Assembly: GCA_043805415.1 (NCBI GenBank) | Contig: JAZDHZ010000039.1 | Coordinates: forward strand, 14,554 to 78,553 | Reading direction: 5' to 3' | Length of the DNA: 64,000 nt | Source: Candidatus Omnitrophota bacterium | Lineage (GTDB): Bacteria > Omnitrophota > Gorgyraeia > B26-G9 | In this document: piece by piece, positions 1 to 64,000 of the stretch | Numbering within the stretch: position 1 is the stretch's first letter | How the letters are laid out: every line of letters starts with the position of its first letter | Position numbers and translations under genes: made by a program | The notes under the pieces: generated by a model | Database searches by the model: none | Seen by the model: the letters and a program-made list of their open reading frames with translations, nothing else | What the model was told of the DNA's origin: nothing

Positions 1-1
1 A

Positions 2-1336
2 ATACGGGCATCAAAAAACACCATAGAGGCCAGGATTGCCTTAATGGAAAATTTCGGCTTAAGCGAAATTCAATCGCAGGCAATTCTGGAAATGCAGCTG
101 CAGAGATTAACCGCCTTAGAGCGCGATAAAATCGAAAGCGAATATTTAGAGCTGATTAAAAAAATCAGCTTTTTGAAATCAATCCTGGATGATCCCAAAA
201 AAGTTTTAGCAATCATTAAAGAAGAATTGCTGGAGTTAAAAAAGAAATACGGCGATGAAAGAAGAACGCAGATCATTGCCGCGGTTGATGATTTGGAAAT
301 CGAAGATTTAATCGCGCAGGAAGAAGTGGTGATCACGCTTTCCCATGCCGGATATATTAAACGTTTGCCGGTTAGCGCTTATCGTAAACAGCGCCGCGGC
401 GGAGTAGGCGTATCCGGCGCTGGAATGCGCGAAGAGGATTTTATTGAGCAGCTGTTTGTGGCTTCTACCCATGATTATTTGCTTGTGTTTACCACTAAAG
501 GCAAAGTTTATTGGCTTAAGGTTTATGAAATTCCTCAAGCCGGACGCTTGGGCAAAGGCAAGGCAATTGTGAATTTACTTCAATTTGATCCAGGAGAAAC
601 AATTGCCGCGCTGATTCAGGTTAAAGAATTTAAGGAAGGCAATTTCCTGCTCATGAGCACCGCGGACGGACAAGTTAAAAAGACGGACTTAATGGCATAT
701 AGCAATCCGCGCAAAGGCGGGATTGTGGCAATTACGATCAGAGATAATGACGCTTTGATTTCCTGCCGCTTAACTGATGGGAATGAAGAAGTTTTCTTGG
801 CAACGCGCCAAGGCAAAGCCATTCGTTTTGCCGAGTCTGATGTGCGCGACATGGGGCGGACCGCGTCCGGAGTTCGCGGCATTTCCCTGTCTAAGGGCGA
901 TAAAGTAATCGGCATGGAACTTGTGCGCAAAGACGGTACCCTGCTTACAGTAACAGAAATGGGTTCAGGCAAAAGAACAAAAGTGGAAGAGTACCGCACT
1001 CAGACCCGCGGCGGCAAAGGCATAATTAATATTAAAACAACCGCGGCCCATGGCTTGGTTGTGGCAGTTAATTCAGTGACAGATAATGATGATTTAATGC
1101 TCATAACCTCCAGCGGCATGATTGTGCGTTCGCCGATTAAAGATATCCGGACAACTGGCCGCTCCACGCAAGGAGTTAGAATGATCAGACTGAAACAAGA
1201 TGATCGTTTAGTTGCTGTTGCCAGGCTGGCAGCAAAAGATGAGGAAGATGATATAGAGCTGGAAGACGATCCAAATTTAGCAGGCGATGCAAATATTGCA
1301 GAAGATGCAAGTCCAGAACAAGCAAACGAAATTTAA
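2..1336 (+). CDS. gyrA: DNA gyrase subunit A, C-terminal domain (5' part lies upstream of the window)
   Basis: The frame is open from position 2. The conserved 'SEIQAQAIL(E/D)MRLQRLT.LER' region, the beta-pinwheel repeats and the acidic D/E-rich tail are all typical of GyrA. Confidence 0.9.
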   Translation: MRASKNTIEARIALMENFGLSEIQSQAILEMQLQRLTALERDKIESEYLELIKKISFLKSILDDPKKVLAIIKEELLELKKKYGDERRTQIIAAVDDLEIEDLIAQEEVVITLSHAGYIKRLPVSAYRKQRRGGVGVSGAGMREEDFIEQLFVASTHDYLLVFTTKGKVYWLKVYEIPQAGRLGKGKAIVNLLQFDPGETIAALIQVKEFKEGNFLLMSTADGQVKKTDLMAYSNPRKGGIVAITIRDNDALISCRLTDGNEEVFLATRQGKAIRFAESDVRDMGRTASGVRGISLSKGDKVIGMELVRKDGTLLTVTEMGSGKRTKVEEYRTQTRGGKGIINIKTTAAHGLVVAVNSVTDNDDLMLITSSGMIVRSPIKDIRTTGRSTQGVRMIRLKQDDRLVAVARLAAKDEEDDIELEDDPNLAGDANIAEDASPEQANEI

Positions 1337-1742
1337 GTACATCCCGCATACTGCTGATATTGGTTTGCGCATAAGCGGTACGGATAATGCCGCGGTTTTT
1401 ATTAACGCGGCAATAGGGATGTTTTCAATTATTGCTAAACTAAAACAGCCGGAACCCACAACCGTTGAGTATCAGATAAAGCTTAATGCGGCTAATTTAG
1501 AAGAGCTGTTGGTTGCTTGGTTGAGCGAACTATTAACCTTGTCAGATATACACAATCTTTTTTTTACGCACTTCCAAATAAACCATCTCTCCGCCTCAAG
1601 CATAAATGCCCGCGTTCAAGCCGTTAAAATAAATAGCCAAAACATTGAAAAGAAAACAGAAATAAAAGCCGTAACATATAATGAATTAAGCATAAAGCAG
1701 GAAAAGCAGCGGATAATCGCTAAAGTGTTTTTTGATATATAA
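1305..1742 (+). CDS. archease (RtcB activator); start overlaps the gyrA 3' end (alternative ATG at 1287)
   Basis: The N-terminal 'IPHTADIGLRISG' matches the archease signature (E/Y)HTAD(I/V)G. It is about 145 aa and lies immediately upstream of rtcB. There is no start codon between the gyrA stop and the HTAD motif, so the start must overlap gyrA. Confidence 0.7.
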   Translation: MQVQNKQTKFKYIPHTADIGLRISGTDNAAVFINAAIGMFSIIAKLKQPEPTTVEYQIKLNAANLEELLVAWLSELLTLSDIHNLFFTHFQINHLSASSINARVQAVKINSQNIEKKTEIKAVTYNELSIKQEKQRIIAKVFFDI

Positions 1743-1774
1743 AAGCAGTGTATAGCTATTGACTAGGCAAAACA

Positions 1775-3223
1775 ATGACAAGTAAACTGCAAAGATTAGA
1801 TGAATTTCGGGTTCAAGTGCCGCAAGATTATAAGCCCGGTATGCTAACTCAAGGTATTATCTATGCGAATCAGCATATTTTAAATGATTTGTTTAAAGAT
1901 AAAGCCATAGAGCAAGTAGCAAATACCGCTTGTTTGCCAGGTATTCTTGGTTCAGCCTTGGCCATGCCTGACATTCACTGGGGTTATGGTTTTCCCATAG
2001 GCGGGGTAGTGGCAACAGACATAGATCAAGGTGGGGTAATATCGCCTGGCGGAGTTGGTTTTGATATAAATTGTGGAGTAAGGCTGCTTAAAACAGGGTT
2101 TTTGCTTGATGAAATCAAGCATAAAATCCCTGATTTGATTAAAAGTTTGTATCATGCTATTCCAGCAGGAGTTGGGTCAACCAGCAAATTAAAGCTTAAC
2201 CAAAAAGATGAACGCCAGGTCTTATTAAAAGGCGCTGGCTGGGCAGTTGAACAGGGATTTGGCAGCCAAGCTGACTTAGATAATACTGAAGAAAGCGGGT
2301 TTATAGAAAACGCAAACCCAGAGTTTATTTCGCAGCATGCATATCAAAGAGGCCAACAGCAATTAGGCACATTAGGTTCAGGTAATCATTTTATAGAAAT
2401 TCAGCTAATTGAGCAAGTTTATGATTCTCAGATTGCGGATGTTTTAGGGCTTAAGCTAAATCAGATTGTAATTATGATACACACTGGTTCGCGCGGTTTA
2501 GGGCATCAAATCTGCACAGATCACATTAAACAATTTCTCAGCTGTTTGAATAAATATAATATTAAAGTTCCTGACCGGCAATTAGCTTGCGCTCCAGTTA
2601 ATTCTAATGAAGGCAAAGCTTATTTAGGGGCAATGCGCTGCGCAGCAAATTATGCTTGGGCAAACAGACAAGTGATTATGCATCAAGTGCGGCAGACTTT
2701 TAAGCAAATATTAAAAGTGGGAGATAATACATTAAAAGCAGAGCTTATTTATGATGTAGCCCATAATATAGCCAAAATTGAGCAGCATGTGGTTAATGGT
2801 AAGAAAATGAACTTGTGTGTGCATCGCAAAGGCGCTACGCGTGCTTTTGGTCCAGGGCATCTGGATCTTAGCGCTAAACACAAGCAAATTGGCCAGCCAG
2901 TGATTATTCCCGGAGATATGGGAAGATGCTCTTATTTACTGGTAGGTACGAGCAAAGCAATGACTGAAACTTTTGGTTCAACTTGTCATGGCGCGGGCAG
3001 GGTAATGTCGCGCTCGCAAGCAAACAGAACTTTAAATAGTAAAACAATTTTACAGGATTTGGAGCATAAAGGCGTGTGTGTTATGGCAACTGATAAGCGG
3101 ATTATTTGTGAAGAAGCACCCCAAGCTTACAAAGATGTTAATGAAGTGGTGAATATTGTTGCTGGAGCAGGTATTTCAAAAAAAGTTTGCCGAATGCGGC
3201 CTTTAGGTGTTATAAAGGGATAA
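1775..3223 (+). CDS. rtcB: RNA-splicing ligase RtcB (3'-phosphate/5'-OH RNA ligase)
   Basis: The 482-aa protein carries RtcB motifs ('GSGNHFIEIQ', 'HTGSRGLGHQ', 'STCHGAGR'). It is paired with archease. Confidence 0.9.
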   Translation: MTSKLQRLDEFRVQVPQDYKPGMLTQGIIYANQHILNDLFKDKAIEQVANTACLPGILGSALAMPDIHWGYGFPIGGVVATDIDQGGVISPGGVGFDINCGVRLLKTGFLLDEIKHKIPDLIKSLYHAIPAGVGSTSKLKLNQKDERQVLLKGAGWAVEQGFGSQADLDNTEESGFIENANPEFISQHAYQRGQQQLGTLGSGNHFIEIQLIEQVYDSQIADVLGLKLNQIVIMIHTGSRGLGHQICTDHIKQFLSCLNKYNIKVPDRQLACAPVNSNEGKAYLGAMRCAANYAWANRQVIMHQVRQTFKQILKVGDNTLKAELIYDVAHNIAKIEQHVVNGKKMNLCVHRKGATRAFGPGHLDLSAKHKQIGQPVIIPGDMGRCSYLLVGTSKAMTETFGSTCHGAGRVMSRSQANRTLNSKTILQDLEHKGVCVMATDKRIICEEAPQAYKDVNEVVNIVAGAGISKKVCRMRPLGVIKG

Positions 3224-3309
3224 TAGAATAAATGACGAATTACTAATTTCTAAAAACTTGCGTCTTGTGTCTTGGTGACATGTGACCTTATTAATAATGG
3301 AGGGATTAA

Positions 3310-4593
3310 ATGCTAGACATTAGGCTGATCAGAGAAAACCCAGATATGATTAGAAATGCGATTAAAAACCGCAATATGAAACTGGAAATTAATGATTTAC
3401 TTGATTCAGACAAGCAATGGCGCGAGAAAAACGCGCAGGTTGAAGTACTTAAGCAGCAGCGCAATCAAGCATCTGATGAAATGGCCTTGCTTGTTAAGCA
3501 AAAGCAGGATATTACGGAAAAAAGAGCGACACTGAAAGATCTTTCCCAAAAAATTAAGGATTTTGATGATGAAGTGGGTATTTTAAGAGCTAAAATCGAT
3601 GCTATATTGCTTAATATCCCAAATATACCCCATAATTCAGTGCCAGTTGGTAAAGATGCCAAAGCTAATGTGCAGATTAGCGCCTGGGGCCAGCCAAAAA
3701 GCGATTTTGGGTTTAAATTAAAAGATCATATTGAATTAAGTGAATCTTTGGATATTATTGATTTTACAAGAGCAACTAAAATAACTGGTTCGAATTTTGT
3801 GCTGTATAAAGGTTTAGGCGCAAGACTGGAAAGAGCTTTAATTAATTTTATGTTGGGATTGCATACTCAAAAACATGGCTTTTTAGAAGTTTCTCCCCCA
3901 TTTATTGTAAATAGAGCGAGCATGACAGGGACTGGCCAGCTGCCGAAGCTGGAAGAGGATATGTATAGAGCAAATGAGGATGACTTTTTTCTTATTCCCA
4001 CAGCAGAAGTGCCAGTAACAAATATTCATCGCAATGAAGTGCTGGATGAAAAATCTTTACCGATTTATTATACCGCGTATACGCCTTGTTTTCGCAGAGA
4101 AGCTGGTTCTTATGGAAAAGATACACGCGGTTTACTTAGAGTGCATCAGTTTGATAAAGTGGAATTAGTAAAATTTGTTAAGCCGGAAACATCTTATGCT
4201 GAGCTTGAATCATTGCTGAAAAACGCCGAAGCTGTATTGCAGGCATTGGAATTACCTTATCGGGTAATTAGTTTATCTACTGGTGATATCAGCTTTGCCG
4301 CGGCGAAATGTTATGATATTGAAGTCTGGGCGTCTGGAGTAAATAATTGGCTGGAAGTTTCCAGCTGCAGTAATTTTGAGGATTTTCAAGCGCGCAGAGC
4401 AAATATTAGATACAAAGATACCGCGACTAATAAAGTTATGCATGTGCACACGCTTAATGGTTCAGGCATAGCCTTAGCCAGAACAGTGATCGCGATTATG
4501 GAAAATTACCAGCAAGCTGATGGATCGATTCTTGTGCCAAAAGCTTTGCAGCCATACATGGATGGATTGCAGGTTATTGAACCGAGAAAATAA
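3310..4593 (+). CDS. serS: seryl-tRNA synthetase
   Basis: The 427-aa protein has an N-terminal coiled-coil tRNA-binding arm and class II aaRS core motifs ('[21 protein letters not shown]', '[18 protein letters not shown]'). Confidence 0.92.
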
Positions 4594-4613
4594 GACAAGC
4601 GGATAATTAAAGC

Positions 4614-5285
4614 ATGCTCAAGCGTTTACTAAAAATTATTATTGGCATTGCTTTGCTGCCTGCGTGTATTGGCACAAGCAAGGCTTTTTATGATTTACTC
4701 CAATCTCTCGGCTCTGTAGAGCAAACCATGTTTTATTTTCTCAGCGGTATTGGTTTATATATAGTAATGTATTTTTCCGGTTTAAAGCTGAATTTTTTAT
4801 ATGTGCTGGGACATGAAACCGCGCATGCTGTTCTGGCGCTTGTTTGCGGCGCAAAAATCAAAGCGTTTAAAGTCTCATCCCAAGGCGGCAGCGTGGCCAC
4901 AACCAAGAGCAATGTGCTGATTAGCTTAGGCCCGTATTTTTTCCCGATATATACTGCCTTGATCGCGATTGTTTTTTTTTGCGGGGCAATGTTTTATCCT
5001 AACATTTATAATTATGCGCGGATTTTAATTTTGCTAATTGGCTGGTCAGTATCATTTCATTTTTTAATGACTTTACATAGTCTGCGCGTTGAACAGCCTG
5101 ATATCATGGAAAACGGCTATCTTTTTTCGCTCACGCTTATTTATCTGATCAATCTAATCATTATCGCTTTGCTTTTGGGTTTGCTGTTTAGACAGATAAA
5201 TATCCCGGGATTTTTCACCCAAAGCGCGATTTATACAAAAACCGCGGTAGTGTTTTTATGGGAACGAGCGCAGAGTTTTAAATAA
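4614..5285 (+). CDS. polytopic membrane protein with an HExxH motif (putative membrane-embedded zinc metallopeptidase, DUF3267-like)
   Basis: The 223-aa protein has about 5 TM helices. 'LGHETAHAVLALVCGA' carries a zincin-like HExxH. No closer family assignment is possible from sequence alone. Confidence 0.4.
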   Translation: MLKRLLKIIIGIALLPACIGTSKAFYDLLQSLGSVEQTMFYFLSGIGLYIVMYFSGLKLNFLYVLGHETAHAVLALVCGAKIKAFKVSSQGGSVATTKSNVLISLGPYFFPIYTALIAIVFFCGAMFYPNIYNYARILILLIGWSVSFHFLMTLHSLRVEQPDIMENGYLFSLTLIYLINLIIIALLLGLLFRQINIPGFFTQSAIYTKTAVVFLWERAQSFK

Positions 5286-6651
5286 AGGCCATTGGATCAA
5301 GGCCAATGGTAGAGGGATCAATCACTTCTTCCACAGTTCTTCCCGAGCGGTTTTGTTCCTGATCGGATAAATCAATTAACAAAGGATCGGCTAAAAGCTG
5401 GCCAGAGGCATCCATGATAATTTTAACCTGAGGCAGCAATAAAGCAGAGGGATGAGCTCTTTTGGTAATGGCAAATTCCATGGTATTTAATCTAACCAAA
5501 CTGCCCGGAGGATAGATGCCCATCATTTGGACAAAAATTTTAAAAAACGCGGGATCAAAATCACAGCCAACCAAACGCATCATGATTGCCAGGGCTTTAT
5601 CGCAAGGCAGCGGATTTTTATATGGACGCCTACTGGTAATCGCGTCATAAATATCACAGATATTTACAATTAAGGATAAAGGATGTAAAGCGGCAATATG
5701 CTCAACCTGCGGGTATCCGCTTAAATCATATTTCATATGATGCTGGCCGGCGATAATAATTGACAAATCGTCTATTACGCTTTGCTGCTCGAGAATCAGG
5801 GAGCCTAATAAGGCATGCTGCTGCATTATTTGCCATTCGTCTTTATCCAGTTTGCCGGGTTTGTTTAATATGCTCAAAGGAATCTTGGTCTTGCCAATAT
5901 CATGCAGAATTGATGCTCTGGCCAAATGATTCAGGACCATCGGATCATCAACTACTGTGGTTGCTAATGTAACCGAGAGAATAGCGACATTAGCGGAATG
6001 CGTAAAAGTATATTCATCATAGCTGCGCAAAGAAGCCAAAGCCAGACTTGAGGTGCTGTCTTGAGCAATCATCCGCGTGATATCCTGCGCGACTTTATCC
6101 ACAATATCCAAAGGCAGCGCTTTGCCGGATTGGATGGCGGCATAGACTAGTTTATTGGCTTCAATGCTGCTGCCGTAAACCTTATCCGCCTCGAGTAACT
6201 TGTCCTTGTCTTCATCTTCTTTTTTTTCGCGTTTTTTTTCCACAATAATGGTTAAAATATTGGCTTTGCCTAGTTCAGCCTGCAAGCCTTCGGCATTTAA
6301 GTGCTTGATTTTATCAGTTAACATCCGGACAAACAGACTTAAATGCTGCGGGGTTAATCCAATTTTAAAACAAACGCATTTTATCTCTTTTAGTTCCAGC
6401 GTTTGCACGACCTTTTCCACAGTGTGCTTTAGTTCATACAAGGGAATGCCGTCATGGGCAAATTGACCCTCGAGAATATCGAGGAATATTTCCGGAATAA
6501 CATTAAATCCTTCTTCTAAAGCAGCCAAAGTTTGCTGAGTTTGGGCAACAACATTCGGATGTTGGGGCGGATATAAACTGCTTTCAGTGAGCAAAAGCGA
6601 AAAGTTTTTAGCAAAAACTTTAACTACATGTTTGACAAGTGCCTGATCCAT
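5278..6651 (-). CDS. HD-GYP domain c-di-GMP phosphodiesterase with a novel N-terminal domain
   Basis: The C-terminal half has the HD motif ('ILHDIGK') and the HHxxxDGxGYP signature ('GQHHMKYDLSGYP'). The N-terminal ~200 aa share a motif ('L.A..LYP..HP') with the N-terminus of the upstream gene at 6688..8874. Confidence 0.8.
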   Translation of the reverse strand: MDQALVKHVVKVFAKNFSLLLTESSLYPPQHPNVVAQTQQTLAALEEGFNVIPEIFLDILEGQFAHDGIPLYELKHTVEKVVQTLELKEIKCVCFKIGLTPQHLSLFVRMLTDKIKHLNAEGLQAELGKANILTIIVEKKREKKEDEDKDKLLEADKVYGSSIEANKLVYAAIQSGKALPLDIVDKVAQDITRMIAQDSTSSLALASLRSYDEYTFTHSANVAILSVTLATTVVDDPMVLNHLARASILHDIGKTKIPLSILNKPGKLDKDEWQIMQQHALLGSLILEQQSVIDDLSIIIAGQHHMKYDLSGYPQVEHIAALHPLSLIVNICDIYDAITSRRPYKNPLPCDKALAIMMRLVGCDFDPAFFKIFVQMMGIYPPGSLVRLNTMEFAITKRAHPSALLLPQVKIIMDASGQLLADPLLIDLSDQEQNRSGRTVEEVIDPSTIGLDPMAFI

Positions 6652-6687
6652 TTATCGTCCTTTATAATCAGAGTTAATTCCCGAGTT

Positions 6688-8874
6688 TTATGGGCTCTGA
6701 AATTCTTTAAGCTGTGCCTTAGCAAAGTTGCGCAGCGCTTTATGTTCAGCTGGTAAAAATACTAGTTTTCTTTTTCTCCGGATTTCATTAAGAATGGTAA
6801 TCGTAAGCGTTTTATCCAGATTGCGTAATGATTTTAAAGCAGCGCTGCGAATATCATTGTTTAACAGTTCATCGGCACACAGGCCTTGCTCTCCACGGGC
6901 AATCAAAGCCAGGGCTGAGCGCACTTCCTTAAATCTAAACGCTGCTAAATATTCAATACAGACAATGCGCAGAGCAATATGCGGATGGGCAAGCGCTTGC
7001 AGCAGCATATTTAATGCGGCAGGTGATTTGCGGCTAGCAATAAGTTTTAAAGTTCTGTGCCCAAGGATCATATTTTCATGAAATAAAATCGGCCAAACAA
7101 CCGCCAGAATATCGTCATTATCAATTTGCTGCAGTAATTCCAGCAAACGCAAAATACTGTTTGTCGGCTCTTTGCATAAGTCAATTGTAAGTTTTAAACC
7201 CTCAAGGCTATGATGCGCTAAAAGAGTTTGCTTAACAACAGTATCTTTGGTTAAGTCGCCTTTTTGCGTATACAGCCGTAAAAGCAAAGCAATCAAACGA
7301 TGGGAAAATAATACAAATAAGTCCTCTAAACACAGGCGGGCTTTTTCTTCGTCGTAGCTTTTGAGCATTCCTAAAATAAATTTTTCAATCAGTACCTCAG
7401 GAATATTATCCAAAGCCTCAGTCAGGATAAGCTTGTGTTCATTGCTTAGCAATGACTGTTCTTTAAGCCGCATGGCAAAAAAGCGTAAAGCATGCGCGCT
7501 ATGTTCATTGTCTGTTCCTTGTAAAATGGTTTTGCTGATTTGCATGCATTTTTCCAGCAGCAGGTTAAACAGGGTTGTTTCCTGCGGTTCAGACAACAGG
7601 GCTTGGAGTATTTCCAGATGCGCTGGAATAGCGATATATTCTTCAATATGTTTCTTTAAACTGTCCTTGTCAATGTGCACGGTTTTTAAAACATTTAAAC
7701 CATTAAGAATATCCGTTTTTTCCTCGGAGCTGATCGCGCCCAGAGCCAGTTCCACATCATCTTCCATGGAAAACCCGGGAGCAAAAGCCGAGCAGATATC
7801 ATTAAGAATCGAAGTGGTTTTATCGGAGCGCTCCAGATCAGTAAGCAAAGTTTGCTTAAATGCCGGAAGAAAATTTAAAAAAGCCGTGCGGTCAATAAAC
7901 ATCCGGCCCAAAACATGTTTGGTGTGGGCAATAATATTTGAGCTTTGATCGGATTCAGTGATTTTTTTCACAAATAATTTGGCGGTTTGTTTGGCATCCA
8001 TTTCTTCAAGTAAATGACCGGCAGCCGCGGTGTATTGCAAAATCTCAGCATCGGGATTTTCAAATACCAGATCAAATAAGGCTTCATTAGCAAAAGCCGC
8101 GATTAAATCTTTGAGGATCGTGCGGATTTCCTCTTCTTCGGAAAGCTCTAAAGTCCGCATCGCGGTTTTTATTTTATTTAGGATTTTTAAAATCAGCTGG
8201 GTTTCGCTTAAATCCGAGGTTTCTTCGCGCAGAATATATTGCGCGGCGATTTTAATTAATTCACAAACCAAATTTGATTCCTGGAGCAATTCATAAAGAA
8301 AATGGGTTTGCTCAACATCCAGCGAAGTAATTTCATCATCAATAAAATAGCGAAATATTTGGCTATTGGTTAAACTGAGCAAACGCTCCTGATCAAGGGT
8401 CGAGTGCTTGCTAGAATAATATTCAATAATTCGAATGCCTTTAGAGCCTTTTTGCAAAAGGATCTTGCTGGCACCGCCCAAGGAAGATAGTTTCGCGGTA
8501 TCCAGATTAAACAGCTCAACCAATAAATCAATGTCAGTCAAGCCGGCGGCTGGATTAAAAATGATTTGGCGGATATAGCGTTTTTGCATTTCTTCGATAA
8601 AATCGTCAATGCCCGGCAGTTTATTATTATCTAAATGCATGTCTAAAATGAAAAGATTGTTTTCAAATATGCGAAATACCGCGACTTGTTTTTGTTGGAT
8701 AACTTCTTGTAAGGTCGCGTAGAATTTCTGTACAACCTGAGAGAGCATTTGATGGCCCTTGGGATAGAGATGTACGGCTTTGAGCATGCCGAATAAACTC
8801 GACGCGATCTGACAGGCAAGTTTTATGTCAGCAGCAGTAGATTCATGTTTATCATGAGCGGTGTATTGATCCAT
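6688..8874 (-). CDS. large HEAT/ARM-repeat protein. Its N-terminal domain is paralogous to that of the adjacent HD-GYP protein, but it lacks a catalytic HD-GYP domain.
   Basis: The 728-aa N-terminus 'LKAVHLYPKGHQMLSQVVQKF' resembles the HD-GYP protein's 'LTESSLYPPQHPNVVAQTQQTL'. The C-terminal ~150 aa contain HEAT-like repeats ('LQALAHPHIALRIVCIEYLAA', 'IRSAALKSLRNL'). It is probably co-transcribed with the HD-GYP gene, with a 36-bp gap. Confidence 0.5.
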   Translation of the reverse strand: MDQYTAHDKHESTAADIKLACQIASSLFGMLKAVHLYPKGHQMLSQVVQKFYATLQEVIQQKQVAVFRIFENNLFILDMHLDNNKLPGIDDFIEEMQKRYIRQIIFNPAAGLTDIDLLVELFNLDTAKLSSLGGASKILLQKGSKGIRIIEYYSSKHSTLDQERLLSLTNSQIFRYFIDDEITSLDVEQTHFLYELLQESNLVCELIKIAAQYILREETSDLSETQLILKILNKIKTAMRTLELSEEEEIRTILKDLIAAFANEALFDLVFENPDAEILQYTAAAGHLLEEMDAKQTAKLFVKKITESDQSSNIIAHTKHVLGRMFIDRTAFLNFLPAFKQTLLTDLERSDKTTSILNDICSAFAPGFSMEDDVELALGAISSEEKTDILNGLNVLKTVHIDKDSLKKHIEEYIAIPAHLEILQALLSEPQETTLFNLLLEKCMQISKTILQGTDNEHSAHALRFFAMRLKEQSLLSNEHKLILTEALDNIPEVLIEKFILGMLKSYDEEKARLCLEDLFVLFSHRLIALLLRLYTQKGDLTKDTVVKQTLLAHHSLEGLKLTIDLCKEPTNSILRLLELLQQIDNDDILAVVWPILFHENMILGHRTLKLIASRKSPAALNMLLQALAHPHIALRIVCIEYLAAFRFKEVRSALALIARGEQGLCADELLNNDIRSAALKSLRNLDKTLTITILNEIRRKRKLVFLPAEHKALRNFAKAQLKEFQSP

Positions 8875-8956
8875 AAATAGCGTCCCCTAATTATTTTATT
8901 ATTATAGCAAATGCCGAACAAAGGGGAAAGAAAAAAGTGGAAGTTTAAATTTTATT

Positions 8957-8985
8957 TTGAAACCGTTAAAGCGCTGTGGTATTAT
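8957..8985 (+). promoter_or_regulatory. candidate sigma70 promoter (TTGAAA-17 bp-TATTAT) for the FIST/GGDEF operon
   Basis: A -35 TTGAAA (8957-8962), a 17-nt spacer and a -10 TATTAT (8980-8985) sit in the divergent intergenic region about 55 nt upstream of the FIST gene. This is a sequence match only. Confidence 0.35.
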
Positions 8986-9041
8986 AACACACATAACATT
9001 AAAATTCTAAAAGCAGTTTGCCTTGGTTAAAAGGAGGGAAT

Positions 9042-10181
9042 ATGAAGATTGAACAAAGTATGAGAAGTGAACAAAAATGCTGGACGCCTTCAATATCCGG
9101 AAAGCTTAAGGAGTCCGCGCAATTAGTTTTATTGTTCGGAGGCACCGCGATAATTAAGAACGCGGAAGTTATTAAAGAAGTTCAGGGCTTGTATCCAAAA
9201 GCGTATCTGCTGGGCTGCTCAACAGCGGGTGAGATATGCGACACTCAGGTGAAAGACGATTCATTGGTATTGACAGCGGTTAATTTTGAACATAGCCGCG
9301 TTCAAAGCGCTAGCGTTGAAATTAATAATATGAATGATAGTTTCAATGGCGGAGAACGTTTGGCTAAATCCCTGGATTTGGAAGGGTTAACGCATGTGTT
9401 TGTTCTTTCTGATGGGCTTAATGTAAACGGCAGTGATCTTATTAGAGGAATTATGGCGCATTTACCGGAACAAGTCTCGGTGACCGGCGGATTATCCGGC
9501 GATGGCGCCCGCTTTAAGGAAACAGTTGTGTTGTTAAACGGCCAAGCAGTAAATAAATCGGTTGTAGCGATAGGCTTATACGGATCACGGATAAAGGTAG
9601 GATATTGTTCTTTGGGAGGTTGGGACCCCTTTGGTCCGGATAGAGTAGTCACACGTTCAAAAAATAATATTTTATATGAATTAGATGGTGAATCAGCATT
9701 GACATTGTATAAGCGATATCTGGGAGACCATGCCCAAAAATTACCTGCTTCTGGATTGCTTTTTCCTTTAAGCCTGAAGCGGGAAGATAGTGAAGATTGG
9801 ATTGTCCGGACAATCCTCGCGGTAAATGAAGAAGATCAGAGCCTGACGTTTGCCGGAGATATTCCTGAGGGGGCGAATGTTCGCCTGATGAAGGCTAATT
9901 TTGAAGGACTTGTTGACGGCGCAATTGGCGCGGCAAAAGGATGTCTGGAGGCTTTAAACAGTGTTTCGCCTGATCTAGCGATACTTATTAGCTGTGTCGG
10001 CCGTAAAATGGTCTTAAAGCAAAGAGTTGAAGAAGAAGTTGAAGGGGTGCGTAATGTTTTTGGCGAACATACGGTTTTAACCGGCTTCTATTCTTATGGA
10101 GAGATATGTCCTTTTACCCGAAACGCCAAGAGCGAACTGCATAATCAAACCATGACAATCACAGCCTTGTTGGAGGTTTAA
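9042..10181 (+). CDS. FIST-domain sensory protein (FIST-N + FIST-C)
   Basis: The start was chosen at the ATG at 9042 because a strong RBS (AAGGAGGG) lies 4-11 nt upstream; the ORF-track start at 9018 lacks an RBS. The 'LLGCSTAGEI' motif is typical of FIST N-domains. FIST proteins are commonly linked to GGDEF/EAL genes, as seen here. Confidence 0.65.
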   Translation: MKIEQSMRSEQKCWTPSISGKLKESAQLVLLFGGTAIIKNAEVIKEVQGLYPKAYLLGCSTAGEICDTQVKDDSLVLTAVNFEHSRVQSASVEINNMNDSFNGGERLAKSLDLEGLTHVFVLSDGLNVNGSDLIRGIMAHLPEQVSVTGGLSGDGARFKETVVLLNGQAVNKSVVAIGLYGSRIKVGYCSLGGWDPFGPDRVVTRSKNNILYELDGESALTLYKRYLGDHAQKLPASGLLFPLSLKREDSEDWIVRTILAVNEEDQSLTFAGDIPEGANVRLMKANFEGLVDGAIGAAKGCLEALNSVSPDLAILISCVGRKMVLKQRVEEEVEGVRNVFGEHTVLTGFYSYGEICPFTRNAKSELHNQTMTITALLEV

Positions 10182-10188
10182 AATCACG

Positions 10189-12099
10189 ATGAATATTCAT
10201 AGCTTGCTGGATCGCCAGATAAAAAAATATCTTGGCGGCGCTAAAAATTTAATCCAGGAACAGCAGAGGTTTTTTGAAGCAGTTAATGCTACCTATAATT
10301 ACGCGGATGAAGAGCGAAAACTTCTTGAGCGTTCCCTGGAGTTAAGTTCGCAGGAACTGAGGCAAAAAAATTCCGATTATAAGCAGGCTCTCAATGATTT
10401 GAAAGATAGCGAACACCGTTATGCCATTGCCGCCGAAGGATCCAATGACGGATTATGGGACTGGGATTTAAAAACAAATAAAGTTTACTATTCTCCCCGA
10501 TGGAAAGCAATGCTCGGATTTAAAGAGGATGAAATTGATTCTACTCCAGAGACATGGTTTAGGCGTATTCATAGCAGCGACGCTCTTTTTGTCGAAAGAG
10601 CGATGGATAGTCGAAAAGCGAAAACAGATGACGCTCATCTTGAGATAGAATATCGGATAATGCATAAAAACGGCACATATATTTGGGTTTTAACCCGGGG
10701 CATCGCGGTTTCTGACGCAGAAGGCAGAGTTGTCCGAATGGCTGGTTCGCAAACCGATATCACTAAGAGCAAGGCAGGTGAAGAACAGCTGCGTTATGAC
10801 GCGCTCCATGATAGGCTTACAGGTCTGCCAAATAGAAGTTTATTTGTTGACCGGCTCTTAAATCTGATTGAGCGGATTAAAAGGCATCCAGAACATCTTT
10901 TCGCGGTGCTTTTTATTGACATTGACAGATTTAAATATGTTAATGACAGCCTTGGGCATATCGCGGGAGATCAACTTTTAGTATCTATTGCTAAAAACCT
11001 TAAAACTTGTTTGCGGGCTGGAGATACTGTCGCGCGTTTCGGAGGCGATGAGTTCATAATTTTATTAGAAGATGTATCGAATTCCGAGGAGGTAGAACAA
11101 GTTGTCAAGCGTATTGAAAAAAGCATTTCTATCCCCCTAACTCTCGATGAACAGCAAGTATTTGTGACGGCTAGTATTGGAATCGCTTTTAATGATGTCA
11201 GCATAAATTCCCCTGAAATTTTATTAAGAGACGCGGATACGGCGATGTATCAGGCAAAAATGCAAGGCAAGGCAAGGCATGTGTTTTTTAGCAAAGAAAT
11301 GCATGCTGTGGCTGTGACTCGATTGCAAATAGAGGCGGAATTACGTCAGGCCGTAGAAAAGCAGGAATTTGAAGTATATTATCAACCGATTTTATCCCTG
11401 CCGGATAAAAAAATTATCCGAATGGAAGCTCTTTTGCGCTGGCATCATCCCCAAAGGGGGATTGTTCCTCCCTTAGACTTTATTCCCTTAGCTGAAGAAA
11501 CCGGTCTTATTATAAATATCGGAGAATGGGTTATTAAGGAAGTTTGCCGCCAGTCCAAAATATGGCAAAACGCTGACTATCCTAAAGTGAACATAGCTTT
11601 TAATTGCTCCGCGCGCCAGTTCAAGCACAAGTATTTTTTTGAGAGGATTAAAGATATATTATCAAAAGTCGGCGCTAACGCGTTCACCCTTGAACTTGAG
11701 ATCACCGAAAGCATCGCGATGGACGATATTATGTTCACGGTAAAATTATTAACGAGATTAAAAGATATTGGGATGAAGATTTCAATAGATGATTTTGGAG
11801 TCGGGTATTCTTCATTGAGCTGTTTGAAGCATTTTCCAATTGATGCTGTTAAGATTGATCGTACTTTTATAAAAGATATCCCGGTGAATAAAGCTAATGT
11901 CGCGTTAACATCGGCGATTATTACTCTGGGCCATGGATTAGGGTTAAAGGTTGTTGGTGAAGGGGTGGAAACCGAAGAAGAATTTAAATTTTTGAATGAA
12001 TGCGGATGTGATGAGGCGCAAGGTTTTCTTTTCTCGCGGCCAGTCCCAGCGCAAGAAGCGGAAAAGCTTTTGTTTAAATATAATGGCCCCAAGGATTGA
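10189..12099 (+). CDS. PAS-GGDEF-EAL protein (diguanylate cyclase/phosphodiesterase)
   Basis: A coiled-coil N-terminus is followed by a PAS domain ('DGLWDWDLKTNKVYYSPRWKAMLGF...HKNGTYIWVL'). Then come a GGDEF domain with an intact 'RFGGDEF' motif and an EAL domain ('EALLRWHHP', 'DDFGVGYSSL', 'KIDRTFI'). Confidence 0.92.
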   Translation: MNIHSLLDRQIKKYLGGAKNLIQEQQRFFEAVNATYNYADEERKLLERSLELSSQELRQKNSDYKQALNDLKDSEHRYAIAAEGSNDGLWDWDLKTNKVYYSPRWKAMLGFKEDEIDSTPETWFRRIHSSDALFVERAMDSRKAKTDDAHLEIEYRIMHKNGTYIWVLTRGIAVSDAEGRVVRMAGSQTDITKSKAGEEQLRYDALHDRLTGLPNRSLFVDRLLNLIERIKRHPEHLFAVLFIDIDRFKYVNDSLGHIAGDQLLVSIAKNLKTCLRAGDTVARFGGDEFIILLEDVSNSEEVEQVVKRIEKSISIPLTLDEQQVFVTASIGIAFNDVSINSPEILLRDADTAMYQAKMQGKARHVFFSKEMHAVAVTRLQIEAELRQAVEKQEFEVYYQPILSLPDKKIIRMEALLRWHHPQRGIVPPLDFIPLAEETGLIINIGEWVIKEVCRQSKIWQNADYPKVNIAFNCSARQFKHKYFFERIKDILSKVGANAFTLELEITESIAMDDIMFTVKLLTRLKDIGMKISIDDFGVGYSSLSCLKHFPIDAVKIDRTFIKDIPVNKANVALTSAIITLGHGLGLKVVGEGVETEEEFKFLNECGCDEAQGFLFSRPVPAQEAEKLLFKYNGPKD

Positions 12100-12134
12100 T
12101 AGTGCAGGATAATTAAGCCAAAGGAATATTGCGA

Positions 12135-13367
12135 ATGACCATTCCTAAACCAAACCGCTCAAAATTTGGATCACGAATAAAAGATACTATCCAATCAATA
12201 CCTTTTCATATTATTTTTATTTTAGTCTATTTCCTGGGTTTAGTGATTCTAAAGGAATTTATTCCCGGATTTGACAATCTGCGAGGGTATTTGTATGTTA
12301 TTCTAATTTCGCTTGCCGGAATTTGTTTTGGGCTTAAGGGCGGATTGATTTTTTCAGCTTTATCCATATTAATTTATATTTTCCAGGAAAACATAGTTAC
12401 TCAAGGGGCTCTTAATAAAACCGGGGCGCATGATTTTTATATAAACAGCGTTGTTTATGTCCTGGCCGGCATAGTGATTGGCAGTTTTTCCGAACTGGAA
12501 AGGGACATTAAAAAGCGGCTGCAGGTTTTAGCCCAATTTGATGGGCTGACAAATTGTTATAATTACAGAAGGATAATAGAGCTTCTTGAACAGGAGCTTT
12601 CGCGTTCAAAAAGATATGGCCGCTCCTTTACAATCATTCTCCTTGATATTGACTTTTTTAAGAAAATAAATGATATGTATGGACATCTTGTCGGTAATAA
12701 TGTGCTAAAAAGCTTCGCGCAAAATTTAACAACAAGCCTGCGCGATATAGATATTGTCGGGCGCTATGGCGGTGAGGAATTTTTAGTGATTTTACCGGAA
12801 ACCACGATTGATGAGTGTCCGCGGATATTGGAACGGATTAAAAGCAAAATGAAACATATTGTTGTTACCTCGCCTTATTTGAAAGCGCCGCTGAACTTAT
12901 CGATAAAGTTCAGTGCTGGAGTAGCAGCTTGTCCGACAGACGGAGCAAACGCGAATCAAATGATCAGCATGGTTGATTCCGCGCTCTATGAAGCAAAAAG
13001 AAGCGGTAGAGATAAGGCGATTATTGAGAAAAGAAGCGCGATACGCTTTAAACAGTTTAGCGGTTTATCAATATCTCTTGTTGATTTTTCAGCAAACAAA
13101 GAATATGAAGATGTTTTTTTAATCAATGTTTCACCAGGCGGGTTTAAAATAAAACTGGATCAGAATTTAGAAAAGCATAAGTTTTTAGCCAGAATCTCCC
13201 TGCCTGGGGAGGATTTAAAGTCTGAAGCTAACTGCGAAATATGCTACAAGCAAAAAACCACCACCGGACAATATAATATCGGGTTTCGTTTTACAGATAT
13301 GAGCGTAGCTGTCCAAGATAAGATATACGCCTGTTGTACTTCAATTAATAATACGAATAGACCTTAG
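12135..13367 (+). CDS. membrane-anchored diguanylate cyclase (GGEEF) with a C-terminal PilZ-like domain
   Basis: The ATG at 12135 has an AAAGGAA RBS; the ORF-track start at 12129 is a TTG. The protein has about 4 N-terminal TM helices. The GGDEF domain carries 'RYGGEEF' and an RxxD-like I-site context. The C-terminal ~100 aa look like a PilZ barrel ('FKIKLD...ARISLPGEDLKSEANCEICY...GFRF'). Confidence 0.8.
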   Translation: MTIPKPNRSKFGSRIKDTIQSIPFHIIFILVYFLGLVILKEFIPGFDNLRGYLYVILISLAGICFGLKGGLIFSALSILIYIFQENIVTQGALNKTGAHDFYINSVVYVLAGIVIGSFSELERDIKKRLQVLAQFDGLTNCYNYRRIIELLEQELSRSKRYGRSFTIILLDIDFFKKINDMYGHLVGNNVLKSFAQNLTTSLRDIDIVGRYGGEEFLVILPETTIDECPRILERIKSKMKHIVVTSPYLKAPLNLSIKFSAGVAACPTDGANANQMISMVDSALYEAKRSGRDKAIIEKRSAIRFKQFSGLSISLVDFSANKEYEDVFLINVSPGGFKIKLDQNLEKHKFLARISLPGEDLKSEANCEICYKQKTTTGQYNIGFRFTDMSVAVQDKIYACCTSINNTNRP

Positions 13368-13568
13368 AGCAGCCTTAAAAAAACCATTAAAACTAATCAG
13401 ATATACTCTAAACCCCGAAGAAATGTTTTTCTTCCTTGTCTTGAATTTAAGGTTACTGCTTTTAATGAAAGTCAGCGTTTGTATCTACAGCATTGATTTT
13501 CACAAGGGCGCGTGGTAGAATTATACGCATAACATGTTTTGCTGTAGGCGTTTATATAACACCTAAAT

Positions 13569-14441
13569 TTGGAGCGATCTGTAACAATAATGGGCAAGCA
13601 TATTTTAGATATTTTAGAGTTTTTCAATCCTTGGGATAATTGCGACTTCTCAGAAAAAAAGAGAGGATTAAAGCAAACATTATTGATCGCCCTTAAAAAA
13701 TTATACTTTTGGGGCCAAAAGACGATCCTGATCCGTTATTATCCGGTTAAAAAAATAATTAAAAAAAAATTAAATAAAGCTAATTTACTGGAAGTAGGTT
13801 CGGGATCTTTAGGATTAAGCCGCTGTTTGAAAAAGAAAATTGTGGGAGTTGATCTGAAAACAACCGGGCCAAGATATGGAAATATGAGTTTAGTAAAGGC
13901 TGACGCGGCAGCTTTGCCTTTTCGAGATAATTCTTTTGATTTTGTCGTTTCTGTGGATATGCTTGAGCATATCCCGGAGCGATCAAGACAAAAAGTTGTC
14001 GGGGAATTATTAAGAGTTTGCAAAAAAAAGGCTTTTATCGGAGTTCCCTGCGGAGAGCTTGCCAGGAAATGGGAGGAAAAAGCAGGAAAAGTTTATAATT
14101 CAGCCTTGAAAAAACTAGAAAATCAAAAGAATCGAAAAAATAAATTTGCCGAAAGAAATATTTTTTTAAGTGAGCATAGTAGATATGGACTGCCGGAAGA
14201 ATCGAGAATGAAGGAATATATCAACGCGTTTATTAATGATGCGGATGGAAAATTTTCTCTAAATATAATTGATAATGAAAGCACTTGGGTCTGGTATTAT
14301 GGATTATTAGGCGACATGAAATATAATTACTTAAGATGGGCAGTGACAACTATTTTTTTTATCGCTTTTTTCGAGATTCTTTGCCGCGTCAAATGGGGCG
14401 GATGTTATCGGAAAATTTTTGTTATTGAAAGGCTTATTTAA
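13569..14441 (+). CDS. class I SAM-dependent methyltransferase
   Basis: It has motif I 'LLEVGSGSLGLS' and post-I/II motifs ('VVSVDMLEHIPE'). An alternative start exists at 13590. Confidence 0.7.
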   Translation: MERSVTIMGKHILDILEFFNPWDNCDFSEKKRGLKQTLLIALKKLYFWGQKTILIRYYPVKKIIKKKLNKANLLEVGSGSLGLSRCLKKKIVGVDLKTTGPRYGNMSLVKADAAALPFRDNSFDFVVSVDMLEHIPERSRQKVVGELLRVCKKKAFIGVPCGELARKWEEKAGKVYNSALKKLENQKNRKNKFAERNIFLSEHSRYGLPEESRMKEYINAFINDADGKFSLNIIDNESTWVWYYGLLGDMKYNYLRWAVTTIFFIAFFEILCRVKWGGCYRKIFVIERLI

Positions 14442-14443
14442 CA

Positions 14444-15493
14444 ATGAAAGTTTCCGTTATAATCCCGATTTATAATGCCGCGGCTACTATCGCGGCCTGC
14501 CTCAAGAGTTTAGCGCTCCAGGACCGGATACCTGATCAAATCCTGCTTGTTGATAATGGGTCTAAAGATGATACAGTTAATATAATTAATAAGTTTATCG
14601 AGGAACATAGAAGTTTAAATATTGTCTTGTTAAAAGAAGATAAAAAAGGGGCTGGCTGCGCGAGGAATAAAGGCTTAAAATCCGCGCAAGGAGATATTGT
14701 CGCGTTTACTGATTCTGACTGTATTGTAGAAAAAAAATGGCTGGAAAACATATTGTGTAAGTTTGAGCAAACCAATGCCGACGCGATCGGCGGTATGGTT
14801 AAGATATATCAACCGAAAACCTGTTCTGAAAAGCTGCAGGCATTATCTTGGGATCTGCACCCGGCATATATAGATAGTTTTATTGAATATCCCTGGCAGC
14901 CTTTGTTCGGTAAAATGCTGGGAACTTTGAATTGCGCGTTTCGCAAGCATGTTTTTGAGAAAATCGGAGGTTTCGATGAAGAGCTTAATATATCCGGCGA
15001 AGATATGGATTTTACACTCAGGGCATTTTCAGCCGGTTTTAAAATCCTGGTTTGGTCAAAAGATGTATTGGTGTATCATATGCCCCGCGCTAAATATTTT
15101 TCTTATTTAAAACAGATATTTGAGTATCGGATCATATTGCCGTTTTTATTGAAGAAACATTTTAATAATATTTTGCTGATTGATCTGCCGATATTCGGGT
15201 TGAAAAAGTTTTCTTTCCCCTGGGGCGTTGCTTTTACCCGAGAGTTTCTCGGGATACTTTTTTTACTATTTATTGGTGTTTTTTTTCAAATCAACGTGGA
15301 GGTGCTAAGTCTAATTATTTCCCTTTTGTTTTTAAAGGTTAGTTTTTATATAATATCGCGAAGGAATTTCTTAGAACAGAAAATAGGGGCTGGAGAGATT
15401 GTCGTTATGATATTTTTAGAGTTTATAAAAAAAAGTGTTTCTGAATATGGAAGGCTCTATGGAGTCATAAAGTATAAATCTGTTTATTTGTAA
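14444..15493 (+). CDS. family 2 glycosyltransferase with C-terminal membrane helices
   Basis: The GT-A fold N-terminus has 'VSVIIPIYNAA...LLVDNGSKDDT...FTDSDCIV' (DxD). The C-terminus is hydrophobic. Confidence 0.8.
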   Translation: MKVSVIIPIYNAAATIAACLKSLALQDRIPDQILLVDNGSKDDTVNIINKFIEEHRSLNIVLLKEDKKGAGCARNKGLKSAQGDIVAFTDSDCIVEKKWLENILCKFEQTNADAIGGMVKIYQPKTCSEKLQALSWDLHPAYIDSFIEYPWQPLFGKMLGTLNCAFRKHVFEKIGGFDEELNISGEDMDFTLRAFSAGFKILVWSKDVLVYHMPRAKYFSYLKQIFEYRIILPFLLKKHFNNILLIDLPIFGLKKFSFPWGVAFTREFLGILFLLFIGVFFQINVEVLSLIISLLFLKVSFYIISRRNFLEQKIGAGEIVVMIFLEFIKKSVSEYGRLYGVIKYKSVYL

Positions 15494-15504
15494 GGGAGTT
15501 AATT

Positions 15505-16824
15505 ATGAAAAAATTTTTAGTATTTTTGCTGATTCTTAACGCTGTTGTCTGTGTTTCTGGTTTTGGCGCGGATAAAAAAATAGTGGAGGAACGCGGCGGG
15601 CGGACTAAAGTAGTAAAATATAATGATGGGTCTTGGGAGCTTCTCGTGGACGGGAAGCCCTTTTTTATTAAAGGAGTTATCTTTTGTCCGGTCAAGATCG
15701 GTGAGTGGCCGCAAGAGGCTACGATGCGGGACTGGATGTATTATGATGATGATAATGACGGCCGCAATGATATCGCCTGTCAAACATGGGTGGATAAAAA
15801 TAAAAATAATAAGCAGGACGCTGATGAGAAGCTGGTGGGTGATTTTGAGCTATTAAGAGAGCTAGGCTGCAATGTTATAAGATTATATCATGTGGCTTCA
15901 GATAGTCCTTTGTTAGGCCAACTCTATAAAACAAACCCGAGTACAGAATTGCAATTTGATCATAAGGTAAATAAGGAATTATTACGTTCTCTATATGCTG
16001 ATTATGGAATAAAAGTGATGGTCGGTAACTTTTTGGGTTCTTGGACGATCGGATCCGGGGCTTCCTGGGAAGAAGGGACAGATTATACTAATCCTGCGCA
16101 TCGGGAAAATATAAAAACATCAGTAAGGGCAATGGTCGAAGATAATAAAGATGAACCCTATGTACTGATGTGGGTTTTGGGAAATGAAAATAATATTGCT
16201 ACCTGGTCAAAGTGCAATGCCAATAAGCAGCCGGAAGCTTACGCGAAATTGGTTGGGGAAATAGCGGATATGATCCATCAAATGGATCCTGAGCATCCGG
16301 TGGCGGTTTGTGACGGCGATAATTTTAATACTTTAAAAATGTATGCTGAATACGCGAAAAGTATTGATGTTATTGCCTATAATTCTTACAGAGGGAAATC
16401 CGGGTTTGGCGCTTTATGGAAAAACGTTAAAAGAATTTTTGACAGGCCGGTATTTATCTCAGAATTCGGCATGTTTTCATACAATACTAATAAGGGAGAG
16501 GATGAACAATTCCAAGCAAACTACATTAGAAATAACTGGAATGATATTGCTTTGAATAGCTATTTTCATATGGGGAAATATAAAAAGTGCGCGGGTAACT
16601 CCCTGGGCGGAGTGGTTTTTGATTGGATAGACCGTTGGTATATGGACGGCAATCCCCAGGAACATGATTTAGGTACAAGAAGCTGGGATAGTCCGGATAA
16701 ATTGCTGCATGAGGAATGGTTTGGGATAGTATCAATGGGCAATGGGGATGATCCGCTTATGCGGCAAAAAAAAGCAGCCTATGATTATTTAAAAAAAGCA
16801 TGGAATTACAAAAAATCGGATTAA
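15505..16824 (+). CDS. secreted clan GH-A (TIM-barrel) glycoside hydrolase with an EF-hand-like Ca-binding insert
   Basis: It has a signal peptide ('MKKFLVFLLILNAVVCVSG'), a candidate acid/base 'WVLGNENN' and a candidate nucleophile 'FISEFG'. The loop 'DDDNDGRNDIAC...DKNKNNKQDADE' resembles EF-hand/dockerin Ca loops. A glycanase embedded in an EPS locus is a common arrangement. Confidence 0.55.
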   Translation: MKKFLVFLLILNAVVCVSGFGADKKIVEERGGRTKVVKYNDGSWELLVDGKPFFIKGVIFCPVKIGEWPQEATMRDWMYYDDDNDGRNDIACQTWVDKNKNNKQDADEKLVGDFELLRELGCNVIRLYHVASDSPLLGQLYKTNPSTELQFDHKVNKELLRSLYADYGIKVMVGNFLGSWTIGSGASWEEGTDYTNPAHRENIKTSVRAMVEDNKDEPYVLMWVLGNENNIATWSKCNANKQPEAYAKLVGEIADMIHQMDPEHPVAVCDGDNFNTLKMYAEYAKSIDVIAYNSYRGKSGFGALWKNVKRIFDRPVFISEFGMFSYNTNKGEDEQFQANYIRNNWNDIALNSYFHMGKYKKCAGNSLGGVVFDWIDRWYMDGNPQEHDLGTRSWDSPDKLLHEEWFGIVSMGNGDDPLMRQKKAAYDYLKKAWNYKKSD

Positions 16825-16828
16825 TAAC

Positions 16829-17734
16829 ATGAATGATTTTATTTCAGTAGTTATACCGGTATACAATGATAAGGAAAATCTAAAAAAGTCATTGGAAGCG
16901 CTTTTTAAAACAAAGGCTGAAAATTTCGAGGTTATTGTCATAGATGATGCTTCGCTTGACCGTCCGGAATCAGTTGTAAGTAATCACCCGTGTAAATTTA
17001 TTAAATTAGCTCTAAATCAAGGACAGGCAAAAGCCCGTAACGCGGGAGTTGCCCAAGCGAAAGGGGATATTATCCTGTTTACAGATTCAGATTGTATTGT
17101 AATGGATGATTGGGTAAATGTGCTATCAGCTGAGCTTTTAAGATCAAATAAAGCAGATGAATCGGTGATGGCAATCTGCGGCAAAATAGTATCGAATTCA
17201 GGGTTTATTGAGTCGGCGCACGCGTATGCCGGATACGCGTATGTCCAAGAAGGGCCGCGAAGAAGCATGAAATATTTAAATACAGCCTGCGCGGCAGTGT
17301 TTAAAAAAGCATTTTTAGAAGTAGGCGGGTTTTCAGAAGATCTAAGAGTTACAGAAGATCCGGAGCTGGCGTTGAAATTAACCGGACGCGGATATAAAGT
17401 GATTTTTGAGCCAATGGTTTCGGTTTTTCATGAGCATGGGATCAATAATTTCCGTAAGTTCGCGCGAAAACATAAAAACTGGGGCAAAAGTTTGGGAATA
17501 ATGCTGGAAAGAAAGTATCCTAAGCGGATAGGTAATTGTTTGTTTTTGCTGGAACATCCCTGGATCCATGTTTTTTTGATCGTTCCGCTGGCTCTGCTTA
17601 CGACGATCAAGATCATGCTTTATAATTTAAGATATAGTTTTAATGTTCTGCGATACGGCTGGCTGATCTTTATCGGTAAGATATTTTTTCGGTGGGGAAT
17701 TTTTTTAAAGGTACTGCATGAATATCATAAATGA
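16829..17734 (+). CDS. family 2 glycosyltransferase
   Basis: 'ISVVIPVYNDKENL...VIVIDDASLD...FTDSDCIV' is a GT-A/DxD pattern. Confidence 0.8.
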   Translation: MNDFISVVIPVYNDKENLKKSLEALFKTKAENFEVIVIDDASLDRPESVVSNHPCKFIKLALNQGQAKARNAGVAQAKGDIILFTDSDCIVMDDWVNVLSAELLRSNKADESVMAICGKIVSNSGFIESAHAYAGYAYVQEGPRRSMKYLNTACAAVFKKAFLEVGGFSEDLRVTEDPELALKLTGRGYKVIFEPMVSVFHEHGINNFRKFARKHKNWGKSLGIMLERKYPKRIGNCLFLLEHPWIHVFLIVPLALLTTIKIMLYNLRYSFNVLRYGWLIFIGKIFFRWGIFLKVLHEYHK

Positions 17735-18500
17735 AAGTTGCTTTAAGCAAATAGATAAACAGTATCATGAAGATGATAATGTTGTGGCAACATATGATAA
17801 AAGGATCACTAATTCATATAAACTTGAGCATAAATATTTCACTTTAGATCTTTGGATTAAAAAACTTAAACAAAAAAAGTTTAAAACAATTTTAGATTTT
17901 GGCAGCGGAACAGGTACGGCGACTATAAAGCTTTTGAGTAATAAGCTGAAAGCTGTGTCTGTTGACGCTTCAATGAAAATGATGAAAAAGCTGCGGTTTA
18001 AAGCCAGGGCCGTTCAGTTAAGCCCGAATTGTATAATCGCGGATGTAGAAAGCCTTCCGTTAAAAAGTCAATGTTTTGATGGAGTAATATGCATGGGGGT
18101 ATTACATCATTTGCCGAATAAAAGAAAGGCGATAGAAAACCAGATAAGTGTTTTAAAAAATAATGGCTGCGTGTTTATTTCAGAACCGTTTAAGCATAAG
18201 CCGCGGGTTTCTTATGTGTATCATTTGCTTGCAAGAGTTGGCCGGTTTTTAGCGCGGCTTTTTATAATAAAAAGGCATTCGCGCACAAAAGAAAGTGATT
18301 TAACCAGCAAGGATCTGATTTTAATAAGAAGTGTGTTTGAAGAACATGGTTTTAGCTGCACAGTGCGATTATTGACTTATTGGCCTTTGATTTGCGCTTG
18401 TGTGCCGGAAGGGATTATGCTGCCGATAATAAAGTTTTTAAATAAAACTCAAGTAGGAAGAGTCAGAGGGGATACTGTCATCATTATTGCAGAGAGGTAA
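17718..18500 (+). CDS. class I SAM-dependent methyltransferase
   Basis: It has motif I 'ILDFGSGTGTATIKL' and motif II/III 'FDGVICMGVLHHL'. It overlaps the upstream GT2 gene by 17 nt. Confidence 0.7.
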   Translation: MNIINESCFKQIDKQYHEDDNVVATYDKRITNSYKLEHKYFTLDLWIKKLKQKKFKTILDFGSGTGTATIKLLSNKLKAVSVDASMKMMKKLRFKARAVQLSPNCIIADVESLPLKSQCFDGVICMGVLHHLPNKRKAIENQISVLKNNGCVFISEPFKHKPRVSYVYHLLARVGRFLARLFIIKRHSRTKESDLTSKDLILIRSVFEEHGFSCTVRLLTYWPLICACVPEGIMLPIIKFLNKTQVGRVRGDTVIIIAER

Positions 18501-18501
18501 T

Positions 18502-19332
18502 ATGAAAGATATATCAATAATTATTGTAGGGACAAATGAAAAAGAATTTGTCAGGATCTGTTTAAATTCAATAAAAAAGAGCAAGACTTCTTATTCTGTG
18601 GAAACGATTTTAGTGGATAATGGGTCAACTGATGACACATCCGAAATGGTAAATAATGATTTTAAGGACGTGCGCTTAATCCGGAATGAAAAAAAATTAG
18701 GCTATATTTTTAATAATAATATGGCAATGCAGCACGCCTCAGGCAGGTATATACTGCTTTTGAACTCAGACATAGAGCTGTATGAAAACACATTACAGGG
18801 CGCGATTAGTTTTATGGATAAAAATCCGGACGCTGCTGTTTGCGGGTGTAAGCTTGTTTTTGATGACGGGACGCTGCAGTTAAACTGCCGGAGATTTCCT
18901 ACACCGCTGACTTATTTATCGCGGCTTCCGCATTTTTTTCACTGGGTCAAATTTGCTAAAAAATTTGCCAAAAATAGAATTGTTTCCAGATACCTGATGC
19001 GGGACTTTTCGCATGAAGAAACCAGGAAGGTCGATTGGCTTGTATCCGCGTTTTTTTTAATGAGAAAAAAAGCCATAGATGATATCGGGATTTTTGATAA
19101 AAAACTGATGCAGCCTTTTTACCTTGAAGACGTTGAGTGGTGTTTTCGCGCGCATTTGAAGGGCTGGAGTGTTTATTATGTGCCTGAAATTTGCGCGGTT
19201 CATTATTACCAGAGAGGCAGTGTGAAGAAATTTAATAAACTAAGTATAGTGCATCTGGTAAATATCCTTAAATTTTTCAATAAACATGGTCTATCAATGC
19301 TGTTTAGAAGACATAGAGGCCCAAAAATATGA
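18502..19332 (+). CDS. family 2 glycosyltransferase
   Basis: The ATG at 18502 is preceded by a GAGAGG RBS. 'ISIIIVGTNEKEF...ILVDNGSTDDT...LLNSDIEL' fits a GT-A fold. Confidence 0.75.
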   Translation: MKDISIIIVGTNEKEFVRICLNSIKKSKTSYSVETILVDNGSTDDTSEMVNNDFKDVRLIRNEKKLGYIFNNNMAMQHASGRYILLLNSDIELYENTLQGAISFMDKNPDAAVCGCKLVFDDGTLQLNCRRFPTPLTYLSRLPHFFHWVKFAKKFAKNRIVSRYLMRDFSHEETRKVDWLVSAFFLMRKKAIDDIGIFDKKLMQPFYLEDVEWCFRAHLKGWSVYYVPEICAVHYYQRGSVKKFNKLSIVHLVNILKFFNKHGLSMLFRRHRGPKI

Positions 19333-20792
19333 AGGTTTTACTCTTGAATTCTCCCTGGGTCAATAATGACACAGAATATGGGATCAAGTCAGGTACTCGC
19401 TGGGCAGCGGTCAGAAAAAAAGATAGAACAATGCCGTATTTCCCTTTTCCGTATTTTATGGCTATGGCCAAAACATATCTAATAAAAGCAGGGATCGACG
19501 CGCATATTAAAGACGCGGTTGCTGAGGAACTCTCGGGTGAACAATGCCTTGAATTTGTAAGGTGTATGAAACCGGAGGTGCTGCTTATTGAGGTCTTTAC
19601 GCCTTCGATCTATATTGATCTGTCTTTTGCTAAGCAAGCCAAAGAACTGAGTTCCTGCTTTATTGTATTTTGCGGAGCGCACGCGACGGCTTTGCCTGAA
19701 GATATGCTGAAAAATGATTTTGTCGATTTTGTTCTATTGGGAGAATATTCAGATAGCTTAAGGCAATTATGTCAACAGCTGTCCGGGCCTGATCCTGAAT
19801 TCGCGGCTATTGGCGGCCTGGGCTACAAAGACAAAGGCCGTATTGTTATAAATTCTTTTCAGAATTCCCGCTCTGATTTTGACGCGGTAGTTTATCCCCA
19901 AAGGGATGAACTACCCATGGAAAAATATAATGAGCCTTTAAGTAAAAACCATTCCAATGCCAAAATTGTAACAAGTAGGGGATGTCCCTACGCGTGCATG
20001 TTTTGCGTGGAACCTTTGCTCTATAAAAAAAATTACCAGCAGAGATCAATAGATAATATTATTGCCGAGATCAAAATGCTGCAGGAAATGTATGGCATAA
20101 AAGAGATAATTTTTGATGACGCTTTATTTACGATCTCCCGCGCCAAACAAATTGCCAAGGCAATTCTGGAGAATAAAATTGATATTGCCTGGTTATGCTG
20201 GATCGATTGGAACATCAGCTTTGATGATCTTAAACTTATAAAAGAGAGCGGTTGTATTGCTGTAAAATTCGGAATAGAATCCGCGGATTTTAAAAAGGTT
20301 AAGCTTATCGGAAAAAATCTAGAGCCCGAGAAATTAGAACAGCTTATAAAAAACTGTAAAAAATTAAAAATATTGGCACATGCTTCTTTTATGCTTGGTT
20401 TGCCTGGTGAAACCAGGAAATCGTTACAGGATACGGTAGATTTCGCGTTTTCCTTAAATCTGGATTCCTGTCAATTTACTATTGCTACTCCTTTGCCTGG
20501 TACTGCTTTTTATGAAATGGCAGTTAAAAATAAGTGGTTGATAACCGATGATTGGGCGAAGTTTGATAGTTTGCAGAGTTGTGTCCTTAAATATCCGGGT
20601 TGTGATCCGGAAGATGTGGTTAGGGCAATGGAACAAGTAAGGCAAAGAAAAATAAGGCTGTTTTTCAGCAATCCATTGCTGGCACTCAGATATATTTGGA
20701 AAATATTCAAATTAAAAGGGGTTAAAGGGTTTGGCAAAGAGGTAATAACTAAAGGAAATTTTGTTTTGAAATCCATGCTGAGATTGAAATGA
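19329..20792 (+). CDS. B12-binding-domain radical SAM enzyme (class B-like), a candidate sugar C-methyltransferase or modifying enzyme
   Basis: An N-terminal Rossmann-like B12-binding-type domain is followed by a radical SAM core with the CxxxCxxC motif 'SRGCPYACMFCVEP'. It is translationally coupled within the glycan locus (ATGA overlaps on both sides). Confidence 0.75.
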   Translation: MKVLLLNSPWVNNDTEYGIKSGTRWAAVRKKDRTMPYFPFPYFMAMAKTYLIKAGIDAHIKDAVAEELSGEQCLEFVRCMKPEVLLIEVFTPSIYIDLSFAKQAKELSSCFIVFCGAHATALPEDMLKNDFVDFVLLGEYSDSLRQLCQQLSGPDPEFAAIGGLGYKDKGRIVINSFQNSRSDFDAVVYPQRDELPMEKYNEPLSKNHSNAKIVTSRGCPYACMFCVEPLLYKKNYQQRSIDNIIAEIKMLQEMYGIKEIIFDDALFTISRAKQIAKAILENKIDIAWLCWIDWNISFDDLKLIKESGCIAVKFGIESADFKKVKLIGKNLEPEKLEQLIKNCKKLKILAHASFMLGLPGETRKSLQDTVDFAFSLNLDSCQFTIATPLPGTAFYEMAVKNKWLITDDWAKFDSLQSCVLKYPGCDPEDVVRAMEQVRQRKIRLFFSNPLLALRYIWKIFKLKGVKGFGKEVITKGNFVLKSMLRLK

Positions 20793-21721
20793 AGTGTATT
20801 GATGGTATAAAATTTGTGTTTCGTTCAAGAGGGCTAAAAAAAGGGCTTGCCAGAATATGGTTTATTCTGCGGCGGTTCGGCTTTACGCCTTTTAAACAGG
20901 TAAAATGTCTGAAATACTATATAGCATTACTGCGAAAATATCAGATAAGAGCAAACTTTTTTATCCCTGCTGTGATCATAAAAAAATACAGCAAAACGAT
21001 AAAGGGGTTAAACGCGGATAGTATAGAATGGGGTATTCATTCTGACGCGCATACTGATCTGTCCGTGTTAAGTGAAAATGAGCAAAAACAGCATGTTTCG
21101 AACGCGATAGAAATTTTCGATAGGCTCGCGATCCCTTTTTTGGGGTTTCGCGCGCCCTATTTAAAGATCAATGAAAAAACCCTGGAGGTTTTAGCCCAAG
21201 AGAAGAGATTTCTCTATGATAGTAGTTGGACCGTATTGTGGGAGCAGATCTATGATGAAAGAAGATATTCTTATTCCTGGGCAGCAAATTTTTATAAACC
21301 AAAACTTAGCTGTTTGCAAAAGTCAAAGCCGTTTAAGGTGAATAGTATTTTGGAAATACCTGTGTCTTTGCCTGATGATGATATTTTAGTAGATAGAGAT
21401 AAAATGGATGTACAAGAAGTGTCGCGAATGTGGAGCCAAATGCTTGAAGCATGTGTTAAAAGAAATGAATTGTTCGTATTGCAGCTTCATCCTGAACGTA
21501 TATTTGATGTTGCTGAAGCATTGGAAGATTTGATAAAAAAAGCGAAAACATTTGATCCTCCGATATGGATCACCACTTTAGGTGATATTGCCAAATGGCA
21601 TAAAGATGAGTTTGATAATAATAAGCCTTGGCCTGATCCTTATGAGGCGGCATTATGTATCAGCGGCGATATTGATACATTGACAATATTTGATTTTCTC
21701 GATAGACTGAGAACGTGGTAA
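20789..21721 (+). CDS. divergent polysaccharide deacetylase-like (NodB/CE4 homology) protein
   Basis: CE4 motif 2 'HSDAH' and motif 3 'RAPY' are present. The canonical motif 1 TFDDG is replaced by 'NFFIP', so activity and specificity are uncertain. Confidence 0.45.
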   Translation: MKCIDGIKFVFRSRGLKKGLARIWFILRRFGFTPFKQVKCLKYYIALLRKYQIRANFFIPAVIIKKYSKTIKGLNADSIEWGIHSDAHTDLSVLSENEQKQHVSNAIEIFDRLAIPFLGFRAPYLKINEKTLEVLAQEKRFLYDSSWTVLWEQIYDERRYSYSWAANFYKPKLSCLQKSKPFKVNSILEIPVSLPDDDILVDRDKMDVQEVSRMWSQMLEACVKRNELFVLQLHPERIFDVAEALEDLIKKAKTFDPPIWITTLGDIAKWHKDEFDNNKPWPDPYEAALCISGDIDTLTIFDFLDRLRTW

Positions 21722-21775
21722 AACTATTTAAAAACATTTTATTCATTAACATTTACTTTAAAATTCATTAATTTT

Positions 21776-22420
21776 ATGAATGGAAATAAATTCCAGCTTA
21801 TAATAAAAAAGGTCATTGACATATTACTCGGGTGTGTATTGTTAGTATTAACAGCGCCGGTTTTTATTATTATAGCCGCGGCGATTAAGCTTAATTCTAA
21901 AGGTAAGGTGATCTTTAAGCAAGAGCGGATTGGAAAAAATAGAAAAAAGTTTAATTTTTATAAATTTCGCACTATGGATGAAAACTGCGGCGATACACTG
22001 CACAGAAAAACCATACATTTTTTAATGACTAATGATATTCAACAGGTCAAGGCCAAGAAAGAATTATTTAAATCCGCGGATGATCCGAGAGTGACTGCTG
22101 TGGGTAAATTCCTGCGTAAGTGCAGTTTGGATGAATTGCCGCAGCTTTTTAATGTTATAAAAGGCCAGATGAGTTTGGTCGGGCCAAGGCCGGCTATTGA
22201 GTATGAACTGGAGTATTATGATGAAATTATGCTCAAAAGATTCTCGGTTATGCCCGGCATAACCGGTTTGTGGCAGATAAGCAGCTGTCCAAAATTTAAT
22301 TATCGGCAAATGGTTAAAATGGATCTATTTTATATTAAAAACTGGTCACTGCTGCTGGATCTTAAGATTTTTTTAAAAACTTTCTTAGTTGTTTTTAAAA
22401 AAAGAGGAGTAACTCTCTAG
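21776..22420 (+). CDS. undecaprenyl-phosphate sugar-1-phosphate transferase (small PglC/WbaP-C-type priming transferase)
   Basis: It has one N-terminal TM helix plus the 'bacterial sugar transferase' domain ('KFRTM...DELPQLFNV', 'MSLVGPRP', 'PGITGLWQ'). Confidence 0.85.
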   Translation: MNGNKFQLIIKKVIDILLGCVLLVLTAPVFIIIAAAIKLNSKGKVIFKQERIGKNRKKFNFYKFRTMDENCGDTLHRKTIHFLMTNDIQQVKAKKELFKSADDPRVTAVGKFLRKCSLDELPQLFNVIKGQMSLVGPRPAIEYELEYYDEIMLKRFSVMPGITGLWQISSCPKFNYRQMVKMDLFYIKNWSLLLDLKIFLKTFLVVFKKRGVTL

Positions 22421-22434
22421 AAAATGAGGTGAAA

Positions 22435-23442
22435 ATGGTTAATGTCGGATTGATTGGTTATGGTTATTGGGGGCCGAATTTAGCTAGAAATGTTTATGGG
22501 GATTTTGACTGCGAACTTAAATGGGTTTGCGATGTATCCGCAAGCCATTTAAAGTTATGTAAAAAGCGATACCCGCATGTTGAGGTTACCAGAGACTATA
22601 CGCGGCTGCTTAAAGATAAAACATTAGACGCGGTGGTCATATCTACCCCTTTCTTAACGCATTATGAAATAGCCAAAAAAGCGCTTTTAGCGGGAAAACA
22701 TGTTTTAATCGAAAAGCCCTTTGTGCACAGCATTAAAATGGGGGAAGAACTTATTAATATCGCAAAGAAAAACAAACTTGTTCTTATGATTGGATTCACG
22801 TTTTTGTATAGTCCTCCTGTGTTGAAAATAAAAAAGTTAATTTCCGATAAAGAATTAGGGCCGATCATGTATATTAATTCTACCCGGGTCCACTTTGGAC
22901 ATTTAAAACAGAAAGAAAGCGTGGTTGGTGATCTAGCCTCACATGATCTATCCATCATCTTATTCTGGCTGAAATTTAAAAAATGCCTGGTTAGCTGCTC
23001 CGGAAGCGATGGTTTTAAGCGGGGCGCTCCTGATACAGCTTATATTGAACTTAAGATGCCGAATGGGGCAGGTGTTTATATATTTGTGAGCTGGCTTGCT
23101 CCGATCAGAATGCGTAATATGTTAATTACAGGCAAGAAGAAGATGGTGTTTTTTAATGATACAAGGAACACAGAAAAAATTAAAATTTATGATCAGAGCG
23201 CGCATATCGCGAATCCAACTAGTTTTGGTGAATATCAGCTTACCTATAGAAAAGGAGATATAAACTCGCCCTATTTAGACGCGGATGAGCCATTGGCTAA
23301 GGAAATAAGTGATTTTGCGACTAGTATTAAGCAGTCTAAATCTCCGCGAAGTGACGGGCAGTTAGGCTTAAAAGTGATTAAGCTGCTTGAGGGAGCACAA
23401 TTATCCTTAAAAAAACAAAAGACTGTGAGCGTGGAATTGTGA
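22435..23442 (+). CDS. Gfo/Idh/MocA-family NAD(P)-dependent sugar oxidoreductase (WbpB-like)
   Basis: The ATG at 22435 has a GAGG RBS; a GTG alternative exists at 22429. It has a Rossmann motif 'VGLIGYGYWGPN' and the conserved 'EKP' motif ('VLIEKPF'). Confidence 0.75.
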   Translation: MVNVGLIGYGYWGPNLARNVYGDFDCELKWVCDVSASHLKLCKKRYPHVEVTRDYTRLLKDKTLDAVVISTPFLTHYEIAKKALLAGKHVLIEKPFVHSIKMGEELINIAKKNKLVLMIGFTFLYSPPVLKIKKLISDKELGPIMYINSTRVHFGHLKQKESVVGDLASHDLSIILFWLKFKKCLVSCSGSDGFKRGAPDTAYIELKMPNGAGVYIFVSWLAPIRMRNMLITGKKKMVFFNDTRNTEKIKIYDQSAHIANPTSFGEYQLTYRKGDINSPYLDADEPLAKEISDFATSIKQSKSPRSDGQLGLKVIKLLEGAQLSLKKQKTVSVEL

Positions 23443-24068
23443 ACAATATGATCTATGAAAATGTGAGTATCGGTAAAAACACAATTACAGATACTCCCTG
23501 CATTTTAGGCATGCCGCCAAGAGGAAAAACCCCAGGTCAATTACCATTAAAAATCGGCGCGAATTCGCGGATTAGGTCATTTACTGTTATTTACGCGAAC
23601 ACGAAAATCGGTAGAAATTTTGAGACTGGAATAAGGACAACTATTAGAGAAGATAATATTATCGGTAATAATGTCAGGATCGGTACGTCCAGCATATTGG
23701 AATGGGGAAATAGGATCGGTAATAATGTTAGAATTCATAGCAGATGTTTTTTAGAAATGGCACGTATAGAAGATGATGTTTTTGTTGGCCCCGGGGTTAT
23801 AATGACAGATGATATTCATCCGCCTTGCCCGAAGTATAATTTGTGTAAAGCAGGCGTAGTGATCAGAAAAAACGCAAAGATCGGGGCGGGAGCGATATTG
23901 CTGCCAGGGGTTAAGATCGGAAGAAATGCTTTGATCGGAGCAGGCTCTGTGGTGACAAAAGATGTTAAGGCTAATGAAGTAGTCGCGGGTAATCCGGCCA
24001 AAGTTATAAAAAAAATCAAAGATCTAAAATGTATAAAAGGGTATTTTTCCAGGCCATACAACTGGTAG
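23439..24068 (+). CDS. hexapeptide-repeat (left-handed beta-helix) sugar N-acetyltransferase (WbpD/PglD-like)
   Basis: It has multiple imperfect hexapeptide repeats ('IGNNVRIGTSSILEWGNRIGNNVRIHSRCFL...'). The start is a GTG at 23439 or an ATG at 23448. Confidence 0.7.
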   Translation: MNNMIYENVSIGKNTITDTPCILGMPPRGKTPGQLPLKIGANSRIRSFTVIYANTKIGRNFETGIRTTIREDNIIGNNVRIGTSSILEWGNRIGNNVRIHSRCFLEMARIEDDVFVGPGVIMTDDIHPPCPKYNLCKAGVVIRKNAKIGAGAILLPGVKIGRNALIGAGSVVTKDVKANEVVAGNPAKVIKKIKDLKCIKGYFSRPYNW

Positions 24069-24119
24069 AATCTGCATTATTAATGGGTTGAGCATTATAG
24101 GTTTTTTTGGAGGCTGATC

Positions 24120-24824
24120 ATGAAGCGTGTACTGGCTGCTGTTTTCCTGATATATATTTTTATAAGCTGTTTATCGGCTCAGTGTCTGGCGGTTGACTCT
24201 TATGAAGGGAGTTTTACTTATATTATCGGCCCGGGAGATGAGCTGGAAATAAAGGTTTGGCGTCACCCTGATTTAACAACCGAGGTAAGAGTAAGACCGG
24301 ACGGTAAGATTTCATTTCCTTTAATCAATGAGATTTTCGCGGCCAATCTTACCCCGGAACAGCTAAAACAAAAAATAGCGCGAGATATTAGTAATACCAT
24401 AAGAGATCCGAATATTATCGTAAATGTAAAAAGTTTTAAGAGCAAGAAGATCTTTGTCTTGGGAGAAGTTAATATTCCGGGAGTATATCCATATGAAGGA
24501 CGAGCCACGGTATTAGAAGCGATCAGCAAGGCGGCTGGTTATAAAAAGGACACCGCGGCTTTAAAAAGTGTAATTATTATAAGCAGAGGTTATACCTCAA
24601 AGCCGGAGGCTAAGCGCGTAAATGTTTGGGATATTATCCATTCCGCGAAAGTTGAAAATGATATAGTGCTCGATGCCGGAGATGTTGTTTTTGTTCCGAC
24701 TACATTTATTGCCGACGTGAACACTTTTATTGATCAGTTTTTTACTAAAACAGATCCTGTTTTAAAATATTATCTGGACATTATTGATATTGATCAGAGA
24801 ACTCCAGCAGGGAGATCGCGATAG
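24120..24824 (+). CDS. polysaccharide export protein (Wza/GumB family; Poly_export + SLBB)
   Basis: It has a signal peptide and the conserved 'YIIGPGDELEIKVW...RPDGKISFPLI...LTPEQLKQKIA' Poly_export signature. At 234 aa it is short and lacks the Wza C-terminal helix. Confidence 0.8.
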   Translation: MKRVLAAVFLIYIFISCLSAQCLAVDSYEGSFTYIIGPGDELEIKVWRHPDLTTEVRVRPDGKISFPLINEIFAANLTPEQLKQKIARDISNTIRDPNIIVNVKSFKSKKIFVLGEVNIPGVYPYEGRATVLEAISKAAGYKKDTAALKSVIIISRGYTSKPEAKRVNVWDIIHSAKVENDIVLDAGDVVFVPTTFIADVNTFIDQFFTKTDPVLKYYLDIIDIDQRTPAGRSR

Positions 24825-26233
24825 TGAGTGGAGTAATAATAAGTACTTTTAAAAGAAGAAAATTTTTTATAATCGTATTATTTTTTGGCTTAGTTGTTTA
24901 TTCAACAGCTAAGGAACTATATGACGGTTATTATGAAGCAAAGACTGTTATCATGATCGATTATAAAAAAAGTCCTACTTCGGCTGAAAGCAGTTATCAA
25001 ATGGCTGAACAAGTAGTTGGAGCCGTAATGGTAAATATGCAGCTGCTTAAAAGTCCTGAGGTTTTAAGGAGTGTAGTGGAAGATCTGCGCTTATATGAAG
25101 AGGTAAAAGACTTTGTTAAGTTTGCCGGATTCAAATTTGACCGGCCCAAAAGCAGAGAAAATAAAATAAGAATAATGCAGGAAATATTGGATAAGAAATT
25201 GATAAAAGTAACATCCGCGCCGTTCACAAATATTATTAATATCACGGTTAGACATAAAAAAGCGGAAGTAGCGGCAGATGCAGCGAATACTTTAGTTAAT
25301 AATTATAAAAAATGGGTTGTGGAGCTTAGTCATCGCGAAGTTGATACATTGATTGAGTATTTAAACCGCGAAGTTACGCTTGCTTTTTCAAAGCTGAAAG
25401 AGTCAGAGGAAGAATTAAGGAAATTCGAGGAAAAAAATAAAATAGTTTATTTGCCGCGGGAAATGGATGATTATATTAAAAAAAAGGAGGGTTTGGAAGA
25501 GAAATTACAACAGTCCCAGATAGAAGAGGACGCGGTCATTGATCAAATAAAGCTGTTAAAAAATAAACTTAATACCCTGACCGATAGCAAAAGTGATAAG
25601 GTTGCCAAAACGACATATTCTGTTACAGCGGTTAATAATCCTATTATTCAAGCTTATGAAGAACAATTAATGTCTCTTAAGATAGAGATGAGCCGTTTAA
25701 AAGAACTTTATGCTGATGAAAGCATTCAAGTAAGATATATGCAGGCGAGAATTATTGATCTTGAGGTAAAGATTGATAAAACTATCGTTCAGCTGTTTAA
25801 ATCGGAATTTTCTTTAGCGACTCTAAATCCGGTGTACGAAGAATTGGTCATGGAGATAATGCGGAAAGAGACGGAGGCTGTTTTTGTAAAAGCGGAAAAA
25901 GCAGTTATCATCAAATCTTTAGCGCTGCATGAAGATAAACTCAAAAGCTTTCCGCAAAAGCAGATGGAATTAGCAAGCTTGAACCGCCAGGTAAAATATC
26001 AGGAGGAAGTATATTTTTTATTGCTGGAAGAACAGAAGAAGGCACAGCTTCTCAGAACAAAAGACACCAGAGAAGACATAAAATTAATCGCCCCTGCCTT
26101 GGTACCTTTAAAAACTAATTTTAGATTTATTAAAACATTAGTAAGATGGTTTTTCGCTTTTTTATTTTCCGTGTTTTTTGCTTTTATTTTAGATCTTAAG
26201 AGGCTATGCGGTGCTTATTCTGGAAAAAATTAG
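24824..26233 (+). CDS. polysaccharide co-polymerase (Wzz/GumC-like chain-length determinant, no kinase domain)
   Basis: It has TM helices at the N- and C-termini and a long periplasmic coiled-coil region between them. Confidence 0.6.
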   Translation: MSGVIISTFKRRKFFIIVLFFGLVVYSTAKELYDGYYEAKTVIMIDYKKSPTSAESSYQMAEQVVGAVMVNMQLLKSPEVLRSVVEDLRLYEEVKDFVKFAGFKFDRPKSRENKIRIMQEILDKKLIKVTSAPFTNIINITVRHKKAEVAADAANTLVNNYKKWVVELSHREVDTLIEYLNREVTLAFSKLKESEEELRKFEEKNKIVYLPREMDDYIKKKEGLEEKLQQSQIEEDAVIDQIKLLKNKLNTLTDSKSDKVAKTTYSVTAVNNPIIQAYEEQLMSLKIEMSRLKELYADESIQVRYMQARIIDLEVKIDKTIVQLFKSEFSLATLNPVYEELVMEIMRKETEAVFVKAEKAVIIKSLALHEDKLKSFPQKQMELASLNRQVKYQEEVYFLLLEEQKKAQLLRTKDTREDIKLIAPALVPLKTNFRFIKTLVRWFFAFLFSVFFAFILDLKRLCGAYSGKN

Positions 26234-27698
26234 ACCTGGCAGCGGCTTCCTGCAGGCATTATTGGCGGGATTGTTTCTTTTTATCGGCATTGGCCTTATC
26301 TATTGTGATTTATGGGGATTAGGGCTCGGGCTTATTCTTGGAGTTATCGGGCTGTTCTTTATTTATTGGGATGTAAAAAAAACAGTCCTTTTCTTGATAG
26401 TATTAGCTCCTATTTCCAGATTTCCTTATTTGACCGAGCATCTCGCAGTCATTAAATTCATACTGTTTAGTGTGGTTTTTATAGCGTGGTTGATTAAAAA
26501 AGAATTTAAAATTAAGGATCTATTGCTCAGCACTCCTCTAACAATAATTTTTGCCGTATTTTCCCTTTTAATTCTAATAAACATGTCGATTGCTTCTAAT
26601 TTTGCTTACGCGTTGCCGATAGTTATTACTCATTTTATAGGATTTTCATTTTTTTATGTATTCATAGATTTGTTTCATGATGAAGATTTTTTAAAAAAAG
26701 CATTTAACTTCATGCTGATTTTAGGTGTGCTTATTGGTTTGCTCGCGTGCCTGCAATATTTCATAGTGAAATACAGGATATTTCTTAATATAATGAGTAT
26801 TTTTCTGCCTAAAAGTTTTGACATTGGATTACAGTTACAGCCTATGTATCAATTTTCTCAACAGGGATTTCGGAGTATCGGGACTTTTTTCCATGCTAAT
26901 ATGTTAGGGATATATTTGTCTATGATTTTCCCTTTGAACCTGGTATTTTTAATCACTGCCTCAAAAAAATGGAAGAAACTGTTTTTAACAATAGGGTTGA
27001 TCTTAATTGTTTCAGGCATATTTTTCAGTAATTCAAAAGGGGCAGCTTTGAATATACTGATCAGCTTAACATTCATCATAATAGTTTTTAGGAAAAAGAT
27101 ATCTAAAGCCTGGCTATTCTCGGTTTTAGGGATTTTTCTCGTAATATTGTTTTTCTACTACAACAATTTCCAAACATATTACCGGATTAGCCAGGGGATT
27201 AGCTCCAGACAAATAATTTGGCATAATTCAGTCAGCTTATTAATCGAAAGGCCTTTCTGGGGATGCGGATTGGGAAATTTTTTTAATGAATACGTAGGCA
27301 GGTTTGGATTGATTAGCCTGAAGGATTTTAGAATAGCATTAGCAAGTATTGTGATCGATAGAAATATGTCGATTTTACAATCCTATACCGGCCATAATGT
27401 TTTTTTAAATTACGCGGTGGAAATGGGAATATTCGGGGCAGGCTTAATAGGATATTTTTATTTTCTCTATTTAAAATTATGCTTTAACTGCTTGAAGCTA
27501 AGAGGCATTATGAATGATTTTGACTTTGAGATATTAGTCGCTTGTACTGCCATGGGCATGGGTAATTTCGCGCATAGTTTTTTCGAAACAATAACAAATT
27601 TTTATGCTTTATCGCTGTCTTTTCCGTTTATAATTATGATCGCGGGCGGGATGTGGATAGTTTCTAAATATAAAACACGGACACTTACTGACAAATGA
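26211..27698 (+). CDS. O-antigen ligase/Wzy-type polysaccharide polymerase family membrane protein
   Basis: The 495-aa protein has more than 10 TM helices and a large loop late in the protein, as in Wzy_C/O-antigen ligase proteins. Confidence 0.55.
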   Translation: MLILEKIRPGSGFLQALLAGLFLFIGIGLIYCDLWGLGLGLILGVIGLFFIYWDVKKTVLFLIVLAPISRFPYLTEHLAVIKFILFSVVFIAWLIKKEFKIKDLLLSTPLTIIFAVFSLLILINMSIASNFAYALPIVITHFIGFSFFYVFIDLFHDEDFLKKAFNFMLILGVLIGLLACLQYFIVKYRIFLNIMSIFLPKSFDIGLQLQPMYQFSQQGFRSIGTFFHANMLGIYLSMIFPLNLVFLITASKKWKKLFLTIGLILIVSGIFFSNSKGAALNILISLTFIIIVFRKKISKAWLFSVLGIFLVILFFYYNNFQTYYRISQGISSRQIIWHNSVSLLIERPFWGCGLGNFFNEYVGRFGLISLKDFRIALASIVIDRNMSILQSYTGHNVFLNYAVEMGIFGAGLIGYFYFLYLKLCFNCLKLRGIMNDFDFEILVACTAMGMGNFAHSFFETITNFYALSLSFPFIIMIAGGMWIVSKYKTRTLTDK

Positions 27699-28948
27699 AA
27701 ATTTCCCATAATATTAAATCTATTTTTCAAAACAGTTTTTGGATTTTTCTTTCAAAGATTATAATCCCTGCTTGTTTTTTTATTTTAACCGTGGTGATCG
27801 CCCGAAGGCTTGGCGCTTATGCTTTGGGGAATTGTGCTTTTGTTTTAACTTTATTTTATGTCTTCGAGCTCATTTGCTGTTTAGGGATGGATAATCTGGT
27901 TATAAGAGAAGTAGCTAATGATAATCAAATTGCTGAAAAGTTCCTGTCTTCCGGAGTGATCATAGGATTTTTTTCCGCTTTTGTTTGTTATTTTTTAATG
28001 GTGGGAATTACTTTTATCGGACAGTATCCCTTATTGACAAAAAAGTTAATTTTTATCATTGGCGTCGGCTTGTTTCCGGGGTTTATTAATTATTTAGCCG
28101 AGTCGATATTTATCGGGCTGGAAAAATCCAAATACCTTTTTTTTGGTGTGCTTATAAAAGCAATCGGGATATTGCTCTTTAGTTTATTCTTTGTACTTAT
28201 TGGGTGGAAACTCTATGGGGTTATGTTAGCGATAGTTATCGGCTACATCCTATCAGCTGTTTTTTTGATTGGTTGTTTCCTGCGTGAAAAAATAAAAATT
28301 GATAAAATCATAGATAAAGAATTTATAAAAAAGTTTAAGGATGTTTTTTCCACATTTTTTTTGATAAATATTTTAGTCAGTATTTTTTATGCTGTTGATA
28401 TTATTATTATTTCTAAAATCGTTAGCATTGAAGATGTGGGTATTTATAGCATCGCTAAAAGGGCGGTTCGCATGGGGTTTGTGTTTGTCTTTAGTATTGT
28501 TACCGCTTTATTTCCAATTATCTCTAAAACAATTTTTTCTAAAAGAAATGATTTCCGGATAATTTACGGAAAATCATTAAGGTTGATTTTTCTTCTGAGT
28601 TTTGGTTTAACGATGATTCTAATATTGATCTCAGCGCCTTTTATTTTGTTTGTGTACGGAGACGCTTACTCTAAGGCTATACAGCTATTTAGAATATTGT
28701 CGTGTAATATAATTTTTTTAAGTTTGTCATTTCTTTTTTCGCGCTTTATAATTTCTGCCGGGCAGCAATCAAAGGATCTGCTGGCATTAGGATTGAGTTT
28801 GGGATGTCTGTTTATCTTAGCGCCGGTTTTTACTTATAAATGGGGGATTACAGGCATGGCTTACGCGAGTTTAATCGCGCAGATTATTTTATGCGGCATA
28901 CATTATTATATATTAAAACAGTATGTAATCGTAAATTTAAAGGAGTGA
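27695..28948 (+). CDS. Wzx-type flippase (MOP/polysaccharide biosynthesis protein family)
   Basis: The 417-aa protein has about 12 TM helices and the typical N-terminal 'FWIFLSKII...' of polysaccharide biosynthesis (PST) proteins. Confidence 0.65.
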   Translation: MKISHNIKSIFQNSFWIFLSKIIIPACFFILTVVIARRLGAYALGNCAFVLTLFYVFELICCLGMDNLVIREVANDNQIAEKFLSSGVIIGFFSAFVCYFLMVGITFIGQYPLLTKKLIFIIGVGLFPGFINYLAESIFIGLEKSKYLFFGVLIKAIGILLFSLFFVLIGWKLYGVMLAIVIGYILSAVFLIGCFLREKIKIDKIIDKEFIKKFKDVFSTFFLINILVSIFYAVDIIIISKIVSIEDVGIYSIAKRAVRMGFVFVFSIVTALFPIISKTIFSKRNDFRIIYGKSLRLIFLLSFGLTMILILISAPFILFVYGDAYSKAIQLFRILSCNIIFLSLSFLFSRFIISAGQQSKDLLALGLSLGCLFILAPVFTYKWGITGMAYASLIAQIILCGIHYYILKQYVIVNLKE

Positions 28949-28949
28949 T

Positions 28950-30077
28950 ATGAAAGTAGACTTTATAAATTTAAAAAAACAAAACGCTTGTTTGAGTAAG
29001 CAATTGCTTGGAGCTGTAAAAGAGGTGATAGCATCCACGGAATTTATTTTAGGTGAGCAGGTGCGGCTTTTTGAAAAGGAATTCGCCGAATATTGCGGCG
29101 CGAATTATGGGATAGGAGTTAGTTCCGGTACTGACGCTTTATTTTTAACCCTGCTTAGCCTGGGAATTGGAAAAGGAGACGAGGTCATCTGCCCTGTTTT
29201 TACTTATATCGCGACAGCGCTTAGTATTTCTTATACAGGCGCTAAACCGGTGTTTGTTGATATTGGAAAACAGTCTTTTAATATTGATGCTGAGCAGATA
29301 GAGAAAAAAATAACAAAAAAAACAAAGGCAATTATAGTAGTGCATCTTTACGGCCAAGCGGCAAACATGGCACCGATACTTAAGCTGGCGAAAAAATATA
29401 AACTAAAGGTTATTGAAGACTGTGCTCAGGCTCATGGAGCGGCATGGCGCAGCAGCAATGGTAAGTGGCAGAGGGTCGGGGCAATTGGCGATGCCGGCTG
29501 TTTCAGTTTTTATCCGACTAAAAATTTAGGCGCTTGCGGGGATGCCGGCATAGTGCTGACTAATAGTAATATTGTTAGAAAAAGGCTGCTTGTGCTGCGG
29601 GATCAGGGAAGAAAGGGTAAGAGTAGAAATTTGCATTATATTAAGGGGTATAACTGCCGATTAGATTCAATCCAGGCCGCGATGCTGAGGGTTAAATTGA
29701 AAAATTTGGATAAATATAATAAATTAAGGGTACAAAAAGCTGACTATTATAGCAGGCTTCTAAAAAATCATCCAGGCATTATAGTGCCTTTTCAGCAGGA
29801 TTACAGTAAAGATGTATATTATAATTATAGTGTATTGGTAAACAGCAGAAACCGGATTAAAAACGAACTTTTGAAAAAAGGCGTTCATACCAGTATTAAT
29901 TTTTCTCCGGCGCTGCATTTACAAAGAGCTTATAAGGAATTAGCGCATAAAAAAAACGATTTCCCCCAAGCGGAAAAGGCAGCCCGAGAAATTTTATGTC
30001 TGCCGCTGTATCCGGAATTGCCTGACGCATCCGTGAAGTATGTCGCGGAAAATTTAAAAATTGCCGCGCGGAACTAG
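28950..30077 (+). CDS. DegT/DnrJ/EryC1/StrS-family PLP-dependent sugar aminotransferase (WbpE/PglE-like)
   Basis: It has 'LGEQVRLFEKEFAEYCG', 'GDEVICPVFTYIAT', 'FSFYPTKNLGACGDAGIV' and 'RDQGR'. Confidence 0.85.
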   Translation: MKVDFINLKKQNACLSKQLLGAVKEVIASTEFILGEQVRLFEKEFAEYCGANYGIGVSSGTDALFLTLLSLGIGKGDEVICPVFTYIATALSISYTGAKPVFVDIGKQSFNIDAEQIEKKITKKTKAIIVVHLYGQAANMAPILKLAKKYKLKVIEDCAQAHGAAWRSSNGKWQRVGAIGDAGCFSFYPTKNLGACGDAGIVLTNSNIVRKRLLVLRDQGRKGKSRNLHYIKGYNCRLDSIQAAMLRVKLKNLDKYNKLRVQKADYYSRLLKNHPGIIVPFQQDYSKDVYYNYSVLVNSRNRIKNELLKKGVHTSINFSPALHLQRAYKELAHKKNDFPQAEKAAREILCLPLYPELPDASVKYVAENLKIAARN

Positions 30078-30165
30078 CTGGAAGCCAGCCGCAAGGTTAT
30101 GTCCGGGAACTTGCTTTTTATGCTCAGATATGATATGTTAGGCAATGTCAATTAGCGTATATCGC

Positions 30166-30253
30166 GGAGGAATGGCTGAGCGGTCGAAAGCGGCGGTCTT
30201 GAAAACCGTTGTACTGCAAGGTACCGTGGGTTCGAATCCTACTTCCTCCGCCA
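30166..30253 (+). tRNA. tRNA-Ser (anticodon UGA), class II tRNA with a long variable arm, CCA encoded
   Basis: The sequence GGAGGAATGGCTGAGCGGTCGAAAGCGGCGGTCTTGAAAACCGTT...GGGTTCGAATCCTACTTCCTCCGCCA is almost identical in architecture to E. coli tRNA-Ser(UGA). The anticodon loop is CT-TGA-AA. Confidence 0.9.
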
Positions 30254-30262
30254 GAAATAATG

Positions 30263-30292
30263 CCCCTGAGTATTTTACTCAGGGGTTTTTTT
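30263..30292 (+). terminator. rho-independent terminator after tRNA-Ser
   Basis: There is a perfect 9-bp stem CCCCTGAGT/ACTCAGGGG with a 5-nt loop, followed by T7. Confidence 0.7.
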
Positions 30293-30486
30293 ATTGTACG
30301 AGGAAGTAGGATGAGAACCCAAAAAGGGGTATTGAAGGGGAAAGACTGTTTCCCCTTCTCGGCGAGATGCGCTTGCCTGCGGAAGGAAGGGGTATCTAAG
30401 GGGAAACTATAAGAGTTTCCCTTTAGGGAGTGAGTGGACCGCAGCGAAGCGAAGGGAAACGACACGACGGGTTCGGCGAAGCGAAA

Positions 30487-30505
30487 TTCCTACTTCCTCC
30501 GCCAT
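30487..30505 (+). repeat. direct repeat of the tRNA-Ser 3' end (18/19 nt identical to 30235..30253), an att-site-like scar
   Basis: 'attcctacttcctccgcca' is compared with the tRNA 3' end 'aatcctacttcctccgcca'. An inverted 13-nt copy ('gaggaagtaggat') lies at 30300..30312. Confidence 0.7.
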
Positions 30506-30511
30506 TTTTCG

Positions 30512-30568
30512 TAAAACGAAAAATGGCGAGATCTCGCCCGCCGCAAATCGGCGAGGCGGATCCGCCAG
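30512..30568 (+). repeat. 57-bp direct repeat copy 1, containing nested perfect palindromes
   Basis: It is identical to 30831..30887. It contains GGCGAGATCTCGCC (14-bp palindrome), CGCCG-caaat-CGGCG and GGCGGATCCGCC (12-bp palindrome). Confidence 0.85.
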
Positions 30569-30830
30569 AAAATAGAAAATCCCTGTCTGAAAAGATGGGG
30601 ATTTTTTTTAAGGATACTGAGGGAATTGTAGGATTCAAGTAAAAAAATGTTTTAGGAGGGAAGAACGGAACGTTGCCTCTTTATTATAACAAAATAAGCA
30701 ATGCTTGAAATGTAATATTCTTGCGAATCATTTCCAATGCGGGTTTTGAATTGGTACTTTGTTTTTGCGACTTGTTTAAGTGCAAGTATATTGCTCAATT
30801 ATAAAGGGGACGGTTGTCCCTATATACTCT

Positions 30831-30887
30831 ATAAAACGAAAAATGGCGAGATCTCGCCCGCCGCAAATCGGCGAGGCGGATCCGCCA
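30831..30887 (+). repeat. 57-bp direct repeat copy 2 (perfect copy of 30512..30568)
   Basis: This is an exact 57/57 match. It is read in a different frame from copy 1 by overlapping ORFs, so it is non-coding. Confidence 0.85.
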
Positions 30888-30898
30888 GCTTTAATAAC

Positions 30899-31173
30899 AT
30901 GAATTATTTATATATTCTTTTAAACGAAGCAGGGACTCGAACTTATACTGGAGTCGCAGAAGATGTTGAGAAGCGGCTTCAGCAGCATAATAGCGGCTTC
31001 AGCAGCATAATAGCGGCAGAGTAAAAGCATCACTTCCATACAGGCCCTATAAAGTAATCCACATAGAGCAGTTTTTAACCCTAAAAGAAGCGCGTCAAAA
31101 AGAAAAATTCTATAAGTCAACTACTGGCCGTAGAGTTATAAAAGAAAAGTTTTTTAAAGAGGGCGGGGAGTGA
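30899..31173 (+). pseudogene. GIY-YIG nuclease-superfamily small protein (UPF0213/YhbQ-like) disrupted by a 20-bp tandem duplication
   Basis: The N-terminus 'MNYLYILLNEAGTRTYTGVAEDVEKRLQQHNSG' is a canonical GIY-YIG/YhbQ motif. After the 20-bp duplication at 30974..31013 the frame hits a stop at 31022. Removing one copy restores the expected C-terminus '...HNSGRVKASLPYRPYKVIHIEQFLTLKEARQKEKFYKSTTGRRVIKEKFF'. Confidence 0.75.
30974..31013 (+). repeat. perfect 2 x 20-bp tandem duplication (cggcttcagcagcataatag) causing the frameshift in the GIY-YIG gene
   Basis: This was seen directly. Two identical adjacent 20-mers are followed by cggcagag. 20 is not a multiple of 3, so the duplication frameshifts the gene. 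Confidence 0.9.
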
Positions 31174-31320
31174 ACATCTGAGTACTGCTCTGCTTCCCCA
31201 GAGCAAACGGAAGAAGTGAACGACGAGGACGCAATCCCAGTTTACCCTCCATAGCTTTAGTGAAGGAGTCATCAATAATCTAACAGCCTAATTACAGCTG
31301 TATATTTTTTGAGTCCTTAT

Positions 31321-31349
31321 TTGCATCATAACTAACGTTAGGGTATACT
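31321..31349 (+). promoter_or_regulatory. candidate sigma70 promoter (TTGCAT-17 bp-TATACT) upstream of the giant ORF
   Basis: A -35 TTGCAT, a 17-nt spacer and a -10 TATACT lie about 75 nt upstream of the ATG at 31424. Confidence 0.3.
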
Positions 31350-31423
31350 TTAATGTTCTTTTGTTTGTGCGTGTGGATACATGAGTTAAAGATTTAATCT
31401 GTTGGCAGCAATAGGAATAAAAA

Positions 31424-34400
31424 ATGCAAAAATCTCCAAAAAAATTTTTAAAATGTATAGCAGTATGTCTTATACAAGTTTTAGTGCTGTCAAATTGTAA
31501 CGCTCTTGCTTTGGCTAACACTGGCTGCCAAGCATATGATACCTTGGCTCCAACACTCACAGTAAATATGCCGGCATTTATGCATGCCTACAAAACATCA
31601 AGTGATCTTCTCCCCTTAGATCTGCAGGGGGTATCCCTTAAACAAGTCTTATTAGAGTATAACACAAAGGATCAACTAGATGAGCTGATCCGTAACGCTA
31701 GTCAGAAGTCCAGTAAAGATCTTTTCCGGGAGCTATCTAATGCGGTTGCGCAAATTGGTTTTGCCAATGTTAGCGCAAAAGAACGCTATCTTTTTATTAA
31801 GCTTCTAAGTAAAGGCAAACTGGATTTTCTTTCCGATCAGGTAAACCTGAATCCCTATATATATCAAAGATTGACAAAACTTTTTGAGGATAACAGCAGT
31901 ATTAGTTTTGCGAGTATCGCAAAAGAGATGTTGGCCGCAGAACTTGATTCCGGAAATACGAATTTACCTTTAGACGCACAGCGTATATCGGGTATGCCGA
32001 AGATTCTACTTGTAGGGCCTTATCGTTCAGAACTAGGTGATCGTGAAATTGGAGCATTTCTTTCGCCTCCGTTAGGTGTGCACAGGATTGCTTCTTTTGC
32101 CCGTCAGTTTGGAGTTCAGGCAGATGTTTATGATATTGATTTGCTGGGTATTGAGGGATTAATCGAAAAGGTTAAAAAAGAAAAATATGATTTTATTATG
32201 TTTAGCGTATATCATCAGACAATTGCCAATGGTTTAAATGGAATTCATCAGGTTAAGCAGGCATTCCCGGATGCAATTATTGTTGCTGGTGGACAGGGTA
32301 TTATTGATAGGGGGCCGATAAACAATGTTGATTTTATTTTTAAACACGCGCCTGTTGATATTATGGTTCGCGGATTCGGCGAGTTTTCTGTGCTGGATAT
32401 GGCAGTAAGTCTTGATAAAAATAATCAAAAACATAACGAATTTGATGATATCCCGGGATTGCTGTTTCGCGATAAACGTGCTGCAAAAGCGCAGATGAAA
32501 TATTCTACAGATGACTTTCGGGTGGTTTCTTATTCGATGGATTATAGTGAAATCCCTCAAGATTTCTATTGGCAGAATAATACAGAGACAATGGGACAAC
32601 GTGATATTTTAAAAATGGCACGACTTATTACTGAGAGCCATTGCCCGTTTAACTGCACTTTTTGTTCCTCCAGGGTATTTCTCGATATCGCTATTGATGG
32701 AATTCAGCCGGTGTTGTATCTTTCTCCGCAGGATTCAATTAATTTACTGAATAAATTTATTGCCGCTCATCCGGAAGTTGAAGCAGTTTATCTGCATGAT
32801 GATGATTTTTTTCTTAACAAAAAAAGAGTTGCTGAATTTGTCTATTTGATACAGCAGGGCAAATTAAATAAAGACTTGAAGTTTTTTGCTCAGGGGAGAA
32901 CTGATGATTTAGATAAACCAATGCTGCGCAAGCTTTATGATGTAGGCTTTCGCCTGATCAGTTACGGGCAGGAATCAGGATCACAAAAGATGCTCAATGC
33001 TTTGCGTAAAGATAGTGATGTAACTGCTTCCAGCGATATGCTGGCGCAAAGCTATGAAGTTGGCATTATTCCTCATATCAATTTGATATTATTTCCTCCA
33101 AAAACAACTCTTGCTGATATTCAGAAAACAGTGGAAATGGCACTGCCTCTAATCGAACAAGGAGCACATATTGCTATCAGCGGACGGGTTCTTGTGCTGC
33201 CGGGAGCAAGTATGGCAGAAGAGGGGTATGAGATAGAATATCGATCTTCTGAAATTGCCGCTACAGGAGAGATAATACAGGTTCCATTTCTTTTTAAGCC
33301 TGTTGATCCGAGAATGCAGGAAATAGCAGAAAAAGCTGATTCAGTCAGGGATAGCAAGGTTGAGGCATTAAGGAAGCGCTATCCGGAATTAGACCGCCTT
33401 CCGCAGCAAATTGACGGCTTAAGTTATTTTTGGGCAGTCTATTCTCTGGCTGATTTGGCAACGGATAAAATAGAATATGTGATCCATCGCCTTATACAGC
33501 AGGAGATCAATGAACAACGCCGCGCTAAAAAAACAGCGCGCGCATTTTCTCTGGGAGAAAAAGTGCGATTGCCTGACTTGACGGATATGGAAATTGTTAC
33601 GGCTCATAATGAGAATAATGCGCAGTTGCTGATTGTTTCCGATTGCCCCTTGCGATGCCGTTTCTGTATTAATTTTGAATTTACCCAAGACGGCGTATTC
33701 CGGCATAAATTTTTACAATGGGATGAAGCCGAATATCGCCAATTGCTTAAAAAACTTAAAAAAGCAGGGATTACAGCAGTAACGCTTACGGGCGGAGAAC
33801 CTTCATATCATCCTAATCTTGTAGATTTTGTGCGGGTTGCAAAAGAAGAAGGGTTAAGAATTAGGATCACGTCCAATGGGTTGGGGCTTAACAAGAAGAT
33901 CCTGACTGACCTTCAACAGGCAAAACTTGATAACCTGACATTTTCTGTTTTTTCTTTTGATGAGATGCAATATAGAAAAATCTCAGTTCCAGAGCTGGCG
34001 CTTATTCAGGATAAGGCGGGCCTGATCGAGCCTGTGCTTGCTGCGATAAAGCAAAACATTAAAGACGCGCTGAGTGTAGGGCTTGATCCTCGATTAAATG
34101 TTATTATTACGCGTGATACTTATCCCGATGGAACGCGCCATATCATTAATGAAGCGCGGGCAATGGGTGTGCGGAAATTTCAGCTAAAAGAATTATCCGT
34201 AGAAGAAGGTATCCGTTTTACACAGGACCAATATGTGGAAATAGATGAAACGATATTGGGAGAGTTGTTCCCAAAAGTTGATTTTTACAAAAACCCTCGC
34301 TTTCAGACCGATGATATGAAAGGATTTGTATCTTACAATGAAGCTGATCCTAATAGTATAGATCTTTCAGTTGTGCTTTTTAGTTTTGAAAAGGCAAAAA

Positions 34401-37400
34401 GAATGAACACAGTTCGCGATATTTTTGTTAATCCGTTCGCGCCGATTGAGCGTTTTGCCACAAGCGGCCGCGATCCGAAGACAAGCGCCTCGGCATTACT
34501 TAAAAACGGAGAATTGATACAGTTAGCGCGGCAAACAGTCCCTGCCGAAGAAAATGGAAAAAATTTAAGGATTGGATTTTTGCATGGGCGTTATCAACCG
34601 CCGCATTTTGGGCATCTGGATTTGATCCGCAAAGCTCTGGAGGAAAATGACAAAGTAATAGTTTTGGTGGGAGCGGATAAGGCCGATAGTGAAAAAAATC
34701 CTATCCCGCAAGGGGTCCGAGTCCGGGCTTTGCAGACATTTTTCCCGCAGGAGATCATGGAAGGCAGTCTAATAATTGCGTTTAATGATGATATCCAAGA
34801 AACAGAGATATTGAAAAATGTGAACTGGGGGCAGCGGTATTATAATTTTGTGAGAGAACTGATGCCCGATGGTAATATAACTGTTTATACAGGCCCTGAA
34901 GGGGATAAAGGTTGGTGGGACCGATTTTCTGATGTACAAGTCAAACGTAGCGAAAAAAGATTAAACAATATAAGTGCTACTCAAATTAGAGAGGGAGCTT
35001 TGGCAATGGCTCCGGATTTATCTTATCAATTGTTGCGTGAAGCAAGACAGGTTGAGCATGAAAAACCAGAGTTTGAATGGACAGAGTTGCCGGAAATCAT
35101 TCCAGAGTTTATGGATGACGATGCAATGCATTTTGGAGCGGGAATATGTCTTGAAACAGATTATAATAGGTTTTTTAAACAAGCAATGCCGATGTTATGG
35201 GCAGACGGGAATACGGGTTTTGCCCGGCTTGCTGGTTTTCTCTCAAGCTTTGAGACTCCGGGTAGCGGGTTTATCCTTCGCTTGCCCAAGCTAAAACGTG
35301 AGCAGTCAGTTTATGCCCCGGGCATGGGACTAGGTATTTGTCCGCAAAAAAGAATTACAGCTCTTGGCGAACAGAAAATTATTGCGCAGGAAGCAGCGCG
35401 CGAATTGTTCCCCGATCTTATTGTATCCCCGCAATGGACACAGCAGGAATATGACCACTATATTTATTACCACATTGCCTCAACAGTGCTTTCGTCATTA
35501 TTTAGCGACATTGTTGCCTTATGGCATCTAAGTGACGAAGAAGTAAAAAAAGGGTTAAGTTTACTTCCGGAAGAAGAACGATATCGCAGTGTGGGATTGC
35601 TTGATCTTTACCGTCAGGTAGATTCCAAGCTCAGCGAAGCTACCTTGGAGAAATTTTTTCATGCTTTACTTGAATTGAATATTTCCGAAGACGAGCAGCC
35701 TTTGCGCGATCTGGTAGGACAAGAATCAAAGGCATTGGAACAGATCATTGAGCGCTTTAGTATATACGCGAAAAAAGACAGAAAATGGTTTGGAGCTCTT
35801 TACAGTCAAAGACTGCTTCACCCGGAACTTAATGATTGGGGAAAGCGTCAGCAAAAAGGAGTAACCTATAATAAGTTTATCAGCGATTTTGGAGGGCGTA
35901 ATGCCAAGCAAAAAATAAACTCTTTTCTTTTGCATCGCTTTAATTCTGCAATGAACTGGCAAAAACCATTTGATCCTATGGCTAACAGATCTAAAGCATT
36001 ATTGAATTTTTTAAAGTCACAGGAGGTTATATTTTTCCGCTTTCGCGGATTAGGATTAACAGAGACAGGCCTAAGCACAAAGCAGGAGTTAGAGAGAATC
36101 ATTGAACAGCTTGAAAAAGACATGGCTAATGAACAATGGTGGGACGATAATCGTGTGGGGTTAGCCATTTCTGCGTTACGGCAATGCTGGGGGCCTATGA
36201 TAGACGCGTTGCATTTACGAGGATTTATTTCAGCAGAAGAGAGAATGATATATTTACGCTATTATCCTTATCAAGAAAACAGGCGGTTTTACGGTAAACG
36301 TTATAATGACACAACTGTTATCGAGCATGCTGAAAGTATGGTATCAAGTACACGCGGAGACATTGCGGAAGCAAGGATCATTGACAAGCATCTTGAACGC
36401 AGCCGCAAGTACAGGGCAACGATAAAGACGCATCGGGAATATCCGACTAGCCCCTTGGTGAGTACAGCGTTGATTGCGGAAACGGAAGACGGCAGCCTCT
36501 TATTTGAAAAACGCGACGGAAAATTAGCGCTGCCTGAGCGTTTTGTCCTGGCAGACTCATCATTGGAAAATAATGTGGATAAACTAGTTGATGCTTTGGG
36601 CATTACAAGAATGAATGACATGCAATTTTTTGATTTTGCAACTGACCCGCAGCGTAATGAAAGGGTGTACGTATACACAGCTGTAGCTAATATAAAGGCG
36701 AAAAAATATTCAGCGGGCAAAGCAATTGCCGTATCAAAAGCCGTGATCGACATTGAGCAGATAACTCCGGAACATCGTGAAATTATTCGCAAATATTTAT
36801 TTGGATATAATGCTGTTTCGCGAGCGCATTATTTAAATAATATGCGGGTTGATCAGGCAACAGGTTCTGTTGTTAAGCAAAGCGTAGATCCTGAACGCGA
36901 CAAAAGAACGGCTGGTGTGCATGCTGAATTTGCGGGCAATGGCTTGACCCAGCCCTTAATCGCTGCAGATGCGATTATTGAGTATGTGGACGCGGAAGGA
37001 GAAGACAGGGGAGTTCTTTTGGTGAAAAGGTCGGGAGATAATCAATGGGCTACGATCGGGGGTTTTGCCAACAGATATGAAAGTGCTGAGCATTCTATTG
37101 CCAGAAAAGTTTACGAGAAGATCGGATTCAAAAATATTCAGTTCAAAAAACTATTAAGGTTAGCAACCCATCCCGATCGAGATGAGCGCTTGTATGTTTG
37201 GGCTCCGGCTTTTGTTGTTAAAGTTCAGGGAGAACTGCCGCAGCTGAAGCAGGATGTAATCGCATATACTTTTGTCAAGTCAGAGGCAGAACTGGATAAG
37301 CTCTTAGCAAGAAAAGATGGGCAAGGGGGTGTTTGGGCTGACCATTATGAAACACTGCGTAACTATTTTAGACAAAAGTCGCGGAACAATAAAAAAGTAT

Positions 37401-38773
37401 TACCTCCTTTTGATTCCTCTGCTGAAGTATTTATAGATAGGGTTGAGGAGTATGAGCTAGGCGCGGTGGAGAAGTCGTTGGGGTTATTGATAGATGCGGC
37501 TGATAAAGATGGCATGCTTTTTGACTCTGTATATACAGTGTTGGTAAAGCCTAGTTTAGCTTCGATGTATAATGCCCGGACGCGGACAACAACGCATCCG
37601 GTTGTAATTGAGGCAATGATATCCTATCTTAAAAAAAGAGGAGTGCGCCGGATCATTTTCGGAGACGGAGGATTCCATGGCGGGAATATGGAAGAAATTT
37701 TTTCGGAATTGGGCCTCTATGATTTGGCCGCAAAATACAATGTTACGTTAGTAGATCTTAATAAATGCAAAGCGTATAACGTGAATATTCCTAGGCGGCC
37801 GGGACAGGCATATGAAACAGTTCAATTAGCTGATATGCTTAAAGATATCGATCTTCTGGTTAATATGCCTAAACTAAAAACTCATGGGCAAATGACTATA
37901 ACCGGAGCCACGAAAAACCTTAAAGGAGTTACAACCCCTTCGCATAAACGTGCGGCGCATCAGTTATTAAAAGGAGAAGTGGAAAAAGATTTTGGCCAAG
38001 AAGCAAAGCTGAGCCAGGCAATTGTTGATAATACTGTAGCTGTATCTATGGCAATACCCAAGCAATTGATTGTTGTTGACGGAATTGAAGGAATGGAGGG
38101 TTTTGGGCCTACGCATGGGGATATAGTAAAAAGCAAATGTCTTCTTGTCGGAACAAATCCCCTGGTAGTTGATACGACTATCGCAAATATTATGCGGGTC
38201 GATCCAAATGAAATCCCTTCGATACGAATTGCGCGTAAGCTTGGTTACTGGAAACCAGAACCTGTTATTAAGGGCTTGGTGGCTATAAATGAGATTGCCC
38301 GTAAATTTGTAATGCCGAAAAAACTCACGACAAAAGACTATGGTCATTTTGAAATAGTTGTTCCTGAGGATACGACAGGTATTTGCAGCTCCTGCATGGG
38401 AGTTCTGGCAGTTGAATATCAATTAAGTAAGCCGGAGTGGAAGCAAAAATGTAAAGAAAATGGAATAAAATTTGTGGTTTATATTGGAAGAATTGCGCCT
38501 CAGGAACCTTTGCCTGAAGGTTATTTACCGGTTTACGTAGGTATCTGCCCGCTTAAATATGCTAAAGCTAAGGGGTTAAAACTAGATGAGCAAAACATGA
38601 TAAAAGTTTGTGCTCCGGGAACAGCGTCTGTAATGGAGGTTATCAACTCGGTTTATGCCCGAGCCATTGAAACTCGTTTTCAGCTGCAGAATTTGCTTTT
38701 ACCCACTATCCAAAAAAAAGAAAAAAGCCGCACTATTAGCGAAGAAAATCTTGTTGTAGAATGTGCTATATAG
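31424..38773 (+). CDS. 2449-aa multidomain megaprotein. Its domains are: N-terminal signal/anchor; B12-binding-like + radical SAM domain; second SPASM/MoaA-like radical SAM domain; NMNAT-like (NadM-type) nucleotidyltransferase; two Nudix-fold (ADP-ribose pyrophosphatase-like) domains; DUF362 domain.
   Basis: It is one uninterrupted 7350-nt ORF. Hydrophobic signal-like N-terminus: aa 1-31. rSAM CxxxCxxC motif 1: 'HCPFNCTFC' (aa 407-414, nt 32642-32665), preceded by a Rossmann/B12-like domain (aa ~190-330). rSAM motif 2: 'DCPLRCRFC' (aa 741-748), with 'VTLTGGEPSYHP...RIRITSNGLGL' typical of MoaA/SPASM-type enzymes. Nucleotidyltransferase: HxGH motif 'GRYQPPHFGHLDL' (aa ~1056-1066, compare NadM 'GRFQPFHKGH') plus 'ISATQIRE' (ISxTxIR motif). 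Two Nudix-fold segments: aa ~1675-1760 and ~1850-1985, the latter with a degenerate Nudix box 'GGFANRYESAEHSIARKVYEKIGF' and 'HPDRDER'. DUF362 hallmark: 'VKPSL...THP...LKTHGQMTITGATKNLKG' (aa ~2030-2300). Confidence 0.8.
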   Translation: MQKSPKKFLKCIAVCLIQVLVLSNCNALALANTGCQAYDTLAPTLTVNMPAFMHAYKTSSDLLPLDLQGVSLKQVLLEYNTKDQLDELIRNASQKSSKDLFRELSNAVAQIGFANVSAKERYLFIKLLSKGKLDFLSDQVNLNPYIYQRLTKLFEDNSSISFASIAKEMLAAELDSGNTNLPLDAQRISGMPKILLVGPYRSELGDREIGAFLSPPLGVHRIASFARQFGVQADVYDIDLLGIEGLIEKVKKEKYDFIMFSVYHQTIANGLNGIHQVKQAFPDAIIVAGGQGIIDRGPINNVDFIFKHAPVDIMVRGFGEFSVLDMAVSLDKNNQKHNEFDDIPGLLFRDKRAAKAQMKYSTDDFRVVSYSMDYSEIPQDFYWQNNTETMGQRDILKMARLITESHCPFNCTFCSSRVFLDIAIDGIQPVLYLSPQDSINLLNKFIAAHPEVEAVYLHDDDFFLNKKRVAEFVYLIQQGKLNKDLKFFAQGRTDDLDKPMLRKLYDVGFRLISYGQESGSQKMLNALRKDSDVTASSDMLAQSYEVGIIPHINLILFPPKTTLADIQKTVEMALPLIEQGAHIAISGRVLVLPGASMAEEGYEIEYRSSEIAATGEIIQVPFLFKPVDPRMQEIAEKADSVRDSKVEALRKRYPELDRLPQQIDGLSYFWAVYSLADLATDKIEYVIHRLIQQEINEQRRAKKTARAFSLGEKVRLPDLTDMEIVTAHNENNAQLLIVSDCPLRCRFCINFEFTQDGVFRHKFLQWDEAEYRQLLKKLKKAGITAVTLTGGEPSYHPNLVDFVRVAKEEGLRIRITSNGLGLNKKILTDLQQAKLDNLTFSVFSFDEMQYRKISVPELALIQDKAGLIEPVLAAIKQNIKDALSVGLDPRLNVIITRDTYPDGTRHIINEARAMGVRKFQLKELSVEEGIRFTQDQYVEIDETILGELFPKVDFYKNPRFQTDDMKGFVSYNEADPNSIDLSVVLFSFEKAKRMNTVRDIFVNPFAPIERFATSGRDPKTSASALLKNGELIQLARQTVPAEENGKNLRIGFLHGRYQPPHFGHLDLIRKALEENDKVIVLVGADKADSEKNPIPQGVRVRALQTFFPQEIMEGSLIIAFNDDIQETEILKNVNWGQRYYNFVRELMPDGNITVYTGPEGDKGWWDRFSDVQVKRSEKRLNNISATQIREGALAMAPDLSYQLLREARQVEHEKPEFEWTELPEIIPEFMDDDAMHFGAGICLETDYNRFFKQAMPMLWADGNTGFARLAGFLSSFETPGSGFILRLPKLKREQSVYAPGMGLGICPQKRITALGEQKIIAQEAARELFPDLIVSPQWTQQEYDHYIYYHIASTVLSSLFSDIVALWHLSDEEVKKGLSLLPEEERYRSVGLLDLYRQVDSKLSEATLEKFFHALLELNISEDEQPLRDLVGQESKALEQIIERFSIYAKKDRKWFGALYSQRLLHPELNDWGKRQQKGVTYNKFISDFGGRNAKQKINSFLLHRFNSAMNWQKPFDPMANRSKALLNFLKSQEVIFFRFRGLGLTETGLSTKQELERIIEQLEKDMANEQWWDDNRVGLAISALRQCWGPMIDALHLRGFISAEERMIYLRYYPYQENRRFYGKRYNDTTVIEHAESMVSSTRGDIAEARIIDKHLERSRKYRATIKTHREYPTSPLVSTALIAETEDGSLLFEKRDGKLALPERFVLADSSLENNVDKLVDALGITRMNDMQFFDFATDPQRNERVYVYTAVANIKAKKYSAGKAIAVSKAVIDIEQITPEHREIIRKYLFGYNAVSRAHYLNNMRVDQATGSVVKQSVDPERDKRTAGVHAEFAGNGLTQPLIAADAIIEYVDAEGEDRGVLLVKRSGDNQWATIGGFANRYESAEHSIARKVYEKIGFKNIQFKKLLRLATHPDRDERLYVWAPAFVVKVQGELPQLKQDVIAYTFVKSEAELDKLLARKDGQGGVWADHYETLRNYFRQKSRNNKKVLPPFDSSAEVFIDRVEEYELGAVEKSLGLLIDAADKDGMLFDSVYTVLVKPSLASMYNARTRTTTHPVVIEAMISYLKKRGVRRIIFGDGGFHGGNMEEIFSELGLYDLAAKYNVTLVDLNKCKAYNVNIPRRPGQAYETVQLADMLKDIDLLVNMPKLKTHGQMTITGATKNLKGVTTPSHKRAAHQLLKGEVEKDFGQEAKLSQAIVDNTVAVSMAIPKQLIVVDGIEGMEGFGPTHGDIVKSKCLLVGTNPLVVDTTIANIMRVDPNEIPSIRIARKLGYWKPEPVIKGLVAINEIARKFVMPKKLTTKDYGHFEIVVPEDTTGICSSCMGVLAVEYQLSKPEWKQKCKENGIKFVVYIGRIAPQEPLPEGYLPVYVGICPLKYAKAKGLKLDEQNMIKVCAPGTASVMEVINSVYARAIETRFQLQNLLLPTIQKKEKSRTISEENLVVECAI

Positions 38774-39064
38774 GAATTCCAGGGACACAATACTTAATTA
38801 TCTAACCACATTTTTCTTAACATAAATTTCAAAAACTCTCTCTCTCTTAACCGTATCTTAACTATCCGCGACTTCGCATCCAAAATTTTCTGCGATTTTC
38901 TACTAAATTTGCTATTTAAGTCCAACCTATTTTACCTTTAATAAGTGATTTTACAATATTAAATCTTGTGTTAAAATATGAATATCGCAAAATAGATTTA
39001 CAATAAATTTTTTTAGAACTTTTTCAGTTTTAAAATGTCTAATCATGAAGAAAGGGGATAGATT

Positions 39065-42000
39065 ATGAGAAAAATATGGGGTAATGTTTTAATGCTAATA
39101 ATTGGATTTTTGAGTATTCTGCCTTTTGCTGAGGCCAAAGAAGCGGATATGTGTATTGCTTCTAAATCAATGGGTATTCCCAGCTATGTGGTTCAGGAGG
39201 CCGCGTACAGTGGTAAGGTTGAAGATGCTACGGTGTTTGTGGATACAAAATTAAAGATCGAGGTTTTGGCTGAGCAGCAGAGCAGCGTTCCTTTGTTTAC
39301 TCAGGACGTGGCAATGATTAAAACCGCTTTACCTAAAGGTGTCTTGCTTTTGCAGCGAGAAGGCAATTATAATCTGCTTTTTCCGGGCAAGGGCAGTTAT
39401 ACTGTTGGCTTGCAATTCACAGTCTTGGTTAATCAGAAAAGTGACCGCAATCTGATTAATCTTGAAGTAACTCAAGCCGCGATTTCTACATTGCAATTGG
39501 TGTTTGAGGGTACTGATCTGGACATCCAAAGCAGTCCGGCAATGAGCACGCTGATAAAAGCCAAAGGTAAAAGCACGGAATTTACCGCTTATTTAGGAAC
39601 AGCCAGACAGATTGAAGTCAGCTGGTTTGCCAAACCCACGGCTTTAGCAAAAGCAAATCTTTTGTTTAATTCTGAGAATAATACCTTGATTACCATATCC
39701 TCGGGAGTGATTAATACCCGCACTTTTTTAAATTACAAGGTTATTCAGGGTAAACTTTCCCAGTTTAACGTGTCTTTGCCTGAAAACATGAACCTTTTGA
39801 CGGTTAAAGGCGAAAATTTGAAAAACTGGACATTAAAAAAAGATAAGAGTAAGCAGATTCTCAGCGTGGAATTAACCAAGGAAATTTCCGATACATATCA
39901 ATTAGTGTTGGATGCCGAAGAAATAAAAGATAAGATCGAAGGTACTTATAGCACGTCTGATATTATTTCTTTAGACGCGGAAAGAGAAAATGGTTATTAC
40001 GCGTTTAAGGTAAAAGATGATTATAAGTTGCGTTCTTTGCAGCGCAATGGGGTCAGTCAGCTGAATATCGGGGAATTACCCCAACAGCTAAAAGATGCCG
40101 GAGACGGTGAAGCAAATATTTCTTTAGCTTATCGCTTTTTGCGTGATCCCAAAGAATTAGTGATTAATATTGAAAAAATAACTCCGGAAATATCTGCTCG
40201 GAATAATGTTTTTCTTGATGTCTCTGAAGAAGTAACGCGGCTGCTGGTTCTGACTGATTATAAGATTGAGAAAGCGGGGGTGTTTAACCTGAATCTGGAA
40301 CTTCCCGGAGATATGGATGTTATTGAGGTTAATGGTTTAAATATTGAAAACTGGAAAGTAAATCAAAAAGGCAATACGCAGGAGTTGGAAATACAGCTGC
40401 GTACCAAGGCAATGAATGATTATCGCTTATTTGTAAAAATGGAAAAGCCGGTAAAAGATATTTATCAGGATATTCAGATGCCGCAGGTAAATGTGTTAAA
40501 TGCCGACAAGCTGACTGGTTTTATTGGCGTGGCTTGTGAGAGCAGCATTAATCTTAAGACAAAGCACAGAAGCAAACTTACAGAAATCGCTTTGTCGGAT
40601 TTAATCCCAGTTCCCACAGGAGAAAGTTCTCCGGCTTTGGCCTATAAGTTTCTCACCCAACCGTATGAACTGCAGTTAGCAGTAGAAAAAGTTGATCCTC
40701 GGGTAATGGCTGATGTTTTTACGTTTTTATCAGTGGGAGAAGGCTTGGTATTGGTTAATTCCGCGGTAAGCTTTGATGTTTTATTTGCCGGGGTTGATCA
40801 GTTTGAAATTGCTTTACCTGATGATGTCAGCGGTGTGGATATTACCGGACAAGGGATTAAAGCCAAAGCTGAACGTGTGGAAGAAATGGATGTAAACGGG
40901 CAGAAGAAAAAAGTAAAAATATATACGGTTTCTTTGCATTCTAAAGTAAAGGGTAAGTATACTCTTTACTGTGCCTATGAAAAAGTATTAAAAAACCTTT
41001 CGGAGAAAACCGATATGCCGTCTTTACAAATCCTGGGCGTAGAACGTCAGACCGGCAGTGTGGCGATTGGCCCCAGGGCAAACGTGGAGATTGAATTAGT
41101 TAATATTGAGGGTGCTAGTCAGGTTGATGTTAAGGAATTAGCGCAGGATAAACTGTCAGGCGCGGACATTCCGATATTATACGCGCTAAAATATGTACGC
41201 TATCCGTACAGCGTGGGTTTAGATATTAAAAAGCATGAAGATGTCGCGGTTTTAGTGGCAGTAGTTGAATCTGCTAAGATTACAACTGTTTTGGGTAAAG
41301 ACGGTCAAATTATTGTTAGCGCAAAGTATCAGATTAAAAACAGGACTAAACAATATTTAGATATAGCCTTGCCAAAAAATGTAGAAATCTGGAGCACTTT
41401 TGTTGATGGCAAAGCAGTCAAACCAGCGAAAACAGAAGCAGATAAGATATTACTGCCCTTGGTTAAATATGAGGAAAAAGACCGCAGTTTTCCTGTGGAA
41501 ATAATTTATGAAGTTAAGCGTTCGAAATTCTTTATGTTTGGCAGCATTAATCTTACGGCACCCCATTTTGATATCCCTTTGACTAATGTTACCTGGGATG
41601 TTTATATGCCGTTTGGCTATAATTATTATAATATTAGCGGCAATATGGAACTTGGCACGCGCGCTTTTGCTCAAGGCCGATGGCAGCCGCAGGAAATGGA
41701 TAAAATTGGCGGGATAAGTGGGTTTAGCGATGAAAAAGCTAGACGGGAAATGCCGAGAGTTGCCAGCTCGCAACTTAAAAAGCAGGTTGATTATTATGAG
41801 TGTGCCGATAGCCTGACTGTCTGTGAATCAAAAGAAGAAGCCTATAGTCCAGAGCCCGCGCAAAAGATGGATCAACGAAAAGACCAGGCTTTTTTCTCTA
41901 ATATAAATTCTCAGATCGCGCGTTATAATCAGCAGCTGGCACCTTCTAAGAACAAGCAGGTGGCAACAGAAGGCAGACAAAAAGGGGTATTACCGATTCA

Positions 42001-42208
42001 TATCACAATTCCGACTGGAGGCAAACTCTATACATTTTCCAAATTAATCAGTCGCGAGCAATTAAAGATAAATGCTTTTTATGCTAAGAAATTGGGCAGA
42101 CTGTTGTTTTTGATTATTCTGTTTACCGCGATCGCGATGATTATCCGCTATAAACAAAATATCATAAAAATACTGCAAAACCTGAGCAAGAAAAACAAAC
42201 CGGAATAA
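39065..42208 (+). CDS. large secreted, C-terminally membrane-anchored repetitive beta-rich protein (surface/adhesin-like), function unknown
   Basis: The 1047-aa protein has a signal peptide 'MRKIWGNVLMLIIGFLSILPFAEA'. Internal repeats of ~200 aa share '...(K/E)NWxL/V...KxxxLxVELxxxxxDxYxLxL...'. The C-terminal TM is 'LLFLIILFTAIAMII' followed by a basic tail. Confidence 0.6.
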   Translation: MRKIWGNVLMLIIGFLSILPFAEAKEADMCIASKSMGIPSYVVQEAAYSGKVEDATVFVDTKLKIEVLAEQQSSVPLFTQDVAMIKTALPKGVLLLQREGNYNLLFPGKGSYTVGLQFTVLVNQKSDRNLINLEVTQAAISTLQLVFEGTDLDIQSSPAMSTLIKAKGKSTEFTAYLGTARQIEVSWFAKPTALAKANLLFNSENNTLITISSGVINTRTFLNYKVIQGKLSQFNVSLPENMNLLTVKGENLKNWTLKKDKSKQILSVELTKEISDTYQLVLDAEEIKDKIEGTYSTSDIISLDAERENGYYAFKVKDDYKLRSLQRNGVSQLNIGELPQQLKDAGDGEANISLAYRFLRDPKELVINIEKITPEISARNNVFLDVSEEVTRLLVLTDYKIEKAGVFNLNLELPGDMDVIEVNGLNIENWKVNQKGNTQELEIQLRTKAMNDYRLFVKMEKPVKDIYQDIQMPQVNVLNADKLTGFIGVACESSINLKTKHRSKLTEIALSDLIPVPTGESSPALAYKFLTQPYELQLAVEKVDPRVMADVFTFLSVGEGLVLVNSAVSFDVLFAGVDQFEIALPDDVSGVDITGQGIKAKAERVEEMDVNGQKKKVKIYTVSLHSKVKGKYTLYCAYEKVLKNLSEKTDMPSLQILGVERQTGSVAIGPRANVEIELVNIEGASQVDVKELAQDKLSGADIPILYALKYVRYPYSVGLDIKKHEDVAVLVAVVESAKITTVLGKDGQIIVSAKYQIKNRTKQYLDIALPKNVEIWSTFVDGKAVKPAKTEADKILLPLVKYEEKDRSFPVEIIYEVKRSKFFMFGSINLTAPHFDIPLTNVTWDVYMPFGYNYYNISGNMELGTRAFAQGRWQPQEMDKIGGISGFSDEKARREMPRVASSQLKKQVDYYECADSLTVCESKEEAYSPEPAQKMDQRKDQAFFSNINSQIARYNQQLAPSKNKQVATEGRQKGVLPIHITIPTGGKLYTFSKLISREQLKINAFYAKKLGRLLFLIILFTAIAMIIRYKQNIIKILQNLSKKNKPE

Positions 42209-42392
42209 GCCGGACAGTGATGTGTCGCGGATAAAAATATAAAGCAATTAAATCGATTATTTAGAAGAATTGATTATGTTTGGTTAAAACAGTCTTTGCG
42301 GATTGACAGGATATATAATAGATGTTGCAAAACCCTTAGTTAGTGTTAATATGTTGAACAATGTTTATGTAGTTAAGTTCTAATATGGAGGC

Positions 42393-44306
42393 TTGAGCGC
42401 AATTTCCTTAATCAGTTTAAAAGATATTTCATTGGCTTTTGGCGGGCCGCTTTTGTTTGAAAAATTAAGCCTGCAGCTTGAGCCAGGTGAACGCGTTGCT
42501 TTGCTGGGAAGAAACGGGGTTGGTAAAACCACGCTGATGAAGGTTATGGCCGGACAGATACCGGTTGACTCAGGGGAGATTGCTTATCAAAAAGGCGTGC
42601 GGCTTACGCATCTTCCTCAGGAAATTCCCAGTGAGATTAAAGGCACGGTATTTGATATTGTGCTTTCCGGCCTAGGGGAACGGGCGAAGCTTTTAAGCGA
42701 CTATCATCATGTCAGCCATCAACTGCAAACTAAACATACGGATGGTTTATTGCGCAAACTTGATGATCTGCAGCATAAAATGGATCATAGCAATGGCTGG
42801 GATATCAATAATCAGGTTGAGTCCGCGATTTCACATATGACCATTGACCCGGACAGCAACTTTGAACAATTATCCGGCGGTCAGAAACGCAAAGCTTTGT
42901 TAGCCAGAGCTTTAGTCTGCAATCCGGAAATCCTGATGCTGGATGAACCAACCAATCACCTGGATATTGAATCAATTACCTGGCTGGAAGAGTTTTTAAA
43001 AACCTATAAAGGAACTTTATTTTTTGTCACGCATGATCGAACTTTTATGAATAATTTAGCAACCCGGATAGTTGAGCTTGATCAAGGCCGGATCTTTAGC
43101 TGGTCCTGCGGGTATAATATTTTTTTAGAACGCAAAGCCCAAGCCTTGGATATTGAGGCTGTGCAGCGCGCTCAGTTTGATAAAAAACTGGCAAAAGAAG
43201 AGGTCTGGGTTAGACAAGGAATCAAAGCGCGTCGGACCCGTGATGAAGGCCGCGTGCGTGAGCTTGAGCTGCTGCGCAAAGAAAAGAAAGCGCAGCGTCA
43301 GTTGATCGGCCAGGTTAAAATGCGCGCCGAAGAATCAGACCGTTCCGGACAGCTGGTGATTAAGGCAAATAATCTTGGGTTTTCCTATGGGGATAAATGT
43401 CTGATTAAAGATTTTTCCACCCGGATTATGCGCGGCGATAAAATCGGGGTTATTGGTCCGAATGGTTCAGGCAAGACTACATTATTGCGCATCTTAGTTG
43501 GCCAGCTTGCGCCGCAAACAGGGGAGATAAACATCGGCACTAAGATTGATCTATTATATTATGATCAGCTTAGAGAAGCCTTGGATGAAGAAAAGAGTGT
43601 TAAGCAAAATGTCAGCGGCGACGCGGATATGATCACAGTAAACGGAAAACCCAAACACATTATTGGCTATTTACAGGATTTTCTGTTTTCACCGGAAAGG
43701 GCTCAGACGCCGGTTAAGGTTTTATCCGGAGGGGAGCGCAATCGACTGCTTTTAGCCCGGTTATTCACCAAACCCTCGAATGTTCTGGTAATGGATGAAC
43801 CAACCAATGATCTGGATATTGAGACTTTGGAGATGTTAGAGGATTTGCTGCTTAAATATTCCGGCACACTGTTCCTGGTAAGCCATGACCGGGCTTTTTT
43901 AAATAATATTGCCACATCGACTATAGTGCTGGAAGGCGCGGGCCAAATCAAAGAATATCCGGGCGGTTATGATGATTGGCTGAATCAGCGTAAACCCGCG
44001 GAAAGTCTAGAAACAGTTAAAGATAAAAATACTTTCAAGCAAGAAAAAGGCAAACAGGATAAAACAGCTAAACCAAAAAAAATTTCCTTTAACCAAGAGC
44101 GTGAATTAAAAGAGCTTCCAAAACAGATTGAACAAATGGAATCAGAACAAAAGCAGATTTTTAATACCATGGCCCAGCCTGATTTTTATCTTAAAGATAA
44201 AGCTGAAGTTAAACAGCTGAATCAAAGAGTTGAGCGGATCAAAGAATCCTTGCCCGGACTTTATAAGCGGTGGGAAGAATTAGAAGCGCTTAAGGGGGAT
44301 GTGTAA
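42393..44306 (+). CDS. uup: ABC-F family ATPase (Uup/YheS-like, two ABC cassettes + C-terminal coiled coil)
   Basis: It has a TTG start ('MSAISLISLKD' aligns to E. coli Uup 'MSLISMHGA'). There are two Walker A motifs ('GRNGVGKTT', 'GPNGSGKTT'), two signature motifs ('LSGGQKRK', 'LSGGERNR'), no TM domains and a C-terminal coiled coil. Confidence 0.85.
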   Translation: MSAISLISLKDISLAFGGPLLFEKLSLQLEPGERVALLGRNGVGKTTLMKVMAGQIPVDSGEIAYQKGVRLTHLPQEIPSEIKGTVFDIVLSGLGERAKLLSDYHHVSHQLQTKHTDGLLRKLDDLQHKMDHSNGWDINNQVESAISHMTIDPDSNFEQLSGGQKRKALLARALVCNPEILMLDEPTNHLDIESITWLEEFLKTYKGTLFFVTHDRTFMNNLATRIVELDQGRIFSWSCGYNIFLERKAQALDIEAVQRAQFDKKLAKEEVWVRQGIKARRTRDEGRVRELELLRKEKKAQRQLIGQVKMRAEESDRSGQLVIKANNLGFSYGDKCLIKDFSTRIMRGDKIGVIGPNGSGKTTLLRILVGQLAPQTGEINIGTKIDLLYYDQLREALDEEKSVKQNVSGDADMITVNGKPKHIIGYLQDFLFSPERAQTPVKVLSGGERNRLLLARLFTKPSNVLVMDEPTNDLDIETLEMLEDLLLKYSGTLFLVSHDRAFLNNIATSTIVLEGAGQIKEYPGGYDDWLNQRKPAESLETVKDKNTFKQEKGKQDKTAKPKKISFNQERELKELPKQIEQMESEQKQIFNTMAQPDFYLKDKAEVKQLNQRVERIKESLPGLYKRWEELEALKGDV

Positions 44307-44388
44307 AACCAATACAAATCATTGATTTTCTGCTACAATATAATACCCGCAATGAAAGCGGGTTAGGGCGTTTAAGGCAGACTCAAAC

Positions 44389-44964
44389 ATGAAGGATTTA
44401 ATGCGTTCAAGCAATGGATTACAAGAGATAGATATCATCATTGATACCTGGGATGATGTGTTTTCTGATTTTGACCCCCGGTCATTGAGCGAGAGAACTT
44501 TGTCCGAGGATTTCATTATTGAGCTTAGGCAGCGGTCGCGTGAAACAAATAAAGGCGATTTTATTGTTACTATTTGCGCGCCAGAGTCTTTGCGGGACAA
44601 AAAGACGGAACAAACGGTTGCTAAAAGGCTTAAGCGGCATTTTTTACACAGATCGCTGGTGAGCCGCAAGACCAATGCGCATATCCGCTTGCGGGGTATT
44701 GTGTTTGTCCTGTGCGGGATATGTTTTCTCACCTTTTTAACCCTTGCCGCGTATTATAAATTGTTCAGCGATCTGACAATTAATATTCTCAGCATTGTGG
44801 TTATGCCTCTGGGCTGGTTTGGGATATGGGAAGGGTTTTCCAAAATTGTGGATATCTCGCCGGCGTATATTCAGGAAGAAAAGTTTTATACAAAACTGGG
44901 AATGGCGCAGTATAGATTTAAGTATCTCAGCAATGAGAAAGAAAGGCCAAAAGAGGTTAATTGA
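44389..44964 (+). CDS. hypothetical membrane protein (2 TM helices)
   Basis: The 191-aa ORF has a hydrophilic N-terminal half followed by two hydrophobic helices. No recognisable family was found. Confidence 0.45.
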   Translation: MKDLMRSSNGLQEIDIIIDTWDDVFSDFDPRSLSERTLSEDFIIELRQRSRETNKGDFIVTICAPESLRDKKTEQTVAKRLKRHFLHRSLVSRKTNAHIRLRGIVFVLCGICFLTFLTLAAYYKLFSDLTINILSIVVMPLGWFGIWEGFSKIVDISPAYIQEEKFYTKLGMAQYRFKYLSNEKERPKEVN

Positions 44965-45020
44965 CGAATTTTTAATATGGAAAAATCCATTCCTTCCTTT
45001 AACCTACTGAAAGCAAAAAC

Positions 45021-45902
45021 ATGAAAAAGTTGGTTTTAATATTAATTTTTTTTGTCGGACTGGATAGTTCAATTGCTTTAGGCGATATGATATATCTTAA
45101 AAGCGGACGAAGCATTGAAGGCAAGATTGTGGAGCAAACCGACGAATTTGTTAAGATAAACTGTCTTGAGCTCGGGATGTATGCTAAGTATAAGAAAAGT
45201 TCTATTGTAAAAATAGTTTTAGAAGACGCAAAGCCTCAAACAAATAAAAATCCCGCGGATGAATCAAAGCGGTTAACTGAACAGCCAGTCAGTCTTGAAG
45301 TTCTCAAATCCCAAATTATAGAACACGAAGGTTATTTGTTATATCTTCCGCAAGGGCTTGTAGCCGGAAAAGTCTATCCTTTGATTGTGGCTTTTGATCC
45401 CGGAGCCAATGCTCTGGCAATGATTAATTTTTGGAAACCGATCTCAGAAGAGAAAAAACTAATTATTTGCGCTTCAAAAAAATTTCGCAATGACTTGGAA
45501 AACTGGGTTAAACCAGAAGAACAAATGATCGAAGAGGTGCTTAAGGCATATCCGGTTAATCGCAAGCGGATAATAACCACGGGAATATCCGGAGGAGGAA
45601 TGGGCGCGCATATGCTTGCTTTTTATCGGCCGGATCTGGTTTTGGCGGTTATTAGCAATGTCGGCCGAATAAATCCTTTTTTTAAAACAGATCCCAAAGC
45701 AAAACGAGATTATCCGCAAAGTAAGATAGCTGTATTTATCGCCGGAACTAATGACTATAATTTCGCGGAAATGCGCGATGATCAGGAATTCCTTTCCAGC
45801 CTTTACTGGAAGACGAAGTGGCTTGAATTTAAAGGGGGCCACACTATGGCGCCTACCGAACTTTACAAAGAGGCCATATCCTGGATAGAACGTTATTGGT
45901 GA
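45021..45902 (+). CDS. secreted alpha/beta-hydrolase fold esterase (PHB-depolymerase/esterase-like)
   Basis: It has a signal peptide and a GxSxG nucleophile elbow in 'TGISGGGMGAH'. The N-terminus has a small beta domain ('YLKSGRSIEGKIVEQTDEFVKI'). Confidence 0.6.
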   Translation: MKKLVLILIFFVGLDSSIALGDMIYLKSGRSIEGKIVEQTDEFVKINCLELGMYAKYKKSSIVKIVLEDAKPQTNKNPADESKRLTEQPVSLEVLKSQIIEHEGYLLYLPQGLVAGKVYPLIVAFDPGANALAMINFWKPISEEKKLIICASKKFRNDLENWVKPEEQMIEEVLKAYPVNRKRIITTGISGGGMGAHMLAFYRPDLVLAVISNVGRINPFFKTDPKAKRDYPQSKIAVFIAGTNDYNFAEMRDDQEFLSSLYWKTKWLEFKGGHTMAPTELYKEAISWIERYW

Positions 45903-46407
45903 ATAAGCAGTAATATTATTTTGCGGCCCGCTGTTTAAGCGATAAACTGTTTTCCCTTCAGGCAGGATCTAAATCCAAGAAAGATAAACAATGTTTTGGC
46001 ATATTTTTAAATTTTATTTAAACTTATTATAATATTTTTCAGAAAAGGCTAAAAATATAAGTGCCGCTTAGTTGGATATAAGGGAAAATCCCGCTTTTTA
46101 CTCAACTTTTTTTGCAATGTAAATTTGTTTTGACATGTTTGGATTTTAGGAGTATCGTATTTTATAAGGTGACAATGAAGTCATATCCAGCTTTTAAAGC
46201 CAAAAGTTCTCTTTAGATAGAAGTTATTTTCTAAAGGGAATTTTACTTTTACCAGGCAGATTATTGCTGGGCAGTAAAGTTTTAGTTGTTGGCTTGTCGC
46301 GGATTAAAAAATTGGATAGCTTTCTGAACGCGATAATCCTGGTTTTGAAATTAATTAAATTTGTTTTTACGGAAAAAGAATCATTAGTTTAATCGAGTAT
46401 TTAAAAT

Positions 46408-47241
46408 ATGAAAAATAAGTATCTGGCCTATTTTTTATTAGTTTATTTGCTTTTTTCTCCGGCTGCGGTATTTGCCCAACAGGAAAATGTTTCTGATGTA
46501 CTGTCTCAGGAAATCGCTAACGGAAAAACTCTGGATATTTTCCCTTACCTTCCGGCAATCCAATTCCCGGCGGGGATAACAATTCATTTTTTTATGCTGA
46601 TATTATCAGCAGTTTTAATTATTGCTCTATTTTTTTATGGGAAGCTAAACATATCTTTAAAACCCCGCGGATTGCTGGTTGTTTTGGAAAACATGATTGG
46701 TTTTGTCCAGGATGATATTGTTTTTCCGATTATGGGTGAAGCCCAAGGCGCAAAATGGCTGCCGTTTTTCTGCACTTTATTTTTCTTTTTATTGACAAGT
46801 AATCTTCTGGGTTTAATTCCTTGTTTTAAGACAGCCACCGGAAATATCAACGTAACCTCAGCCTTGGCAGCAATGATTCTGATTCTGGTTTTTGCCGCGG
46901 GCATTAAAAATCTGGGGACGCGAAAATTCTTTGTAAATTTATATCCTCAAGGTACGGCTTGGCCCATCGGGATTTTTGTGGCGTTTCTGGAATTTAGCGG
47001 AATGTTTCTTAAAACAGCAGTGTTAAGTCTGCGGCTTTTTGCCAATATATTTGCCGGGCATTTGGCGATCTTCTCATTTTTAATGCTGATTTTTATTTTG
47101 AGTCCGTTTGCCGGAATATTTGCAGTTCCGTTTACGATATTTACGTATTTACTGGAAGTTCTTGTAGGTTTGATTCAAGCATTTGTTTTTACACTGCTTA
47201 GTTGTATATTCATTACAATGGCAAGCAGTGTTCATGAATAG
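46408..47241 (+). CDS. atpB: F0F1 ATP synthase subunit a
   Basis: The 277-aa polytopic protein has the essential-Arg motif 'LSLRLFANIFAGH'. Confidence 0.9.
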   Translation: MKNKYLAYFLLVYLLFSPAAVFAQQENVSDVLSQEIANGKTLDIFPYLPAIQFPAGITIHFFMLILSAVLIIALFFYGKLNISLKPRGLLVVLENMIGFVQDDIVFPIMGEAQGAKWLPFFCTLFFFLLTSNLLGLIPCFKTATGNINVTSALAAMILILVFAAGIKNLGTRKFFVNLYPQGTAWPIGIFVAFLEFSGMFLKTAVLSLRLFANIFAGHLAIFSFLMLIFILSPFAGIFAVPFTIFTYLLEVLVGLIQAFVFTLLSCIFITMASSVHE

Positions 47242-47264
47242 TTGATAACTAAAGGAGGTTTTTA

Positions 47265-47495
47265 ATGGACTTAACCACATTAGCACAGGCAATCGCTGTT
47301 ATCGGGGCTGGTATTGGTATTTTTGGCGGTTCAATCGGCATCGGAATGATTGGATCTAAAGCGATGGACGCAATCGCCCGCCAGCCCGCGGAAAAAAAAG
47401 ATATCCGGACCAATATGATTCTTATGGCAGCTTTGATCGAAGGTTTGGCTTTTTTCGGCGCGATTATCGCGCTGCTGATTATTTTTAAGAAATAA
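47265..47495 (+). CDS. atpE: F0F1 ATP synthase subunit c
   Basis: The 76-aa hairpin has a 'GIGIGMIGSKAMDAIARQP' loop, and the 'MAALIEGLAFFGAIIALLI' helix carries the conserved carboxylate (E). Confidence 0.9.
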   Translation: MDLTTLAQAIAVIGAGIGIFGGSIGIGMIGSKAMDAIARQPAEKKDIRTNMILMAALIEGLAFFGAIIALLIIFKK

Positions 47496-47617
47496 TGGTT
47501 TAGGGGTTATGATTAACTCGGCAGATGCCGCGAGAAAAATCTCTTTTTTTCAAGAGCGTCTATAGTAAGTTGAGCATGATTGAAAACTGATATGCTGACT
47601 TTTAAGGAGAAAGTATT

Positions 47618-48100
47618 ATGGACTTATTTAAGATTGATCCTGGACTAGCGATTTGGACATGGATTGTTTTTGGCATTACTTTAACAATCCTGTGGAAATT
47701 TGCCTTTCCCGCGCTTTTAAGTAATATAAAAATCCGGGAAAAAACCATTGCCCAGGCGATTAACAATGCCGCCCAGATCGAAAAACGTCTTTCCGCTATT
47801 GACGAAGAGCAGGCAGAGGCGATCAAAGCATCAAAAGCTCAATCCAGTGAGATTTTGCGTCAAACCCGCGACCAGGCGGAAATGCTCAGAAAAGAGCTGC
47901 TGGCAAAAGCAGAAGAAGACGCGCAGGATATCCTAGCTCAGGCAAAGATTAAAATCAATGAGGAAAGAGTCGCGGCGATTCGATTGATAAGATTGGATAT
48001 TGCTGATTTTGTTTGTGACGCGTCGGAAAAAGTTATCGGTAAATCATTTATTGCCAAAGATGACCGTGATTGGGTCAAAGAACTGGTAGAAACATTATGA
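47618..48100 (+). CDS. atpF: F0F1 ATP synthase subunit b
   Basis: The 160-aa protein has an N-terminal TM helix and a long charged coiled coil. It sits between c and delta. Confidence 0.85.
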   Translation: MDLFKIDPGLAIWTWIVFGITLTILWKFAFPALLSNIKIREKTIAQAINNAAQIEKRLSAIDEEQAEAIKASKAQSSEILRQTRDQAEMLRKELLAKAEEDAQDILAQAKIKINEERVAAIRLIRLDIADFVCDASEKVIGKSFIAKDDRDWVKELVETL

Positions 48101-48633
48101 GCGGAAGAACAGTTGCCATCAGATATGCCACTGCCCTTTATCAGGTAGCGCTAGAGAAAAAAATGACTGAAACGATTGTCGCGGATTTGACAAAGCTCAA
48201 TGAAATTATGAGCGCCGCGCAGATTAGGGAGTATTGTCTAAAAGCGCATGTTAATCAAGTTTTGGAAATGATGTTTATTGATACAGCCTTTATTCCTTAT
48301 GTAAGTCAGACCACTGGAGAGATGTTAAAAATCGCGGCGCGTAATGGCAGATTAGCGGCCTTGCCCTATCTGTTCTCGGCTTTGCAAAACATAATCAACG
48401 CGGAATCCGGGATAGTGGAAGTTATGCTTGAGAGTGCCGGGGAGACTGAAAAAACTGTTCAGAAAACCATTGAGATAAAAATGGCAAAACGCTTGGGAAA
48501 GAAAGTTAAACTGAATAATATTGTTGTTCCAAAACTTCTTGGCGGGATCAGAATTTTATGGGACAACCGCTTGATTGATTTGTCCGCGATCGGAAGGTTA
48601 AAAATAATGCGGACTTTACTTAAGGCCGTTTGA
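48097..48633 (+). CDS. atpH: F0F1 ATP synthase subunit delta (OSCP)
   Basis: An ATGA overlap places the start at 48097 ('[21 protein letters not shown]'). It has an OSCP-like N-terminus. Confidence 0.85.
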
Positions 48634-48647
48634 TAAGGAAGATTTTT

Positions 48648-50855
48648 ATGCGTGATGAGATAAAACCACAAGAGATTTTAGAAATTCTTAGACAGAAGAT
48701 CGCGGATTTTGGCATTTCTTCCACAGCCGAAACAGAAGTCGGACGGGTTATTCAGTCCGGGGACGGAATTGCGCGGGTTTGGGGCCTGAACAATATAATG
48801 TCCGGCGAATTAGTGGAAATTGAAACCCCGGATGATAAGCAAGTTCAGGGCATGGTCATGAACCTTGAAGAAGAAACCGTGGGCATTATTTTATTCTCAG
48901 ATTATGAATTTGTCAAAGAAGGCTGTTTGGTTAGACGCACAAAACGGGTCGCGGAAGTTCCTGTGGGCGAAGGTCTTTTAGGCCGGGTTGTTGATTCTTT
49001 GGGCAATCCGATTGATGGCAAAGGGCCGATAAAGGCTCAGGAATATCGGCGGGTGGAAGCAAAAGGTCCGGGAATTATTGACCGGCAGAATGTTGTTGAG
49101 CCTTTGCACACTGGAATAAAAGCGATTGATGCCATGATTCCGATTGGCCGCGGACAGCGGGAACTTATTATCGGGGATCGCAAGACCGGTAAAACCACAA
49201 TCGCGATCGACACGATTATTAACCAGCAAAATTCTCAAGGCAAAGATAAAGTGCATTGTTTTTATGTGGCCATTGGCCAAAAACGTTCTTCAGTTGTCCA
49301 GTTGGTGGAAACTTTAAGAAAACACGGAGTTTTGGAATGCACAACCGTGATTTCCGCTACAGCTTCCGACCCGGCGTCTTTGCAGTATCTGGCGCCTTAC
49401 GCGGCCACGGCAATGGCGGAGTACTTTCGGGATAATGGAAAGCATGCTTTGATTATTTTTGATGATTTAACCAAACATGCTCAGGCTTATCGGGAACTGT
49501 CTTTGCTTATGCGCCGTTCTCCGGGACGCGAAGCTTATCCCGGCGATATTTTTTATCTCCATTCCCGGCTTTTGGAAAGAGCGGCAAAAATGAGCGAAGC
49601 CAAAGGCGGCGGTTCTCTGACCGCGCTTCCGATTGTGGAAACCCAGGAAGGAGATGTTTCCGCTTATATTCCGACAAATGTTATCTCAATTACGGATGGG
49701 CAAATATTTCTTGAATCCAATCTGTTTAATTCCGGCCTGCGCCCGGCGATTAATGTCGGCATTTCTGTTTCCCGAGTCGGCGGTGACGCGCAAATCAAAA
49801 TCGTCAAACAAACGGTCGGTCCTTTGCGGATTCATCTGGCGCAATTTCGCGAATTAGCCGCGTTTATGCAATTTTCCTCGGATCTTGACGCGTCCACAAA
49901 AAAACAGCTGGAAAGAGGTAAGCGGCTTATCGAAATACTCAAACAACCGCAATACGCGCCGATTGACATATATAAACAGGTAATGATTCTAAAAGCCGGA
50001 GTTTCCGGCAGGCTGGATAAGTATCCCACAGACAAGCTTTTGCATTACCAGAAAGAGTTATTTGCTTTTCTGGATACACAAGCAGCCGGATTTATGGAAA
50101 AACTGCGTAAAACCGCAAGCTTTGATGATAAATTAGAAGCAGAGGCAATTAGTGTTTTTGAAACATTTGAAAAGCAATTTAATCCTGATATAGCGGAAAG
50201 TAATGTTGATTCCGGTTATGGTATAAATCTGGCAATGGCATTGACCCATCGGACATCACGGATTAATCGGGAAATGCTGAAATTGGTTGAACATATCGCT
50301 TCCTATGATCTAGGTACTCCTACTTTAGAGAAAGAATTGGAAGAAATTATCAATGGCAAGGAGATTGCTGAAGAACAAAGAGTCGAACGCCTGGTTGAAA
50401 CCTGTGAAATCATTGATTGGAGCAAATCGAATAAAATTGAGGATGTTTTCCAAAAAGCCGCGGAAATCATGGCCAAGAAATTTAAGGATATCAATAGCCA
50501 AGAAATATACGATAAACTGATTGAGCGCGAAAAATCAAGCTCTACCGCCTTGTCTGCGTTCTTTGCTTTACCGCACATTATTGTTGAGGGCAAAGAAAGA
50601 TTCGAAATGGTAATCGTCCGCGCGCGCAAAGGCATATCATTTTCCGAGGCCATGCCTAAAGTTCACGCCATGTTTTTCCTTGTTGGTTCAATGGATGAAC
50701 GTCATTTCCACTTAGTTGTCCTGGCTGCTTTAGCCGGACTTGTGCAGCAGCCGGATTTTGAAGATACATGGCTAAATACGCGCAATCTGAATGATTTGCG
50801 GAATAATTTATTGGAATTGATAAAGAATAAGGACGACGCGGAAGAAAATGGCTAA
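48648..50855 (+). CDS. atpA: F0F1 ATP synthase subunit alpha fused to a C-terminal PTS EIIA type-2 (EIIA-Ntr/PtsN-like) domain
   Basis: The ATG at 48648 follows an AAGGAAG RBS. aa 1-~505 are canonical alpha (Walker A '[18 protein letters not shown]'). The ~230-aa in-frame extension contains an EIIA-2 fold. It matches PtsN: '[25 protein letters not shown]' (compare 'ILTREKMGSTGIGNGIAIPHGK', phosphorylatable His), '[28 protein letters not shown]' (compare 'PVDLLFALLVP..THLHTLSLVAKRL') and '[22 protein letters not shown]'. Confidence 0.8.
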
Positions 50856-51726
50856 TCTAAAAGACTTACATGTCAGAATTTCCACGCTGAAAAATATGCA
50901 GAAAGTTATGCGGGCAATGAATATGATTGCCTCAGTCAAGCTGCGTAAACTTGCGCGGATGCAGTCATCATTAGCTTTTTTTGAAAAATCACTGGAGAGC
51001 ATTGCCGAAGATATTCATAAGGCCCTGAATCAGACGGATTTCCCCTTGATTAGCGGGTTTAAAAATATTAAAAAAACGCATGTTATTTTCTTTACCGCGG
51101 ATAAAGGTTTGTGCGGCAGCCATAATAGTTCGGTTCAGAAAAGCCTGGATATATTTATCCGCGAACAGGCAAAAAACAAAATAGCGGTAGATGTTACTTG
51201 TATTGGACTGCGCGGCGCTAATTTCTGCAAACGCAGAGAATATGAAATCTATCATCAAACGGAAATCAATGAACGGGTGTTTAATGCCGCTTCTGTTCTG
51301 GATTTATCAACAAAAATTTCCCGGCGTTTTCTGAATAATGAAATTCAGGAAGTTCATCTTATTGCTAATTATTTTCGCTCCACTCTGGAGCAGGATACGG
51401 TTACTGCCCGCCTGCTTCCCTTAGAGACAATGTCCGCGGATAAAACCAAAGCAATAGATTATGAATTTAATCCGGAGATAGAGCCTGAGCCCAAAAAATT
51501 CATTACTTTGGCGCAGGGACAATATCTTTATTATAAATTAATTTCCGCGTTGGTGAACTCGTATTTAAGTGAACAGTCTTCAAGAATGACTGCTATGGAA
51601 AACGCGACTAAAAACTCAGAAGATCTGATAAATCACTATGTGACATTACAGAATCGCGCCCGGCAGGCGACGATCACAAATGATTTAATTGAAATTATCT
51701 CAGGAAAAGAAGCTTTAAAAGGATAG
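50848..51726 (+). CDS. atpG: F0F1 ATP synthase subunit gamma
   Basis: '[34 protein letters not shown]' is a canonical gamma N-terminal helix. There is an 8-nt overlap with atpA. Confidence 0.9.
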
Positions 51727-53399
<1,673 letters not shown>

Positions 53400-53650
53400 T
53401 TAATCAGAACGCGGTTTTTTATTTAAACCAGAAGTTTTCAATATCTGTCCAAGCTGAATTTAGTTTTAAACCCAGCTGCTTTGGCAAGCCAAAAAAATAA
53501 ACGGATCTCCATTTGGATGTCCGTTTGTTTTTTACCCCAAGAAAGCAAAACCCGCGCTGTAAGCTGGATAAAAAACATTCAATAAATTAGCGGCATCTAT
53601 GTTAAAATGACTTTAATTAAAAAAAACCTAAATTGGCCGGATATATTATT

Positions 53651-56600
53651 ATGCTGGAAAATATTATAGCTTACTTTATTAAAAGACATTTGCTTACCAA
53701 TCTTATTGTGGTTGTGGTTATGATTGGCGGAATCTTTGCCTGGCAAAACACAAGCAAGGAAGAGATGCCGGATATTGAATTTGACCACGCGCATATAACC
53801 GCTACTTATCCCGGAGCAACTGCCGCAGAAGTTGAACATTTTGTTACAAAACCCCTGGAAGAACAGGTGAAAGGCCTTGACGGTGTTTCCCGGATCACGA
53901 GTACGTCCAGCGACGGAAACGCTAATATATCGGTTGAATTCGAAAAGGACTATCCGAATCTTGACGAGGCTTTAATGGATGTCAGAAACGCGGTGCTTGA
54001 TGTAAAACTGCCGGATGATGTCATTGATGAGCCTCAAGTCCATGTCTGGAAAACCTCGAAAATGGCGATTATTGACGTGGTTTTAATTGATACGCGTGAG
54101 CATCTTCTAGATACGCGATCGCGCAAACGCCTGCAGCAATACGCGTATACTCTAGAGCAGCAGCTGCTTAATCTTCCGGAAGTAAACACTGTTGAAAAAT
54201 CAAGTTATTTGCAGGAAGAACTGCAGATAATGGTTAAGCCGGAAAAGTTAAGAGAATTTGATATTCCGTTTAATACTGTATTGACGGAAGTCAAGACCAA
54301 TCATGTCCGGCAGCCCGCGGGAAGTATTGAGGCAAAAAGCGAACCAAAGGTTACTTTGCTTTCAGAGCTTGATACTGTAGCTAAACTGGAAGATCTGGTT
54401 ATCCAGGGAGGGTTTGAGGGACAGGTTGTAAACCTCAAGCAAGTCGCGGATATCAAGCTTGGTTTTAGCAAAAGTAATACAATATTCAAGGTAAACGGCC
54501 GCGAAGGCATATTGCTGCGGGTGATTAAAAACAGTTCTTTTGGAATCCTTGACGCCCTGGCAGCGGTTAAAAAACAGCTTAAATTTTTTCAACAGAACAA
54601 TCTTCAGGATACAGCAATCGAACTTATCTCACTTGATGACGCGTCCATTGATTTAAAGAACAGGCTGGCGCTTGTTGTGACAAACGGAGCTCTGGGTTTT
54701 ATCCTGATTCTGATCATATTATTTGTTTTTCTGGATTTTAAATCCGGCGTCTGGGTGGCGATGGGCATTCCGTTTACGCTTTGTTTTGCCATGATCGGCA
54801 CGAGGTTTATGGGGTATACAATAAACAATATCACGCTTGCCGCGGTTATTATTGTTTTAGGCATGATCGTTGATGACGCGATTGTTGTTTCGGAAAACAT
54901 CACCCGCTTACGCGCCGAAGGCATGTCTTCGGAAGAGGCGGCAGTCAAAGGCACAGCATTTGTGTTTACCCCGATACTTGCCAGCATCCTGACCACCTGT
55001 ATCGCGTTTGTGCCGCTGTTCTTTTTCCAAGGCAGGTTTGGGAAAATGCTTGTATTTATTCCCCCGATAATTTTTCTTATGCTGGGAGCAAGTCTTTTTG
55101 AATCACTTGTAATCTTGCCCGGACATATGCACCTTGATCTTTCTGTTTTTAACGGGTATTTAAAAAAATTTAAGAAGAAACAAGTCAAGGAAAATGCGAT
55201 ACACTGGTTTAGCAAGGTAGAGGATTATTATGAAAGCATTTTAAATAAGGTTCTGCCTTTAAAGAAGTTTGTATTTATTGTTTTTATTTTGCTGCTTATT
55301 TTTTCCGGATATATTGTTAAAACAAAAATGAAATATGTAATGTTTCCTAATGAAGAGACCAGGGAGATCTCAATATCCGGAGAAGCAGCCGCGGATGCTG
55401 ATAAATATGAAACCGCCCAGTTAACAAGACAGGTGGAAGATATAATTATTCCATATCTTAAAAAAGAGGTTATTGGGTTCAGGACGCAGATTGCCAGGAG
55501 CCGAACGAGCCGGGCTGTTGAGGAAAATAAATTCCGCATGGTTGTTGAGATCCTGCCTAAGGAAAAACGTGAAAAATCAGCGGACCAGCTGATCAAAGAA
55601 TGGGAAAAGGGTTTTGCCGCGATCAAAGGGCTTAAAGATATTCAGGCAATTAAAAGCCGATGGGGTCATGCCTCGGGAAGCCCGATAGAGCTTATTGTGC
55701 AGGAGAATGACGAAAACACCAGAAGTATTATCTCAGAACAGCTGGCCGAGATCATGAAAAACAATCCAGTGCTGGAAAATGTCGAAATCGAGCGGCCTTT
55801 GGAGAATACAGAATATCAGATAAGCTTAAACCGCGAAAAGATTAAACGCTTATCAATAAATCCCGCTGATATTTCCGCGACACTCAGGGCAGCTCTTGAG
55901 GGAACGGTTATTTATGAACTGCTGCAGGGAGACGAGAAAGTAGACGTGCGGTTTACGATTATTGAAAAGGCAAAAAAAGATATTGAAAATATCCTGGATA
56001 TCCCGGTGGAAAACACGGGAAATTATCTGGTTCCTTTAAGGGATATCGTGGCTGTTGAAAAAACAATTACGCCTAATTCAATCGAAAGAAAAGACGGCAA
56101 AAGAATCACGACGATATTCGCGGACATAAAGAAAGGAGCCAAACGGACGCCGATTGAAATAGCTGACGCGCTTGAGAAAAATGAATTTCCCAAGATTTTA
56201 TCCGCCTATTCGACTGTTCTGCTTAATTTTGAGGGAGAGGTAAAAGATACACGCGAATCAAAAGGAGATTTTACCAGCTCTATAATCTTAGCGGTCTTAT
56301 TGATATATATTGTGCTGGTTTTATTGCTGAACTCATTAACAAAACCGCTTATTATCATGTTGTCAATTCCCTTTGGGATTGTGGGCATAGTGCTTGCTTT
56401 CTGGCTGCATGGTAAAGTTCTATTCGGGTTTTTCGCGTCTATCGGCGCGATCGGGCTTGCCGGTGTTGTGGTCAATGATTCTATCGTCATGCTGGTGAAG
56501 CTCGAGAAGCAGTATGACCGCTTAAAAGGAAAAGAATTCTCTAACGCTCAGATCGCTTCCATATCAAAGACCAGATTAAAAGCGGTTATGCTGACAACAG

Positions 56601-56791
56601 TTACAACTGTTGCCGGACTTCTGCCTACGGCATACGGGTTTACCGGCTATGATGCGATGCTCGCGGAAATGATGCTGGCTTTGGCCTGGGGGCTTATGTT
56701 CGGGACTTTGATTACGCTATTGCTTGTTCCCAGCGCGTATAGCCTGGGCAAGGATTTGAGTTATAAACTGTCGGGACTTAAAAAAGGTTGA
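53651..56791 (+). CDS. RND-family efflux transporter (AcrB/AcrD/AcrF superfamily)
   Basis: The protein is ~1046 aa with the 12-TM/2-large-loop RND architecture. The N-terminus 'IIAYFIKRHLLTNLIVVVVMIGGIFAW' and 'LGMIVDDAIVVSENI' are conserved motifs. The ORF-track start at 53633 is TTG; an ATG lies at 53651. Confidence 0.85.
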   Translation: MLENIIAYFIKRHLLTNLIVVVVMIGGIFAWQNTSKEEMPDIEFDHAHITATYPGATAAEVEHFVTKPLEEQVKGLDGVSRITSTSSDGNANISVEFEKDYPNLDEALMDVRNAVLDVKLPDDVIDEPQVHVWKTSKMAIIDVVLIDTREHLLDTRSRKRLQQYAYTLEQQLLNLPEVNTVEKSSYLQEELQIMVKPEKLREFDIPFNTVLTEVKTNHVRQPAGSIEAKSEPKVTLLSELDTVAKLEDLVIQGGFEGQVVNLKQVADIKLGFSKSNTIFKVNGREGILLRVIKNSSFGILDALAAVKKQLKFFQQNNLQDTAIELISLDDASIDLKNRLALVVTNGALGFILILIILFVFLDFKSGVWVAMGIPFTLCFAMIGTRFMGYTINNITLAAVIIVLGMIVDDAIVVSENITRLRAEGMSSEEAAVKGTAFVFTPILASILTTCIAFVPLFFFQGRFGKMLVFIPPIIFLMLGASLFESLVILPGHMHLDLSVFNGYLKKFKKKQVKENAIHWFSKVEDYYESILNKVLPLKKFVFIVFILLLIFSGYIVKTKMKYVMFPNEETREISISGEAAADADKYETAQLTRQVEDIIIPYLKKEVIGFRTQIARSRTSRAVEENKFRMVVEILPKEKREKSADQLIKEWEKGFAAIKGLKDIQAIKSRWGHASGSPIELIVQENDENTRSIISEQLAEIMKNNPVLENVEIERPLENTEYQISLNREKIKRLSINPADISATLRAALEGTVIYELLQGDEKVDVRFTIIEKAKKDIENILDIPVENTGNYLVPLRDIVAVEKTITPNSIERKDGKRITTIFADIKKGAKRTPIEIADALEKNEFPKILSAYSTVLLNFEGEVKDTRESKGDFTSSIILAVLLIYIVLVLLLNSLTKPLIIMLSIPFGIVGIVLAFWLHGKVLFGFFASIGAIGLAGVVVNDSIVMLVKLEKQYDRLKGKEFSNAQIASISKTRLKAVMLTTVTTVAGLLPTAYGFTGYDAMLAEMMLALAWGLMFGTLITLLLVPSAYSLGKDLSYKLSGLKKG

Positions 56792-56792
56792 A

Positions 56793-58208
56793 ATGAAAAC
56801 AAACAAAAACCATAAAACAATCATTTTAGGATTAATCCTGCTTTTAACCGCGAACACGGGTTTTGCCCAAAGCAGCAATAATCCGGGGAGCGAACGCGCT
56901 CTCGGCATAAATGAGTTTATTGAGTTAGCAACAAAGAGTGACACAGTGTTTGAGGAAATATTGATTGAGGAGCTTGCCTTGCAATATCACAAGGATTTGA
57001 AATTACCGGCAAGGGACCTGGTGCTTGATCTTAAGACGGATTACGATTTTTTTATCACCCAGGATAGAGAAGAACCAGCAGGCTCGGTTGCTTTAAGTAA
57101 ACTTTTCCCTTATTCCGGAACGAATGTCAGTGTTGCTTATGAGACCAACGCGTCTTTTTCTTCAGAGGTTAACGCAACGGAATTTTCCGTGGCTGTTTCT
57201 CAAGCTATTGCCGGTAACGCTTTTGGCCGATCAACTCGTTTACAGAATAAAATTGTCGGAGCTGAGATCGCTGTGATTCAACACCAGATAATAGAAGCAT
57301 ATGAGGATTATCTGGCGGAGATCATCTGGGCTTATTATGATTGGTACGCGGCTTATGAGAATTTGAATATTGGCAGATCTTCTTATCAAGATAATTTAAA
57401 ACTGCTAAAAAACATTGAAGATCGAAGAAAAAGCAGCATAGCCTTGCCGATTGATGTTAATAAGATCAAACTGCAAGTGCTGGCAAAAAAGGAAAAGCTG
57501 ATTGAGCTTGAAGAGGCTTATAATAATAAGTTTAATTTTATCCAAACAGCACTGCGCTTTAAGCATACGCAAGCGCTGATTCCCCAGGAACCAAGGATGT
57601 ACGCTGATTTTGTCATATCCTTTGACGCGGATTTTGGCAAATTTTGGAAACATAGCCGTACGTATCAAATGCTTGAATTGCTTAAATCAAAGACATCGCT
57701 GGAAGTGGATAAAGAAGCTGATGATTTGCTGCCTTCAATAAATCTGCGCTTGGGATATAAAATGAACGGAGATGAGCTGAAGATTGATAATGATCAAGGC
57801 ATGGTTTTTGCCGGAATTTCTTTAAATTGGCCGTTTTCTGATCAAGTTGACCGGGCAGAATATGAAACCGCCAAGATCCAGGCGCGAAAGACTGGTTTGC
57901 AGGCAACAAACACGCATTATAGATTATTCCGGGACATCAGAAACCTGGCTTTGCAAATCGAAAAAGAACGGCAGCTTGTGGAAACGGACAAAGAAAAAAT
58001 CAGTTTAGCGCGTTTGATATTGGTTGATGAAGAGGAGAATTATTCTTACGGCAAGGTAACCCTGAATGATTATATTGCTTCGGTTAATGTCCTGGATGAG
58101 GACAGGTTCAAGCTGATCGAGCATAATGCCCAATATCAAAAATTGATAGTAGAATGGCTGAGGATAACAGACAGCCTGATCGGCAAAAAACAAATAAGCA
58201 GCCCCTGA
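56793..58208 (+). CDS. outer-membrane efflux protein (TolC/OMF family)
   Basis: It has a signal peptide 'MKTNKNHKTIILGLILLLTANTGFAQ' and two tandem OEP repeats with coiled coils. It is coupled to the RND gene with a 1-nt gap. Confidence 0.75.
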   Translation: MKTNKNHKTIILGLILLLTANTGFAQSSNNPGSERALGINEFIELATKSDTVFEEILIEELALQYHKDLKLPARDLVLDLKTDYDFFITQDREEPAGSVALSKLFPYSGTNVSVAYETNASFSSEVNATEFSVAVSQAIAGNAFGRSTRLQNKIVGAEIAVIQHQIIEAYEDYLAEIIWAYYDWYAAYENLNIGRSSYQDNLKLLKNIEDRRKSSIALPIDVNKIKLQVLAKKEKLIELEEAYNNKFNFIQTALRFKHTQALIPQEPRMYADFVISFDADFGKFWKHSRTYQMLELLKSKTSLEVDKEADDLLPSINLRLGYKMNGDELKIDNDQGMVFAGISLNWPFSDQVDRAEYETAKIQARKTGLQATNTHYRLFRDIRNLALQIEKERQLVETDKEKISLARLILVDEEENYSYGKVTLNDYIASVNVLDEDRFKLIEHNAQYQKLIVEWLRITDSLIGKKQISSP

Positions 58209-58422
58209 TTATTCCGCGGTTTTTATCTCCTATGTCTTTATATGGCTTGGGCTATATTTTTGCAAGACAAAAGTATTCAGCTAAAAAATAAAGCCAAGGA
58301 ACGATACCTGAATAAATTTTCCAGGTTGCGCAATATATATTAGACAGGTATAATTAATTATAGATCTACATTCTCAATCAGCCATGCAATAAGTACGCTA
58401 AAACCATGAAAGCAGGTGTTGA

Positions 58423-58578
58423 ATGGACGACGATCTATTTGATGAATTTTTAGAATACGATATCATCATGGGCGCGGATGTAATTGCCTGTCCGCATTGC
58501 TCAGCAGAAGTATCTCGCGGTTTATTTTTTGATGATCAGGCTCAATGCCCTAAATGCGGTAAGCTGGTTAAAAAATAA
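58423..58578 (+). CDS. small zinc-ribbon protein (51 aa, CPxC...CPxCG), hypothetical
   Basis: ATG at 58423. The translation is 'MDDDLFDEFLEYDIIMGADVIACPHCSAEVSRGLFFDDQAQCPKCGKLVKK'. It has two CxxC pairs. It is below the ORF-track length cut-off. Confidence 0.4.
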   Translation: MDDDLFDEFLEYDIIMGADVIACPHCSAEVSRGLFFDDQAQCPKCGKLVKK

Positions 58579-58797
58579 CTTCCTAACAATAAACATGATA
58601 AATATAATCATTATCATGGGACAAACTATAGCCGAAGTAATCGGCTGTGTCAGAATATTCTCAGCCAATATCCAAGTATTTTAAAGCGCAAAGGCATGGC
58701 GCAAACAAAGTATCGCAAAGCGCAAATTAATTTAATTACCTTAGTCTGAATAATTAAAGGATGATGAAACGCAAAATTAAAATAACATTTTTCATGA

Positions 58798-58832
58798 CCC
58801 TAATAGCTTAAACATAGCGATTAGGGTTTTTT
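58798..58832 (+). terminator. rho-independent terminator (CCCTAAT-15 nt loop-ATTAGGG-T6)
   Basis: A perfect 7-bp stem is followed by TTTTTT. It lies ~220 nt downstream of the zinc-ribbon ORF. The upstream region carries GCGCAAA repeats and another hairpin (AGCCGA-agtaa-TCGGCT). Confidence 0.45.
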
Positions 58833-59082
58833 CCTATCCAGCAATATCAAAACAAAGGTGTTGATTGAAGCTAAAAAAATTAGCCCAAAGCATGATAATG
58901 TATTTTGAGAGCATAGAAGTAAGCAAAGAGGTGGTTTATCCGGACAAAGCTTTGGATAGCTTGGCTATTTATCCACTATTTATCCACAAAGCTAACCTTG
59001 CTCCAGAGCTGATCAAGCAGCCTGCTCAGCGAGCTTTTGATAAGATATTAGTTATTTAGTTTCTCGCGTGTGGTGATAGTTT

Positions 59083-61365
59083 CTATATCGCTGAATAAAT
59101 CGGATTAATCATGTCTTGCGGATCAAGTTTATGTTTATCAATGCCATGTCGAACCAAAGTATTTACTACTTGTTCAATGTTATGTTTGGTTGCGGGATCA
59201 TTGCTGTCATGCAGTTGTTGCTGTAATATATCAACAGCGCTTGGGTGATCTCTGCACATACTAAATACCCAATGCAGGATTGCTTTACGGATAACCGGCT
59301 CAGGATGCGATAAATATTTTAACAGCAAAGCAAAAATTTGATTAAAAGAATCACGGGCAGTGCGCTCCGCCATTGTGATTAAGGCTTCAACTCCGGCATA
59401 TTGTGCGTCCAGAGACGATCCCTGACTGATCAAATTTTCAAGTTCAGGCAGAAAAGACATGTCTCCCACATCAGCGACATTAAGCGCTGCGCCTATTTGC
59501 AGTTCAGGCACAGGCAGGCTTAGGTTAAGCAGCATGTTTTGCTTAAAGGCAGAATAAAATCCATTATCATCTTGTCCGTTGATGTATTCCAAGACAAAAT
59601 ATCCCATGCCGATAATACCGCCCAGCTTTGTTTCAGCTGTGTTTGGCTGCGCGGAAAAAATATTTACAGTTTGTTCGGTTAAGCGCTTGCTTAATATTTT
59701 GTTTGCCTGGTTCGTGATTGTTTGAGCGGGAGCGCCGCTGATTTGCGTGCCGACAAGCACTGTATTTTCAATAGGAAAAAAGTTGGATATTTCCCGGATG
59801 TACTCTGCGATATATTTGCCTATGGTTTTGTACAGCAGTTCAGCATCTTTTTTTTCTTCGGTATTTCCGCTTTCAAGCATTTGTTTAAAAACTTTTGGGA
59901 TAATATTTTCATCTTTAATATGATATTTCTCTACAAAGCCTAACTTCTTAGCAATATGAATAATGCCTTTAAAAGACATATAATTACCGGCTTTACCTTT
60001 GTAATAAGGATCAGTGCTGGTCTGATCAGCCATGTCGATAATGACTTTATTAAATTCTCCGAATATGCGGGGCGCTTTTCCGGAACCGTCTAAATACCCC
60101 GCGCACAAGGTTGTGCCAAAGCGCAGCAAGAGAAGGTTACGCGTATTGCTGGAAACAGCAAAAGCTTTAACTTGGCCATTGCCGTCATTTTCAACAAGGC
60201 AGGGCACATTGTTGAACTCTTTTGAAAAAATTCCGCGCAAATCTTTCCACATATCCAGGCTTTGATACGAGAAATCCCGAATCACGCCTAAAGGAATATC
60301 AACAGGATAGCCTTCTTTTGTTCTGGCGCCAATGGTTATGCCGATGCCGTCAGGCTGAATATTGTTTTCCAAGACTAGGCGTTTAGCCTGTTGGATAATC
60401 CGGTTTAATAATGTTTGAGCATCATTGCTTTCAGTTTTGTCCCAGGTCCAAATATCAAGGTGTTGGCCGATTAATTCAGGCTTAAGCGAAAAGTCTGAAA
60501 ATACTTTTACAATCCCGATTCTGACCTTTGTTTGCCCTATTTCAATGCCCAGCACATTGGCATGCGCCAAATTCCGGGGAGTTTTGTTAAAACTTTCCTG
60601 AACTTTATTAACCCCCTGAAAAAGCATGTCAACCTCACCGGCAGAGTTTGGGCCTAAAGCAAAAAAGGATGGCTGCTGCTGAAATATAGTCTGCATTTTT
60701 TTTGAACTTACGCGCGCGTTGGATTTGATATCTCCAGGAGACTCGCTGTATTGCGGGTCTTCGATTTGCCGGATATAGTTCGCGAATTCATTGCTGGATG
60801 AATCAATATTTAAACGGGTTAATCCCCAGGTCATCCTAAGATTATTGACAAAAGCACTGCAAAAATCAGCAACTGTTTGCAGCGCCTGATCAGATAATCC
60901 GTGAGGCAGATTAATTTTATAGAAATTTACTTTACCGTATTGTTCCTGCATATAAAGGATGGTGATGGAGTAGAATGTATTATTATCCCGCAGTTGGCTA
61001 AAAGCGCTGATCTCAGCGATTTCATTTCGCCAGCTGGAAATAAAAGGTTTATCGCGAAGCGACAATAAGCGGCTTTCCACTGTAGCAACCAGCGCGGGAT
61101 CAATCCTTTGCTTAGCGTCTTTTTGGTCTTGCGCTGAAATGGGCAGCCAGAAAAAATCCAGCGGTTTTTTTGCCGCGGCCCTGAATGTTGAGCGCAAAAC
61201 ATCATTGCGGATAAACAATTGAGGAGCAAGCACTGTGGAATCAACAGACAGGCTTATGGATTGGTATTGACAGGCAAAGCCCGGGGCAGGCATTATCAGA
61301 ACAATACACAAAAAGAATAGCGCGATTAAAAAATTTAATATTTTTACTGAGTTTTGCATAAACAT
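59083..61365 (-). CDS. large exported/anchored protein with a central actin-like (ROK/BadF-type ASKHA) ATPase domain and C-terminal HEAT repeats, function unknown
   Basis: The 760-aa protein has a hydrophobic N-terminal segment ('ILNFLIALFFLCIVLIMPAPGFA'). The mid region has 'LGIEIGQTKVRIGIV' (phosphate-1-like) and 'VENDGNGQVKAFA' (compare ROK 'ENDANAAALGE'). The C-terminus has HEAT-like 'HPEPVIRKAILHWVFSMCRDHPSAVDILQQQLHDSNDPATKHNIEQVVNTLVRHG'. Confidence 0.5.
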   Translation of the reverse strand: MFMQNSVKILNFLIALFFLCIVLIMPAPGFACQYQSISLSVDSTVLAPQLFIRNDVLRSTFRAAAKKPLDFFWLPISAQDQKDAKQRIDPALVATVESRLLSLRDKPFISSWRNEIAEISAFSQLRDNNTFYSITILYMQEQYGKVNFYKINLPHGLSDQALQTVADFCSAFVNNLRMTWGLTRLNIDSSSNEFANYIRQIEDPQYSESPGDIKSNARVSSKKMQTIFQQQPSFFALGPNSAGEVDMLFQGVNKVQESFNKTPRNLAHANVLGIEIGQTKVRIGIVKVFSDFSLKPELIGQHLDIWTWDKTESNDAQTLLNRIIQQAKRLVLENNIQPDGIGITIGARTKEGYPVDIPLGVIRDFSYQSLDMWKDLRGIFSKEFNNVPCLVENDGNGQVKAFAVSSNTRNLLLLRFGTTLCAGYLDGSGKAPRIFGEFNKVIIDMADQTSTDPYYKGKAGNYMSFKGIIHIAKKLGFVEKYHIKDENIIPKVFKQMLESGNTEEKKDAELLYKTIGKYIAEYIREISNFFPIENTVLVGTQISGAPAQTITNQANKILSKRLTEQTVNIFSAQPNTAETKLGGIIGMGYFVLEYINGQDDNGFYSAFKQNMLLNLSLPVPELQIGAALNVADVGDMSFLPELENLISQGSSLDAQYAGVEALITMAERTARDSFNQIFALLLKYLSHPEPVIRKAILHWVFSMCRDHPSAVDILQQQLHDSNDPATKHNIEQVVNTLVRHGIDKHKLDPQDMINPIYSAI

Positions 61366-61624
61366 AATTTTAAGGGTTAATAAAATTTATAAAACTTTAA
61401 AACATACCATAAAATCAATAATATTGCAAACTGGCTATATTGCTGATTGGCTCAGGCCCTAAGGCAGGCAGATTCTTCGCGCTAAGATAAGCCTTGAGTT
61501 AAAAATAGGGGATAATTAAAGTAAACTTTTGCAGGCAAAGCGATGAATTTTAAAGCCTTGATTTTTTACTTTATTACAGTTTTCTTTTTATGGTATAATC
61601 AGATTTCAAAAGGATTTACTGTTT

Positions 61625-62902
61625 ATGAAAAATCTTATTATAATTTATATTTGCCTGACAATCACTTGTTTCACAGCCAGGGGCTTTGCGTTTAGTGTTG
61701 ATTATGACGGTGACGGAGTTCCAGATGCTGTTGGGTCTTCGGGTAATGTGCCGATGCCGTCGGCACCGACGCGGGTTGATTATCCTTCAAACTCAAGTTC
61801 AAATTCAAACCGTTCAGCTGCTCCGGCGCAGTCTGTTCCCCGGGCACCTAAACCGCCTTCTACGGAACAAGTTATTTCTAATACCATAACCTTAGGGATC
61901 ATGGAGATGATGTTAAATGAAGTTTTTGCGCCTACGCCTACTGGCCCTTCACCTGAAGAGCTGCAGCGTATTGAAGCAGAAAGATTACGCGTGGAAGAAG
62001 AAAAACGTCAGCAATTTCTCCGCGGGAATAATCAGCTTACCGGAATGCTCAAAGGCGCAAGCTATACCACGGAAACTTCCGGCACCAGTCAAACCGGTGA
62101 ACTGAAATTAAAAACAATGCCGTCTGCTTCTGACGCAGCGCACCGGGATTTTTTCGGACAGCCGGCCGCGGAAGGAGCGAGTGTGCAGTTGCTGCGCAAT
62201 GCCGGTCCAACGGAAAATGATTTTAGCGAAATCCGGCAGCAGCAGAATCAGATGGATGAATTATTAGCTAAACCGCAATTAAGCTCAGCTGAGCAAGCAG
62301 AGTTAAATGCTTTGCAAGCAAAGCGCAACAACTTGTGGCAAAAAGCCGCCAGCAATCAGGATTTAACCCAGGAAGAAAGAGAACGTTTGCAGTTAAAAAT
62401 GCGGGTAGCGACGACCCAACTCGGCGATCATCCAATGGTTGATGCCCGCGCTTTGGTAGAGAAAGAACGCTGGACTGATCCTTATCTGGATGTGGCCATG
62501 GCCGCAGGCAAGGGCGGCGCGACCAGCTTAGGGGTGTCTGGCATAGAAGAAGGCGGCAAAATGTTTCTGGGTAAAGCTCCGGGTTTTGACGAGCTTTTAA
62601 CTGTGGGGAAATTAGGCGCGGAAACACCGAAGAACACAGCGGAAAAAACCATGGCTGTAATTGATTATGGACTGACCAAAGCGCCATCCTGGGCAATGCT
62701 TGCCGACGGAGCAGTTAATTCTGTGGGAGCTGGCACGCGTCAGGCGATTGTGCGTTATTGGGCAGACAAAGACAGCAGTCAGTATTATGATCCTACTCCA
62801 GTGCAAACCGCTAAAACTAAATGGAATGATTGGTGCTCGAATCAAAATGATTGGACCAGGGCAGCGCTTAACCGCGTGGGCGCCGGAGAATTTAATAAAT
62901 GA
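61625..62902 (+). CDS. secreted low-complexity/coiled-coil protein with an N-terminal DxDGDG Ca-binding-like motif, hypothetical
   Basis: It has a signal peptide, then 'VDYDGDGVPDAVG' (thrombospondin type-3/EF-like). Next come S/P/Q-rich linkers and Q/E-rich coiled coil. Confidence 0.5.
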   Translation: MKNLIIIYICLTITCFTARGFAFSVDYDGDGVPDAVGSSGNVPMPSAPTRVDYPSNSSSNSNRSAAPAQSVPRAPKPPSTEQVISNTITLGIMEMMLNEVFAPTPTGPSPEELQRIEAERLRVEEEKRQQFLRGNNQLTGMLKGASYTTETSGTSQTGELKLKTMPSASDAAHRDFFGQPAAEGASVQLLRNAGPTENDFSEIRQQQNQMDELLAKPQLSSAEQAELNALQAKRNNLWQKAASNQDLTQEERERLQLKMRVATTQLGDHPMVDARALVEKERWTDPYLDVAMAAGKGGATSLGVSGIEEGGKMFLGKAPGFDELLTVGKLGAETPKNTAEKTMAVIDYGLTKAPSWAMLADGAVNSVGAGTRQAIVRYWADKDSSQYYDPTPVQTAKTKWNDWCSNQNDWTRAALNRVGAGEFNK

Positions 62903-63792
62903 AAATAATCTGTTTAATATTTAGTTTTTTAATGATCATGCCCGCGGCTTGGGCTGATGAATTTGCTCTGCCTAAAAACCTGAGCATTGCTTTGCCTAAA
63001 GACGGATCAGTTAAGATTGAGTGGATTGCTCCGCCTTTAGCGGAAAACCAGGTGCAAAAAGCCAATCTTCAGCAGCAGCGGTTTCATTTGGACAGCCGCG
63101 GCGCGGCTTGGGTTTGTTATAATCAGAAATACCTGGCTGATTTTTCTTCAGGCCTGAGTTTTTCCCTGAAACAGCCGATTCAGGATTTTGTTTTTCTCAA
63201 AGATAATGCTTTGTTTTTGCTTACTGACAAAAGTTTAGTTACAGTTGCTCTGTTTAGCCAAGATAAGCTTAGCTATAAGCCAATCTTGGAATTATTGTTT
63301 CAGCCGGTATGCGGCTTGCCTTTAACTCAATGCGGTTTAATCGCTGATCCCTCAGGCAGGATGTTTATTTTTGGTTTTGACGCGAAAAACCGCCAATACG
63401 CTGTTTATCAATTACTTAAGGATTTTTCTTCTTGGCGCAAAATCTTTGTCTCTAATGAAAAAATATTTTGCGCGGCTGCCCAAACAGACGCGGTATATAT
63501 TGCTAGCGGCAGAATGATATTTAAGATTCCGCTGAAGGCCAAAGAAGCAGAAAAAATTATATTTTCCCATCCCCTGGAAACCATTCAGTCACTAGCGTAT
63601 ATTAGCGGAACAGGCTTGTTTTATGCTACTGCCAGCGGCATGGGCCTGGTCACTGAGCAAGGTGGTTTAGAGTTCATGAAAAGCCAGCAGCCGCAAACCG
63701 CGGCCTGGCAAGACCAGTTATATGTTTTTTTGCCAAACAGTTTAGGACTTTTGCGTTTAACTAATACAAATCAATTGACCAGCAAACAATAA
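62899..63792 (+). CDS. secreted hypothetical protein
   Basis: The 297-aa protein has a signal peptide 'MKIICLIFSFLMIMPAAWA'. It overlaps the upstream gene by 4 nt. Confidence 0.5.
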   Translation: MKIICLIFSFLMIMPAAWADEFALPKNLSIALPKDGSVKIEWIAPPLAENQVQKANLQQQRFHLDSRGAAWVCYNQKYLADFSSGLSFSLKQPIQDFVFLKDNALFLLTDKSLVTVALFSQDKLSYKPILELLFQPVCGLPLTQCGLIADPSGRMFIFGFDAKNRQYAVYQLLKDFSSWRKIFVSNEKIFCAAAQTDAVYIASGRMIFKIPLKAKEAEKIIFSHPLETIQSLAYISGTGLFYATASGMGLVTEQGGLEFMKSQQPQTAAWQDQLYVFLPNSLGLLRLTNTNQLTSKQ

Positions 63793-63811
63793 AATAAACA
63801 AAGGAGAGATA

Positions 63812-64000
63812 ATGCAGCAGAAGCGTTTTCAGGGATTATGGATATTGAGTTTACTGCCTTTTATATTGATCAGCTGCGCGACGGTAAGCGCGCCGATTTA
63901 TGACGCGACATGCGTTAATGATGCCGCAATGGTTCGCCAGCTGATTGCCCAGGGTTATAATGTTAATGCTACTGATCAGTTTTCGTATACTCCTTTGCAT
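63812..64000 (+). CDS. lipoprotein with ankyrin repeats (N-terminal fragment; continues beyond the window)
   Basis: There is a strong RBS AAGGAGAG. The lipobox-like signal is 'LLPFILISC'. 'DAAMVRQLIAQGYNVNATDQFSYTPLH' is a canonical ankyrin repeat start. Confidence 0.6.
   Translation, partial: MQQKRFQGLWILSLLPFILISCATVSAPIYDATCVNDAAMVRQLIAQGYNVNATDQFSYTPLH

Follow-up and report, generated by a model that had tools for sequence, protein, structure and literature searches.

The 3' ends of tRNA genes are classical integration sites, and tRNA-targeting integrative elements, known from att sites, genomic islands and tycheposon-type arrays, leave copies of the tRNA 3' end, in direct orientation, behind a tRNA gene that stays intact. 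GIY-YIG genes of the Seg type, such as SegB in the tRNA cluster of phages T4 and T6, are also found beside tRNA genes. Seg proteins are longer than 200 aa and have a separate DNA-binding domain. A further group of GIY-YIG proteins is the UPF0213/YhbQ/Slx1/HIGLE lineage, for which we know of no constant link in the genome to a DNA motif or to tRNA genes. HIGLE is described as a Holliday-junction resolvase of the SLX1 lineage, and the substrates cut by HIGLE and Slx1 are Holliday junctions and branched DNA (PMC9071465). Seg-type genes are expected to spread by break repair that co-converts flanking DNA (PMC2988022; PMC13096335).

In this paper we describe the 3' flank of a tRNA-Ser(UGA) gene in a window of 64,000 nucleotides from a Candidatus Omnitrophota MAG, which is the whole stretch of DNA that was analysed. 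Our reading of the sequence, which we hold to be somewhat probable, is that this flank is a decayed and rearranged copy of a widespread selfish, homing-like nuclease cassette that would target tRNA-Ser ends. The flank contains the following features.

30166-30253, + strand: tRNA-Ser(UGA) gene with encoded CCA (ARAGORN; Rfam RF00005 tRNA, 59.7 bits)
Last 7 nt of this gene, + strand: element X0, TCCGCCA
30262-30291, + strand: T1, an intrinsic-terminator-like hairpin with a T-run, immediately 3' of the tRNA (terminator scan, inverted repeat)
30295-30505, + strand: E1, a complete structured non-coding element of about 210 nt, module E (nhmmer, folding)
30300-30312: inverted tail copy GAGGAAGTAGGAT, inside a palindrome with 46-nt arms
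30324-30343 and 30387-30406: purine-rich repeats, 90% identical, the 5' arms of two hairpins
30486-30504, + strand: direct copy of the tRNA-Ser tail (18/19 against 30235-30253)
30505-30568, + strand: palindromic module copy 1 (covariance model R1, 82.3 bits, E=2.6e-22, over 30493-30568), made of hairpin 1 (30505-30524), GGCGAGATCTCGCC (30525-30538), hairpin 2 (30539-30554), GGCGGATCCGCC (30555-30566) and then AG
30539-30553: palindrome CGCCG-caaat-CGGCG
30576-30612, + strand: T2, a hairpin (AAAATCCCTG...GGGGATTTTTTTT) found as an inverted repeat, terminator-like by sequence with no terminator-scan call
30613-30680, + strand: 5' fragment of a second E copy (nhmmer and sequence comparison with locus L066)
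30628-30639: weaker inverted tail copy, or inverted T-arm, GTAGGATTCAAG, within that fragment
30681-30831, + strand: AT-rich filler with a sigma-70-like site (30765-30792) and a short hairpin (30807-30820)
30832-30888, + strand: palindromic module copy 2, a perfect 57-nt repeat of 30512-30568 (R1, 38.4 bits over 30820-30888)
30899-31173, + strand: GIY-YIG pseudogene of the UPF0213/Slx1-like lineage, with its ATG at 30899 and a 20-bp tandem duplication

All of the sequence features described in the earlier note are indeed there, and most of its coordinates are off by one base. The tRNA tail recurs with 18 of 19 nt identical, although at 30486-30504 and not at 30487-30505 (17 nt are exact, 30237-30253 being equal to 30488-30504), and the inverted 13-nt copy, the weaker inverted copy and the purine-rich repeats are present at the positions above. 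The 57-bp direct repeat is perfect, with a spacing of 320 instead of 319 and its second copy at 30832-30888 instead of 30831-30887. It contains three consecutive palindromes (GGCGAGATCTCGCC, CGCCG-caaat-CGGCG and GGCGGATCCGCC, 30525-30566 in the first copy), is read in different frames by ORFs 30430-30642 and 30737-31024, and lies just upstream of the GIY-YIG gene, which proves relevant to the 57-mer family. Shuffled sequences would lead one to expect 0.11 occurrences of the 17-nt tail with up to three mismatches and 0.00 of a 42-nt core of the 57-mer; the window has three and two, respectively. The repeat is unlikely to be an assembly artefact, because it is shorter than typical reads and its architecture recurs in independent assemblies. 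T1 qualifies as an intrinsic terminator in the terminator scan (30262-30286), and an imperfect palindrome is centred on its loop (46-nt arms, 78% complementary, 30227-30272 and 30276-30321). Within the 57-mers the same scan called no intrinsic terminator on the + strand, and no T-run follows their hairpins. A homologue of the filler was found in none of the fetched loci. The description of the flank as a rearrangement-prone, non-coding mosaic is supported.

The palindromic module has a constant order of parts, namely the tRNA-Ser tail (TCCGCCA), a covarying hairpin 1, GGCGAGATCTCGCC, a covarying hairpin 2 and GGCGGATCCGCC(A). Resolved more finely, it reads X0 (TCCGCCA), hairpin 1, X'1 (TGGCGAGA), X1 (TCTCGCC), hairpin 2, X'2 (GGCGGA) and X2 (TCCGCCA). 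X'1 is complementary to the tRNA tail and X2 is a direct copy of it, so X'1 can pair with either. X1, hairpin 2 and X'2 form one long hairpin, and pairing of X'1 with X2 closes a hairpin of about 20-25 bp with two conserved single-base bulges. In the window, the tail copy at 30486-30504 acts as X0 for copy 1. Copy 2 begins in the loop of hairpin 1, so that X0 and the left arm of this hairpin are missing. Across the family 97.2% of cells are paired and compensatory changes occur at 18 of 24 pairs; the covariation score is 0.353, against 0.090 in shuffled and at most 0.076 in slid registers, as counted on a model-fitted alignment that leans towards the structure. Among 1587 cells 11 are of the G·U type and 18 of the A·C type, which is no G·U excess. 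Breakpoints of rearrangements lie at or beside the tip of hairpin 1 in the window and in three other loci (L033, L039, L015). We also see deletions that join the cores (GGCGAGATCCGCC in L025, a mini-module in L055) and inverted or opposite-side copies (L039, L005). The almost purely Watson-Crick stems without G·U excess, together with the breakpoints at hairpin tips, suggest a palindrome that acts at the DNA level. Another possibility is that the near-perfect pairing could reflect young or often re-templated hairpins and not a DNA-level function.

Several variant copies (L054, L044, L021, L015, L030:7861 and L070) have compensatory changes which keep X1:X'2 and X'1:X2 or X0 and break the local 14- and 12-bp palindromes, for instance by a change of GATC to AGTC/GACT in L070. 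We therefore rejected these local palindromes, and their GATC centres, as conserved protein sites: the variants break both and keep the pairs of the long hairpin, and L039 too has AGTC/GACT instead of GATC. The aligned copies demonstrate that X'1 and X2 track the tail sequence which the module abuts. In L044 the three elements read TCCACCA / TGGTGAGA / TCCACA, and in L070, where the tRNA has no encoded CCA, CTCTCCG / CGGAGAAG / CTCTCC. In L039, where the copy sits on the opposite side of the tRNA, the complement of the 5' end of the tRNA takes the place of the tail (CTCTCCA / TGGAGAAG / CTCTCCA). Integron attC sites are similar in that they are also imperfect palindromes with variable sequence and conserved structure, have conserved unpaired (extrahelical) bases and stand in tandem with short inserts. 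The module differs from attC by the lack of R''/R' core sites (RYYYAAC / GTTRRRY) and by being anchored to tRNA-Ser tails and a nuclease gene instead of cassette ORFs, and no integron integrase was found in the scanned ORFs.

A scan of a genome collection with the exact-core pattern GGCGAGATCTCGCC-N5-30-GGCGGATCCGCC resulted in 54 genome loci from at least seven phyla (Omnitrophota, Nitrospirota, Thermodesulfobacteriota/Desulfobacterota, Planctomycetota, Verrucomicrobiota, Elusimicrobiota and Firestonebacteria), where the phylum labels are those of the MAGs and may include binning errors. Because the loci were ascertained by this exact pattern, part of the seeming invariance of the two cores is due to selection. 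The same scan of viral contigs gave no matches. In the fetched 8-kb stretches 54 of the 71 covariance-model matches (E<1e-8) abut a tRNA-Ser 3' end, and all four anticodon classes are seen (CGA 19, GGA 22, GCU 8, UGA 5). The module stands behind 54 of 67 tRNA-Ser genes in these loci and behind none of the 18 non-Ser tRNAs. It is found at most tRNA-Ser genes of a genome and is missing from some tRNA-Ser genes of the same genomes and from many lineages. The module sits inside a conserved tRNA-Ser-ffs-dnaX synteny, is kept after loss of the ORF and also occurs behind tRNA-Ser genes that no ORF follows. At the level of sequence, these loci demonstrate a module family that is almost confined to tRNA-Ser ends and tied to a GIY-YIG nuclease.

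This family, which follows serine tRNA genes in at least seven phyla, has apparently not been described before. We found no description of the module, nor of a bacterial association of tRNA-Ser with GIY-YIG, in the searched literature, and no family in Rfam 15 reaches its gathering score for the module or for module E; only the tRNA passes within the searched region. Below the gathering score there are matches to sX4 (RF02223, 37 against 70 bits), whose consensus is a tRNA-Ser and a trailer in which GGCGA pairs with CCGCCA, and to gyrA RNA (RF01740, 28 against 45 bits), whose motif of two hairpins and CCAGAAAA aligns to 30495-30577. We reject identity with either family. Most of the sX4 score derives from the tRNA portion, the two matches were judged to be tRNA-driven or a resemblance of architecture, and neither family has the two conserved cores or a linkage to GIY-YIG.

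In at least 27 modules a conserved GIY-YIG ORF begins 1-25 nt after the module, and a GIY-YIG gene adjoins tRNA-Ser ends in 40 loci. When homologues were chosen by protein alone, the module was found directly upstream in five out of five. The protein is highly conserved, about 80 aa long (80-84 aa) and consists of the catalytic domain alone, with PF01541 as the sole Pfam domain (E=2.6e-14 for the window gene) and no match to any NCBIfam model. Its alignment columns are 68% identical on average, and 23 of them are invariant, including the catalytic residues Y5, Y16, N31 and E62; R26 and H30 are at least 90% conserved. The best PDB sequence matches are the UPF0213 proteins EF2693 and BH0048, and the identity to solved members is 22-31%. 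Using the AF2 model (pLDDT 91), Foldseek places UPF0213 1ZG2 first, then At-HIGLE 7WME and Slx1 (TM 0.63-0.69, rmsd 1.8-2.7 Å), all ahead of I-TevI and UvrC. The model points to a Slx1/HIGLE-like fold with relatives among branched-DNA nucleases, and such an activity is predicted for the protein itself. Indirect evidence for cleavage of branched, cruciform or hairpin DNA comes from the palindromic module beside the gene and from the breakpoints at hairpin tips. The PF01541-only layout and the best sequence and fold matches are thus common ground with UPF0213/YhbQ and Slx1/HIGLE. The missing NCBIfam match and the low identity to solved members set it apart from them and, compared with Slx1, there is neither a Slx4-like partner nor a RING domain here.

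Judging from the reading frames, the nuclease gene decays often. Eight defective genes are seen (in the window, L002, L009, L014 with 17 nt left, L015, L031, L033 and L036), and pseudogenes or remnants make up about one fifth of the nuclease genes observed. In the window the 20-bp tandem duplication (30972-30991 and 30992-31011) breaks the gene, as translation with and without it shows. Here tblastn gives two HSPs in different frames, and the intact homologues P0001 and P0002 are 89-90% identical. The duplication could be an assembly or sequencing error. The proteins group mostly by phylum; identity across phyla is 70% on average and 88% at most, with cross-phylum best matches of 82-88%. One locus, L056, has a module with hairpins 1 and 2 identical to those of copy 1, a 90% identical protein and a different gene context. 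The closest GIY-YIG genes are those of L055 and L056, and their downstream genes are unrelated to the giant gene of the window.

According to homology and folding, the 234 bp after tRNA-Ser are a second recurrent structured module, E, of about 200 nt. The 5' end of E1 (30300-30321) is the tRNA T-arm and acceptor in inverted orientation; internal hairpins follow at 30334-30358 and 30396-30426, and the element ends in a degenerate T-arm and acceptor tail (30466-30505) that includes the exact tRNA tail. Its two ends pair, two of its hairpins have G·T wobbles on the + strand, and its fold has z = -4.3 compared with shuffles. The element is homologous over its full length to the one after tRNA-Ser(UGA) in L066 (nhmmer E=1.7e-23), which was the only informative match of a metagenome scan with the tRNA 37-mer; the others came mostly from unrelated lineages that have the tRNA in common. 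In L066 and in the window, the same E module stands behind the same tRNA. T2 is also homologous to the sequence directly 3' of the tRNA-Ser tail in L066 (nhmmer, 30570-30679 against 613-710, E=3e-9). There the tail is directly followed by (T)AAAATAGAAAATCCCTG, which in the window comes after X2, and this comparison of a filled and an empty site leaves about 56 nt between two TCCGCCA repeats in the window. The E module or related elements are found behind tRNA-Ser in L066, L012, L030, L033, L028 and L049, and in L030 also behind a tRNA-Lys. The ends of the copies are matched to each adjoining tRNA, and one copy is inverted. We rejected several other identities for E. It is not a decayed tandem tRNA-Ser gene, because the same core adjoins the tRNA-Lys with Lys-matched ends. 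It is not a primer-binding site of the retroviral type, since no reverse transcriptase is present and the T-loop, not the 3' end, is what most copies match. For a retron, group II intron fragment, tmRNA or ribozyme there is neither a model match nor an associated gene.

The tail copies had been taken in the earlier note for the classic signature of att sites, which would be scars of a tyrosine or serine integrase that inserted into the tRNA-Ser 3' end and was deleted together with its cargo. This explanation is extremely unlikely in our view, although a direct repeat of 17-19 nt found 234 bp downstream of an intact tRNA, at a classical kind of site, is just what integrative elements leave. The absence of an integrase is borne out by a scan of the larger ORFs nearby (about 23.4-46 kb), in which neither an integrase nor a transposase domain turned up, and the 234-bp segment is non-coding and holds no cargo. 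The tail copy is the 3' end of the recurrent E module, with its degenerate T-arm, and not the far end of an island. The note had itself named a partial tRNA gene in place of an att scar as grounds for refutation, and by this measure the tRNA-like end of E speaks against att sites. Inverted copies of the tail are present as well. Integration would not yield a conserved structured module of about 200 nt which recurs at other tRNAs with tRNA-matched ends, including an inverted copy, and in all 40 gene-carrying loci the 57-mer family is tied to the nuclease and not to integrases. For the related suggestion that the giant gene and its neighbours are acquired DNA we see no sign: the GC content at 31-44 kb (0.38-0.46) is like the rest of the window, and a related Omnitrophota contig shares the 1047-aa gene and the ABC-F surroundings. 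The nearest relative of the window's DegT protein is 65% identical, and the ABC-F relatives L073 and L074 end before the tRNA region or are not syntenic. Of the view that the 57-mer is a REP/MITE-like element or a protein-binding or recombination site, membership of a repeat family and a likely role in protein recognition or recombination remain, but dispersal does not. A generic palindrome of this kind, mobilised in trans by a RAYT or IS200/IS605-type enzyme with a preference for tRNA-Ser ends and with GIY-YIG as a passenger, would fit a short, palindromic, non-coding module with tandem and truncated copies and a 7-nt direct target repeat on either side, and a related contig has a Y1_Tnp fragment. 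We nevertheless consider it very improbable. Both module copies in the 64-kb window are at the tRNA-Ser flank, the fetched loci of other genomes have them almost only at tRNA-Ser ends with none at the 18 other tRNAs, module and GIY-YIG gene are tightly linked whichever of the two is taken as the starting point, and the interior of the module adapts to its flank, which a fixed transposon end would not do.

More weight should be given to an explanation at the RNA level, which we still regard as rather unlikely. The module would then form a structured trailer at the 3' end of the tRNA-Ser precursor and also serve the nuclease mRNA as its 5' UTR, where X'1 would be an anti-acceptor that sequesters the tRNA tail, X2 a decoy that frees it, and the hairpins would guide the RNase separation of tRNA from mRNA and set nuclease expression from the tRNA promoter. 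The position of the module fits: on the tRNA strand it follows CCA without a gap, and 1-25 nt separate its end from the start codon. RNAalifold places the tail in hairpin 1, the alternative 1:2 and 2:3 pairing resembles a switch, and the sub-threshold Rfam matches and the + strand wobbles of module E point in the same direction. However, the stems show no G·U enrichment, the + strand hairpins have no T-run, the breakpoints at hairpin tips are those of DNA, the module outlasts the ORF and occurs where there is none, and the copies in L039 and L005 would fall outside the tRNA transcript. It might also be that the nuclease serves the host, as a Slx1/HIGLE-like housekeeping resolvase that protects or processes hairpin-prone tRNA-Ser flanks, with a vertically inherited module. 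The extreme conservation of the protein, its clustering mostly by phylum, the presence of the module at most tRNA-Ser genes of a genome and its place within the tRNA-Ser-ffs-dnaX synteny would be expected in this case. We think it quite improbable, given that about one fifth of the nuclease genes are pseudogenes or remnants, that the module is missing from many lineages and from some tRNA-Ser genes of genomes that have it, that cross-phylum best matches reach 82-88%, and that the window genome tolerates a broken gene.

Signs of a selfish element are the defective nuclease genes, the protein identity across phyla and the module of L056 in another gene context. The proposed cassette would have two parts, a palindromic DNA module based on the tRNA's own final 7 nt and, 1-25 nt after it, the gene of a stand-alone GIY-YIG nuclease of about 80 aa. 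The module may act as DNA, in the form of a cruciform or hairpin that the nuclease recognises or cuts, and break repair would then place new copies of the module at tRNA-Ser ends, either alone or together with the gene. Such copying may homogenise the copies within a genome and yield tail duplications and tandem half-modules. In the window, an E module ending in a tail copy would have gained the palindromic module, a second unit of module and nuclease gene, with its break at the hairpin 1 tip, may have come to lie 263 bp further on, and the 20-bp duplication would then have inactivated the nuclease gene. The cassette has in common with Seg genes, and with homing endonuclease genes in general, a gene of a homing fold in an intergenic position beside a conserved target, here a tRNA gene, and a sporadic, selfish distribution with a cycle of decay. 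It differs from Seg in being chromosomal and present in at least seven bacterial phyla with no matches in the viral contig scan, in its accompanying conserved palindromic module built from the tRNA tail, and in a fold nearer to Slx1/HIGLE than to I-TevI. The catalytic domain of 80-84 aa is all there is to the protein, and the lack of a separate, extended DNA-binding domain, unlike in characterised homing endonucleases, speaks against the selfish cassette. The clustering of proteins by phylum also fits old vertical inheritance with strong purifying selection. Against a model that involves DNA only, the module is transcribed with the tRNA under any reasonable model.

This leads to a wider proposal, possible though tentative, that the cassette represents an unrecognised class of chromosomal selfish element across phyla, in which a minimal Slx1-like GIY-YIG nuclease is combined with a target-templated palindromic module. 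The module would copy the last 7 nt of tRNA-Ser in inverted and direct orientation, so as to fit either end of the acceptor-stem sequence, the nuclease would cut the resulting cruciform or hairpin, and break repair would spread the module over all tRNA-Ser genes of a genome and keep its copies uniform. The E modules, with their mimics of the tRNA tail and their inverted T-arm, may be passengers that cannot move by themselves, or they may arise from this same process.

In annotation, att scars, sRNAs or terminators may be called where the module or an E element is present, and the small gene is widely annotated just as a "GIY-YIG nuclease family protein". With a small protein and a DNA substrate of 60 nt, the idea is directly testable. 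If it is true, an 80-aa nuclease would obtain gene-specific targeting without a DNA-binding domain, by means of a DNA structure made from the target's own sequence, a solution distinct from both protein-guided homing endonucleases and RNA-guided nucleases. It would also account for the conserved sequence 3' of tRNA-Ser genes in Nitrospira, Omnitrophota, Desulfobacterota, Planctomycetota and Verrucomicrobiota, including that in the tRNA-Ser-ffs-dnaX region.

The 57-nt repeat behind the window's tRNA-Ser belongs to a family of palindromic modules that are found behind tRNA-Ser genes across several bacterial phyla, and this family and its associations can be regarded as established with high confidence. 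Scanning one genome per species with the exact pattern GGCGAGATCTCGCC-N5-30-GGCGGATCCGCC resulted in 54 loci from Omnitrophota, Nitrospirota, Thermodesulfobacteriota/Desulfobacterota, Planctomycetota, Verrucomicrobiota, Elusimicrobiota and Firestonebacteria. Aligned in register, these loci (fetched as 8-kb stretches, L numbers below) share one architecture: a tRNA 3' end (...CTCCGCCA), hairpin 1 of lineage-specific sequence, the core GGCGAGATCTCGCC, hairpin 2 of variable length, and the second core GGCGGATCCGCC(A). About half of the cases continue with ATG-TAY-YAY-GTN-TAT-ATT..., where a small conserved ORF begins. According to ARAGORN, the upstream tRNA is in essentially every locus a tRNA-Ser, with anticodon CGA, GGA, GCU or UGA. 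The covariance model R1, built from 27 copies (alignment A1), finds 71 matches at E<1e-8 in the window and the 54 loci, of which 54 abut a tRNA-Ser 3' end. Where enough downstream sequence is available the module lies behind 54 of 67 tRNA-Ser genes and, at these loci, behind none of the 18 tRNAs of other specificity, counts that apply to a set ascertained by exact pattern, restricted to 8-kb stretches and drawn from MAGs. At four loci (L004, L014, L025 and L029) it sits within the conserved tRNA-Ser - SRP RNA (ffs) - dnaX arrangement.

In the window, which comes from a Candidatus Omnitrophota MAG, the order of the parts is as follows.

30166-30253: tRNA-Ser(UGA), the sole tRNA of the window (ARAGORN and Rfam), then the terminator-like hairpin T1
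30295-30505: E1, a complete copy of a second module, E, whose end is the tRNA tail copy
30505-30568: hairpin 1 and module copy 1, with the first 57-nt repeat at 30512-30568
30569-30680: the terminator-like hairpin T2 and a 5' fragment (~60 nt) of a further E copy
30681-30831: 150 nt without a homologue among the fetched loci, bearing a promoter-like site
30832-30888: second 57-nt repeat, perfectly identical to the first; right half of hairpin 1 and module copy 2, then 10 nt
30899: start of the GIY-YIG pseudogene

The earlier note had described these features accurately from the sequence, with coordinates mostly off by one base. The last 17 nt of the tRNA recur exactly at 30488-30504, with 18/19 identity across 30486-30504. 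An inverted 13-mer of the tail at 30300-30312 is part of a palindrome with 46-nt arms, 78% complementary, centred on the loop of the terminator 3' of the tRNA, and a weaker second inverted T-arm is found at 30628-30639. Each of the two purine-rich repeats forms the 5' arm of a hairpin. Shuffled sequences give 0.11 expected tail matches and 0.00 expected copies of the 42-nt core of the 57-mer, compared with 3 and 2 in the window. The tRNA-Ser(UGA) itself has no module directly behind it, and R1 matches only the two known copies (82 and 38 bits). Since tandem layouts, with a resident module followed by a half-module and gene, are also present in L039, L015, L021, L045 and L055, the layout of the window is typical of the family and not a one-off.

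The gene behind the second 57-mer encodes a GIY-YIG nuclease (Pfam PF01541) and is frameshifted by a perfect 20-bp tandem duplication (AGCGGCTTCAGCAGCATAAT twice, 30972-30991 and 30992-31011). Removal of one copy restores an 84-aa protein. The duplication is absent from the intact homologues in L055 and L056; it may have arisen by genuine slippage or be an error of sequencing or assembly. Behind at least 27 modules, at a distance of 1-25 nt, lies an ORF of ~80 aa with the consensus MYYVYILLNEAKTRTYTGVADDV.KRL..HNAGRVK.S.PYRPY..IHTE.F.TL.EARQKEKFYKSTTGRR, and tblastn finds the nuclease gene in 40 fetched loci. A search of a large protein collection with the repaired protein gave 298 clusters at E<1e-10 with 66-90% identity, named "GIY-YIG nuclease family protein" and derived from Omnitrophica, Planctomycetes and other MAGs. 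The linkage also holds in the other direction: five homologues picked by protein alone (P0001, P0002, P0006, P0094 and P0105) all have a module directly upstream (44-79 bits), and a tRNA-Ser wherever the contig extends far enough. The protein in L056 is 90% identical to that of the window and its intact gene follows a tRNA-Ser, hairpins 1 and 2 identical to those of the window, and 12 nt. This cassette adjoins another tRNA-Ser and other downstream genes, and on sequence comparison probably represents the undamaged state of the window cassette.

GIY-YIG is the only domain of the nuclease, and none of the NCBIfam models matches it. Among solved sequences, the nuclease is closest to the UPF0213 proteins EF2693 and BH0048, and the invariant residues in a family alignment of 33 sequences include Y5, Y16, G18, N31, R59, E62 and R71. 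The best fold match of the AlphaFold model (pLDDT 91) is 1ZG2, followed by At-HIGLE and Slx1 (TM 0.63-0.69, rmsd 1.8-2.7 Å), with I-TevI (0.55) and UvrC (0.54) ranked lower. HIGLE has been described as a Holliday-junction resolvase of the SLX1 lineage (PMC9071465).

The pairing of the module can be described with five segments: X0, the tRNA tail TCCGCCA; X'1, TGGCGAGA; X1, TCTCGCC; X'2, GGCGGA; and X2, TCCGCCA. In the 71-match alignment 97.2% of cells are standard pairs, 18 of 24 pairs show compensatory changes, and the covariation score is 0.353 against 0.090 for shuffled and at most 0.076 for slid registers, figures that lean towards structure because the alignment was fitted to the model. 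The raw hairpin sequences show the same pairing pattern by eye. As the exact-pattern scan had fixed both cores, we turned to copies that the model had found and that deviate from the pattern. T8:A6' has changed to C:G twice (L030:7861 and L015), and C13:G2' to T:A (L021, L015) and to G:C (L054). X0/X'1/X2 and X1/X'2 are altered as two separate sets in L044, and both GATC centres have become AGTC/GACT, fully compensated, in L070 and L039. These changes preserve X1:X'2 and X'1:X2 (or X'1:X0), yet they disrupt the local 14- and 12-bp palindromes, so the conserved object is the long hairpin X'1-X1-hairpin 2-X'2-X2. As predicted from sequence, it has two single-base bulges and hairpin 1 in front, and the tRNA tail is an alternative pairing partner for X'1.

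X'1 and X2 match whichever tail the module abuts. The tRNA in L070 has no encoded CCA, and the module there reads CTCTCCG / CGGAGAAG / CTCTCC. In L039 a copy at 1768-1855 (-) lies upstream of a tRNA-Ser on the opposite strand; its tail is the complement of the tRNA 5' end (CTCTCCA), which its X'1 and X2 match. Hairpin 2 and its flanks are a near copy of hairpin 1 and its flanks in several lineages, for example CCATTTGC/GCAAATGG and ATTTGC/GCAAAT in Nitrospira, or AAATTTTGC and ATTTTG in Desulfobacterota. This fits the idea that the module arose when a single palindromic unit (tail, arm, loop, arm, anti-tail) was duplicated.

Does this structure act as DNA or as RNA? A structured RNA can normally accommodate G·U pairs on the transcribed strand. 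The 1587 paired cells contain 11 G·U-type and 18 A·C-type mismatches, and distinct hairpins paired outside-in have 3 and 11 among ~700 pairs; the pairing is strand-symmetric and almost perfect. In four independent loci the breakpoints of rearrangements coincide with the tip of hairpin 1 or adjoin it: the second 57-mer of the window starts in the loop of hairpin 1, E is inserted behind its left arm in L033, and second module copies lack this arm in L039 and L015. The inter-core segment is exactly deleted in two copies (GGCGAGATCCGCC in L025 and a mini-module in L055), and the two cores in L005 (7276-7359) are in reversed order relative to the tRNA, perhaps by an inversion between them. The close relative L066 shares the tRNA-Ser(UGA), and its tRNA tail is directly followed by (T)AAAATAGAAAATCCCTG..., a terminator-like hairpin. 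The same sequence is found in the window behind X2 of module copy 1 (nhmmer E=3e-9), so that the window has ~56 nt extra between two TCCGCCA repeats. We infer that the module is a DNA-level palindrome which is prone to breakage and repaired from a template, a mechanism suggested by a nuclease of the Slx1/HIGLE lineage adjoining a cruciform-capable module. As the module would be co-transcribed with the tRNA in any simple model, it may also have a role as RNA.

The 234 bp between the tRNA and the tail copy are T1 and the complete E copy. E opens with the T-arm and acceptor of the tRNA in inverted orientation, contains covarying hairpins, and ends with a degenerate T-arm (GGGTTCG-GCGAAGCGAA-ATTCCTAC) and the exact tail; its ends pair with each other (fold z = -4.3). 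The window copy is homologous over its full length to the element behind tRNA-Ser(UGA) in L066 (E=1.7e-23). A related Omnitrophota subfamily is found in L012, L030 and L033 (E=8e-18 to 3e-8), and a Nitrospirota subfamily once in L049 and twice in L028 (E=4e-45). Eight of ~80 tRNA-Ser genes examined have inverted-then-direct tail copies downstream. E is not limited to tRNA-Ser, as L030 (60-205) has a copy behind tRNA-Lys(UUU) with the core of the tRNA-Ser copies and ends that match the T-arm and tail of tRNA-Lys. This copy excludes E being a decayed tRNA-Ser duplicate. None of the Rfam families matches E. Two of its hairpins have G·T wobbles on the + strand, given which E may be an RNA; alternatively, the same breakage and repair may have produced E too.

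Several observations suggest a selfish life style of the cassette. Eight nuclease genes are defective (window, L002, L009, L014, L015, L031, L033 and L036), and just the first 17 nt are left between the module and ffs in L014. Nuclease identity between phyla averages 70% and reaches 88%, several best matches being cross-phylum, and hairpin 1 is 20/20 identical between L012 (Omnitrophota) and Thermodesulfobacteriota loci. Counting against this reading, the nuclease proteins mostly group by phylum, and the taxon labels of MAGs may be mistaken.

The association between GIY-YIG genes and tRNA-Ser may extend past the subfamily studied here. GIY-YIG genes further removed from that of the window (36% and 41% identity) adjoin tRNA-Ser genes in L066 (215-394) and L001 (6240-6467), the latter with a different palindrome upstream that contains GGATCCGCC. 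In L071/L072 a weak module-like palindrome (1751-1820, 23 bits on both strands) lies directly behind a GIY-YIG stop codon and is followed by an HNH endonuclease gene (1930-2625), which places two selfish-type nuclease genes side by side.

The earlier note had read the tail repeats as att scars of integration into the tRNA-Ser 3' end. The tail repeat is indeed present, but the scan of neighbouring ORFs detected neither an integrase nor a transposase domain, and the reading is only partly supported. Its suggestion that the giant gene and its neighbours were acquired finds no echo in the GC content of 31-44 kb, which is unremarkable. If any part of the window was recently exchanged, the stretch at 26000-29000, listed here with the other neighbours, is a more likely candidate than the giant gene.

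26000-29000: low GC (0.32-0.34 against ~0.40 elsewhere) over the genes for Wzy_C (O-antigen ligase-like) and polysaccharide flippase, which lie upstream of DegT; typical of a variable surface-polysaccharide cluster
31424-38773 (+): giant 2449-aa ORF, an unusual fusion of B12-binding, two radical-SAM stretches, cytidylyltransferase-like, NUDIX and DUF362 in one polypeptide
39065-42208 (+): 1047-aa ORF without a Pfam match

A related Omnitrophota contig (L073) also has a 1047-residue gene (259-3402) with no recorded Pfam match, upstream of an 81%-identical ABC-F gene, with an insertion of a Y1_Tnp fragment and a PhaC gene before ABC-F.

Among known systems, the closest are the free-standing GIY-YIG homing endonuclease genes in phage tRNA clusters (SegB) and the Slx1/HIGLE/UPF0213 lineage, although the DNA-binding domain of homing endonucleases is missing here. 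Integron attC sites are similar in conserving structure rather than sequence and in their bulged bases, but the attC cores are missing; tRNA att sites are close too, without the integrase, and unlike REP/MITE elements the module is not dispersed. No Rfam 15 family reaches its gathering score for the module, and the literature searched does not mention the core sequences or the tRNA-Ser/GIY-YIG association. Below threshold, at window 30495-30577, L030 6153-6313 and L044 5685-5848, Rfam gives gyrA RNA (28 bits, E=1e-4) and sX4 (37 bits). The sX4 consensus is a tRNA-Ser with a trailer pairing with CCGCCA, so tail-sequestering tRNA-Ser trailers may exist in Proteobacteria too. We file the element as a homing-type nuclease cassette, and hold with moderate confidence that its mechanism would be DNA-level and selfish.

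Follow-up and report, generated by a model that had tools for sequence, protein, structure and literature searches.

The gene described here encodes a 2449-residue protein in which a Sec-type N-terminus precedes two radical SAM domains, an NMNAT-type nucleotidyltransferase, two Nudix folds and a DUF362 domain. On balance we read it as a lineage-specific, mid-sized mosaic multi-enzyme protein of the type already described for Omnitrophota, although the published class comprises proteins of at least 10 kaa and this one has 2.4 kaa. The mosaic probably acts on NAD/ADP-ribose-type nucleotides. Its double-Nudix and DUF362 modules recur elsewhere in other combinations, and searches that were exhaustive for aa 1041-2240 gave neither an orthologue nor a split operon, which fits a mosaic better than a dedicated pathway.

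The reading frame and its surroundings

The gene occupies positions 31424..38773 on the forward strand of the window (the whole 64-kb stretch of DNA analysed), from an ATG start to a stop codon, and all coordinates below refer to this strand unless noted. The single uninterrupted frame proposed in the preliminary description is confirmed: its 2449 codons contain no internal stop, a run expected by chance at the composition of the ORF with P ~3e-74, and no open run in 200 shuffles exceeded 162 codons, the longest. GC and GC3 are uniform along the gene, and codon usage correlates with that of the other genes of the window (0.935). An identical protein is deposited at NCBI, from an 83.7-kb contig, as 'MAG: DUF362 domain-containing protein [Candidatus Omnitrophota bacterium]'. 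The gene is real, single and native to the genome.

Upstream lies a tRNA-Ser(tga) gene (30166..30253), followed by a scarred intergenic junction (30254..31423, strand not assigned) that holds a copy of the 3' 17-mer of the tRNA (30488-30504), a 57-nt perfect direct repeat (at 30512 and 30832) and a GIY-YIG-like remnant interrupted by a 20-bp tandem duplication (30972-31011). These marks had been taken as a hint of accessory DNA. The tRNA 3' repeat is real, but it is present in only two copies, 251 bp apart, which do not flank the megaprotein gene; given this and the native codon usage, we do not assign the gene to a recent genomic island. Downstream, a gene at 39065..42208 encodes a 1047-aa protein with an N-terminal signal, a C-terminal TM helix and no family match, whose link to the megaprotein is unproven.

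When aa 1041-2240 were run exhaustively with HMMER against 1.84 billion representatives, the protein itself was the only one with this domain set, in agreement with the earlier view that the combination had not been described. Word-indexed and metagenome scans gave nothing closely related to either the complete protein or aa 190-1200: the full-length word-indexed search gave the self-match only, and the metagenome scan with aa 190-1200 merely B12-radical SAM genes at 22-25% identity. Since the word-indexed search is insensitive with long queries (it missed DUF362 relatives that a segment query later recovered), its null result argues only against close relatives. No orthologue or split-operon version of the architecture was found by HMMER (aa 1041-2240), by a search for double-Nudix loci or in the metagenomes (aa 190-1200), and a scan of viral contigs gave no relatives. 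The architecture thus appears to be undescribed and, in practice, a singleton, aa 1041-2240 being the part covered exhaustively.

Modules from the signal to the Cys4 tail

Pfam matches were counted when above the curated cut-offs, by which six families are called in the protein. The domain assignments made beforehand from the letters (B12-binding with radical SAM, a second radical SAM, nucleotidyltransferase, Nudix and DUF362) are all supported by domain HMMs.

The N-terminus (aa 1-31; 31424..31516) is a predicted Sec-type signal or signal-anchor, as had been noted: the n-region of MQKSPKKFLK, with lysines at positions 4, 6, 7 and 10, is followed by a hydrophobic stretch (aa 11-31, h-region aa 11-26) and an ALA|N site, and a hydropathy scan gave no other hydrophobic segment in the protein. 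A Tat signal was considered and rejected; SPKKFLK resembles S/T-RR-x-FLK, but it has KK without the spacer, and the relatives lack RR. The following orphan region (aa 32-190; 31517..31993) gave only noise in Pfam at E<=10.

The first enzyme module (~aa 191-690; 31994..33493) combines a B12-binding domain (PF02310, 37.6 bits against a cut-off of 32.1, aa 214-292) with a radical SAM core whose motif C407-x3-C411-x2-C414 (nt 32642-32665) lies C-terminal to it. Radical_SAM (PF04055) matches the protein with 106 bits against 29.5 in two stretches, the second at aa 739-861, so that both cores carry CxxxCxxC and score above the threshold of the superfamily. A predicted cobalamin-binding domain fused N-terminally to the core is the arrangement of class B, and the class-B-like assignment with its motif at aa 407-414 stands. 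The NCBIfam equivalogs for BchE, HpnJ, HpnR, PhpK and ApyD score only 38-60 bits against cut-offs of 481-750, so the module is not a member of these families; TokK is a weak PDB match.

The second radical SAM domain, rSAM2 (~aa 722-1040; 33587..34543), has the motif C741-x3-C745-x2-C748 (nt 33644-33667) and GGEP at aa 790-793. The earlier description as MoaA/SPASM-like holds for the core and its motif at aa 741-748 but not for SPASM: PF13186 has no match in the protein, and there is no cysteine in aa 749-1241, so rSAM2 lacks a SPASM, twitch or MoaA-type second cluster and is predicted to hold a single one. Its scores with MoaA (78 bits), viperin (51-62) and BlsE (38) are all under the family cut-offs; the MoaA equivalog TIGR02666 gave 77.9 against 284 and the viperin model NF038283 50.9 against 180, indicating membership in neither. 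PADLOC called no defence system, the viperin similarity (pVip, 62 bits over 181/257 profile positions) being below threshold. Members of the MoaA/viperin/BlsE group act on nucleotides.

The nucleotidyltransferase domain (~aa 1047-1195; 34562..35008) was called by Pfam (CTP_transf_like, PF01467, 41.4 bits against 21, aa 1053-1190), TIGR00125 (40.7 against 27.7), a PHROG NMNAT profile (50 bits, aa 1049-1192, the whole domain) and PDB profiles, where the matches are archaeal NMNATs. The two motifs reported before, GRYQPPHFGH (aa 1055-1064, with HFGH at 1061-1064) and ISATQIR (aa 1183-1189), are intact, and the score together with HxGH places the domain in the nucleotidyltransferase superfamily. 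An NMN/NaMN specificity of the NadM type is only putative, because the equivalogs score far below their cut-offs (TIGR01526, 42 against 341; PRK01153, 38.7 against 127).

Orphan region X (~aa 1196-1660; 35009..36403), the stretch of about 500 aa previously left unassigned, is indeed without a Pfam match, and at E<=10 Pfam returned nothing but noise for it, the N-terminus and the C-terminal tail. A word-indexed search with aa 1201-1759 gave no match. A relative was found for the last ~80 aa only (1587-1668; P0162, 54% identity), and a single-sequence AF2 model of the region was unusable (pLDDT 36).

Two Nudix folds follow, at ~aa 1661-1800 (36404..36823) and ~aa 1835-1990 (36926..37393). Both BLASTP (E=9e-8) and hhalign (96.5%, E=8e-10) show the first and second half of aa 1661-1990 to be homologous to each other. 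Fold 2 was identified by Pfam (NUDIX, PF00293, 33 bits against 21.1, aa 1859-1955), by alignment and by PDB profiles (2yyh, 2fml and 2qjt), whereas the Nudix-like fold 1 is without a Nudix box in every family member. Both folds of the ADP-ribose-pyrophosphatase type that had been proposed are therefore present, as a duplication, but the first motif is DPQRNER (aa 1741-1747) rather than DPxRDER; the second is HPDRDER (aa 1916-1922). The single partial box that had been seen is that of fold 2, and its catalytic capacity is doubtful. It reads G1880...E1886...R1894-K-V-Y-E1898-K1899-I-G, with two of the three catalytic Glu replaced by Lys, so that RKVYEK stands where P0037, P0038 and P0039 have REx2EE. 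The full hydrolase box Gx5Ex7REUxEExGU is absent, though the fold is present. With a degenerate box in fold 2 and none in fold 1, the pair would be classed by sequence as a fold and not as an active hydrolase, and the loss of the two Glu makes it probable that it binds a ligand rather than hydrolysing one. The Nudix domain of NrtR is likewise ligand-binding and non-hydrolytic.

The DUF362 core (aa 2000-2300; 37421..38323) had been recognized from the sequence, and this is borne out by PF04015 (144 bits against 24, aa 2039-2254) and by the retention of all invariant columns of two DUF362 family alignments. We know of no cofactor demonstrated for any DUF362 protein. DUF362 and LarA_N belong to the same Pfam clan, CL0471. 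In a PDB profile search, for which a core-only alignment was used since the full DUF362+ferredoxin alignment drew mostly ferredoxin matches, the DUF362 pattern H-x9-K-x14-H falls on H171/K181/H197 of Mar2. H2154, K2164 and H2179 thus align with the catalytic His, the NPN-tethering Lys and the Ni-ligand His of LarA-type enzymes, with the spacing (10 and 16 residues) of H174/K184/H200 of LarA, whose roles are given in PMC11770544. The domain has the fold of LarA, the nickel-pincer racemase, and keeps its cofactor-holding His/Lys/His positions; the link between DUF362 and the nickel-pincer is based on the fold and on this three-residue alignment. The C-terminal tail (38324..38770), where the structure model is of low confidence, contains four cysteines, C2321, C2324, C2375 and C2396, that are conserved in alignments.

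Module sharing and the alternative readings

The double-Nudix module recurs in P0037 (with Fic), P0038 (nucleoside hydrolase, AAA/STAND) and P0039 (Fic, adenosine deaminase), with the closest relatives at 31-35% identity over ~320 aa. The DUF362+Cys4 module recurs in P0041 (type IIG-like DNA methylase, SAM methyltransferase), P0040 and P0042, the closest relatives having 34-35% identity over the ~300-aa DUF362 core in a match that spans ~380 aa. These proteins have 1-4 kaa, the complete ones with signal-like N-termini, and at least two (P0038 and P0042) are proteins of Omnitrophota MAGs. A loci search with a four-sequence double-Nudix alignment among GTDB representatives, which do not include the source genome, gave nothing beyond the P0038 contig and a Nudix protein of Nocardiopsis, which is unrelated. 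We take it as shown that the double-Nudix and DUF362 modules arrived by domain shuffling. The partners of these common modules are heterogeneous, and the combination seen here may thus lack pathway logic.

Long proteins of Omnitrophota have been described as 'multi-enzyme metabolic clusters' with radical SAM, NUDIX and methyltransferase domains, most of them bearing a signal or TM segment and 80% of them sequence singletons (bioRxiv 10.1101/2023.11.21.568195; bioRxiv 10.64898/2026.06.07.730766). The protein shares with them its origin, the six Pfam families and the signal-like N-terminus, at 2.4 kaa against at least 10 kaa; DUF362 is absent from the text of the 2026 preprint (bioRxiv 10.64898/2026.06.07.730766). 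In such a mosaic, of which Omnitrophota produce many, independently folding enzyme modules linked by orphan sequence would follow a Sec-type signal or anchor, and the array may handle adenine or pyridine nucleotides of the NAD, NaAD, NMN or ADP-ribose type. The NMNAT domain would couple AMP to a mononucleotide, and the crippled Nudix pair could sense or hold a substrate, keeping an ADP-ribose/NAD-like ligand unhydrolysed as NrtR-type regulators do. One or both radical SAM domains would alter the nucleotide or a substrate derived from it; DUF362 would carry out a LarA-like transformation using a bound niacin-derived (or similar) cofactor, with the Cys4 site feeding electrons or metal to the reaction. 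The LarA fold and cofactor-binding triad of DUF362 are new support for this pyridine-nucleotide theme. The modules need not have a substrate in common. The suggestion of a coherent nucleotide pathway in one polypeptide found no comparative support, as neither an orthologue nor a split operon was found, and a dedicated cofactor pathway is possible but unsupported.

It is paradoxical that a Sec-type signal should precede enzymes of the Fe-S, SAM and B12 kind, since this is hard to reconcile with activity in the cytoplasm of the producer. The signal may instead be functional and the protein an exported effector, delivered to the cell surface or into the cell of a host or prey, or else active in phage conflict, whose enzymes would rewire the nucleotide/NAD pool of the target while taking Fe-S, SAM and B12 from its cytoplasm; we consider this rather unlikely, though the best of the alternatives. 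The signal is canonical by the positive-inside rule and is joined by no second hydrophobic segment, and the N-termini of P0037-P0041 are of the same type, but we know of no radical SAM or B12 enzyme that works after Sec export, and no secretion-system genes adjoin the gene. The module-sharing relatives carry Fic, nucleoside hydrolase, Nudix and deaminase domains, and Fic, HopQ1-like nucleoside hydrolase, Nudix and deaminase are domain types of secreted effectors or toxins; the Nudix box, however, is intact in those relatives and crippled here. The only PADLOC matches of rSAM2 are prokaryotic viperins, at 62 bits, yet the domain falls well short of the cut-off of the viperin model NF038283, no PADLOC system was matched and viral relatives were not found. 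The P0038 gene adjoins an AbiEii toxin gene, the downstream 1047-aa neighbour bears a signal, and the literature leans to extracellular or host-directed roles for the signal-bearing long proteins of Omnitrophota. Signal and enzymes together make a sharp puzzle that is open to checking.

It is distinctly improbable that the protein is its own cofactor supplier, producing a niacin-derived nucleotide cofactor and installing it in cis on its LarA-like DUF362 domain, with NMNAT giving NaAD/NAD, radical SAM chemistry replacing the LarB/LarE-type steps or performing new ring chemistry, and Nudix holding the dinucleotide. All assignable C-terminal modules are predicted pyridine/adenine dinucleotide binders, and the nickel-pincer cofactor, whose LarA triad is kept in DUF362, derives from nicotinic acid adenine dinucleotide (PMC11770544). 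Fusions of rSAM with DUF362 exist in other proteins (P0180 and P0082). DUF362 domains with the Cys4 tail repeatedly accompany methyltransferases, within one polypeptide in P0040 and P0041 and from an adjacent gene in L019; the present one stands beside a class-B radical SAM, of a methylase-rich group. Nevertheless, the HMMER, double-Nudix and metagenome searches gave neither another protein of this architecture nor a counterpart split into separate genes; LarB-, LarC- and LarE-like domains are absent from the protein and from the 64-kb window, rSAM2 has no auxiliary cluster for sulfur insertion, the hydrolytic residues of Nudix are gone, and another protein has this DUF362 module joined to a DNA methylase. 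Five ordinary DUF362 gene neighbourhoods likewise contain no lar-type genes. Nor do genes for radical SAM, NMNAT or Nudix proteins recur in them; the sole recurrent pairing is Cys4-type DUF362 with a class I methyltransferase. The specific form in which a niacin-derived cofactor, nickel-pincer-like or new, is made by radical SAM rather than LarB/LarE/LarC and set on Lys2164 is a shade less probable still; if true, it would give the large DUF362 family a function and uncover a new route by which a cofactor is made.

That ordinary adjacent genes were fused by sequencing errors or in a chimeric contig is very improbable, since, although the gene is a database singleton from a metagenome-assembled genome, the frame is kept across six or more domain junctions, without a stop in 7.35 kb, composition and codon usage are even throughout and agree with those of the genes around it, and analogous multi-domain proteins with the same modules and N-terminal signals occur in independent assemblies.

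If the mosaic reading is right, the habit of this phylum of building signal-bearing mosaic multi-enzyme proteins reaches down to ~2-4 kaa, and the smaller mosaics appear to draw on a common nucleotide-handling pool: double Nudix, DUF362+Cys4, Fic, nucleoside hydrolase and deaminase. Unlike the giants of 10-150 kaa, mosaics of 2-4 kaa can be expressed and assayed, and so offer a practical way into function and site of action. For DUF362, a widespread family of no known function, the LarA fold with its His/Lys/His positions provides a hypothesis specific enough to test, and here the NMNAT domain of the same protein could deliver the dinucleotide precursor.

Comparison with known systems

BchE, HpnJ/HpnR, TokK and PhpK share with the first module an N-terminal B12-binding domain and a CxxxCxxC radical SAM core, but the module reaches only 38-60 bits with the curated class B subfamilies (cut-offs 250-750). 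The MoaA/viperin/BlsE group contains the best-scoring characterized relatives of rSAM2, with CxxxCxxC and GGEP in common; MoaA has C-terminal second-cluster cysteines, which rSAM2 lacks.

As in the bifunctional NadM-Nudix enzyme (PDB 2qjo, 2qjt), an NMNAT with HxGH and ISxTxxR stands upstream of a PDRD(E/P)R-type Nudix, and both parts match the 2qjo/2qjt chains. Here, however, ~470 aa of orphan sequence separate the domains, Nudix is doubled and the box is without two catalytic Glu, and the family model NF003786 gave 36 against a cut-off of 397, so the protein does not belong to it. With the NrtR-type Nudix-related regulators (PDB 2fml-like) the PDRDxR subfamily is common and the box degenerate here, but the module lacks a winged-helix DNA-binding domain and forms part of a multi-enzyme protein.

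The LarA superfamily (PDB 5huq, 7s91, 9eia) belongs to Pfam DUF2088 and lacks a Cys4 tail, whereas the domain here is DUF362, at 10-15% identity, and has one; ordinary DUF362 proteins carry a 2x[4Fe-4S] ferredoxin domain in the place of this tail. In P0037-P0042 the partners are Fic, IU-nucleoside hydrolase, adenosine deaminase, AAA/STAND, N6 DNA methylase and class I methyltransferase, and none of the six has the rSAM-rSAM-NMNAT part.

The Omnitrophota giants (West-Roberts et al. 2023, bioRxiv 10.1101/2023.11.21.568195; bioRxiv 10.64898/2026.06.07.730766) have at least 10 and up to 147 kaa and are rich in HEAT/TPR scaffolds and sugar enzymes, whereas the present protein has 2.4 kaa, no repeats or scaffolds, and a nucleotide/cofactor theme. 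Common to both is the layout, a signal or membrane N-terminus followed by tiled, unrelated enzyme Pfams, with cytoplasm-type enzymes behind an export signal.

Reading frame and domain anatomy

The megaprotein is encoded by a single frame at window 31424-38773 (+), which opens with ATG and extends over 2449 codons with zero internal stops. At the base composition of the ORF itself, a stop would be expected roughly once in 15 codons; 2449 consecutive open codons have a probability of ~3e-74, and the longest open run among 200 shuffles was 162 codons. GC and GC3 are even over all segments, and codon usage correlates with that of the pooled other window genes at 0.935, matching any housekeeping gene there. 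An identical protein is deposited on an 83.7-kb contig as 'MAG: DUF362 domain-containing protein [Candidatus Omnitrophota bacterium]'. An assembly artefact is unlikely, since six or more domain junctions are every one in frame, composition is uniform along the gene, and independent analogous proteins exist elsewhere.

Pfam calls were accepted above curated cut-offs, and comprised B12-binding (aa 214-292), Radical_SAM (twice), CTP_transf_like (aa 1053-1190), NUDIX (aa 1859-1955) and DUF362 (aa 2039-2254). The unbroken frame and these matches confirm the single fused ORF of the preliminary description, which had also placed the motifs correctly: C407/C411/C414, C741/C745/C748, GRYQPPHFGH (1055-1064) and ISATQIR (1183-1189). 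Its interpretation was supported in part. The domain set stands, and the 'SPASM-like' label given to the second radical SAM domain does not. No Pfam family was matched at E<=10 by aa 1196-1660 (~470 aa), the first 190 aa or the last 150 aa.

The B12-binding module, rSAM1, is a class-B-type radical SAM enzyme, and scores only 38-60 bits against the models for BchE, ApyD, HpnJ, HpnR and PhpK (cut-offs 480-750). The nearest models for the second domain, rSAM2, are MoaA (78 bits), viperin (51-62 bits) and BlsE, for all of which it falls below the cut-off. Cysteine is wholly absent between aa 749 and 1241; the SPASM-like label therefore fails, and rSAM2 is a single-cluster enzyme. The nucleotidyltransferase is above the cut-off in superfamily models, contains both NMNAT-type motifs, and matches a phage NMNAT family over the entire domain (50 bits) as well as archaeal NMNAT structures. 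It scores far short of the cut-offs of the NMNAT equivalog models, and NMNAT substrate specificity is for this reason graded as probable. As read from the sequence, catalytic signatures are intact in three modules, the two radical SAM domains and the NMNAT-type domain.

The Nudix pair and the DUF362 domain

Residues 1661-1990 form one module, which recurs in other proteins. Its halves are mutually homologous (BLASTP E=9e-8; hhalign probability 96.5%, E=8e-10), which bears out the earlier proposal of two genuine Nudix folds. In the PDB the module profile matches Nudix structures of the PDRDxR type, namely 2yyh (E=3e-24), 2fml (6e-20) and two NadM-Nudix chains, 2qjt and 2qjo; an ADP-ribose pyrophosphatase is a weak match of the first half. 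The Nudix box is absent from the first fold in every member of the module family. In the second fold the box is canonical in the relatives (REnFEEtG, REVLEETG, REAFEETG), but reads R1894-K-V-Y-E-K1899-I-G in the megaprotein, with lysine replacing two of the three metal-binding glutamates. In the light of the known mechanism of Nudix catalysis, the megaprotein copy most likely binds its ligand without hydrolysing it. In this respect it would resemble NrtR-type Nudix domains, in which the ligand is bound and not hydrolysed.

To model the DUF362 region, AlphaFold2 was run on 34 homologues, giving a confident structure over aa 2000-2300 (pLDDT mostly >90). In a Foldseek search of the PDB the top 18 matches were all LarA-superfamily chains (E 2e-6 to 2e-3), and the best PDB match of a core-only profile was the malate racemase Mar2 (E=0.004). 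In the profile alignment, KLKTH-x9-KN-x13-H of DUF362 falls on LELH171-x9-K181-x15-H197 of Mar2, a triad with the spacing of H174/K184/H200 in L. plantarum LarA. In LarA, H174 is the catalytic histidine, K184 tethers the nickel-pincer nucleotide and H200 ligates nickel, and Pfam clan CL0471 holds both DUF362 and the DUF2088 of LarA (PMC11770544). The corresponding residues of the megaprotein are H2154, K2164 and H2179, and all family-invariant DUF362 columns are retained. The tail carries four cysteines (C2321, C2324, C2375 and C2396), which stand where ordinary DUF362 proteins have a 2x[4Fe-4S] ferredoxin domain and are common to a DUF362 subfamily of database proteins (P0031, P0034, P0040-42 and P0082). 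DUF362 in the megaprotein is a LarA-fold domain that keeps the conserved triad and has a Cys4 site.

Across the DUF362 family, the conserved H-x9-K-x14-H aligns with the LarA-type catalytic His, cofactor-tethering Lys and Ni-ligand His, which offers a clue to what the family as a whole does, independently of the megaprotein locus. The Cys4-tailed DUF362 also recurs with a class I SAM methyltransferase, encoded by adjoining genes in one neighbourhood (L019, 3223-5186) and fused in P0040 and P0041.

The biosynthetic precursor of the nickel-pincer cofactor is nicotinic acid adenine dinucleotide (PMC11770544), and it is therefore suggestive of a nickel-pincer-type link that DUF362 shares its chain with an NMNAT-type domain and with Nudix folds of the NAD/ADPR type. 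The currency shared by the modules may be an adenine or pyridine nucleotide (NAD, NaAD, NMN or ADP-ribose), which would be adenylylated, bound and radical-modified by the megaprotein; the Nudix pair would probably serve as the ligand-binding module, and DUF362 would carry out a cofactor-dependent transformation. Lar-type genes were found in none of five DUF362 neighbourhoods examined, lar, NAD-salvage and cobalamin genes are absent from the 64-kb window, and a literature search found no paper assigning DUF362 a cofactor. That the DUF362 domain carries a niacin-derived cofactor made in cis is improbable.

Module sharing and predicted export

When aa 1041-2240 were scanned exhaustively with HMMER against 1.84 billion representative proteins, no second protein had the megaprotein domain set, and the best matches after the megaprotein itself share one module apiece. 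The double-Nudix module is combined with Fic in P0037 (2929 aa), with an IU-nucleoside hydrolase and an AAA/STAND ATPase in P0038 (2564 aa), and with Fic and adenosine deaminase in P0039/P0186 (2102/4040 aa); it is also found in short forms, either Fic-Nudix or stand-alone. The closest DUF362+Cys4 modules are those of P0041, P0040 and P0042, and in P0041 (2949 aa) the module shares its chain with a class I methyltransferase and with a DNA methylase of the Eco57I/MmeI type. P0038 and P0042 are from Omnitrophota MAGs, and rSAM-DUF362 fusions occur in the ordinary-sized proteins P0180 and P0082. No closer relatives were found in GTDB representative genomes or viral contigs, or in JGI metagenomes (query aa 190-1200). 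The double-Nudix and DUF362+Cys4 modules have been assembled by shuffling.

On the Omnitrophota contig JBDRBG010000115.1 (L003, 425-5628 and 6103-13797), the genes ahead of P0038 encode an 804-aa rSAM/SPASM protein, a LacI regulator, an orphan protein and an AbiEii toxin. The setting resembles that of a defence island or of mobile DNA.

The N-terminus of the megaprotein has four lysines followed by its sole hydrophobic segment, no positive charge thereafter, and an ALA↓N site, and reads as a textbook Sec signal. Export is thereby predicted, in conflict with chemistry that requires SAM, a low-potential reductant, cobalamin, ATP and Fe-S assembly. It is possible that the megaprotein acts in the cytoplasm of another cell, as an effector; the Fic, nucleoside-hydrolase and deaminase partners in the relatives, and the AbiEii gene adjoining P0038, are in favour of this. 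If the paradox of a signal on a radical SAM protein does mean delivery into a host cell, the interest of the megaprotein rises sharply. It is also possible that the segment is an unusual anchor and the bulk of the protein stays inside. A mis-called start codon is unlikely, because the same feature (a Lys-rich n-region, hydrophobic core and AxA-like site) is common to five relatives, P0037-P0041. A Tat signal was considered for 'SPKKFLK' (window 31433-31453, aa 4-10), which resembles S/T-R-R-x-F-L-K, but was rejected as it has Lys-Lys and no spacer, and the twin arginine is absent from the relatives.

Genomic setting and comparison with Omnitrophota mosaic proteins

On its 5' side the megaprotein gene is preceded by gyrA, rtcB, serS and c-di-GMP genes, and then by a polysaccharide cluster (Wza/Wzy/Wzx/DegT) that runs up to tRNA-Ser(tga) and ends there. 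Between this tRNA and the gene lies a scarred 1.2-kb junction (30254-31423), in which the last 17 nt of the tRNA occur a second time at 30488-30504, 251 bp downstream of their first copy. The junction also has a perfect direct repeat of 57 nt (30512 and 30832) and what is left of a GIY-YIG-like ORF (about 30899-31170), interrupted at 30972-31011 by a tandem duplication of 20 bp. Earlier integration events at tRNA-Ser(tga) are likely; the junction repeats do not bracket the megaprotein gene, codon usage is native, and the gene does not demonstrably belong to an island.

The 3' side includes a 1047-aa orphan, an ABC-F ATPase, an F-type ATP synthase operon and an RND efflux system. The orphan gene (39065-42208, +) follows directly on the same strand after a 291-bp gap. 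Its product starts with a signal, has a TM helix near the C-terminus, and had no match in Pfam, PADLOC or PHROGs. The 741-aa ATP synthase alpha subunit (48630-50855, +) has a PTS EIIA_2 domain at its C-terminus (aa 599-727), an unusual fusion in an otherwise ordinary atp operon. A 760-aa protein at 59083-61365 (-), another fusion in the window, has ROK-kinase and HEAT_2 matches, domain types that have been listed as typical of Omnitrophota giant proteins.

According to two preprints (bioRxiv 10.1101/2023.11.21.568195; bioRxiv 10.64898/2026.06.07.730766), the long proteins of Omnitrophota are mosaics of many unrelated enzyme domains, recurrently including radical SAM, NUDIX and methyltransferases; most bear a signal or TM segment, and sequence singletons make up 80%. 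The difficulty posed by cytoplasm-type enzymes with a predicted location outside the cell is discussed there too. These surveys begin at 10 kaa, and the megaprotein and its module-sharing relatives look like a 1-4 kaa tier of the same phenomenon. The long proteins have a sugar theme, whereas that of the megaprotein is nucleotides and cofactors. Its architecture is unique among the proteins searched, but its kind, the Omnitrophota mosaic multi-enzyme protein, is already known.
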